Assembly (NCBI RefSeq): GCF_002113885.1
Contig: NW_018408804.1
Span: 183,904 to 247,903, forward strand
Direction: 5' to 3'
DNA length: 64,000 nt
From: Mizuhopecten yessoensis
Lineage: Eukaryota
Shown here: one piece after another, positions 1 through 64,000 of the stretch
Position numbering within the stretch: the stretch's first letter is position 1
How the letters are laid out: the number at the start of each line of letters is the position of its first letter
Position numbers and translations under genes: made by a program
Notes under the pieces: generated by a model
The model's input: only the letters and a program-made list of their open reading frames with translations
The model's database searches: none
What the model was told of the DNA's origin: nothing

Positions 1-24
1 GTAAATTTACGCTGTTTTTTTCAG

Positions 25-422
25 CATCAACAGACGTCGTGGCTTTCACTGCACATCTGTCAAAAGATATACCCGAACCAGGAGATGACTACTCAATTAA
101 ATTTGATCACGTGGTCACAAATATTGGAAACGGCTACAATCCCCTGACGGGGGTGTTCACGTGTCCGAAGGCTGGTGTCTACTTGTTCACCTGGACTGCA
201 GGGATATCTAATGCCGGGTACCTCTTCACACAACTTGCTAAAAATGGCGTCACTGTGACTAATTCTTTCACAGGAGATAACTATTACAGTTCCCTATCCT
301 CAGCAATGGCAGTTTTGTTGCTAAATCAGGGAGACGTTGTCAGTGTAAGAGTGATAGCTCATTCACCAGCACCATCGGTATGGCATCATTACACATCCTT
401 TACCGGACTTATATTACACTAG
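25..422 (+). CDS. Terminal coding exon of a C1q-domain-containing protein (globular C1q domain); upstream exons lie outside the window
   Basis: Polypyrimidine tract plus AG acceptor (gtttttttcag) ends at 24. The frame reads STDVVAFTAHL...IKFDHVVTNIGNGYNPLTGVFTCPKAGVYLFTW...VLLLNQGDVVSV...TSFTGLILH*, with the typical gC1q motifs (AF, F..V.TN.G..Y...TG.FTCP..GVY.F, L..GD.V, FSG-like FTG). Confidence 0.95.
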
Positions 423-1012
423 GACATAATTATGTTACACTAGGACACATTGTATTACACTAAGACACATTTATATTACACTAGGACACATTTATATTAC
501 ACTATGACATATTTATATTACACTAGGACACATTTATATTACACTAGGACACATTAATATTACACTAGGATAAACTTATATTACACTAGGACACAAAAAT
601 GGTACATTTATATTTACACTAGGACACATTTATATTTACACTAGGACACATTTATATTACACAAGGACACATCAATATTACACTAGGACATATTAATATT
701 ACACTAGGATAAACTTATATTACACTAGGACACATTTATATTTACACTAGGACACATTTATATTACACAAGGACACATTAATACTACACTAGGACATATT
801 AATATTACACTAGGACATATTAATATTACACTATGACATATTTATATTACACTAGGACATATTAATATTACACAAGGACACATTAATATTACACTATGAC
901 ATATTTATATTACACTAGGACACATTTATATTACACTAGGACACATTTATATTACACTAGGACACATTTATATTACACTAGGACATATTTATATTACACT
1001 TACACTAGGACA
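411..1012 (+). repeat. Minisatellite, ~21-bp unit (atattacactaggacacattt), ~28 copies
   Basis: Tandem repetition is directly visible; the first unit overlaps the last codons and TAG stop of the C1q exon. Confidence 0.95.
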
Positions 1013-1799
1013 CAGTAAACTACACTTGCTCTCCAAAGAGAAAGGGGGATACTCCCATGCTCTCTTTCCATCTTGGATCCTGCCGATATTTTAACGACAC
1101 TCAAGGATATGTTACTTAAACACTAATACCTTATTTCTAAATATGAAATATCGCTGTCTTCATTTTGTGTCTTTCCTGTGCTGACATTGTAGGGCGTAAT
1201 TGGCTTTAATTATGACGTTACAACCTGTGTACTCAACTCACAGTATCACACATCATATTATTTGACAAAATGCAATGCTACTAAAGTAAGATAATTAAAT
1301 CTAATGTCATTTTTTTTCAACAGATTTCATTAGCTTTGTCTATGTAAATTGGATTGAACATCATGCTAGGCCTATATTAAGCATTGTATGGGAGATAACT
1401 CCAATTTAGCTTGTGAAATAAATGGTTTTTTTAACTATTCAATATTCAGTCATCGTCTGTTTATGTTTTGGATATTACCTAGGTATTAATTAAATTAATC
1501 GCGTATACTTGTTGGCAACCCATCCTAAATAAAATCCACGGGATAAAGGCCCAAAGGTCCCTGTGTATAAACACATTGGCCACCCACCCACTGGAAATAT
1601 CGGATAAGTTACCAATTATTTATTGGAGTTAATTCTCTTAAATAGCAAATAACGATAGAATGATCACGTGACTTTAGAATGATAAGAACAGGATTTAGAA
1701 TATATAATTATTAGTCCAGTCGGAATACCAGAGATATTATGAAGATAGATATAATATTTATAATATATATAATAATATATACACTAGTATTACTATTTA

Positions 1800-2440
1800 A
1801 GTATCACTTTCAATGTAAAGTTTGGTTGTGAGTGAGATAACATATCAGATCTATAAGTTTGACGAATAAAGTCAGATATATTTTGTAAAATGTATATGTT
1901 GATATCAGTGCTGTATATTTTGCAGCCATTGAATAGAGTTTTTAGATTATAATGATCATGGTTATCAGTTATACCAAATTGAAAAATGTTTAGTGCTAAC
2001 ATCCTGATGTTTTTATAGAGTGGGCATTCGAATATAAAATGATGCATTTTCGTTTTCATGTGCACATCTACATGCTGGTGTGTCATTCATATGCTCAACA
2101 CACAAGTCACTATTTAGGTTGCTATAATGATTTCTTAGCTGGAAAATTATCGTATTGAGATTTCTTGGCCCATGGTATCTAAATGTGATGGTAATTTCTT
2201 TCATGTTATTTACAATATCATAATTGATTAAATATTAAATATTTACTATTTTTTTTGCAGAGAAGTATCATTTAAAATATTTGCAAAGAGAAGGTTAAAT
2301 TCTCTACATACTGAGGGAAAAACTGTTGAAATAATTTCAGTTCTACAAAGTGGGGGATTGAAAATGCGGCTATTTCTTAGTGGACGTCTTACATTTATAT
2401 TGTTGTAAAGATAGGATGTAATGCTGGACTGATTCTAGAA
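1800..2440 (-). mobile_element. Decayed 3' fragment of a CR1/L2-group LINE ORF2 (C-terminal Cys/His region)
   Basis: Frameshifted peptides QLRNHYSNLNSDL...TPACRCAHENE and HHFIFECPLYKNIR match the C-x-C...E...H-F-x-x-x-C-P-x-Y motif at LINE ORF2 C-termini. Confidence 0.7.
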
Positions 2441-2442
2441 CA

Positions 2443-4083
2443 TTTTTAGCTCGTCTGGTCCGAAGGACCATGGTAAGCTTATGCCAGACCGCATCGTCGG
2501 TCTTCCGTCGTCCGTCCGTCAATCCTTTAAAACGCTACTAGCCCTAAACAGCTAAATAGATTTTGCCTAATTTTGGTCTGGATCAACCTAAGCCAAGGGG
2601 ACTCAATTTTGTATAAATGGTGAGTGTTGCCCCCCTGAGGGGCAGAGGGGCGGGGCCGCATAGGGCAAATAGAGGTAAACCTTTAAAATCCTTCTTCTAC
2701 CATAGGGATTAAGGGATTTTTTAAAGAATTAAGTCTGGAGCATCCTTGGGACAAGGGGACTCAATTTTGTATAAGCAGTGGGTGTGGTTCCCAAGGGGGC
2801 AGAAGGGCGGGGCCCAACAGGGGAAATACGGGTTAACCTTCAAAATCCTCCTTCTACCATAGTGATTTAGGGATTTTATCCTGATTTAGTCTTGAGCATC
2901 CTTTTGCCAAGGGGACTCAATTTTGTATAAACGGTGAGTGTGGCCCCCCTAGGGGCATAAGTGCGTGGTCCAAAGTGGAAATACCGGTAAACCTTTAAAA
3001 TCCTTCTTCTACCATAGGGATTAAGGGATTTTATCCGAATTAAGTCTGGAGCATCCTTAGGCCAAGCGGACTAAATTGTGTATAAATCGTATGTGTGTCC
3101 CCTAGGGGCAGAGGGGCAGGGCCCAATATGGGAATTACAGGTCAAACCTTGAAAATTCTTCTTCTAACATAGGGATTAAGGGATTTTATCCTTATTTAGT
3201 CTGGAGCATCCTTGGACAAAAGGGACTCAATTTTGATTAAAAAGTGAGTGTGTAAATGGTGGATCTGACCCCCTGGGGCCTGAGGGGTGGGGCCCAATAG
3301 AAGTTATTCAGCAAATTCTTGAAAACTCTTATTCTGTAGGAATAACAGGATTTTTTTCATATTTGGTCTAAAGCATCCTTTTAGTGAGGGGAATTAATTT
3401 TGTATAAACGGTGGGTCTGCCCCTCCTTGGGGCTGTGAGACGGGGCCCAATAAGGGATATAGAGGAATTGCTTTAATATCNGGCCTTCTTCTTCTGTAGG
3501 AATGACAGGATTTTGTCCAAATTTGGTATGAAGCACCCTTGGGTGAAGGGAATTAATTTTGTATAAACGGTGGGTCTGCCCCTCCTTGGGGCTGTGAGAC
3601 GGGGCCCAATAAGGGATATAGAGGAATTGCTTTAATATCCTTCTTCTTCCAAGGGATAAAGTTTTTTTGGAAGGGAAGTCAATTTTGTATAATAGGTGGG
3701 TTTAAATACCCCGGGGGCAGAGGGGGCAGGACCAAATATGGAAAATAGAAAAATAGCTTTAAAACATTTTTCTTCTGTAGGAATGACAGGATTATGTCCA
3801 TATTTGGTATGAAGCATCCTTGGGGGAAGGCAACCTGATTTTGTATCAACGGTGGATCTGACCCCTGGGGCCATAGGGCCGAGCCCAATGAGGGAAACAT
3901 GGCAAATTCTTCAAAATCGTAGTTTTCCTGTAGAAATGACAGGATTTTGCCTAATTGTTTATAAATATACCCCTGACTAACCATGTAATACATGTACACT
4001 ACCAGCAACATCATCTAGCTATTCCAACTTCAATTTTGCTAACATTTCCAGGTGAGCTATACAGGCCCTCTAGGCCTCTTGTT
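2443..4083 (+). mobile_element. Non-autonomous Helentron-associated element (HINE/DINE-like) with internal ~180-bp tandem repeats
   Basis: 5' TTTTT-AGCTCGTCTGG subTIR, short hairpin (ggtccgaaggacc), (gtcc)n microsatellite, about 8 diverged ~180-bp repeats, 3' subTIR ccaggtgagcta, 3' hairpin aggccctctaggcct, and a cttgtt end. Confidence 0.85.
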
Positions 4084-6419
4084 ATTTTGGTTACTACAGT
4101 TGCCCCATATTACATCCCAATGTACAAGTGTTGGTCTAATAAAAGAGGTATATATTGTTGTAAGACTTACCGATTCAATCTCTTCGCTATGCCACATATA
4201 GATGGCGCTACTCCGGATATAGGCAGGGACGGTAACTTAGCCCCCTATAACATGTAAACGCGTTTCCTTGAGGGATTTTAATCAAACTTCACACAATTAC
4301 AGAGGACAATAATATCACGGACAAGTTCGAGTTTTAACATTAAAATCAGTTACAAGCTAATTGTATACTTTTCATTTTCCCAAATTAACACCAAAGGGCA
4401 CCATTTGTATAAACCATTACAGTGTACCTGGTAATAGCTAGCGGGAGCCAGTAGGGGACATGTATCGCTTTAGCAATACTCAGTATGCTTGTTAGTTACA
4501 GTTTCATAACAAAAACAAGATATCCGGATAATTACGTACCCTTTTCCGTAAGAAAATTAGAGATTCAGTTCAGCGGATTAAATGTGATACACCAATTTCA
4601 TTTTTTTTCATGCATTAATAGAACCTACATTATTGCTTAATTTCACTGTAACTTCATTTTGATTGTTGTCTATTACGTCATACTAAGAGTTTATAAGCAA
4701 AAAGATTTATTTTACTTCTCTCACATTCTGTTATAGATTTTTTTTTAAACGGACCGAGGACCGAGCCTTTGGGCCAGCTTTGACATGCTTTAAAAGTTTA
4801 ACTGTTTTTTTCAGTATATTTAATGGATTATTTACAATATACCTAATCTTAAAGATTGGTGCAAAATTAACAAAGCCTTTTCCAGGTTCTTCCATTGGTT
4901 GCAAATTAAGGGCAAAGTTCTTTTGGGTTTTTTTCATGAGAAGATTTGGTTTGTAAGTTATATCCTTAGGTAATGACTCCAATTATGTTAACATATAGTA
5001 GTCGAAATTTGCTACTTGATGCCATTTCCGTTTTGCCACGTCTTTGCTATAGTCTCGTTCAACCAGACGCTTGATCACTTGCAATTATCTGTTCGACGAA
5101 GCTTGTGTACACAACATAAGTCTGGTTGAACGAGACTACCTTTTTTCTCAAAAAATTGATAGGAAGGTCTCTGTATTTTACGATTCAATCAAGAGAAACC
5201 ATAAAGAAAGTAAACTTCCGAAGCACACTGCACGAGAGGGCAGAACATGGGCCATGTGATTGGTCTGAAACAGACCTACTAGGGGGTAATATTATATTTC
5301 TGGTGAACACATCATCAGTTTGCGATTTTGAGCAGGTGATATAGACTACATGAACATGCTGTAGAATATCCTGTGATATGTTGTTTACGTATTAAACATA
5401 TGTCAAATCAGTATGATGTAAGGTTAGACGTTAATACAATGGTATTTATACGAATAGCGTTTATATTCGTTTCGCTGGTCTTCGGTACGTGTTGATATCT
5501 TATAATCAATTTTACTGGCCCTCAGTATGTGTATCGTGAATATATCATAATCAAATTTATTGGCCCTCAGTATGTATATAACAACAATTTTATGACGTGT
5601 TGCTATCTAATTTGAAAGTAAAAGTCCTGGAGATGTTGTATGTGTTCCAAACATAAATTTATTACAATCACTTTCTCTGGGCCGGTGGTTAATTTCTGGA
5701 AAATCCAAAAACATACCCGTACTGTCCGAAGCCTACATGTCCTAACTGATGTTACGAGTATAAACATGTCGTTAATATAAGTACGTTTACACAATAAAAG
5801 TAGAATAGTTAGTTTGAGTGACATCTGTCATTCACGGCAATTGTCCTTTGAGACCAAGGCCGTACCCGACCAGGTAAGCCGAATTAGCTGTCCATTGTCT
5901 GAGACTGAGACGAGTTAGTCATGTTACGTAATAGAATGTAGTTAAAAGGTATATGGTACACGATGGACACAGTTAATGTACGAGTTACTCTGACAACAAT
6001 GATTCAAACGAATTATACATGTCAACTTCAAAGAACAAGCTTCGTAAATAGAACTTATCTAAATTGACACAAGTTTAGACAGCTAATTGTTATATACAAT
6101 TTACACAACATAGTTACGGCATATTAAAACGTCACATGGTTGAAGTTTAAAATAGGACAAATAACCAATTTAATGAGATATTAGATGAGGTAAAAAAAAA
6201 TCAAATTCAGCACTTTTATCATAAAATTCTTAATGATAACTATAACGCGAATATTCCATAATCAATTTTAATGGCCCTCAGAATGTTTTCCGTTAATATC
6301 CCACAATTCATGTCATGGCCCTCAGTATGGGTATCGCTTATAAACAATAATCTGTTTTACTGGCGCTTATAATTCAAATTTCGAATACCTAATTAAATAT
6401 CCAGTTAACTGGTTCTCGA

Positions 6420-6889
6420 CACCTAGTCACGTTCTTTGGGCCGACGTTGCAGCCGGTCACCAGGTCGCGGATGTTTTACACCTTTGGTCCAAATAACGAA
6501 ACTTCGCTGTATAACGACGACAGAGGTTGTGCCAGATTAGCCAACGTTGCTCATCAGTTGAAATAGGACCAACACCTGACGGATTTCTAGGATAACGCTG
6601 TGTCAAATTTCCAAAGTTTGTTAACCTATGCTCGACCAGAGACGTATAATATACGTCTCTGGCTCGACATCTGCGTTTGTGTATCAAAAACGTTATTTTG
6701 GAAATGTCAATTTTCAACGCTGGTGCAGCGTTGGGTCAATAACGAGACGCTTTAATTACTCAGAAGCTATGTATTTCGTGTAAAACTCGGCTTTAGATTC
6801 TCTAGGGTAAGGTGCAACGCTTGGCCAACTTAAAGACGTACGAACAAAAATAATAGCACGTTTGACCAATGCCTGACTGCTACCTGGGC
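6420..6889. mobile_element. Probable non-autonomous DNA transposon remnant (CCCAG-ended, EnSpm-like)
   Basis: The right end reads tgctacctggg (cccaggtagca on the minus strand), with recurrent internal (c)caacgttg(g)-like motifs. The left end is not clearly identifiable. Confidence 0.35.
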
Positions 6890-7500
6890 TGTTTGTATTT
6901 CACGTTTATCAAATTATCCACTTACCATTTACTCATGTCCCAACGGTTGTCGTATAGCTGGTTTCCTGACTCAGAAACAAAATTGGAATTTTCAATCCGG
7001 ACATTGTTTGGGAAATCGGAGTCCAGAACATGATGTTCGGCTCATATTGTGACAAACAACCCCCCATTGCAGATTTCCATGTTCCCGAATGTCTAAAAAA
7101 AAAACCTGAAAACAGATACTTCCTGGTGATGTGATACATGTAATATGAGAGAGGACAAATGGATGGTATGTTGTGAGGTGACCTTTCATATCAATGTTGG
7201 TGATGATCGAGCGTAACCGATGATATGTACATGTTGATGTCGTATATTTATAGCCCCCGCTTTGCAGGACATATTGTAGGTTAACATTATTGAGGTTAGG
7301 TTTAAACATGTGAGTATCGTGCTGTTGAGACATAATGTATAGCTTGAAACTCGAAGAAAAAAAAGACTTATATATATACCTCATTAAATATCCGTAAATA
7401 TGCACAAATCACATCGGTTGGCAAACTTAGCATGAGTCGGATGTACATACGGAATTTGATTGAAATATCTGCACAATATCTACAGCAATTATCACATGAA

Positions 7501-7976
7501 AACCAAAGAGTGCCCGAGATGGGTGGAAAGACAGAGATACACAAACATTGTTATCAAGTTTGAAGGAATTTGGCTAATATTTGCTAGAGTTATTAAGCGG
7601 AAACTGCAGATAATGACGTTGTTCGTTGATCAAGGGGCCATAACTCCGCCAAATGGAGTCCGATTCAAGTTGTTGTAAAACTTAGCCGAGCCCTTAATAC
7701 GTTGAACCCTAATAGTAAGTTTAAAGACAATCGGATTATATTTGCGAGAGTTAATGAACAGAAACGGCAGATAATGACGTTTTTCTTTATTCAAGGGGTC
7801 ATCACTCCGCCAAATAAAGTCCGCTGAAAGTGGTCATCGAACCAGGTCGGGTACCAATTCAAGTTTGAAGAAAATCGGTTAACATTTGTTGCAGTTATTG
7901 CACGGAAACGAAACGTGACAGACAGACAGACAGCCGGACAAAGCCAAATTAATATACCCCGCTTTCACCGGATAAT
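7501..7976 (-). mobile_element. HINE/DINE-like element, minus strand
   Basis: The minus-strand 5' end has a short hairpin region (ccggtgaaagcggggtata) followed by a (gtct)n microsatellite, with diverged ~157-bp internal repeats (gcagataatgacgtt at ~7607 and ~7768). Confidence 0.6.
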
Positions 7977-10900
7977 ACTGATAAGGATGGGATGTTGACA
8001 AGGGGTGATGATGGTTTTATTATGAGGGTGCGTTAATTATATACATTTATGTATGTATGAACAAACTCAGCTGTAAATGTGAGAAACGCAATCTTAATAC
8101 AGAAAGTGATGGTAGAGTACGTCAGTATAATGGCGATATTATGGGATGGTAGAGTACGTCAGTATAATGGCGATATTATGGGATGCCAACATAATATAAA
8201 GGATGCTTATTAAATTTTAATGATATTAAAATATTGACTGTGAATATTAAATATGAAAAAACGAAAATAAGACTTGTCTCAATCTATGGATTAAACTATA
8301 AAACAGAAAGGTGGGATTACATGGCTATTTAAACTAGCCTTCAATTTCCTCTAACCTCCTAGGGGAGTAAATAACAAAAGCATATTTTATTTCATCTGCC
8401 CTCGCAGTTTGAAACGCCATGATCAGTTCTCGATATCGATAAAACCTCCCGGCCCAGTGTGTAACAGGGATGTTTACCCTTGGTTCATTCCGAACGCTTG
8501 ACTGTTCATTAGATCTGGTACACCACTCGGAACATCTCGCCTGATTTCATAGACAAGCTTGATGGCTCGTAATGCAAAAAAAATAAATACACGGTATGGG
8601 ACATGTTAAGTGATGTTATCGAGTATAAAGTGGAGTTTAACAGGATCTGATACCAAAGGAAAAGCGCTGGGTGAGTAGAATCGTTTTTAAAGATATCTCA
8701 TTTAATTATTATACTTTATACGTTAGTTTTATTTGGATGTCAGTTTGAAACCAAAGTCGGTTAAGACGTGTCATTTTAATATTTCATTTGTTAATATTTA
8801 TAACCCATTTTGATATTTTGGTTTTCTTAATAATTAAGACGTTTATTAAAAACAATTTCACTCGATATGGATATATTCAAAAATCGATAGAAACAACAAG
8901 GTGTTTGTGCCCAGCTGAAACACAAGGTTTATCCATCACCTTGTTACATCTATTGAGTTGGTCGTTGGAACCATCATGTAGTTGGTAGCACGTGGCTTAA
9001 ACGAAGTTCCATTAACTGCAACACGTTTTACATTAAACAGACCTTAATCAACTGAAAGCAGGTTGTTTGTTTGGAGTGTTTTTGATAGACATATTGCTGG
9101 TAAAGTAGTACTCCTGCCTGGTTGAGAACTTTGTTCAGTCATGTACACTTGCCTGACACAGGGCAAACTATCATTGTCTCGTCTCAAATATAATATGCAA
9201 ACACAATACACATTATACATGATAAATGTGTCGTTTGGGCGAGTTATGACAGGGTTATAAAATACATCTTGTAGAAATCCACTTAGTGAAACACAAGGTG
9301 AAATGACTTGATTACAACGACCGAATGATACAGTGACAAATCGGTCTAGATCTGCCTCTACATGATAGCTATATATCGACCAGACGTTTATCGTGACTGA
9401 CTATCACCAGTGATGATAAGAGGATCTGACACAAACAAAACCTTGTTTATATAGGCCAATTACCTTCAGATGACTTATGACCAGACCGCAAATGTTTAAA
9501 AAGCCATAGGGATGACGTCACGAACAGGTAAAATTAGGACCTTCGGTTTTATTAATTATCAAAACAGAATATAACGTATTATCATTTTTTTCTGTACATT
9601 TACATACACAAAAACTGCTGACATTGTCGAGATTTAAAAATCGAATTAAGAAGGCTTCTCCTGATCAACTGTATGTAAAGTTGGGTAATGTGTTGTGTGT
9701 GAAATAGTCCGAGGTAACATTTCTACGGCGGTTTATTTGGGTGGAGATGTGCCAAACCGAGGCAACTGAAAGATAAACTATCTTGAAGTTATAGTTTGGA
9801 ATACTTTAAAGACATCTAAATCCGTAGCATTTACTCCATGTTTTGCTTTCAAAATTTGATTCAAATTCATACTGAATTTTCTTTTACATTTAATGTCAAG
9901 ATCTTTGGAAATTTTGTTGATATGAAAGTTTGAGTAAACGTTGATATGAATTATTTATACAAGTGCCCTTTTTCAGGGATTACACTTTCCAAAATATTTT
10001 TGTTTTGAATCATGAACGAACATGAATGTTTAACGCGGACAGGAAAAATACCACTGGAAATAAAACATTTACAGATAGGGTAGAACAAACACTTTTAATA
10101 AGTATATACAGTATATAAAGGAAACATCACGAGGGAGAAATTATGCTCTTAGATAAGCGTTAAGAAAACTATCACCGGAGATTAAAAAATGAAAATAAGA
10201 GTACATTGTTTTAAATCATCACCAGAGGATACAAAAAAAAAATCACAAGAAACAGAACTTTCAAAATTGGCTTAGAGAATAAAACTGTCACAGGAAAAAA
10301 GTAATACAATACCAGAACAACGCATCTAATGAAAAAATACAACCATCCGTTAAAGAAGCTAGCTCTTCAGCCGTTAGTCATAAAAGACACGTCAAATAAA
10401 TCTTCGCTAATGCTATCATTTCCTATATCATTGTATTGATCGGACAAGAACGTCTATTGTTAGTTGGTAGAAATATCTGTCCCATGCAAATTAGAATGTA
10501 TCTCCTCTATTGAAGGATAATTTTTTCAGTGACAGTGAATTATGAGGTAAATAAAGGGGAAGACATCACATCATAAATGCTGCACTTCCATTTTTCCTGT
10601 GGTTGTAATTTTCACGATTTTCGCGGTAACGAGTATTCCACGAAAATATACAACCCGCCAAATAAGCAGGTGTTCACTGGAAAGGTAAGTGTTTCAAAAT
10701 CATATGTTATGATACTTCAATCAAATTAAGGATTTTGTCAGCCTAGGTTGAAATTTATCTAAAGGAAAACCTTGGGTAGGTGATATATTTGTCATTAGAA
10801 TTCATATTTATAGAAGTTTTTGAAAGTTAGCACAGACTCTGGCGTTGTTGGAAATTGACTATCATGTTTGTAAGGGAAGGTTTGTAGATTACAACTGAGG

Positions 10901-13494
10901 AAGATGAAATTCACAAACTACGTCGACAATTGTGGTCTTAACTTCATTTTCCATATGTAAGGATGAGACATCTTACGGTATCTGCTTGTCAGTACATGTG
11001 GTTTAAAATATATTTTTTTCCCATTCTGACCTCATCCTCATAATATACTACACGCAAGAAACTAATGTAATCAAAGTCATTATGGCAATAAAGCGATTAC
11101 GGAAATTTGTTAACAGAACGTGGGAATGTTTTTGCCACGGAGCGCAACATGGTGTTCTCCAATACGACAGGAAGTAAAGAAGTGTGTTCTCCATAACAAC
11201 AGGGGGTGAGGTATGCACATTGATAATGGACATCATTTCTATGGTGTTATCCTCTGTGAAAAAATAAAACAAAAAAGTATCAGCAAAGAAAACTGGTGTC
11301 GAGTATTGATTTGGCCATTCGATACATGTCCAAGTGGGTTAACAATGTCACGATCTCTGCCAGGTTTGACTTTATTTCATTTTCCTTCAGTTTTAAACAA
11401 CGTTATGTACGAACAGGAATAAGACGCTCGCTTCGTCATGCTGTCTGTCAGCACGCAATCACTCGGAGATAAAACTAAGTTGAATGATCTACGTGCTGTC
11501 GGATTAGATTCCATCGGTTCAACATTATCAAGGACTAATCTTGACCCCCAGAGTCACGACAGATTGAGTTGGTGGGTAGTCTTGGTGAAAAGCTGGAACA
11601 TTAACACTCTTTGAAAAAGTCGTTTTGATTGTATAGGCTGTTGTTGAAGTTAATTATGTCTCTATCTTTTCTGAGCACAGATATATCTTAGTGTATAGGC
11701 AATGTGGCATATTCTTCTACCATACAGAGGAGTTTGTTTTAGAGAAATAGAAATAACACTTTTTTGCACGTGATTACAGTGAACGTCTGGTTCACTGACC
11801 TGAAGGTGTGTGGTACTAGATTGTCAGGTTTGGTCATATCGTCACTGCAGGACCACAGTCTTGATATCGGAAAGTATTTCATCCTTGGACATATCACAAT
11901 TTGAGAACAATATCCTTCAGATTGCAAACACTTATATTTTTTTTCTTTCTAAAACATGTCACTAATTGCATGTAGCAATAATCTTTGCCAAAACAGGTCT
12001 TCTTGTAATGTGCTTTGACCAAGCCTGATAGATCCAGAGTGCTCATCTGACAGGCCATTGTGCCAAATCAGGGATGTGTACATCCCTAGCCAAACAAGCA
12101 TATATGTTTTTGCAATTTTCAGATCAAAAGTCGTGTTAAGTCAAATAGTTACACATTGAAATTTTACTCTCCTGACCAGGACTTGTTGTTCGGAGTCCTA
12201 AACTTCAAAACAAGATTTAAAGCGTTTAATTGTCATATTGTTTACCCGCTATCACGTGTGTATGAAAACAGAAATCTAGACACGAGCGAGCCATCACATA
12301 GGTTTGACTTGTTTGTTTTTGGCAGACACGCTTGATATATCTCTTTTCCTTTTTAAAGTCTTTTGAAATATTTTGCTCGTTCGACATTGTTTTATTTTTA
12401 ACTTAAAAGACAGAAATTTCCCCAAAAATGTTTTATGGCTGAAAAGTCTTTTGAATGTCAAGCAAATCAAACATCTTAACCTGACGTTATCCTAATTAGC
12501 TTTGTCCTTTAAATAGATAGACCCGACTGTTCAAGTATGGGCAGCTTAACGAGTCGATAATACAACTTATTAATTTAGATATGTTTTGAAAAGGTGTTTG
12601 TAGAAATATCTCAAAATTTACTCTTTTCTGAATTATTAGTTTGGATTCCTGTACAAGACGATTTAATTCTGATTTTGAACATTTTTAAAAATAAATAGGA
12701 TGAAATATTTTAGTTACATGCCGTGAAGCTGATGATGCTGTGAAATTCTGTACAGAGCGGTGTAGCTTTGTATGACTGATGCCTTCTGTCATCGCTACTG
12801 TTGTCGGCATCGAGTCCACAGAACAGTGAAAGTCTGCCGGGATAAATTAGTTTTAAATCTATATAACAGCGTTTCCCAGTTTACAAGGCAGACAAGCGGA
12901 GAACGAGAACCAGTGATAATCAGTTTACGGAGTAACCTCAATCACTGGTGTTTCATTGACAGAGACTTAGGTTAGGGCAAAATATGATAACTAAAGTTGT
13001 TTGTTCATATTGCCATAACAATATCAACAGCTGAGTGATGATCCCGAGCAAGTGATAAACAAACTGAAAGCATAGTCACCCTTGTATGTCCCCCACAGAA
13101 TGATGGTCTGAGGCGACCAAAGCATAGTCACCCCTGTATGCCCCCACAGAATGATGGTCTGAGGCGACCAAACGCGAGGCGTTCGGCGGAGTATAGACTT
13201 GACTCCAGACTATTTGTTTATTTTCTATGGACTTGAGCAGGTCTAACATTTGACCTTTATGGTCAAGAACCTGTACACTTGCTTAAAAGTCATTATACAT
13301 ATATATATATATGATATTAAGCGATCATCATTGAAACTGTATCTAGCAGTAAAGGCAAAGCAAGGCCCGCGCTAGGGGTACCATGTACATGAAAAACGAA
13401 GAAGCACGAATGCTTTGTTATACTCCATTTTTTTGGATAATCTTCAACTTCCTCATTTCCTATCATGAACCTGTTCGCGTGTAGACCTAAAGTA

Positions 13495-13735
13495 ATGTAT
13501 TGTGCTGTTTATGATCACGTGTTGAGTTGTATAATATCGTATTGTATTGTTACGGATGGTAATATATTGTTAAGTATTGCATTGAATTATATTGTATTGT
13601 AATGTATTGTGCTGTTTTTGACGTATTGAGTTGCATGGTATCGTATTGTATTGTTACGTAATGTATATTGTATTGTTACGCATTGTATATTGTATTGTTA
13701 CGTATTGTATATTGTATTGTTACGTATTGTATATC
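13495..13735 (+). repeat. Degenerate (tattg)n microsatellite
   Basis: Directly visible pentanucleotide repeats. Confidence 0.85.
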
Positions 13736-14772
13736 GTTTTTGCGTCTCTCTGGTTCCTGGTGTCGTCTTTCGTTCGTTTTTGCGTCTCTCTGGTTCCTGT
13801 TGTCGTCTTTCGTTCGTTTTTGCCTATTTCTCTGGTTCCTGTTGTTGTCTTTCGTTCGTTTTTGCGCCTCTTTGGTTCCTGTTGTCGTCTTTCGTTCGTT
13901 TTTGCGTCTCTCTGGTTCCTGTTGTCGTCTTTCGTTCGTTTTTGCGTCTCTCTGGTTCCTGTTGTCGTCTTTCGTTCGTTTTTGCGTCTCTCTGGTTCCT
14001 GTTGTCGTCTTTCGTTCGTTTTTGCGTCTCTCTGGTTCCTGTTGTCGTCTTTCGTTCGTTTTTGCGTCTCTCTGGTTCCTGTTGTCGTCTTTCGTTCGTT
14101 TTTGCGTCTCTCTGGTTCCTGTTGTCGTCTTTCGTTCGTTTTTGCGTCTCTCTGGTTCCTGTTGTCGTCTTTCGTTCGTTTTTGCGTCTCTCTGGTTCCT
14201 GTTGTCGTCTTTCGTTCGTTTTTGCGTCTCTCTGGTTCCTGTTGTCGTCTTTCGTTCGTTTTTGCGTCTCTCTGGTTCCTGTTGTCGTCTTTCGTTCGTT
14301 TTTGCGTCTCTCTGGTTCCTGTTGTCGTCTTTCGTTCGTTTTTGCGTCTCTCTGGTTCCTGTTGTCGTCTTTCGTTCGTTTTTGCGTCTCTCTGGTTCCT
14401 GTTGTCGTCTTTCGTTCGTTTTTGCGTCTCTCTGGTTCCTGTTGTCGTCTTTCGTTCGTTTTTGCGTCTCTCTGGTTCCTGTTGTCGTCTTTCGTTCGTT
14501 TTTGCGTCTCTCTGGTTCCTGTTGTTGTCTTTCGTTCGTTTTTGCGTCTCTCTGATTCCTGTTGTCGTCTTTCGTTCGTTTTTGCCTCTCTCTGGTTCCT
14601 GGTGTCGTCTTTCGTTCGTTTTTGCGTCTCTCTGGTTCCTGTTGTTGTCTTTCGTTCGTTTTTGCGTCTCTCTGGTTCCTGTTGTCGTCTTTCGTTCGTT
14701 TTTGCGTCTATCTGGTTCCTGTTGTCGTCTTTTTTTCGATTTTGCCTCTCTCTGGTTCCTGTTGTCGTCTTC
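13735..14772 (+). repeat. Highly homogeneous 40-bp minisatellite (gttgtcgtctttcgttcgtttttgcgtctctctggttcct), ~26 copies
   Basis: Near-identical tandem units. The unit has no A, so it cannot contain a stop codon, which explains ORFs in all three + frames. Confidence 0.97.
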
Positions 14773-14865
14773 TGTGTCAGTGTCTCCCTTTTTCTAAAGT
14801 TGTCTTTTGTTTTGTGTTTGGTACCGATTTGTTTTTTAAGTCTTCAAAACGTAGATAACATAATG

Positions 14866-15022
14866 TTTTTTGTTTATGTTTTACGTCCTATTAACAGCTG
14901 TGGTCATTTGAGGACGTGCCAGGTTTTGGTGGTGGAGGAAAGCCGGAGTTTCCGGAGAAAAACCACCGACCTACGGCCAGTACCTAGCGACTGCTCCACG
15001 TAGGCCTCGAACCCGCGACCTC
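14866..15022 (-). mobile_element. tRNA-derived SINE with V-domain-like core (5'-truncated copy)
   Basis: The reverse complement has B-box ggttcgagg, then core gcagtcgctaggtactggccgtaggtcggtggtttttctccggaaactccggctttcctccacc. Homologous to copies at 39652 and 53260. Confidence 0.8.
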
Positions 15023-15513
15023 GTGGTTATTGGTAGCAGACTGCAATGTCAAACAATCCTTCGTTTAAATCTATTTGATAAATTGAAATACCATATGGAT
15101 TGTGTTTAATACGGATTTTGATCTAAATTTAAATGAGACATGTTTTATTTTTAGGTCACCTGAGTTATGCTGACATAATGTGTTGATGGCTACCTAACCA
15201 ACTTTACAACAACATGTTCCCTGCAACCGGTTTTTTTCTGTCAAATCCTGGCAGATATATTAGTCAACAACGCTTGAAGAATTTCTCTTTATTTACGGTG
15301 AACAAGGTGACAGACGTCTGCAGTGTAGATTGAACCATCTCCGTTAGAAAACCTTGTTAACACTTATTGGAAAGCCTTCGTTGATCCGGACACTTTTGTT
15401 TACATCTGAACCTGGTAAGTTTGATTGATGATGAGTGGGAACTCATTCGTCCGGAAACTTGAGTGTATTGTGTAGAGAGGGCCCTCCCCAGTCTGGACAC
15501 TTACGCAAATATT

Positions 15514-15615
15514 TCCCAGTCAGAACATCAACTTCGGGAAAATAGTTCCCAGTCAGAACATCAACTTCGGGAAAATAGTTCCCTGTCAGAATATCAACTT
15601 CGGGAAAATAGTTTC
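15514..15615 (+). repeat. 33-bp tandem repeat, 3 copies
   Basis: ttcccagtcagaacatcaacttcgggaaaatag x3. Confidence 0.9.
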
Positions 15616-16986
15616 CGTATTGGTTTTCTGTTTAATCCAGGGGAAATAAACAAAAACGGAAAACACGTGTTTCTAATCTTAACACATAATTTCTTTTTCA
15701 GATGACAATACTTTGAAACAGATTCTTCTTTAAACGACGTAGAACCGGAAATGAAGACGTAATAGATATTTTAACCTTGTTAGTCCATTTATCATAAATC
15801 GATTGGTCGGCACATGCTAACGTGAACATAATTTAACTAAAACTTCTTTGAAATGCAGGTTTGATGTTCCCAGGAGCGCCGCATGTGGCCGAGTGTGTTA
15901 CGTCAGCAGATGAAAATACAGTGCATTGAGCATCATCCCTTTCTTCAGAGGTCGGTCAGAGGTCAAAGGTCACTGGTGGGCAGGAATTAATACAGATCAA
16001 TCTCTAAAGGTTATAGCAGCGGGGTCGCAGAGGTGTTTTTTGCACGACAGGCCACACCCGATACGGCTTATATCACCAGTCGTTTACAGAAACCCCAATT
16101 CATCGCGGACCAAATTCGTATCGATATCACAGTAAGTTTGTAAATTTTTATGTAAAGATACAATTCTTATGAGAAAGGGGTACGGTATCATGAAAATGAT
16201 TATATACAGGTTTTATAAGCTAATTTAATAGCTGTCTACAAGTAAGCTACTTAAGAAAGTTTAAGCTATTAGGAAACTATCTAATATATATTTATATATG
16301 TGAGTTCTCTTTGATATTTTTGAAGCTATTCCGATACCCCAGCAGCGCCTTTTCAGTAGACGATCTTTAATAACGCTTAAAGATTTTATGTGTTTATGTT
16401 TTGTGAATTTCTCGGGGTAATATACAGGTATTTTATATAAAACTGCACAGTTAGTGCTAACCGGCTTGGTTTCGGCTGTATATATGTAAATTGATAACGC
16501 CGTCAGTATTGCCTAAGTATGTTTCCTATGTGTACGAGTTGTGTTTTTCACCGTGATGATACATACGAGATAAATTAAAGGTCAATGTATCGTACTGGAC
16601 TGATCCGTGTAAAATAATATAAGTTAATTCCAATGAAATAGATCAGGATAAATAAATTGGTGACATTTACCGGAACGAGACATCTTACCTACACCTAATC
16701 CCTCGATACAGCTAGCTAGCTATAGGATGTAACACATGTCGGTCACATATATATAAAATGGGTTTTTTATACCATGCTCTGCATTTTCTAGAAAAAGATA
16801 CGAAGCTTACATGGAGGTGACCGGACAATATATAGTTGATGAGTTTCATGCGTTTTATCATGCACTTATATATATTTTTGTATACTTTTCCAGTGGATTC
16901 GGTACCAGAGAGACAGCCGTCTTTGTTCTGAACAGGAGCTAAATGAAACATGTATAGTGTGTTATAACTTCAGTGATGTGGTCCTA

Positions 16987-17371
16987 ATGTCCGTACATCA
17001 AGTGATGTTGACCCAATCCTCAAAACCATGGTTTCCCCCGCCTCAACTTGGCGTTTCCAGGGAAACGTCCGCCGGCAGGTTGTCGTTTATAGTAACGACA
17101 AATACTACGGACTTTACCGAACAGAATACGGAATTCACCGAACACCATTCCTACCTGTTTTATGTGAAGGTGATTCTTATTTTCGTGATAATGGTGTGTA
17201 CTACATTAGGGAATTTACTCAATATCGCAGTGACATTAAAGACTAGGTCACTTAGGACTCCATCCGGGAACTTCATCATTTCCTTGGCAACGGCTGACCT
17301 GATGGTGGGAATTCTTGTGACGTTTTCATTTGTTTCATCTATACAGGACAAATGGGCATTTTCTGACTCAG
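16987..17371 (+). CDS. Class A (rhodopsin-like) orphan GPCR, coding exon 1 (N-terminus, TM1, TM2)
   Basis: ATG at 16987 follows an AG acceptor at 16972-3. NTT sequon; TM1 ...CTTLGNLLNI; TM2 NFIISLATADLMVG; ECL1 WAFSDS; donor G|GTAAGT at 17371/2 (phase 1). The start codon choice is an inference. Confidence 0.9.
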
Positions 17372-17989
17372 GTAAGTTATCGCTTAATTCCGTTAAATCT
17401 ATTGCAGACGTCTGGAAATGTCCTCATCAAAGATGTTATATAGGTCCAAGACTTGCACTGATAAAAAAAATCTTGTTTTCGCTTCTCCGCTTGTTACGTC
17501 CGCTTCCTGTTTCTTATTTCTGTTTTTAATTCGTTCATCGACGATGCAAGTATTAATCTTAATTGTGTTGTATCGCTTTTTACTTAATTTCCTTTTTCAT
17601 ACGGGTATTCCTGTTGTTGTTTTTTTTATCTCAGTTTTAATATTTATTACACGGAAGTAAATTGTGAGATGCGTCGACTTCCTTTTTCGGTCAGAATAAA
17701 TCTAATCGCTGGAAGTATCAGGGGGATTAAACGTGTCACTTACTGTACGAGATTCTTCATTATTTCATTCGTTATGACTCTCAAACATATCTTTAATCGA
17801 ATCTGCATAGCAAACTGCGGACCTCGCTTTCGTAATGAACAGGTGATACAACCACGAATTAACGTAAAAAATAACGATCTCCCAATTACATGTGTCTGTC
17901 TATATCTGTATACAATACGAAGTAAAGCTATTTCTGTTATAATCTGCTTTGAATTACGTGAAGCCTTTTGATATCAACTGGTTTTTTGT

Positions 17990-19615
17990 TACCTTTTAAC
18001 TATTTTGGTATCGTCTGTTTCTGTGTTGCCTACAATCTATTTTGGTAACGTCCGTTTCTGTGTTGCCCATTAACTATTTTGGTAACGTCCGTTTCTGTGT
18101 TGCCCATAAACTATTTTGGTAACGTCTGTTTCAGTGTTGCCCATTAACTATTTTATTAACGTCTGTTTTTGTGTTGCTTATAAACTATTTTGGTGTCGTC
18201 TGTTTCTGTGTTTCCTATAATCTATTTTGGTATCGTTTGTTTCTGTGTTGCCAATTAACTATTTTGGTATCGTCTGTTTCTGTGTTGCCTATAAACTATT
18301 TTATTAACGTCTGTTTCTGTGTTGCCTATAATCTATTTTGGTAACGTCTGTTTCTGTGTTGCCTTTTAACTGTTTTGGTAGTAACTGTTTGTGTGTTACC
18401 TTTTAACTAGTTTGCTATCGGCTGTTTGTGTGCACGTGTTGCCGATTAACTATTTTATTAACGTCTGTTTTTGTGTTGCTTATAAACTATTTTGGTATCG
18501 TCTGTTTCTGTGTTGGCTTTTAACTGTTTTGGTATCGTCTGTTTCTGTTTTGACTATGAACTATTTTGGTAACGTCTGTTTCAGTGTTGCCCATTAACTA
18601 TTTTTGTATCGTCTGTTTCTGAGTTGCCTTTTAACTGTTTTGGTAACGTCTGTTTCTGTATTGCCTTTTAACTGTTTTGGTAGTAACTGTTTGTGTGTTA
18701 CCTTTTAACTAGTTTGCTATCGGCTGTTTGTGTGCACGTGTTGCCCATTAACTATTTTTGTATCGTCTGTTTCTGAGTTGCCTTTTAACTGTTTTGGTAA
18801 CGTCTGTTTCTGTGTTGGCTATAAACTATTTTGGTATCGTTTGTTTCTGTGTTGCCTTATAAACTATTTTGGTATATTATGTTTCTGTGTTGACTATAAA
18901 CTATTTTGGTATCGTCTGTTTCTGTGTTGCCCATTAACTATTTTGGTAACGTCTGTTTCAGTGTTGCCCATTAACTATTTTGGTAACGTCTGTTTCTGTG
19001 TTGCCCATTAACTATTTTGGTATCGTCTGTTTCAGTGTTGCCTATAAACTATTTTGGTATCGTCAGTTTCTGTGTTGCCTATAAACTATTTTGGTGTCGT
19101 CTGTTTCTGTGTTGCCTATAAACTATTTTGCTATCGTCTGTTTCTGTGTTGCCTATAAAATATTTTGGTGTCGTCTGTTTCTGTGTTGCCTATACACAAT
19201 TTTGGTATCGTCAGTTTCTGTGTTGCCTATAAACTATTTTGGTATCGTCTGTTTCTGAGTTGCCTTTTAACTGTTTTGGTAGTAACTGTTTGTGTAGTAC
19301 CTTTTAACTAGTTTGCTATCGGCTGTTTGTGTGCACGTGTTGCCGATTAACTATTTTATTAACGTCTGTTTCTGTGTTGCCTTTTAACTATTTTGCTGTC
19401 GTCTGTTTCTGTGTTGCCTATAAACTATTTTGGTATCGTCAGTTTCTGTGTTGGCTTTTAACTATTTTGGTATCGTCAGTTTCTGTGTTGCCTTTTAACT
19501 ATTTTGGTGTCGTCTGTTTCTGTGTTGCCTATACACAATTTTGCTATCGTCTGTTTCTGTGTTGCCTATAAACTATTTTGGTTTTCGTCTGTTTCTGTGT
19601 TGCCTATAAACTATT
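17990..19615 (+). repeat. 37-bp minisatellite (aactattttggtatcgtctgtttctgtgttgcctata), ~43 copies, inside the GPCR intron
   Basis: Directly visible diverged tandem array, with a recurring variant block (…ctagtttgctatcggctgtttgtgtgcacg…) at ~18410, 18710 and 19310. Confidence 0.95.
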
Positions 19616-19945
19616 GTGTATCATCTAATTCTGGTGCCACGTAAAGCCATATTTCTATGAACTCTTTTGTACTAAAACATAACTTAACTTATTTTTCAAG
19701 CAACTACAATCAATTTCTGTATGAGTAAAGACATATGAATTACGAAGATATTTTGTGTGTGTATATTTTGCTCCGTATTACGTGAAGCTATTTTTAGTGC
19801 TTGGTAAAATTATTCTTGTGTTACATATAGAAATAATAAGTAACTCTGTTTCGGTACCAACTTAAACTGTTTCTGAATTACCTAAATACATTGCTGTATT
19901 AGCCTTCAATTTGACGTATAAAGCTCTATATTATTTCCATTCCAG

Positions 19946-20643
19946 TCTGTAAAGCTGTCGGATTTATATTTTTCTACGCAACGTCTCTATCGATGTGGAA
20001 CCTACTGGTCCTTACCATTGACCGATGGGTTTCGGTCACACGGCCAATGAAGTATGTATCCTGGATGACCAACCGGACTTCCTACAAAATTATCGGCCTT
20101 GTTTGGCTCGGCGTCCTACTTATAGACTTCCCTATGTTATTACCCGGCGTCGGCGATGTTTATTACATAGAGGGCGCCTTTTTATGCAGTCCTAATTGGC
20201 GGGTAAACTTGATTTACACTTTCTTGCTTGTCGCGGTGCATCTTTTACCATCTTTTATTCTAGTGCTAGCATTTAACCTTAGACTCTACTGTATTTCTAG
20301 GAAACATGTCAAGGAAATGGAACTTCTCCAGATACAAAGTCAAACTGCTGTTAAGCCATCTTCCATAAAACCAAAATTGGTGATAACAACGATAGTGATG
20401 GCGTTTGAGATTTCCTGGATGCCGTTTTTAGTTGCCGAGATTATCCGACTTTTCTCGCCGTCTTCTATTAGTGTACCAGTGTCATTTATCGTAAGCTGGG
20501 TTGCGGTTAGCAACAGTCTCATGAATTCTGTTATCTACACATGTTTGAACCGGAAGTTCCGGCATGGCATCGTCACACTGTTCCGGTGCAAGGACATCGG
20601 CACAGCAGAGCTGACGGGATATGTTGATAGTAATTTCGTGTAG
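19946..20643 (+). CDS. Class A orphan GPCR, coding exon 2 (TM3-TM7, C-terminus)
   Basis: Acceptor tttccattccag|. The phase-1 join gives WAFSDSVCKAVGF...LTIDRW, restoring C3.25. TM4 W, ECL2 C, TM5 LLP, TM6 FEISWMP, TM7 SNSLMNSVIY, helix 8 NRKFR. AATAAA signals at ~20698 and ~20803. Confidence 0.93.
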
Positions 20644-21192
20644 ACAGAATGTAAATAGTCAGCATGTCACATGACGGTATCTCGTGACACCGAGATCAAT
20701 AAACTATCAATGTTAGTGAAGCGCTGTGAATGACTAATGTGTAAACGTCGTAACAATGCTATCATCTCCTATATGTGTTTGTTTCTCATGGAACCAAAGT
20801 CCAATAAATCACAAAAATCTATATAAACTGTTCGGGTTGTGTTTCTAAAAACTTCATTACAAATAAGTATAGTCGTGCACAAATTCTTTTTTTTTCATGA
20901 TTCGGGTTCGGGAACACGAAGTGTCACAAAGAGGGAGTTTACTAAATTGTGCCCTAGTTTGATTTTTCAAAGAACTTTGAAGGAAATAAATTTGCTACCA
21001 ATGACACTGTCACTATATATAACCCAACCAGTTTAGGTGACATTCATATAAGCTATGAACACCATGGCCCACTTGTTGACGTTAAGTTATTATGACGTCA
21101 TCATTGTATTTTGATTACTACTTACCTTCCCTCGAATATGGTTGTTCTATTCATGAAACAATCAATTATGCATTATGTATACAATTATTTAA

Positions 21193-21926
21193 AACAAGAA
21201 TTACGCGTAATTATATGTGTCGCCTGTCCCGCTTTGTCAATATAATAAGCATTTGACATAGTACATAAGGAAACGGACCTAAACGCAAAATCATAACATT
21301 GATTTTTTTAAAGTCCAGAAATTTCAGGTTTTTATCTGAAAAAGTGCAGAAATCCATGAAATGTTTTACAGTAGTAGGCTCTACTACCCATGCTACATGT
21401 ATGATTGAGGTTTGGTTGGTGTAGCTCTTATACTTTGTCATAAAGAGCCTAAAATGCGAGAGCTAAACGCAAAACCTTAACGTTGAGTTTTTTTCTAAAT
21501 CCAGAAATTTGAGGTTTTTAGCCAAAAAATACAGAAATCGTTGAAATGCTAGTAAAGAGTGTAATGCATTCAGCTATACATCCCATGATACACCTATGAC
21601 CCAAGTTTGGTTGCTCTAGCACTTATACTTTGTCAGAAACAGCCTAAAATGTAAGAGCTAAACGCAAAACCTTAACGTTGAGTTTTTTTCAAAGTCCAGA
21701 AATTTTGAGGTTTTTACCAAAACAATGCAGAAATCAATGAAATGTTTTTTAGTGCAGTAGGCTCCACTACCTATGCTACATCTATGATCAAGGTTTTGTT
21801 CGTGTAGCTTTGTCAGAAACAGAGCTAAACGCAAAACCTTAACATTGTTGACGCCGCCGCCGCCGCCGCCGTCGGAAAAGCAACGCCTATGTGTCTTTCC
21901 GACTTCCGTCGTAGGCGACCCAAAAA
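21193..21926 (-). mobile_element. Complete HINE/DINE-like element with ~190-bp internal tandem repeats
   Basis: On the minus strand: ttttt-gggtcgcct subTIR, hairpin cgacggaagtcg, (ggc)n microsatellite, 3 internal repeats, 3' subTIR aggcgacac, perfect palindrome aattacgcgtaatt, and a cttgtt end. Confidence 0.85.
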
Positions 21927-22139
21927 TGATGGACTGTCATAAAAACATTGAACTTTCCATGCGATATAAAACAGTAAATAAAATACATGAACAGTTTTCA
22001 GTTGAAATTCCTATTTATGTTACCAGCTTTTCTATCACACGAAGAACAAGGTACGTATATACGGTACTTTCACGTGTATCCTTGGCTGTTACCCTATTAG
22101 TATAGGTTAATGCATTGCAGATTTACCACTTTAATTTCG

Positions 22140-22309
22140 GAGTGTGTTTCATAATAAACATCTTAATGTGGGAGGAAACTGGCCGTACCCGTAATAGAAC
22201 CCCACGTGGTCGGTCAGGTGACCATATACCTTTTCACGTCCGATCGGGGAAACGAACCCCGGCCGCCTTGGTGAAAGGCAAGTGCGCTATTCACAGCGCC
22301 ACCCGACCG
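22140..22309 (-). mobile_element. tRNA-derived V-domain SINE (second family)
   Basis: The reverse complement has a tRNA-like head (ggtggcgctgtg...ggttcgtttccc), then gtggggttctattacgggtacggccagtttcctcccac, resembling the V-SINE core GTGGGTTTTCTCCGGGTACTCCGGTTTCCTCCCAC. Confidence 0.75.
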
Positions 22310-22769
22310 TATATAGTAAGTTCTTTATGTTATAGAGAAATTGGTGAATCAACATGTATTAGTTTATTTTCGGCAATCTTACATTCTCTGTAACACTCGT
22401 GTTCCTTAACATGTCGGCAGGCATTTATTTTCTCACAATTCCTACACGTGTACTCAATAGAGAAGTTATTCATTGTCTGACGTGTCGATTTTTGTTGTCT
22501 ATGGTTGCAAAATATTATTTGCTACTCTTGATGCAAAGAATGAGCAGGGTTAAATTTCTCTCTCTCTCTCTCTCTCTAAAGCGGTAAAATATCTGACAGT
22601 TAGAGAGCTTGAGTAAACTGAATAAAGAGGAGGATTCTGTAAGACGGAGGTTTTAGAATCGATGGCGATCATGCTCAGATGATCCATTATTTATATAATC
22701 ATGCAATTTACTTATGGAAACAAGGGTACTTCACCGAAATACAATTTTCGCATTTGTCCATATGATGAC

Positions 22770-23068
22770 TTAATGTTCGACCCTCAGCTTAGTCTGTAGC
22801 TGATGGAGCAGTGGAGCCGAGACCAATCAACAAATGATAAGATATCTTGGTCCGATGATAGACAAAATATTGCAACACAAAGAAAGCATTTAAATGGACA
22901 CGTCGGTAAAATAAAGCGAAGTCGACCAAAGATAACTTTTGAACGGACATTATCAGACAAACTTGAGGAATCGAACCCACACCGCACTTGACAGTACGAA
23001 AGGAGCACGATTGTCGCGGTCTCATGTCCGATGATGTACGCAAGGTAATAATAATAATAATAATAATA
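22770..23068 (+). mobile_element. 3' end of an RTE-type LINE with (TAA)n tail
   Basis: GKIKRSRPKITFERT resembles the RTE C-terminal GKRKRGRPKxTW motif and is followed by (taa)7. Confidence 0.6.
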
Positions 23069-23147
23069 CCAATGCAAAATCAAAGTGAATTGGGAGGCGA
23101 GCTAAGTGAACTTTTTATTGTACATATCCCGTCAACATACGGGGCTG

Positions 23148-23897
23148 TAGCCCGAGTTTCCTCTGGTCCTGACACCAGACTTCGACATTTTGACATAGAT
23201 ATCTGGTGTTGGACATCTATCTGTCAAAATATCTAATTCTGGTGTCAGGGCCAGAGGAAACACGGACTATTAAGTCTGATGTCAGGCCAGAGGAAACTCG
23301 GGCTACTAAGTCTGGTGTCAGGGCCAGAGGAAACACGGGCTACTAAGTCTGGGGTCGGGGCCAGAGGAAACACGGGCTACTAAGTCTGGGGTCGGGGCCA
23401 GAGGAAACACGGGCTACTAAGTCTGGTGTAAGGGCCAGAGGAAACTCGGGCTACTAAGTCCGGTGTCAGGGCCAGAGGAAACTCGGGCTGCTAAGTCTGG
23501 TGTCGGGGCCAGAGGAAACACGGGCTACTAAGTCTGGGGTCGGGGCCAGAGGAAACACGGGCTACTAAGTCTGGTGTCAGGGCCAGAGGAAACACGGGCT
23601 ACTAAGTCTGGTGTAAGGGCCAGAGGAAACTCGGGCTACTAAGTCTGGTGTCGGGGCCAGAGGAAACACGGGCTACTAAGTCTGGTGTCAGGGCCAGAGG
23701 ACACTCGGGCTACTAAGTCTGGTGTCAGGGCCGGAGGAAACTCGGGCTACTAAGTCTGATGTCAGGGCCAGAGGAAACTCGGGCTACTAAGTCTGATGTC
23801 AGGGCCAGAGAAAACTCGGGCTACTAAGTTTGGTGGCAGGGCCAGATGAAACTCGGGCTACTAAGTCTGGTGGCAGGGCCAGAGGAAACTCGGGCTT
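23148..23897. mobile_element. Hairpin MITE whose right TIR is amplified into a 37-bp tandem array (~18 copies)
   Basis: The left arm tagcccgagtttcctctggtcctgacaccagactt is the reverse complement of the array unit aagtctggtgtcagggccagaggaaactcgggcta(ct). Flanks acggggctg (23139-47) and acagggctg (23898-906) form a 9-bp TSD with 1 mismatch. Confidence 0.85.
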
Positions 23898-25006
23898 ACA
23901 GGGCTGAAAAATATCAATAAAACAAGAAACGTGACACGATCAGAGATCTGTTCAAACTTATCAACGAACTTTCTCAAATACAAACTTATTAGAAAGATTG
24001 TCTTTGATCTTGTCAACATAGGGGCTCGCCTCCTGGAAGAAAAATAAAAGATGATTTCGTTCAACACTTTATATCAGCCATAAATAAAACTGACACAGAT
24101 TCTAGTTGTCGTAAAAGTCTATTGTATATATAAAAGTACCAGACTTTAAAACATACTTTTCGTAATATTCGACCCGAGGGTTAAATCCTCGTTATACTGT
24201 CACTATTACAGCCACCCAAAATAATGGCGTTATAACGGTGGTTTGGCGATACATCGAGAATGACGTATAAAGGAATTTAAATGGGATCTTGAAATATGTT
24301 TGCGGGGCATTATATCGAAACTTTATTATATTTTGCGAGTTGTCTCCTATTTCTAGATAGCATGCCCCAGTTCTACGCTGTAGCCGTGACTAGTCTATAA
24401 CAAGGAGTAAATCACCGGTTGCTCGTTATTTATTCCGTTTCGTTTTTAATTTCATTCCGTTTTCTCCCTTTAGATCAACATGCAATGGCCAGAATAATTC
24501 AGATTGCTCCGCACGACTAACTCCCGCCGATAGCGTCCCCTGTGGAGATGGCGTGTTGCGTCCCTAAACACGGAAAAGTCAATATGATATCAGGAGTTTT
24601 GTGTTCGGCGTGGCGAACTATAAACACGAGATATTTCTGTATCAATAACAATGTGTGGGATTTATAAATATTGGAAAACATTGGCAGTTTCCGCTTTAGG
24701 CCAAACGAAAATAAAGTTGTGTTGTAGGTAAGACCAACAAGGAACTTGTTTCTATGATCCTAGCTTTCCATTGGCCTCCGCGTATACCAACATGGGCCAA
24801 ATTGGATTCAATCTTATTGAAATCATATTATTCTCCCTTTCCCCACAGCACGAAGGATATACTATCAGACGTTTGTGTCTAGTTAGATGCAGTAGAATGA
24901 CGTTTTATTTCGTTTCTGTCAAGTTTTTATTGTCATGGTCCCCATCAGAACCAGCTGTCCCGTCACTGTGGTCTGTATAACGACAGTGTGATGCGATCGG
25001 GAGCTA

Positions 25007-25360
25007 GGACACAGGGAGGGACTGGGAGGACTTGACGTATACGTATGATAACCGATTTGACACAGGGAGGGACTGGGAGGACGTGACGTATACGTATGAT
25101 AACCCAGGGAGGGAGTGGGCGGACGTGACGTATACATATGATAACCGGTTTGACACAGGGAGGGACTGGGAGGACGTGACGTATACGTATGATAACCGGT
25201 TTGACACAGGGAGGGACTGGGCGGACGTGACGTATACATATGATAACTGGTTTGACACAGGGACGGACTGGGAGGACGTGACGTATACGTATGATAACCG
25301 GTTTGACACCGGGAGGGACTGGGCGGACGTGACGTATACGTATGATAACCGGTTTAACGT
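25007..25360 (+). repeat. 51-bp minisatellite, ~7 copies
   Basis: gacacagggagggactgggaggacgtgacgtatacgtatgataaccggttt repeated. Confidence 0.95.
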
Positions 25361-25799
25361 ATAACACATCGTCACCAATTTGTCGTTAATAAGAAAATGT
25401 CTAGTTCACAGAGTACGCCACTTCGATTAAAACGTCTCCATGTTGTTTGGAAGGGCAGTCGAATTGGGGGGAAAAAGCCGTCGGAAAGACAATACAAAAA
25501 AGGTTTATTGGTAAAATTCCCACGTACACAGTGAGATATAAAAGCGTTTGTACCGGCATACTGTGTTTCACAGCGTTTTTTTAACATATCAATCAAAATC
25601 CCTAGGTCCCAGATATCACAGATATTGGCCCCTTTGACCAGGGTAGTGGACGCGTATTAAGTTTTGGTAAGTCTGTAAGAGTTGTGTCCCTTCTACTGAA
25701 GCGCAATCTATGTAACATGCTCTATAACAAGCAGCACAATATACTTTGTCGTCTATTTATATATAATTTATTTATATTTTCTTCAATTACACGTGATTT

Positions 25800-25881
25800 A
25801 AACCTAGACATCTACAGATGACGTCATTAAATGGTCATTTGTAAACCTAGACATCTACAGATGACGTCATTCAATGGTCAT
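25800..25881. promoter_or_regulatory. 43-bp duplication carrying two perfect CRE palindromes (TGACGTCA at 25819 and 25862)
   Basis: The motif match and duplication are visible; function is untested. Confidence 0.3.
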
Positions 25882-25983
25882 AACTGTTATAATAGGACGT
25901 TAAGCCCGATAACACCAAATCAACCTACTGAGGTCAAGTGCATGACGATTGTTTTGTGTGAATTATCGACTAAATATGGTATA

Positions 25984-26050
25984 AATCTGGTTTGTGAGAG
26001 TTGAATATGGTCTCCTAAAATGCATGAATACAGCCCTCACAAACCAGATT
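25984..26050. mobile_element. Small hairpin MITE
   Basis: 15-bp inverted repeat aatctggtttgtgag / ctcacaaaccagatt; degenerate 9-bp flanks tatggtata / cgtgttata. Confidence 0.55.
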
Positions 26051-26563
26051 CGTGTTATAATCAGTTAATAATTATAAAATAGACACCTACATATAAGGCC
26101 CCACACACCGTTTTTATCGCAGCTAGATGTAACGAATTCTTCAAAGGTTTTTGAGACTCGTATTGTTTGATGTGAAACACATGTCTTTAGACAAACAAAC
26201 ACACACACAAATAACGTCGAAGATTACGCTGGTAAAATACTTGTTTTTAAGCATTTATTTTTTTCGTATAAGTTATTCAAATGTAAAGTAAAAAATATAT
26301 AAACAATTGCAAAATATCACAGATTTATAAAACAGAACAACCTAGGGACGGACTGCAGGCCACACATTTTCGACCTTTTTTCGCTCTTTGATGAAGGGGA
26401 GCATTGAACAGTGGACAAAAAATATCATATACCGATTTATGTGAAGTTCTAAGGTTGTGAAGTATGTGTTTTCCACTTTGGGCTGGTTTGTTTTAAGAAT
26501 TCAAAGTAATGAAATATGATGAAGCAAAAATATAAACTTTAAAGTGCATGTGTCATTATTTCA

Positions 26564-26653
26564 TTAAATCATTCACCCCTGGAATTTCATAGTCGACTAT
26601 ACCAACCTTTGAATCGGAAGAGTTCAAATGTGTCTTCATGGGTGAGTGAGTAA
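26564..26653. mobile_element. Short TTAA-flanked MITE (piggyBac/Kolobok-like target)
   Basis: ttaa-atcattcacccctg ... catgggtgagtgag-taa, imperfect inverted ends. Confidence 0.5.
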
Positions 26654-26658
26654 ATCCT

Positions 26659-26915
26659 TCACACATACCAAGGGAAACAACTCTTTTACTTACACAAGGG
26701 CCATTGCTCTGTTTATCACACATACCAAGGGAACTAACTCTTTAACTTAAACAATGGCCATTGCTCTGTTTATCACACATACCAAGGGAACTAACTCTTT
26801 TACTTACACAAGGGCCATTGCTCTGTGTATCACGTAAAGCAAGGGGAACAACTCTTTTACTCACACAAGGGCAATCACTCTGTTTCTCATCTCTCGTACA
26901 ACAAAGGGAAATAAC
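26659..26915 (+). repeat. ~57-bp tandem repeat, ~4.5 copies
   Basis: cacacataccaagggaactaactcttttacttacacaagggccattgctctgtttat repeated. Confidence 0.9.
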
Positions 26916-26987
26916 TCACACAGCAACGAGTATAATAACCTTTTCTAACACAACAATCTTTTGCTTCAGTTTTCTTAAACTGTTCAT

Positions 26988-27066
26988 CAATCTGATTAAA
27001 ATCATATCCTACATTCTCCTAACGTGATACAGGTAGAGAACGTAGGATATGATTTTAATCAGATTG
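26988..27066. mobile_element. 79-bp hairpin MITE with perfect 9-bp TSD (actgttcat)
   Basis: 25-bp perfect TIR caatctgattaaaatcatatcctac / gtaggatatgattttaatcagattg; actgttcat on both sides. Confidence 0.9.
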
Positions 27067-27573
27067 ACTGTTCATTATCCTGAATGTATTGGCAAGATAA
27101 TAGTTCTTTATAAAGAAGAGGCCACTTTTCGGCCTGGGGTCAGTTCTAAATTTATATAACTCCATAAAAAAGGTTTCAGATGCTACATTTTTTTTCAATG
27201 GTCTCCAAAATTTATAGTGTAGGTAAGTGTTTCTTTTACTTACTCTTTAATTATCACCTGTTTTGCTGGTATAATATCAAAGGAAAATTTTTACCGAACC
27301 AGCTGGATCAAATTTTTCTGGCATCTGAAAATCATGTTGTACAAGCTGCAATACGCACAAATAAACAGCCAATGCAAATGTCAGATTCTGAGATATATTG
27401 TAGATTGTAGGATGTCTGATATGTATTATCCCATTCTGGGACATCCCAGTCCCTCTGTTAGAAGCGTAGCTTATCTCCACATACATCCTACATCCCAATG
27501 TGCCGCGGTAAGATGACCTACGGTGTATTTGGTAGGACGTCTAATGTCTAAGCCTAAGGTACTGTTGAAATGT

Positions 27574-27709
27574 CTAGCTTGTCTTCAGATGCCGGATCTC
27601 TTTCTCCAGTACAGTGGTGACGCGGATGGCCTCATCCGCCTTGTCTCCCCCGATACGTCTCAAGGCAGCGAGGGCCGCCTCACGTACATTAGAAATAATA
27701 TCATTCCGC
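27574..27709 (-). CDS. TIR/EF-hand-like/HEAT protein, last coding exon (final HEAT repeat)
   Basis: Acceptor tttttcag|, phase 2 matching the previous exon; (W)RNDIISNVREAALAALRRIGGDKADEAIRVTTVLEKEIRHLKTS*. Confidence 0.9.
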
Positions 27710-28817
27710 CTGAAAAAATATAATCATACAGTACAAAACAACTTGTTTTGATGTCCCATCACAAACTGATAACAAAAGTCAATTAAGTGACTTTATCAGG
27801 GTAAGACTACCAACATTCCAGCTCATTAAGTACTGTATTTACCCTAATAACCCCCACCCCCATCCATTGACTGGTCAAAGTATCCCATTGCTCAAATATT
27901 GATTTATACCTTATATTAGTTCGAAAACTGACTTAATTATGGGTATATTTGTTGGATAGGTTTTGTTTTTTCTGTAATCAGTTTTCCTCTACATCGCTAA
28001 TAAAGCACCAAGGGCACAGAACATTTGTATGAGACCAGATACAGCAGGTGTTACCAATTTCTGTCTTCAAGTGTTTTGTCATGGAATACTGGATATTATT
28101 TATCCCCTTTAACCCTTATTAAACATTTAAACATTCTGTATTACATAAGTTGTTTTATTGATTGTTCAAATATGTTTCATTGAAATGTTACTCTCCTTTC
28201 AAAATTATGTTAGCTGTCAGCTAAAATAGATTTTTTTCAACTAAGTAAAATATCTAAAAATGAATTGGCATAACTTTAAAAAAAATCTTATCATTATTCA
28301 GAGTACTGAATTTTGATTTTTCTGAAAATGTTTTCCTTTAAATAAAATTTTCCTTATCACCTTGAACTTTTACCTTGACACTACAGAGACGTCATAAATC
28401 TACAAGATTAATCATAATATGCATCACATTACTTTCAGAAATGGGTAACTAAAATTCCAAAAAGCAATATTTAACAAAATTTGCAAATGATACAATAAAT
28501 CATCTTGCCTATTTAAGTAGTAAAATATTTTACACCTGTTGATACATCGAACACGAATCTAACAGTGTCCATGACTCAGGACCTGGAAGAACAAATTTGT
28601 TCAGGGTATTCCCAAGTTTGACCAAATCTCATCAGGAATGAAGTAGCTATAGCATTGACAAAGCGTGAACATATGAATGGAAGGCAATACACTTCCAATA
28701 CCTTGTCAAGACATGATAAAAATAACTGATTTTACAAGACTGGCAAGGTCTACACTATAAACCAATCCAGTGACAAGGGGAGACAACTGCGATATGTTAA
28801 ACCATATTGTAACTGAC

Positions 28818-29055
28818 CATAAATCCACTAGCTTCTCTATAGCAACGGTTGCTTTCATGACACCAAGGGAAAGACAACTGGCCTCGCGGACGATTCTGTC
28901 TCTGGAGTGAAGGCACTGCATGACGTATTTGACTGTCTTGTCGTCATTGGCTCCCGTTCTGGCCAATGAAATGATGGCTACAGCCTGCACATTTGGATCT
29001 TTGTCGGACAACAAGTCTCGTAGAGCATCAATGACTGTTGCACTCTTGAACTTTC
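28818..29055 (-). CDS. TIR/EF-hand-like/HEAT protein, exon 8 (HEAT/PBS-lyase-like repeats)
   Basis: acag| ... |gtcagt; (G)KFKSATVIDALRDLLSDKDPNVQAVAIISLARTG...LHSRDRIVREASCLSLGVMKATVAIEKLVDL(W). Confidence 0.92.
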
Positions 29056-29202
29056 CTGTAAGTTAAGACATTGAAGTTTTAATACAACTAAAAAACATCC
29101 CTACTTAACTCTTTTACCATAGCACTGATATTTTAGATTTATTTTCTCTTAGTCCTCTTATTGTAGCTTTAATATCATTGACCTTGACCTTGTCATTACA
29201 AA

Positions 29203-29281
29203 GGGGCCGTGGTGGCCAAGTGGTTAAGGTGTCTGACATTCTGCTACCACTAACCCTCCACCACTGGGTCGGGGGTTCGTA
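29203..29281 (+). mobile_element. Truncated tRNA-derived SINE head
   Basis: ggggccgtggtggccaagtggttaagg...ggttcg is near-identical to the SINE head at 53260. Confidence 0.75.
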
Positions 29282-29360
29282 AGTCTGAAGGACACTGTTT
29301 ACATTGGCTACCCATAACCTTGTTTTATCTCAATTATTAATTACATGGAATTTTAATTAC

Positions 29361-29492
29361 CTAAGTTTTCAATGGCCTGGACACGAACAGAGGAGTCCAT
29401 TTTGAAGACTTCTCGCATGGCGTAACTCTCTCTGGCCTGGTCCTGTATTCGCATCCACAGAGGACGGACCTGGTCGTCAATCGTACAGAACT
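29361..29492 (-). CDS. TIR/EF-hand-like/HEAT protein, exon 7
   Basis: ctttgcag| ... |gtaatt, phases 1/1; (E)FCTIDDQVRPLWMRIQDQARESYAMREVFKMDSSVRVQAIENL(G), the start of the first HEAT repeat. Confidence 0.9.
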   Translation of the reverse strand, partial: SSVRLTTRSVLCGCEYRTRPERVTPCEKSSKWTPLFVSRPLKT

Positions 29493-30461
29493 CTGCAAAG
29501 CAGGATGACATTGTATAAAACAGAAACTCTTCAAAAATCAGCTATTAAAATGTACCTGGTATCCCCACTCGGGTCAGGACACAATAAGGCAGCTGTTCAC
29601 CGAGGAAGAAACGTTTGGTATCTCACTACTCCCTGTGGGGAGTGGCTTTAATACTGGTTGATCATAAAATGATGAATGGAATTTCAGCTCACACATCTTT
29701 ACTTTGCATGCCTTACTTTGTATACGTGTATTTTATGTCATAACACTTGCACTTTTTCCTCTTGTGTACATAAGCACAATTTGCTGTTACTATGGAAACG
29801 CCATATTAACACTATTGGTAGTTAAAAGGTGCCGATGACAATTTTCGACTCCCTATTAGCGTTTATCTCACTTTCGCAGAAATCATTTGAAAAGCTCCCT
29901 GCTTATGATAAATAGGACCTGAATTTGAATCCCGAGTCAGCAGAGATGTTTTTGTGAAAATTATGATATTAAATATGATATACATGTATATATCTCGTTT
30001 ACATATATACATGTAGTTGATTCCTTTAGTTAATGAGCCAGTACAAGTAACTCCGGATAAACAAATTCTAAATAAAGAAAAACTTAATTATTGGAGAAAA
30101 CATGCAGTGGCTAGAACTAACTGCCTTAAAGGACAATTTAACATGAGTGCTTCATTTGTATATAAGTTTCTCTATCAAGGAATGTAAACAGCCCAAGGTC
30201 TACTAGTTTCTTTCTTCACATACACACACAGGCAAAAAGAAATCCTGACCTGATTTTCACCTGAACTTAAGTCATTTCACATGAAAAACTTTTCAGATCA
30301 GTTTCATGTCAATTACCTGAAAAAATATGATTTGATTTCAGGCGAAATTTTGCCTGTGTAGGTAACAGTTATTAATCCAATACAATACCATACATTAAGT
30401 ACTACATAAAAGGATACAATATAACTGAATGTGTTAAAATAAATAACAACACTACAATAGA

Positions 30462-31400
30462 GGATATCCTCTCACACTAGGCTATCCTCTAACACTCCGA
30501 TATCCTCTAACACTCCGATATCCTCTTACACTCCGATATCCTCTTACACTCAGATATCCTCTTACACTCAGATATCCTCTTACACTCCGATATCCTCTAA
30601 CACTCCAATATCCTCTTACACTCAGATATCCTCTCACACTCCGATATCCTCTAACACTCCGATATCCTCTCACACTCCGATATCCTCTTACACTCCGATA
30701 TCCTCTCACACTCCGATATCCTCTCACACTCCGATATCTTCTCACACTCCGATATCCTCTCACACTCCGATATTCTCTAACACTAGGCTATCCTCTTACA
30801 CTCCGATATCCTTTAACACTAGGCTATCCTCTCACACTCCGATATCCTCTAACACTCCGATATCCTCTCACACTCCGATATCCTCTCACACTAGGCTATC
30901 CTCTTACACTCCGATATCCTCTCACACTAGGCTATCCTCTTACACTCCAATATCCTCTCACACTAGGCTATCCTCTTACACTCCGATATCCTCTTACACT
31001 CCGATATCCTCTCACACTAGGCTATCCTCTTACACTCCGATATCCTCTAACACTCCGATATCCTCTCACACTAGGCTATCCTCTAACACTCCGATATCCT
31101 CTCACACTCCGATATCCTCTCACACTAGGCTATCCTCTAACACTCCGATATCCTCTCACACTAGGCTATCCTCTTACACTCCAATATCCTCTCACACTAG
31201 GCTATCCTCTTACACTCCGATATCCTCTTACACTCCGATATCCTCTCACACTAGGCTATCCTCTTACACTCCGATATCCTCTAACACTCCGATATCCTCT
31301 CACACTAGGCTATCCTCTAACACTCCGATATCCTCTCACACTCCGATATCCTCTCACACTAGGCTATCCTCTAACACTCCGATATCCTCTCACAGTCAGA
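30462..31400 (+). repeat. 18-bp minisatellite (atcctctcacactccgat / ...actaggct variant), ~52 copies, intronic
   Basis: Directly visible. Confidence 0.95.
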
Positions 31401-31756
31401 CATCCCCTCACTCTTGGACACCTTCTAATGCTTAGACATCCTCTTATGCTTCGATATACTCTCAGACTCTAATATCCTCTCACTAATATCCTTTTTCACT
31501 AGACAGAATCATTAGGCAGAGTTAAGCAGGGTGGCGGAGGCCAAGTCCGGGTTTTGGAAGATACATGTATATTTCAGAGTTAATAAAGAATAAAGGAAAA
31601 TAATTGCATACCCTCGTAAGCATTATCCTTTATCTAACTGATGGCATTTCTACATGTACTCCTATGTCAACTAAAACCCATTAGATACTTAACTGATCCT
31701 TGACTAACGTCAACCACCAGATGGGGTCATGTGATTATATAATAAGCTAAACAAAC

Positions 31757-31899
31757 CTGTGTAGTTGTCCTTGTTGACCATCTCCTCTGTGCTGATGTCC
31801 AGTTCTCTATGAAGTATCGCTAATAACCACTCAGTGTCATCTTCTCCAAACGTCTTATCAAAGTCCTCCTTAAAGTCGGTCAGTATTTGACCTCTAAAC
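31757..31899 (-). CDS. TIR/EF-hand-like/HEAT protein, exon 6
   Basis: ttgttttag| ... |gtttgt, phases 2/1; (R)FRGQILTDFKEDFDKTFGEDDTEWLLAILHRELDISTEEMVNKDNYT. Confidence 0.88.
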
Positions 31900-32457
31900 C
31901 TAAAACAAGGACAATTCCATTTAACCTTGACACAGAGAGAGAAGAGGTCAATGACCTTGACACAGAGAGACAAGAGGTCAATGACCTTGACATTCAGATT
32001 GATAAGAAGTCAATAAAACAACACAGTGACGTTTTAACTTGTGGTGAATTGATTGACAAGATTCCTTGATAAGTGATGACTTGATTTAATGGTGATTGGA
32101 TTAATGAGGTCTTAGGTGACCACTGGACTTCATACAATTGTCCATTATTAAGGTATTCCATGTATAATGAAATTGGCCAACATCGGGAAACTTCGTAATC
32201 TGGGAATTCCCCCTAATGGTGACTTCATATTTGGTATGAGTTTTTGCCGTTGGGGAAACCCTGCTTGTTAACAAATGGCAACTGTTCTTTATTTAAAAAT
32301 ATGTATTACCAGGTATACATGGATTTCCTTAATTCAACCAATCAGAAACTTTGCATTTTATTGAAGAACTGGGCTTTCTGCTGATCAGTTTATGCTGTTT
32401 ATTGAAGAACTGGGCTTTCTGCTGATCAGTTAATGCTGTTTAACCATCAACACTTGC

Positions 32458-32617
32458 CTTTCCCACGCAACATTGACAGATTTTCCAAATGATCTTGCCC
32501 AGTAAGCTATACCATCCTCCAGAAACAGTTTGGACTCTTTTTCACTGAATTTCCGAGAAATAGATCGGTTTAGCATTCTCCTTGATTTTACATTTGTCTC
32601 TGGCTTTGCTGTGTTTC
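32458..32617 (-). CDS. TIR/EF-hand-like/HEAT protein, exon 5 (ends at a GC donor)
   Basis: tttttatag| ... AG|GCAAGT, phases 1/2; (G)NTAKPETNVKSRRMLNRSISRKFSEKESKLFLEDGIAYWARSFGKSVNVAWE(R). Confidence 0.85.
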
Positions 32618-33100
32618 CTATAAAAAACAAACCAGAATATTAACAGAACAGTGAATCTTATAGATCTACCAACTTGTTAATTTCTCTTGCTTTCATTGTA
32701 TGAGTTAAAATCACATGAAACATATGTGGATTTTTTTTTCTCATTTGTTGTGCTCAAAAATATTTGTACACATGCAAGTAATTAACATTGCATTGTACTA
32801 TAATTAAGCAATACAACACAAAGTTATCATATCTTGAAAAGCCTATTTGAAGCTTGTTATCTTACACACAAAAAAATATTTGTGTTTCCACCATTATCCT
32901 TCACAAAATATAGGGTAGGTACTATATTTAGGTAGGTAATTTTTTTATTTTTGAATTTATTTTTACTAGGCTTATTTGGAGCAGCAGTTCTTACCAAAGC
33001 AGTGAATATCACTAAATGCCAATTAAAGAATGAGAGTAGTCAAACAATCTAGGCCAGGTAGGGTTAGCAGAAACACAAGGGCCGTTTTATTTGGTCCTAC

Positions 33101-33225
33101 CTTTATTCTCCTTCTCTTTGATTTCCTCCAGCAGTTTGAACACTTTGTTGGTTATGTCCTTCAAGTTGTCAGCAAGGCTTTCTGTTGACAAGGTGAACCA
33201 TTCAAAGCCAGCTAGTTCAAGACGC
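33101..33225 (-). CDS. TIR/EF-hand-like/HEAT protein, exon 4 (end of TIR domain, helical linker)
   Basis: gtttccag| ... |gtagga, phases 2/1; (M)RLELAGFEWFTLSTESLADNLKDITNKVFKLLEEIKEKENK. Confidence 0.88.
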
Positions 33226-33798
33226 CTGGAAACACAACACATGTTTCAATAAATTAATGTAACTGGTTTAGAATGTTTTCACGAGAGTTATCTCCCTTGA
33301 AACACTCCAAACCAGTGAGTACCACGCACCTTCTACATTCCAAGATAACACAGTTTAACTTATAGAGTGATGGTTACCTATAACTAACAGATTGTAATTT
33401 GGTATTGCAGATGTTACACTGTTTGTAGTAATTGATTAATAGGATTCATAAAAAACCCAAGGAGAAGTGGTTAGTTTCCACTAGGAGTGAAGGTTGTTTT
33501 TTCTATATTGATAGTGTTGAATTGTCCAGAAATTACAATTTTAAAGTAAAAGTACACAATGGGGGGTTGGTAGAGTGAAAGGGTTCAGAATGACAGTCAA
33601 GAGGTTCAGGTGGAAGGTTGTGGGCACAGTTGGTGCAATGGTGTGTTTGTTAGTTGGGTTTGTAATTTTGTTTGAAGGGAGCTCGAGAGGTATGGAAATG
33701 AGGAGAGGACCTTTGACGTCAGTGGAATGTTGATGGACAGGGCTATGGGAGTCTTGAACCCTGACTCAGGAGAGGGGAACATTACTACCAATACTTAC

Positions 33799-33944
33799 AT
33801 TCCGTTATCCATCAGGTTGAGGAGTTCTTGGTTTGGCAGCAGTGCCACAGGAAGGATAGACTTATTGGACACATAGGCTAAAGCCAACTGGTCCTGACAA
33901 ATCTTAGACTGGACAGATTCCCTACTCATCACAAACATGAAAAT
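33799..33944 (-). CDS. TIR/EF-hand-like/HEAT protein, exon 3 (TIR betaC-alphaC-betaD)
   Basis: gtttacag| ... |gtaagt, phases 0/2; IFMFVMSRESVQSKICQDQLALAYVSNKSILPVALLPNQELLNLMDNG. Confidence 0.92.
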
Positions 33945-33972
33945 CTGTAAACAAACAAGCGATGAGGGTCAC

Positions 33973-34740
33973 TGTGTTGTCAGGCTTACAACAAGTGTTG
34001 TCTGGGTTACAACTAGTGTTGTCTGGCTTACAACTAGTGTTGTCAGGGTTATAACTAGTGTTGTCTGGCTTACAACTAGTGTTGTCAGGGTTACAACTAG
34101 TGTTGTCAGGGTTATAACTAGTGTCATCTGAGTTATAACTAGTGTTGTCAGGGTTACAACTAGTGTTGTCTGGGTTACAACTAGTGTTATCCGGGTTACA
34201 ACTAGTGTTGTCAGGGTTATAACTAGTGTTGTCAGGGTTATAACTAGTGTTGACAGGGTTACAACTAGTGTTGTCTGTGTTACAACTAGTGTTGTCTGTG
34301 TTATAACTAGTGTTGTCAGGGTTACAACTAGTGTTGTCAGGGTTACAACTAGTCTTGTTTGAGTTACAACTAATGATGTCAGGGTTGCAACTTATGTTTT
34401 CTGTTACAACTCCTGATATCAATGTTATACAACTAATGTTGTCAGGGTTACAACTAGTGTTGTTTGGCTTACAACAAGTGTTGTTTGGCTTACAACTAGT
34501 GTTGTCAGGGTTACAACTAGTGCTGTCAGGGTTACAATTACAAGTTTTGTTTTCTGTTACAACTAGTGTTATCTGGGTTACTTTTCATGTTGTCAGGGTT
34601 ACTACTTTAGTGACATCAGAATTTTAACTGTGTTGCCATGGATACAACTACTGTAGTCAGGGTTATGGCCAGTGTTGTCAGGGATAAAACTAGTGTTGTC
34701 AAGGTTACAACTAGTGATCTAAATGTTATAACTGTGTTTT
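33973..34740 (+). repeat. 21-bp minisatellite (actagtgttgtcagggttaca), intronic, decaying toward 34740
   Basis: Directly visible; source of the spurious SCNPDNT-repeat ORF. Confidence 0.93.
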
Positions 34741-34835
34741 CAGGAATACTAATTAGTATATTAAGAGTTGTCCGAGTTTCTGCTGGTGTAGTTGTCATGG
34801 TCATCATATTAATTACCAGACCAGAGAAAACTCAC

Positions 34836-34939
34836 ACTGCTGTCCACGACAGCCTGTCCTATCCTGGCAAAGATGTCAGCTCCACTCATTATGTCTTCAG
34901 TCTCCAGCCACGCCCGGATTCCCTCCCCAACCATCTTTT
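34836..34939 (-). CDS. TIR/EF-hand-like/HEAT protein, exon 2 (TIR betaB, BB loop, alphaB)
   Basis: cgtttacag| ... |gtgagt, phases 1/0; (E)KMVGEGIRAWLETEDIMSGADIFARIGQAVVDSS. Confidence 0.92.
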
Positions 34940-35833
34940 CTGTAAACGTACAAAATTGGAACCACAATGATTTACAAATACATGTATGTATTAGTATCAA
35001 TACTTTATGTTTCTATATATTAAATCTTCTTCATCCTGTGTATTGCTTTTTTTTATTCTTGTAAAAGGTTTTTTATTCGTTGCAATGTTCAGGTGGGAAT
35101 ATTTGAACTGTGACAAAAAAAATTGACACCACGAGCAAAATGGAATAGTGATTTGTGACTAAATGGACGGTTGTGGGTAATTGATTAAGTTAAAACTCAT
35201 TCCTAGATATATGTAATGTTTTATGTGTCATAACGTTATTTGCTTTTCATCACTCCTGAAAACTTAGAAACATCAGGCTGTGTCGAATAATCCGTGTTTT
35301 AGTATATTGACTCTGGCCTCACACCAGATAATACTTCTACTGTATGTCACAAAATGTCAAAAGTCTGGTGTTGGGGCCAGAGGGAAATCGAAAGGACGAG
35401 GCCCAACACAACATTGGACAAGCAAACCATCCTCGAGATTCCAGGAGTTCTACCAAACTTCTCTGCACCCCTGGACCAGTGAAATATGTCATGATGAAAG
35501 CATGGGCTCTGTATGTGCCACGTTGTGGATGTTACAAGAAGACAAGTTGATCCCTTGATGTACATCAAAAGAATTGTGTGGAAACATAACAGTAAAATTC
35601 ACCAGAACTGAAGTCAGGTGTTGGCGATTTTTAATTTTTCTCCTTTTTTTCACCTGAAACCAATCCAAAAGCTTACTCAAGGTGCATACAATTTTGTCAT
35701 AAAATATTCAAGAGGGTGGTGCGGAGAATGTAAGTTATTTTTTATTATTGTATTATAACCCCTGAATTTGGAGGATGGCAGCAAACAAGAAAATAAAGTT
35801 CAAAATGTATATTAGCAATGTCCTCAAACATAC

Positions 35834-35966
35834 CACGCAGTTTTTTGGTGATGTCCTCATCAGCCTGGTCGTAAGATATCATCACATCCTTGATCGTTCC
35901 AACTGTGGTCAGCGCCAGTTTGGCCTGCACACGTGGAGTGGTCAGTTTACTCATATTGACCAATAC
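35834..35966 (-). CDS. TIR/EF-hand-like/HEAT protein, first identified coding exon (TIR betaA DVMISY; candidate ATG at 35954)
   Basis: atttatag| ... |gtatgt; VLVNMSKLTTPRVQAKLALTTVGTIKDVMISYDQADEDITKKLR. Confidence 0.88.
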
Positions 35967-36087
35967 CTATAAATATTTTGGAAGTAAGATGTAAATGGTC
36001 ACCTGTATATGTTGTAGACTAATTATAATTAATAATTACAAAATGTATAAGGATATAGGAACAGATTGCCTCAGTATAGTGTAACAT

Positions 36088-36145
36088 GCGGGTGGTCACC
36101 CATCCAACTACTGACCATTCTCGAGGTTGCTGAACAAGTGAGCAG
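36088..36145 (-). pseudogene. 5S rRNA-derived fragment (5S pseudogene or SINE3 head)
   Basis: The reverse complement gttcagcaacctcgagaatggtcagtagttggatgggtgaccacc resembles the 5S internal control region (gttaagcaa...ggttagtacttggatgggtgaccgcc). Confidence 0.6.
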
Positions 36146-36327
36146 GTCCCCGGAGTTATACTGCATCACTGGAAAAGCTAGCTTGCCAGTAATGCAGTAT
36201 TTTCCCCTCAAATTCCTTAGCTGTTACAATTAATAGGGACATCTGGTTGGGTTTTGACTTCAATAATAAACATTAAAGAAGATTTAATGTAGATGTAGAT
36301 CTTCAAAATGCATTTAAAAAATATTAT

Positions 36328-36424
36328 GGTGTCTAATATAAGATACGTTGTTACTGGTGTCTAATATAAGATACGTTGTTACTGGTGTCTAATATAAGAT
36401 ACGTTGTTACTGGTGTCTAATATA
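36328..36424 (+). repeat. 28-bp tandem repeat, ~3.5 copies
   Basis: tggtgtctaatataagatacgttgttac repeated. Confidence 0.9.
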
Positions 36425-49514: not shown

Positions 49515-52500
49515 CTTTTGTTTTAAGCTCGTGTCGTACTTTTGCTTTGTACACGTGCGCTACTCTTGTAATGTACATGTTCAGGACTTTAGTTTTGTAC
49601 ACGTGGGCTACCTTTGTTTTGTACACGTGGGCTACCTTTCTTTTGTACACGTGTTACCTTTGTTTTTTACACGTGGGCTACCTTTGTTTTGTTCACGTGG
49701 GCTACCTTTGTTTTGAACACGTGGGCTACCTTTTTTTTTACACGTGGGCTACCATTGTTTTGTACACGTGGGCTACCTTTATTTTGTACACCTGCACTAC
49801 TCTTGTTTTGTGCACGTGCGCTACTTTTGTAATGTACACGTGCAATACTCTAGTTTTGTACACGCGCGCTACACTTGTTTTGAACACGTGCGCTTCACTT
49901 GTTTTGTACACGTGCGCTACACTTGTTTTGAACACGTGCGCTTCACTTGTTTTGTACACGTGCGCTACACTTGTTTTGTACACGTGGGCTACTTTTGTTT
50001 TGTACACGTGTTACCTTTGTTTTGTACACGTGGGCTACCTTTGTTTTGTACACCTGCACTACTCTTGTTTTGTACACGTGCGCTACTTTTGTAATGTACA
50101 CGTGCGATACTCTAGTTTTGTACACGCGCGCTACACTTGTTTTGAACACGTGCGCTTCACTTGTTTTGTACACGTGCGCTACACTTGTTTTGTACACGTG
50201 CGCTACACTTGTTTTGTACACGTGGGCTACTTTTGTTTTGTACACGTGCGCTACACTTGTTTTGTACACGTGCGCTACACTTGTTTTGTACACATGGGCA
50301 ACTTTTGTTTTGTACACGTGTGCTACACCTGTTTTGTACAAGTTCAGTACTTTAGTTTTGTACACGTGTGCTACACTTGTTTTGTACATGTGGGCTACCT
50401 TTGTTTTGTACACGTGGGCTACCTTTGTTTTGTTCACGTGCGCTACACTTGTTTTGTACACGTGTTAATTTGGTTTTGTACACGTGGGCTAAACTTGTTT
50501 TGTACACGTGCGCTACACTTGTTTTGCACACATGCACTACACTTGTTCTGTACACGTGCGCTACACTTGTTTTGTACACGTGCGCTACACTTGCTTTGAA
50601 CACGTGCGCTACGCTTGTTTTGTACACAATCGCTATACTTGTTTTGCACACTTGCGCTACACTTGTTTTGTCCACGTGTTAATTTGGTTTTGTACACGTG
50701 GGCTAAACTTGTTTTGTACACGTGCGCTACACTTGTTTTGTACACGTGCGATACTCTTGTAATGTACATGTTCAGTACTTTTGTTTTGTACACGTGAGAT
50801 ACACTTGTTAGGTACTCGTGGGCTACCTTTGTTTTGTACACGTGGTCTACCTTTGTTTTGTACACCTGCACTACTCTTGTTTTGTACACGTGCGCTACTT
50901 TTGTAATGTACACGTGCGATACTCTAGATTTGTACACGTGCGCTACACTTGTTTTGAACACGTGCGCTACACTTGTTTTGTACACGTGCGCTACACTTGT
51001 TTTGCACACATACGCTACACTTGTTTTGTACACGTGTTACTTTTGTTTTGTACACGTGCGCTACTCTTGTTTTGTACACGTGCGCTACAGTTTTTTGTAC
51101 ACGTGTTACTTTTGTTTTGTACACGTGCTCTACTCTTGTTTTGTACACGTGCGCTACACTTTTTTGTACACGTGCGCTACACTCGTTTTGTACACGTGCG
51201 CTACACTTGTTTTGTACACTTGGGCAACCTTCTTTTGTACACGTGCGCTACCCTTGTTTGTACACGTGCGCTACACTTGTTTTGTACACGTGCGATACTC
51301 TTGTTTTGTACACGTGGGCACTTTTGTTTTGTACACGTGTGCTACACCTGTTTTGTACAAGTTCAGTACTTTAGTTTTGTACACGTGTGCTACACTTGTT
51401 TTGTACACGTGGGCTACCTTTGTTTTGTACACGTGGGCTACCTTTGTTTTGTACACGCGGGCTACCTTTGTTTTGTACACGTGTTACTTTTGTTTTGTAC
51501 ACGTGGGCTACCTTTGCTTTTTACACCTGCACTACCCTTGTTTTGTACACGTGCGCTACACTTGTTTTGTACACGTGCGCTACACCTGTTTTGTACACGT
51601 GCGCTCCACTTGTTTTGTACACGTGCGATACTCTTGTTTTGTACACGTGCGATACTCTTGTTTTGTACACGTGGGCAACTTTTGTTTTGTGCACGTGTGC
51701 TACTCCTGTTTTGAACAAGTTCAGTACTTTAATTTTGTACACGTGTGCTACATTTGTTTTGTACACGTGGGCTACCTTTGTTTTGTACACGTGTTACTTT
51801 TGTTTTGTACACGTGGGCTACCTTTGTTTTGTACATGTGGGCTACCTTTGTTTTGTATACCTGCACTACTCTTGTTTTGTACACGTGCGCTACACTTGTT
51901 TTGTACACGTGCGCTACACCTGTTTTGTACACCTGCGCTACACTTGTTTTGTACACGTGGGCAACTCTTGTTTTGTACCCGTGCGCTACACTTGTTTTGT
52001 ACACGTGCGCTACACTTGTTTTGTTCACGTGCGATTCTCTTGTTTTGTACACGTCGGCAACTTTTGTTTTGTACACGTGTGCTACACCTGTTTTGTACAC
52101 TTGCGCTACACTTGTTTTGTACACGTGCGCTACACTTGTTTTTCACACATGCGCTACACTTGTTTTGCACACATGCGCTACACTTGTTTTGTACACATGC
52201 GCTACACTTGTTTTGTACACATGCGCTACCTTTGTTTTGTACACGTGTGCTACACCTGTTTTTTACACGTGCGCTGCACTTGTTTTGTACACATGCGCTA
52301 CACTCGTTTTGTACATGTGTGCTACACTTGTTTTGAACACGTGCGCTACTCTTGTAATGTACATGTTCAGTACTTTAGTTTAGTACACGTGGACTACCTT
52401 TGTTTTGTACACGTGGCCTACCTTTGTTTTGTACACCTGCACTACTCTTGTTTTGTACAATTGCGCTACACTTGTTTTGTACACGTGCGCTACACCTGTT

Positions 52501-53258
52501 TTGTACACGTGCGCTACACTTGTTTTGTACACGTGGGCAACTTTTGTTTTGTACACGTGCGCTACACTTGTTTTGTACACGTGCGATACTCTTGTTTTGT
52601 ACACGTCGGCAACTTTTGTTTTGTACACGTGTGCTACACCTGTTTTGTACACTTGCGCTACACTTGTTTTGTACACGTGCGCTACACTTGTTTTGCACAC
52701 ATGCGCTACACTTGTTTCGTACACGTGCGCTACACTTGTTTTGTACACGTGCGCTACACTTTTTTTACAATTGCGCTACACTTGTTTTGTACATGTGTGC
52801 TACACTTGTTTTGAACACGTGCGCTACTCTTGTAATGGACATGTTCAGTACCTTAGTTTTGTACACGTGGGCTACACTTGTTTTGTACATGTGTGCTACA
52901 CTTGTTTTGTACACGTGCGCTACACTTGTTTTGTACACGTGCGCTACACTTGTTTTGTACACGTGCGCTACGCTTGTTTTGTACACAATCGCTATACTTG
53001 TTTTGCACACTTGCGCTACACTTGTTTTGTAAACGTGCGCTACACTTGTTTTGTACATGTGTGCTACACTTGTTTTGTACACGTGCACTACTCTTGTAAT
53101 GTACATGTTCAGTACTTTAGTTTTGTACTCGCCTTTGACACTTGTTTTGTACACGTGTTACTTTTGTTTTGTACACGTGTTACTTTTGTTTTGTACACGT
53201 GTTACTTTTGTTTTGTACACGTGGGCTACTTTTGTTTTGTACACGTGCGCTACTCTTG
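49515..53258 (+). repeat. 24-bp satellite array (ttgttttgtacacgtgcgctacac), ~155 copies
   Basis: Directly visible; source of all overlapping ORFs at 49.4-53.3 kb. Confidence 0.97.
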
Positions 53259-53259
53259 T

Positions 53260-53452
53260 AGGGCCGCGGTGGCCAAGTGGTTAAAGCCTCTGACATTCTG
53301 CTACCACTAGCCCTGCACCACTGGGTCGCAGGTTCGATACCTCCGTGGGGCAGTCGCCAGGTACTGGCCGTAGGTTGGTGGTTTTTCACCGTGAACTCCG
53401 GCTTTCGTCGACCACCAAAACCCGGCTCCTCCTTAAAACACAAACAAACAAC
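53260..53452 (+). mobile_element. tRNA-derived V-domain SINE, near full-length
   Basis: A-box tggccaagtgg, B-box ggttcgatacc, core ggtggtttttcaccgtgaactccggctttcgtcgacc, (caaa)n tail. Confidence 0.85.
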
Positions 53453-54831
53453 ACTCTTGTGTTCAAAACAGATTTTTCTTTTTTCACACTAAGAAATAAC
53501 TCCCCGGGGGCCGGATTTGGACTCCTATCGTATGGCTGTGAGATGCTGTAATCCATGCCACTGTTAGTTAGGCTTCTCAGCCATTTAACCATTTTCAAAG
53601 AATGTGTTTAGAAATACTAAAAGTCATCGAGACTCATTCAATAAATTTCTCTTCCATTTTTCGATTAGTCAGCAATTAGCGTGTTGAAAACCACCCTTAC
53701 ATAGCAATATACGATATCCCGGTATGCCAGAGGGATAACGTAAAAACTCCTATCATATCTACCTGACTTGCAGATTTATTTATTCATTTTTTCAAAATGT
53801 TATTATCCATTCCTTTTGCTGCTTGGATTTCAATATACATTGCAAAACGCTCGCATTTTTCATTAAAGTCATATTATTTCAAAATAACCAACAGTATCTG
53901 TGATAGCCATAAATCCCATTGAAACTAAAATCTCGAGAAAAAGTCCACATAGTATGCATAAGAAATTTGAATATCCACGGTAATTAGAGAAAGGGTTAAA
54001 TTCTCCCATTTTCCGTATAATTACCCTCCCGTCATAACGGTTCGTTGATTAGACGAGATAATGTCACTAGGTGAATGGCATTTTCCCGACTTTTTTCATT
54101 TAAACTTAAATTGTATCTCTGCTACTCTTTGTAATCGGACTTTTCCACAATGGTGTCAGAACTGACGCGGGAATCTTCACCTAATGGGTTTATAATACGC
54201 CCTGTATCTGTAAATATATAGCTAGTCATTTTCGATTTTCCGACTTCTACGACGGCTCCTTTGCTCACTTGATAAAGATAGCACTGTATCGAAACGTCCC
54301 TTTACACCGAGCCCCGAAGTTAACCTGTTTATAACCACCGTCTATGTGACTCTAACCACAAATTACCTTCATAGTTTCTTAATACTCGGCCAAAGTCAAC
54401 ACGAGGTCAATGATTTATGACCTTGTCAACTCTACAAAAGTAATTATTAATAAATAAAAAAACAACAACAATGTACGTAATATTTTCAATATAAAACAAA
54501 ATCAAAATCAAAATTAATTGTTATAAAACTACATGCGACGCCATACGTTGAGAATTCCAACCGTATAGGAAAACAATAAAGCGTTGTACAGGAACGGAAG
54601 CAATTCACGTTTCGAAAAGTGAAGCTAACAATTCATTGTATGCTAAAAGACGAAACACGGAAATGTGTCCAGACGTCAAGGTCCTGGATCAGGTTCCCGG
54701 GGAATTTAACAATTAAAATTATATTAAACTTTATGGCTAGTTTTCTACTATTAAGGATAAATGGTTCCTACTAACTTTTCATAATAAACACTAGTGAACG
54801 ACGCCACTGAAGGAAGTCAAACAATAATAAT

Positions 54832-55121
54832 AAAACATGTAATGTCGGCCTAAAACATGTAATGTCGGCCCAAAACATGTAATGTCGGCCTAAAACATGT
54901 AATGTCGGCCCAAAACATTAATGTCGGCCCAAAATATGTAATGTCGGCCCAAAACATGTAATGTCGGCCTAAAACATGTAATGTCGGCCTAAAACATGTA
55001 ATGTCGGCCCAAAACATGTAATGTCGGCCTAAAACATGTAATGTCGGCCCAAAACATGTAATGTCGGCCCAAAACATGTAATGTCGGCCCATAACATGTA
55101 ATGTCTGCCCAAAATATGTAA
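54832..55121 (+). repeat. 20-bp minisatellite (aaaacatgtaatgtcggccc), ~14 copies
   Basis: Directly visible. Confidence 0.95.
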
Positions 55122-55233
55122 CGGTATTTCTGTAAAAAAACCAACACCTTTCAAACAATTAATGCAGCTCATTCGATTTAAATAGTATAGATACATATGA
55201 AAGCAAGGTAAAACCTTACAACCCTTGGATTTG

Positions 55234-55965
55234 AAAGCAGACCTGTGCGACATTACACAAAGCAGACCTGTGTGACAATACAGAAAGCAGACCTGTGCGA
55301 CATTATACAAAGCAGGCCTGTGAGACATTACACAAAGCAGACCTGCGCGTCATTACACAAATCAGGCATGTGCGTCATTACACAAAGCAGGCATGTGCGT
55401 CATTACACAAAGCATACCTGTGTGACGTTACACAAAGCAGACCTGTGTGCCATTACACAAAGCAGACCTGTGGGAAATTAAGCAAAGCAGACCTGTGCGA
55501 CATTATACAAAGCAGGCCTGTGAGACATTACACAAAGCAGACCTGTATGACATTACACAAAGCAGACCTGTGCCACATTACACAAAGCAGGCCTGTTTGA
55601 CATTACACAAAGCAGACCTGTTTGACATTACACAAAGCAGACCTGCGCGTCATTACACAAATCAGGCATGTGCGTCATTACACAAAGCATACCTGTGCGA
55701 CATTACACAAAGCAGACCTGTATGACATTACACAAAGCAGACCTGTGTGACATTACACAAAGCAGACCTGTGCGTCATTACACAAATCAGGCATGTGCGT
55801 CATTACACAAAGCATACCTGTGTGACATTACACAAAGCAGACCTGTGTGACAATACACAAAGCAGACCTGTGCGACATTACACAAAGCAGACCTGTGCGA
55901 CATTACACAAAGCAGACCTGTTTGACATTACACAAAGCAGACCTGTGCGTCATTACACAAAGCAG
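55234..55965 (+). repeat. 25-bp minisatellite (aaagcagacctgtgcgacattacac), ~29 copies
   Basis: Directly visible. Confidence 0.95.
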
Positions 55966-56482
55966 GTGAATATTTTTCAGATCAGGTCCGTAAATCAGGG
56001 ATAGACCGAAGCTGAAGTCCACAATTGTTTTATTATATGACATTTTACAATAAGATTAATAAAAAAAATTGTCGTAAACAAATGGATGGCATGGACCATT
56101 TTGGAATCACAGATTGAAGGACTTCAAATACAAAATAACATACACAAAAATTGAATTTCACTTTCAATTCATGTGATATTTAATTTTAAGTCAATATTAT
56201 TTGCACAATCGTCTTATTAATAATATTCACATAGTTCAGAATTTGATGAGATAATTAATTTGTTGTTGAATTCAGTAGTGTGATTGGTAACAGAATTACA
56301 ATCTGGCTGGGAAATTACCTAGACCTATTTTTAGTAGCGGTCTGTTACACTTTTCTATTTATAGGTCGAGGTCTGTAACACTTTTCTATTCATAGAATGA
56401 GGTCTGTTACATATTTACAGACTCGTCACATGACGTCGCTCCTCCGATCAGGGCTGGGAATTAGCACCAGTCATATAATAAT

Positions 56483-56576
56483 ACACAAAGCAGACCTGTG
56501 CGTCATTACACAAAGCAGACCTGTGCGACATTACACAAAGCAGACCTGTGTGACATTACACAAAGCAGACCTGTGT
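56483..56576 (+). repeat. Second short block of the same 25-bp minisatellite
   Basis: Same unit as 55234-55965, separated from it by ~520 bp of unique sequence. Confidence 0.9.
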
Positions 56577-56774
56577 TTTCTAGTAAACATACATTCATTC
56601 AGAACTTTCAAAACCAAATATACTGCGAAATTTTTCCGATAAAATGTAAGGGTCAACGATTTCACACACTTGAAGCTATAGTACAGAAGCACATTCCACT
56701 ACTCAATACTACATTGTTTAAGAATAAAGGAAGCGTTACTCTCACTAAAATTGATATTCCCAGACCCTTGTAGA

Positions 56775-56872
56775 TTACCACACGGTGTTATTAGGGTTTG
56801 TCGTGAGAACAATGTTTTCATCGCCATGAGGAAATTGTTCCCACGACAAACCCTGAAAACACAATGTGGTAA
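56775..56872. mobile_element. ~98-bp hairpin MITE
   Basis: ttaccacacggtgttattagggtttgtcgtgagaacaat / attgttcccacgacaaaccctgaaaacacaatgtggtaa; a partial related copy lies at ~57240. Confidence 0.75.
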
Positions 56873-58830
56873 ACTGTTTATCATCTATATACTACTATCT
56901 TATATATTTCTGCATTCATTAAAGATCAGCTAAACACCATGTCTTTTAAATGATTTCTAGGCTCGATGATCACTGAGAGCATCGGTATGTGACAAATATA
57001 AACAAATAGAAGATTTGCGCGGAAGAATATCATGGACCTTAAAAACTATGTAGAAAAATGTCATCATCATTTGCTTTCCCATGTGCACATCTATATACGC
57101 TTTAAAAGGCCAGTGTTGTTACCCTCACAATGTTTTTTATGGCTTTATAATTATTTGTTTATGACGGACTATTTTCTAACGCGGATCACCTTTGTGTGGA
57201 TATTATTTCCGATTAAGGACGTCAACTGGCGCGAGCAGACCGGTGTTATCAGGGTTTATCGTCTTCTTTTTTGGAGAAAATGCGTTCACAATCCGATAAA
57301 CTATATCTTTAATTCCATTCCGAGACTCTACGTCGTTGACTGGAGCGTATCGAGTATCGGAGTGGAATCAAAGATCTGGTTTTAATCAGATTGATATATT
57401 CTCAAATGGGAAAATCCATTCTCAAGTTGTTCTCAAAATTGTTCTAACGACAAATCCTGAAGACACAGCGTGATAATCAATATTTCTACAACCTTTCTAA
57501 TCCGACATGTTTCTCATTCTCCTTCAATTCTCACAAGTTACTATTCTCAATCTATTTTTATTCTCAATCTGTTCCCACTCACACATCTTTACAACTTCAC
57601 ACCTTAATGACTGTTACACCTAACTAATCTCACCCTCTGCCATTCTACTGTTCTGACACTCCTTCGACTAATCCACAGACTAATCAAGAAATCAATGAAA
57701 AACTCTTTAACCCAGTGCTAACCGGAAGGCTGGGTCATTTCTGATATACTTTGGAGATTTAAAATAAGACGTTTTGTTCGGCGATTTTTCGTGCAGATGG
57801 ACCTCCAAGGACCTTCAAGCTCGTAGTTATATGGCTATCATAGTTTTAAAATTCTTCTTTTTGAAACGTTTATTAAGACATAATTGACATCTTAGAGAAA
57901 AAACATTGATTTAACATCTTTACAAACAAAAATCGAGGTAAAAAATGTCGAACACTCATAATTCCTATTTTTAAATAGTTTGAAATAAAATAATCTCGTG
58001 ACGTCATGCAATCTATATATATAGAGTATAATAGTCATTATTGCTAACCAGTGGTGTATACGTATATGGCTAGGTAGATACAGAGAGGAGACGACCTAAC
58101 AATACTATCGGAAGATCCTTGTTATCTATCGATAAAACCGATCCCTGAGTCAGGCATGTACATCATGTTTAAAATAACCTCACGTGCATGCAACCGATTC
58201 CGAGGCTTTACGGGGTTACAACGATCACTATCTGTATGTCTATATCTAAAGTGACTCAATATTGCCCTTTTCTAATTTTAAAGTTCGTTTACATTATCTG
58301 TAAACAAAATGCTGATGCAGATTGGATAATACACCAGAACAGAAATGTTGTTTTATTTTAACCATGAACACTTGTTACTCCACATACAAAATAATCCCGA
58401 TCCTTCTGATAGCGTTTTTCTAGTGTACGCTCCACGCTACAAGGATGGACCAGCTCTTCGACAGCATTTCCAGACCTTTCTTGTTTTCTGATTCATATCC
58501 TATTTCTGTCCGGTGCCTCCATGACTTAAGTATCTTGTTGACCTGGAATCAGTTTTTGAATGATACCAGACCTCACCTTGAAATATCATCCTTTATTGCT
58601 ATGACTGTTGACTTTGTATAGGAACGAACGTACCCGAAAGGACTTTGAACAAACATCGTGTTGTGAAGAAAATTTAATAGATGAAAAAATCGAATATGAA
58701 CACTCACACACAACAACAGGTTTTGGAAAAGGTAAGCCTCTTCTGCTTCACAGACAAAACCCGCCATGTAAATCTAAGTCAAATCCAAATAATGTCACGT
58801 CAAGTGGGAACCGCAGCAGTGACCACGGAT

Positions 58831-60036
58831 CCACGAGTTTACTGATGACCACGAAACCACTAGTTCAATGATATGTACGGAGACGTCCCCCTAAACCACG
58901 AGTTTACTGATGAGCACGGAGACGTCCAATTAAACCACGAGTTTACTGATGAGCACGAAGACGTCCACCTAAACCACGAGTTTACTGATAAGCACGGAGA
59001 CGTCCACCTAAACCACGAGTTTACTGATGAGCACGGAGACGTACACCTATTCCACGAGTTTACTGATGAGCACGGAGACGTCCACCTAAACAACGAGTTT
59101 ACTGATGAGCACTGAGACGTACACCTACACAACGAGTTAACTGATGAGCACGGAGACGTCAACCTAAGCAACGAGTTTACTGATGAGCACGGAGACGTAC
59201 ACCTATTCCACGAGTTTACTGATGAGCACGGAGACGTCCACCTAAACCACGAGTTTACTGATAAGCACGGAGACGTCCACCTAAACAACGAGTTAACTGA
59301 TGAGCACGGAGACGTCCACCTAAGCCACGAGTTTACTGATGAGCACGGAGACGTCCACCTAAACAACGAGTTTACTGATGAGCACGGAGACGTCCACCTA
59401 AGCCACGAGTTTACTGATGAGCACGAAGACGTCCACCTAAACAACGAGTTAACTGATGAGCACGGAGACGTCCACCTAAACCACGAGTTTACTGATAAGC
59501 ACGGAGACGTCCACCTAAACAACGAGTTTACTGATGAGCACGGAGACGTCCACCTAAGCCACGAGTTTACTGATGAGCACGGAGACGTCCACCTAAACAA
59601 CGAGTTTACTGATGAGCACGGAGACGTCCACCTAAGCCACGAGTTTACTGATGAGCACGAAGACGTCCACCTAAACAACGAGTTAACTGATGAGCACGGA
59701 GACGTCCACCTAAACCACGAGTTTACTGATAAGCACGGAGACGTCCACCTAAACAACGAGTTTACTGATGAGCACGGAGACGTCCACCTAAGCCACGAGT
59801 TTACTGATGAGCACGGAGACGTCCACCTAAACAACGAGTTTACTGATGAGCACGAAGACGTCCACCTAAACCCAAGTTAACTGATGAGCACGGAGACGTC
59901 CACCTAAGCCACGAGTTTACTGAAGAGCACGGAGAATTCCACCTAAACAACGAGTTTACTGATGAGCACGGAGACGTCCACCTAAGCCACGAGTTAACTG
60001 ATGAGCACGGAGACGTCCACCTAAACCACGAGTTTA
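58831..60036 (+). repeat. 39-bp minisatellite (cacgagtttactgatgagcacggagacgtccacctaaac), ~30 copies, with a 234-bp higher-order period
   Basis: Directly visible; the pattern of variant units recurs every 6 units. Confidence 0.95.
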
Positions 60037-60104
60037 TTTGTGAAAAGCACAAAGCCTAACAAATGTACCGGTGACGGCATTCTTATGGGAACTAACTGCG
60101 CTTC

Positions 60105-61815
60105 CTCCTGGCTGACCTTTGCCCCTCTCCTGGCTGACTTTTGTCCCTCTCCTGGCTGACCCTTGTCCCTCTCCTGGCTGACCTTTGCCCCTCTCCTTGC
60201 TGACCTTTGCCCCTCTCCTGGCTGACCTTTGCCCCTCTCCTGGCTGATCCTTGTCCCTCTCCTGGCTGACCTTTATCCCTCTCCTTGCTGACCTTTGCCC
60301 CTCTCCTGGCTGACCTTTGCCCCTCTCCTGGCTGACCTTTGCCCCTCTCCTGGCTGACCTTTGCCCCTCTCCTGGCTGACCTTTGCCCCTCTCCTGGCTG
60401 ACCTTTGTCCCTCTCCTGGCTGACCTTTGTCCCTCTCCTGGCTGACCCTTGTCCCTCTCCTGGCTGACCTTTGTCCCTCTCCTGGCTGACCCTTGTCCCT
60501 CTCCTGGCTGACCCTTGTCCCTCTCCTGGCTGACCTTTGCCCCTCTCCTGGCTGACCTTTGCCCCTCTCCTGGCTGACCTTTGCCCCTCTCCTGGCTGAC
60601 CTTTGCCCCTCTCCTGGCTGACCTTTGTCCCTCTCCTGGCTGACCTTTGTCCCTCTCCTGGCTGACCCTTGTCCCTCTCCTGGCTGACCCTTGTCCCTCT
60701 CCTGGCTGACCTTTGCCCCTCTCCTGGCTGACCTTTGCCCCTCTCCTGGCTGATCCTTGTCCCTCTCCTGGCTGACCTTTGTCCCTCTCCTGGCTGACCT
60801 TTGCCCCTCTCCTGGCTGACCTTTGCCCCTCTCCTGGCTGACCTTTGCCCCTCTCCTGGCTGACCTTTGCCCCTCTCCTGGCTGACCTTTGTCCCTCTCC
60901 TGGCTGACCTTTGCCCCTCTCCTGGCTGACCTTTGCCCCTCTCCTGGCTGACCTTTGCCCCTCTCCTGGCTGACCTTTGCCCCTCTCCTGGCTGACCTTT
61001 GCCCCTCTCCTGGCTGACCTTTGCCCCTCTCCTGGCTGACCTTTGCCCCTCTCCTGGCTGACCTTTGCCCCTCTCCTGGCTGACCTTTGCCCCTCTCCTG
61101 GCTGACCTTTGCCCCTCTCCTGGCTGACCTTTGTCCCTCTCCTGGCTGACCATTGTCCCTCTCCTGGCTGACCCTTGTCTCTCTCCTGGCTAACCTTTGT
61201 CCTTCTCCTGGCTGACCCTTGTCACTCTCCTGACTGACCTTTGTCCCTCTCCTGGCTGACCCTTGTCCCTCTCCTGGCTGACCTTTACCCCTCTCCTGGC
61301 TGACCCTTGTCCCTCTCCTGGCTGACCTTTGCCCCTCTCCTGGCTGACCTTTGCCCCTCTCCTGGCTGACCCTTGTCCTTCTCCTGGCTGACCTTTGTCC
61401 CTCTCATTGCTGACCATTGTCCCTCTCCTGGCTGACCTTTGTCTCTCTCCCGGCTGGCCCTTGTCCCTCTCCTGGCTGACCTTTTTCCCTCTCCTGGCTA
61501 ACCTTTGTCCTTCTCCTGGCTGACCCGTGTCCCCTCCTGGCTGACATTTGCCCCTCTCTTGGCTGACCCTTGTCCCTCTGCTGGCTGACCATTGTCCCTC
61601 TCCTGGCTGACCCTTGTCCCTCTCCTGGCTGACCCTTGTCCCTCTCCTGGCTGACCTTTGCCCCTCTCCTGGCTGACCTTTGCCCCTCTCCTGGCTGACC
61701 TTTGCCCCTCTCCTGGCTGACCCTTGTCCTTCTCCTGGCTGACCTTTGTCCCTCTCATTGCTGACCATTGTCCCTCTCCTGGCTGACCTTTGTCTCTCTC
61801 CTGGCTGACCTTTGT
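60105..61815 (+). repeat. 22-bp pyrimidine-rich minisatellite (cctggctgacctttgcccctct), ~77 copies
   Basis: Directly visible; source of the 353-aa and 220-aa minus-strand repeat ORFs. Confidence 0.97.
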
Positions 61816-63177
61816 TCAGATTTATCGACGACGTGGTGTCTTTGAATAACAATAGATTTATTGACCAAGTCGATTCTCTCTACATTCTACATAGAGAGGG
61901 CCTGTCATTCTCTACTGAACAAAGGAAGAACAGCTGACACTAATATTGGTATAGCCTTGTTCTATCACCTCTCTTTTATAAACAATATTCGCTCTAAGAT
62001 ATTCCTGTTATTTCTTTTCAAGTTCTCAATATTTGATAAATATATTGCTTGTAAATAAATTTAATAAAACGTCGACGGTGTTTAAGTGAAAGTATGCGTG
62101 TATATGGATGTATAGGAGATAACTACTTTAACAGGAACATAACTCTAAAGCCTGTTTATAGCGGAGTATTACTACCTTTAGATAATATCTGCATCGAGCA
62201 ATATGAATGATATATTTACTATAATGTAAATTACATGTACCGGGAATTCAAAAATACTGGAAAATGGAAAAAAGAAATACGAACCCCTCACCAAGTAGTA
62301 CTAGCAATCAGCGCGCGTTTCTTACAATGATTGAACGATATTTTTGCAATTGGCATACCGATACCAACGGTAAAATATCTTACATACATACACCATGACT
62401 CCGACCGTGAATTACATTTTATCATTTACGTATCGGTTAGTGTTTCCCAATTATTGCTGCATCTGTGTGTGTATCTCGACACTGATACTGTGATAATGGC
62501 GAGGCAACAATCTTGGTCTTTTTAACGATTGTTTTAAAGCTTTTCACAGTGTTATTTGAAGCAGACTTCTAAGCGTCAAACTGACCAATAAACCCCGTTT
62601 GGACACAACTTCAATTCTGATTTGTTTCATGAAACTTTAATGTAACTATATATGATCAGAAATAGTTCGTGTTAGGGATCGGGATTGTCGACGTCATTTC
62701 TGTTACGTTCGCGGTAAGGTAGATATTGTTGAGAAAACATATATGTTACCTAATTGTAGCATAAAAATAATGCACGTTATAAAGGATTTTAAAGTCACAT
62801 TTCTTCTTTGTTTTTCTACATATGTTTTTAACAATTCAGGACGGATTTTAATTCTTTTGACTTTAAGTCTGACAACCGAATCCGTAATTGGCGATATGGC
62901 CATATGATGACGTAAATATTTACCTTTATTGGCGTTTTGCTTTGACTAACCAAATTTTTAAATCGGTGCTTCCATCATTTGTATGTCTAGTGAGTATTCC
63001 TTTGTTTTTCTATATTGACGGCACAGTGCTAGTTTATAAACAACACGTTTCATTAATAATGATATATATTTCTGATTATATTACTGCCTGCGTGACACCG
63101 ACGATTCTAGAAAAGATGTCAGCTTCCAACTCCAAGATTTGAGAAAATTATTTTGTTTTACTCGTTAACAACCTTAC

Positions 63178-63376
63178 ATAGCTGCTCAGTGTATGTTATG
63201 GTAGACAATGCAATGGTCTGACTTTTCAATGATAGGTCGCTATAGCTACTCAGTGTATGTTACGGTAGACAATGGTCTGACTTTTCAATGATAGGTCGCT
63301 ATAGCTACTCAGTGTATGTTACGGTAGACAATGGTCTGACTTTTTAATGATAGGTCGCTATAGCTACTCAGTGTAT
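63178..63376 (+). repeat. ~59-bp tandem repeat, ~3.3 copies
   Basis: atagctactcagtgtatgttacggtagacaatggtctgacttttcaatgataggtcgct repeated. Confidence 0.9.
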
Positions 63377-63478
63377 TGAAGCGGTTGATTCTTTGTTAAT
63401 TACATTGTTCAATAAATGATCGTTAGTATAGACTTGCTTTAGTTATTTCTTTGTAATTAGGAAGTAAGAGTAGTTTTG

Positions 63479-63600
63479 ATTGGCTAATGAAAGAAGGCAT
63501 TTCATTGGATGGCTAGGTATATAAATAGAGGTTCCATCAGATGAAAAGTTTCTCTTGCTCTGGCGATCGAAGAAGAAGGAACAACTCTAAAAAGGTAATC
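63479..63600 (+). promoter_or_regulatory. Candidate Pol II core promoter (two reverse CCAAT boxes, TATA box) and short first exon ending at a splice donor
   Basis: attgg at 63479 and 63504, TATATAAA at 63518, donor AAG|GTAATC at 63594/5. Confidence 0.4.
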
Positions 63601-64000
63601 AGTGACCAAGCTGTATAAGTTTGGGCCTAGCTGCATAAGCTAGGGTTCCACTGTATTCCTTTATAGTACATGGTCAAAATAAATTGTGTTACAGTATAGT
63701 GTGCATAGTCACAGGGTATCACAGTACAGGAGGACGTACTGTTGATACAGGGTGTCAGGTACCAAGACACAGGGTTTACCAAGGCATAGGTTTTATAGTG
63801 GCTAGCTATAGGGTGACTTGGTCAAACGGCAGTCGCGGTAAAGGGTGACGTGGTCAAGGTGTGTCGCGGTAAAGGGTGTACACAGTCACGGGTGTCGCAG
63901 TAAGGGGCTATTTACTGTTGATACAGGGTGACGGATATATTGTGATACAGTTGTTTTAGTTGGCTTTTTGACTATATTAGTGTTAGAGGTATATTAATGT

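What the first reader, a model, noticed from the sequence alone, without database searches (positions are those of the whole stretch)
27574..35966. Hidden nine-exon gene encoding an unusual TIR + Cbl-type EF-hand + HEAT-repeat protein
Seen in sequence: exons 35966-35834, 34939-34836, 33944-33799, 33225-33101, 32617-32458, 31899-31757, 29492-29361, 29055-28818 and 27709-27574 join with matching phase at all eight junctions into a stop-free ORF (434 aa from ATG 35954). The ORF track shows only fragments. Established knowledge: DVMISY...GIRAWLE..DI.SG..IF..I..AV..S..F.FVMS.ESV.S..C...L.LA....K.ILPV is the TIR (TIR_2-like) pattern, and L.D.D..V...A...L and VREAA..AL..IG are HEAT/PBS-lyase repeats. 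Inference: this is a cytosolic TIR protein with no LRR, death or SAM domain and with the helical repeats C-terminal, roughly the reverse of SARM1's ARM-SAM-TIR order. It is a candidate uncharacterised innate-immune sensor or adaptor.
Basis: partly seen in the sequence, partly recalled or inferred. Interest (0 to 1): 0.8.

Follow-up and report, generated by a model that had tools for sequence, protein, structure and literature searches.

The report
Scallop TIR–EF-hand–HEAT gene, catalytic Glu lost
The nine exons form a real, expressed Yesso scallop gene that public databases already list as an uncharacterised TIR protein; it is a bivalve-only duplicate of a widespread invertebrate TIR–EF-hand–HEAT family and has lost the glutamate that such TIR enzymes need, so it probably acts as a non-enzymatic partner or regulator.

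Summary
The nine minus-strand exons join in phase into a 434-codon ORF. RNA contigs from two studies plus raw RNA reads confirm six of the eight junctions. The other two rest on homology.

The gene is not hidden. The joined protein is identical (434/434) to RefSeq XP_021374767.1 / UniProt A0A210PUT4, "uncharacterized protein LOC110464067" of Mizuhopecten yessoensis.

The architecture is confirmed:
- TIR_2 scores 60 bits, and its closest solved fold is the human SARM1 TIR.
- An EF-hand-like pair has the Cbl TKB EF-hand as best structural match (Z 8.7). The Cbl_N2 profile is below threshold.
- Four PBS-type HEAT repeats follow (HEAT_2, 69 bits).

The family is not rare. It occurs in molluscs, annelids, a nemertean, echinoderms, a hemichordate and amphioxus; a 2026 preprint's table adds a brachiopod and a tunicate. 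The same preprint lists this protein and reports cADPR synthesis by the lancelet member's TIR.

New here: this gene belongs to a bivalve-only paralog clade with three changes.
- The catalytic Glu is Gln (Q94).
- The aromatic residue four positions before it is aliphatic.
- The N-terminal myristoylation motif is missing.

The Glu-bearing, MG-initiated paralog lies elsewhere in the same genome. This copy is most likely a non-catalytic TIR scaffold or regulator. An immune role is untested.

The parts
35834..35966 (-). The ATG is at 35952-35954. It encodes residues 1-40 and the start of the TIR beta-A strand (KDVMISYDQ). The exon is preceded by an AG, and the RNA contigs carry about 18-26 nt more upstream, so a further 5' UTR segment or exon exists.
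34836..34939 (-). Exon 2, TIR (Pfam TIR_2 profile positions 23-51).
33799..33944 (-). Exon 3, TIR alpha-C region (TIR_2 positions 54-92). It holds the motif SKICQDQLALAY.
33888..33890 (-). Codon of Gln94, at the position of the catalytic glutamate of NAD-cleaving TIR domains. Ile90 (33900-33902) replaces the aromatic residue four positions before it.
33101..33225 (-). Exon 4, the end of the TIR domain and the long linker helix (residues 141-165 in the model).
32458..32617 (-). Exon 5, the disordered linker and the start of the EF-hand-like domain. It has a GC splice donor.
31757..31899 (-). Exon 6, the EF-hand-like domain including the degenerate loop DISTEEMVNKDN.
29361..29492 (-). Exon 7, the end of the EF-hand-like domain and the first HEAT helix.
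28818..29055 (-). Exon 8, HEAT repeats (HEAT_2, E 5.7e-12 for the exon alone).
27574..27709 (-). Exon 9 coding part, the last HEAT repeat, with the stop codon at 27574-27576.
27054..27573 (-). Inferred 3' UTR. The RNA contigs extend about 504-506 nt beyond the stop if they are colinear with the genome, and an ATTAAA lies at 27054-27059.
   Evidence: inference from contig lengths

Best explanation
This is gene LOC110464067 of the Yesso scallop. It encodes a soluble 434-aa cytosolic protein with three modules: an N-terminal SARM1/bacterial-type TIR domain, an EF-hand-like pair most like the one in the Cbl TKB domain, and four PBS-type HEAT repeats. It belongs to a family conserved across Lophotrochozoa, Ambulacraria and non-vertebrate chordates. 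Ordinary members of that family carry the catalytic glutamate and an N-terminal myristoylation motif, and the TIR of one of them (lancelet) is reported to make cADPR. The scallop gene in this window is a bivalve-only duplicate. In it the glutamate is glutamine (the classic inactivating change), the aromatic residue four positions before it is aliphatic, the SYSH motif is changed and the myristoylated N-terminal extension is gone. The EF-like and HEAT modules stay well conserved. Shown: gene structure, expression, architecture, family, substitutions and clade. Inferred: the protein no longer cleaves NAD+ and works through protein contacts, as a TIR scaffold, regulator or decoy. It may act on the Glu-bearing paralog encoded elsewhere in the same genome, or on other TIR proteins.
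For: Gene and expression: (the joined model is 434/434 identical to P0190, which is XP_021374767.1 / A0A210PUT4). Domains: TIR_2 60.4 bits and HEAT_2 69.3 bits on the whole protein. AF2 model: pLDDT 80.5. Foldseek: alphaRep/HEAT hits at E about 5e-5, and the best TIR match is the human SARM1 TIR with TM 0.69-0.76. Middle domain alone: pLDDT 86. Cbl TKB tops both Foldseek (prob 0.99, E 0.03) and the independent VIA search (Z 8.7, then calmodulin at 7.0). Family. Catalytic column: Gln in 9 of 9 rows of a bivalve-only clade and Glu in 31 of 31 other rows. The clade has SH-aLRT 100. Gln94 aligns with the Glu of Cat1 (CWDEL) and with E77 of SPARTA TIR-APAZ. The preprint's Table S2 independently lists GLN 94 for A0A210PUT4 and GLU 127 for the scallop paralog A0A210Q866. 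Its Table S4 lists the lancelet member as active with cADPR produced, and it uses SARM1 E642Q as the dead control. The Glu paralog in the same genome starts MGSKPS. An N-terminal MG start occurs in 19 of 31 Glu-type rows, 18 of them with Ser at position 6. It occurs in 1 of 9 Gln-type rows, and that row lacks the Ser. Conservation against the oyster Gln-type protein is HEAT 74%, EF-like 61%, TIR 54%.
Against: No enzyme assay exists for this protein or for any Gln-type member. The activity of the lancelet TIR comes from one preprint that overexpressed an isolated domain in E. coli. An invariant Asp93 sits next to Gln94, and an unconventional mechanism or another substrate cannot be excluded. 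No interaction, calcium-binding or infection-response data exist. The partner is a guess. AF2 inter-domain geometry was not assessed.
Confidence: 0.6

Rival explanations
1. The protein is still an enzyme. The Gln-type TIR keeps NAD+ cleavage or another TIR chemistry (for example 2',3'-cNMP synthesis from nucleic acids), using Asp93 or other residues, and the EF-hand and HEAT modules gate it much as ARM gates SARM1.
For: The TIR fold is intact and SARM1-like. Asp93, Ser88, Cys91 and the LALAY helix are invariant or nearly so across both types. The TIR has stayed 47-54% identical within the Gln clade since protobranch bivalves split off.
Against: The Glu-to-Gln change is used as the catalytically dead control (SARM1 E642Q). 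The preprint states that mutating this Glu invariably abolishes NAD+ processing. Cat1 also carries an Asp directly before its catalytic Glu in the alignment (from my own knowledge, plant TIRs do too and still need the Glu). The aromatic at -4 is also lost.
Confidence: 0.2
2. It is a classical TLR or IL-1R pathway adaptor. It would be a cytosolic TIR protein that bridges activated Toll-like receptors to downstream kinases, independent of its paralog.
For: Its non-catalytic TIR resembles vertebrate adaptor TIRs in lacking the Glu. MAL TIR is among the fold matches. Bivalves have very large TLR and TIR repertoires (PMC10279657 abstract).
Against: It has no death domain or other known signalling hand-off module. 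The nearest TIR folds are SARM1, plant and bacterial ones rather than TLR or MyD88. No expression-on-challenge or interaction data were found.
Confidence: 0.15
3. It is a decaying duplicate or an annotation artefact with no function.
For: It has lost several motifs kept by the parent family.
Against: The ORF is intact and the spliced transcript appears in several independent RNA data sets. Orthologs of the same length are kept in scallops, oysters, mussels and Solemya, with 66-74% identity in the HEAT module. One oyster cluster alone holds 120 assembled sequences.
Confidence: 0.03

Closest known systems
Invertebrate TIR-EF-hand-HEAT family (cluster of UniProt A0A2G8L436 in Hurieva et al. 2026, bioRxiv 10.64898/2026.04.20.719644; members are annotated 'uncharacterized protein', 'TIR domain-containing protein' or 'tirA-like')
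   Same: Full-length colinear homology (37-44% identity to most non-bivalve members) and the same three modules in the same order. This very protein is listed in the cluster.
   Different: It is a bivalve-only paralog with Gln instead of the catalytic Glu, Ile instead of the aromatic at -4, SYDQ instead of SYSH, no MG...S start and a TIR that begins at residue 24. The Glu-type members have 38-240 residues before the TIR.
SARM1 (ARM-SAM-SAM-TIR NADase)
   Same: Its TIR is the closest solved fold (TM 0.69-0.76). An alpha-solenoid repeat module sits in the same polypeptide as the TIR.
   Different: The domain order is reversed and there are no SAM domains. The repeats are PBS-type HEAT rather than ARM. 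Gln sits where SARM1 has E642. It is not an ortholog.
Cbl TKB domain EF-hand (Pfam Cbl_N2)
   Same: It is the best structural match of the middle domain by two independent aligners. Weak Cbl_N2 profile hits recur at the same place in homologs (P0106 at 22.8 bits, P0014 at 20.7 bits).
   Different: The profile is below the gathering score in this protein (13.8 against 22 bits). No four-helix bundle or SH2 flanks it. The loop lacks the canonical Gly6 and Glu12. Z 8.7 is only moderate for a helical domain.
Soybean SRC4 (NTD-TIR-SNOR-EF-hand resistance protein, PMC13575729)
   Same: A TIR is followed by an EF-hand module in a cytosolic immune protein. In SRC4 the EF-hand tunes TIR output with Ca2+.
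   Different: It comes from an unrelated plant lineage and has no HEAT repeats. Whether the SRC4 TIR carries the catalytic Glu was not checked here. The similarity is analogy only.
Plant paired TIR-NLRs RRS1/RPS4 (PMC13732033)
   Same: It gives a possible logic for the pair: a TIR protein working in a heteromer with a catalytic TIR partner.
   Different: There is no NB-ARC or LRR here. Pairing of the two scallop paralogs is untested, and they are not adjacent in the genome (contigs C5477 and C4651).

Membership tests
TIR domain (Pfam TIR_2, PF13676) | Profile match above the gathering score | tested here: met
   60.4 bits against a 28-bit cutoff over residues 24-138. Exons 2 and 3 hit successive profile segments.
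TIR domain (Pfam TIR_2, PF13676) | Flavodoxin-like beta-alpha fold that superposes on solved TIR domains | tested here: met
   AF2 pLDDT is 85-90 over the domain. Matches are SARM1 TIR at E 4e-4 and TM 0.69-0.76, then RUN1, MAL and Cat1.
Catalytic (NAD+-cleaving or cyclising) TIR enzymes | Glutamate on helix alpha-C in the active-site position | tested here: not met
   Gln94 aligns with the Cat1 Glu and with SPARTA E77. The preprint's structural alignment gives GLN 94.
Catalytic (NAD+-cleaving or cyclising) TIR enzymes | Aromatic residue four positions before the Glu (W in SARM1, plant TIRs and Cat1; Y/F/H in 30 of 31 Glu-type family members) | tested here: not met
   Ile90 in this protein and Ile or Leu in all nine Gln-type rows. 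That this aromatic defines the class comes from my own knowledge of SARM1 W638 and the plant WCxxE motif.
Catalytic (NAD+-cleaving or cyclising) TIR enzymes | Measured NAD+ consumption or cADPR-isomer production | not testable with these tools
   Only the lancelet Glu-type member has been assayed (Table S4 of 10.64898/2026.04.20.719644).
HEAT repeats, PBS-lyase type (Pfam HEAT_2, PF13646) | Profile match above the gathering score and an alpha-solenoid fold | tested here: met
   69.3 bits against 27.7. The homolog P0014 hits alphaRep structures at E 2e-34 by sequence, and this protein's model hits them at E about 5e-5 by fold. Eight helices in four pairs span residues 301-433.
Cbl N-terminal EF-hand-like domain (Pfam Cbl_N2, PF02761) | Profile match above the gathering score | tested here: not met
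   13.8 bits, E 0.09, against a 22-bit cutoff. Among the homologs scanned, only P0106 reaches 22.8 bits.
Cbl N-terminal EF-hand-like domain (Pfam Cbl_N2, PF02761) | EF-hand pair fold that superposes on the Cbl TKB EF-hand | tested here: met
   The top 11 Foldseek hits are all Cbl TKB (prob 0.97-0.99, E 0.03-0.07). In the VIA wide search the top hit is 6xar_A at Z 8.7, rmsd 3.3 and 87 residues aligned. This is moderate strength only.
Cbl N-terminal EF-hand-like domain (Pfam Cbl_N2, PF02761) | TKB context: a four-helix bundle before the EF-hand and an SH2 after it | tested here: not met
   No Cbl_N or Cbl_N3 profile hit. The flanking modules are TIR and HEAT.
Canonical Ca2+-binding EF-hand | A 12-residue loop with acidic ligands at positions 1, 3 and 5, Gly at 6 and Glu at 12 | tested here: inconclusive
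   The loop is D-I-S-T-E-E-M-V-N-K-D-N: positions 1 D, 3 S, 5 E, 6 E, 8 V, 12 N. It is degenerate, and Ca2+ binding is untested.
SARM1 orthologs | ARM-SAM-SAM-TIR order with tandem SAM domains | tested here: not met
   No SAM hit, and the TIR is N-terminal.
Invertebrate TIR-EF-hand-HEAT family (A0A2G8L436 cluster) | Colinear full-length homology and the same three modules | tested here: met
   All nine exons map colinearly onto members. All ten homologs scanned carry TIR_2 and HEAT_2. Tree placement agrees. The protein is listed in the cluster in Table S2.

The most novel reading that the evidence does not exclude
In bivalves the soluble, catalytically dead Gln-type protein and the myristoylated, Glu-bearing paralog form a working pair. 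The dead copy would use its conserved EF-hand-like and HEAT modules to sense a signal (Ca2+ or a pathogen or host ligand). It would then license or inhibit the membrane-anchored cADPR-producing TIR of the paralog. That would be an animal counterpart of plant sensor/executor TIR pairs.
Probability: 0.12. Interest if true: 0.7.

Novelty: new variant of a known kind. Interest (0 to 1): 0.4.

Why it matters
TIR domains are now seen as enzymes in bacteria, plants and, according to a 2026 preprint, many animals. This family couples a SARM1-like TIR to EF-hand-like and HEAT modules in many invertebrate phyla, and no full-length member has been studied. A natural Glu-to-Gln paralog kept beside the Glu-bearing copy across bivalves, from Solemya to scallops, oysters and mussels, gives a ready-made comparison. 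It lets one ask what the catalytic activity is for, and how non-catalytic TIR proteins arise from enzymes. The practical value is modest: the gene is already annotated and nothing yet ties it to immunity.

Tried and rejected
- Exon-by-exon Pfam scans gave nothing for exons 1 and 4-7.
- The ESM Atlas look-up with exon 6 gave only low-recognition bacterial rows, so I discarded it.
- The word search with exon 8 found only three exon-sized metagenome fragments because of its length filter. Their contigs were too short to help.
- There is no second copy or tandem paralog in the window.
- Literature: no paper text names the gene or its orthologs by locus id. No paper pairs 'TIR-DC' with 'HEAT repeats'.
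- The ecTIR-DC classification (Gerdol et al. 2017, Dev Comp Immunol) is not held. I could not check whether this family has an ecTIR-DC number. The three papers that cite that scheme describe other families.
- Rejected readings: SARM1 ortholog (no SAM, reversed order), Cbl relative (no TKB context, profile below threshold) and pseudogene (intact, expressed, conserved).
- The joined exon model was never handed to a search or folding tool. Exons were joined only inside scripts, to check the frame and to compare with the stored database protein. All whole-protein steps used the identical public protein P0190 by reference.


Full report
**Observation**

The nine proposed exons lie on the minus strand exactly as listed. 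They total 1317 nt, and every junction keeps the reading frame. The only stop is the last codon, and the first Met is at 35954, which gives 434 residues. All acceptors are AG. All donors are GT except exon 5, which has a GC donor.

I laid two sets of RNA contigs and two raw RNA-seq runs on window 29361-35360.
- Spliced contigs of 1840 and 1850 nt, from two different studies, carry exons 2 to 7 joined at precisely the proposed borders.
- One raw-read run (X20) gives 6-9 junction reads for each of the five joints. The other (X23) laid only two reads, one of them across joint 6-7.
- The exon 5 intron can only be read as GC-AG.
- A loose end at the exon 2 acceptor, present in contigs and in seven raw reads, is the 3' end of exon 1.

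They are supported in three ways. The exon translations fall colinearly on homologs with exactly one residue (the split codon) between them. The contig lengths fit. The joined model matches the database protein (below).

The contigs hold about 18-26 nt more than exon 1 at their 5' end and about 505 nt beyond the stop. So there is a further 5' UTR piece and a 3' UTR that probably ends near an ATTAAA at 27054-27059. That last point is inference.

**How the whole protein was handled**

The joined sequence was not handed to any search or folding tool.
- Per-exon Pfam placed exons 2 and 3 on successive parts of TIR_2. It placed exon 8 on HEAT_2 (E 5.7e-12) and exon 9 weakly on HEAT_PBS. Exons 1 and 4-7 gave nothing useful.
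- The word search with exon 8 saw only exon-sized fragments.
- I therefore used the one exhaustive search with exon 8. It returned proteins of 400-680 aa that all carry TIR_2 plus HEAT_2.
- Searching again with the oyster member P0014 returned P0190. This is 'uncharacterized protein LOC110464067 [Mizuhopecten yessoensis]', with accessions OWF40248.1, XP_021374767.1, XP_021374768.1 and UniProt A0A210PUT4.

So the window is Yesso scallop DNA and the gene is already annotated. All whole-protein steps below use P0190 by reference.

**Anatomy**

On the whole protein TIR_2 scores 60.4 bits (residues 24-138) and HEAT_2 scores 69.3 bits. Cbl_N2 reaches only 13.8 bits against a 22-bit cutoff. An AlphaFold2 model built on a 40-sequence family alignment has mean pLDDT 80.5. 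It shows these parts:

| Residues | Feature |
|---|---|
| 23-135 | TIR fold |
| 141-165 | long helix |
| 167-192 | disordered stretch |
| 193-296 | compact helical domain |
| 301-433 | eight helices forming four HEAT repeats |

Foldseek against the PDB matches the C-terminus to alphaRep and thermostable PBS-type HEAT proteins. It matches the N-terminus best to the human SARM1 TIR (TM 0.69-0.76), then to RUN1, MAL and Cat1.

The middle domain folded alone has pLDDT 86. Its top Foldseek matches are all Cbl TKB domains (prob 0.97-0.99, but E only 0.03-0.07), followed by ordinary EF-hand proteins. The independent VIA search of 48,161 chains also ranks a Cbl TKB first (6xar_A, Z 8.7, rmsd 3.3, 87 residues). 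Calmodulin (7.0) and DCN1 PONY domains (about 6) follow. Weak Cbl_N2 profile hits recur at the same place in two homologs, one just above threshold.

Membership of the Cbl family is not established: there is no four-helix bundle and no SH2. The loop (D-I-S-T-E-E-M-V-N-K-D-N) is degenerate, with no Gly6 and Asn at position 12. Ca2+ binding is open.

**The family**

Proteins with this architecture occur in these groups:
- bivalves, gastropods, cephalopods and a chiton
- annelids and a nemertean
- crinoids, sea stars, sea urchins and a sea cucumber
- a hemichordate and amphioxus

The preprint's table adds a brachiopod and a tunicate. I saw none from vertebrates, arthropods, nematodes or cnidarians, but that is only a failure to find. 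All are named 'uncharacterized', 'TIR domain-containing' or 'tirA-like'.

[quoted passage not shown] The row gives TIR 22-154, an EF_hand domain at 200-283 and TPR-clan repeats at 298-419, within the cluster represented by A0A2G8L436. Its Table S4 records the lancelet member A0A8J9VAE2 (my P0126) as active and producing cADPR in E. coli. So the architecture is neither hidden nor rare, and one member's TIR has been assayed. No full-length member has been studied, and the preprint's text does not discuss the family.

**What is particular about this copy**

In the family alignment the residue at the catalytic-glutamate position is Glu in 31 of 31 rows outside one clade. It is Gln in all nine rows of that clade: scallops, oysters, mussels and the protobranch Solemya.

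That the column is the catalytic one rests on three lines.
- phmmer aligns Gln94 with the Glu of Cat1 (CWDEL) and with E77 of SPARTA TIR-APAZ.
- The motif parallels the plant WCxxE and the SARM1 W638...E642. This comes from my own knowledge and from the SARM1 sequence in Table S4.
- The preprint's structural alignment independently reports 'GLN 94' for this protein and 'GLU 127' for the second scallop gene A0A210Q866.

The same nine rows share further changes.
- They replace the aromatic four residues upstream (Y/F/H in 30 of 31 others) by Ile or Leu.
- Eight of the nine change SYSH to SYD or SYE plus a variable residue. Solemya has SYSN.
- They lack the long N-terminal extension. In 19 of 31 Glu-type rows that extension starts with MG, and 18 of these have Ser at position 6, which is the N-myristoylation consensus.

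A maximum-likelihood tree puts the nine Gln rows in one clade (SH-aLRT 100) on a long stem inside the molluscs. The bivalve Glu-type proteins (Pecten, Pinctada) sit apart with other molluscs.

The scallop genome itself holds the Glu-type gene on another contig (G000:C4651:600827-608489). Its exons read MGSKPS... and SKYCQDEVALAY.

Within the Gln clade the HEAT module is the best kept (74% scallop against oyster, 66% against Solemya). The EF-like domain follows (61% and 38%), then the TIR (54% and 47%). Intact length, expression and this conservation argue against decay.

**Mechanism**

Shown: a real, spliced, expressed gene; its three-module architecture; its place in a conserved family; and the loss of the catalytic Glu, the neighbouring aromatic and the acylation motif in a bivalve-specific duplicate.

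From established knowledge: mutation of this Glu, including Glu-to-Gln, abolishes NAD+ processing in all TIR enzymes tested (statement and E642Q control in the preprint).

Inferred: the protein is a non-catalytic TIR that acts by protein contacts. It would work in the cytosol rather than at a membrane, with its conserved HEAT and EF-like modules as the likely binding or sensing surface. Its partner could be the Glu-type paralog (a sensor/executor or inhibitor pair) or other TIR proteins. I give the non-catalytic scaffold or regulator reading about 0.6. Retained enzymatic activity gets about 0.2 and a classical TLR-pathway adaptor about 0.15. Nothing found here links the gene to infection.

**Verdict**

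The claims of a hidden gene and an unusual architecture are not right: the gene is annotated, the family is catalogued, and a member's TIR has been assayed. The new point is the bivalve-only Gln paralog beside a Glu paralog. That is worth a bench test but is of moderate interest.

Noticed in passing
window 30463-31483 and 33974-34744: Two long minisatellites lie inside introns of the gene: an 18-bp unit x 57 copies in intron 6 and a 21-bp unit x 36.5 copies in intron 2. Their long open frames in the ORF list are repeat artefacts. Low-depth RNA contigs touch the second array.
   Followed up: partly
G000:C4651:600827-608489 (+), loci L003-L008: This is the Glu-type paralog of the same family in the scallop genome (UniProt A0A210Q866 by the preprint's table). 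It has about ten exons, an MGSKPS start and SKYCQDEVALAY in the TIR.
   Followed up: partly
window 16957-17529 and 19993-20643 (+): Two ORFs match the N- and C-terminal halves of the rhodopsin-family 7TM receptor profile (7tm_1, E 3e-9 and 2.6e-20). This is probably one two-exon GPCR gene downstream of (3' to) the TIR gene, on the opposite strand.
   Followed up: no
window 13631-15003 and 49493-53310 (+): These stretches are open in several overlapping frames, with only low-complexity profile hits (Wound_ind, Cornifin). They look like coding-like tandem or low-complexity repeats rather than genes.
   Followed up: no
window 58860-61852 (-): Three consecutive ORFs of 324, 353 and 220 aa have no Pfam match. 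They are unexplained and could be a mobile element or an unannotated gene.
   Followed up: no
family alignment A1 (N-termini): 19 of 31 Glu-type family members start with MG, and 18 of these have Ser at position 6. Three gastropod long forms start MGNC. This suggests N-myristoylation (plus palmitoylation) and membrane anchoring of the ancestral-type proteins. I saw no mention of this in the preprint sections I read or in my term searches of it.
   Followed up: partly
window 35967-36120 (-): Exon 1 is preceded by a good acceptor (TTTATAG), and the RNA contigs carry about 18-26 nt more 5' sequence. RefSeq has two transcript accessions for one protein. An upstream non-coding exon or alternative 5' UTR is likely but was not mapped.
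   Followed up: no
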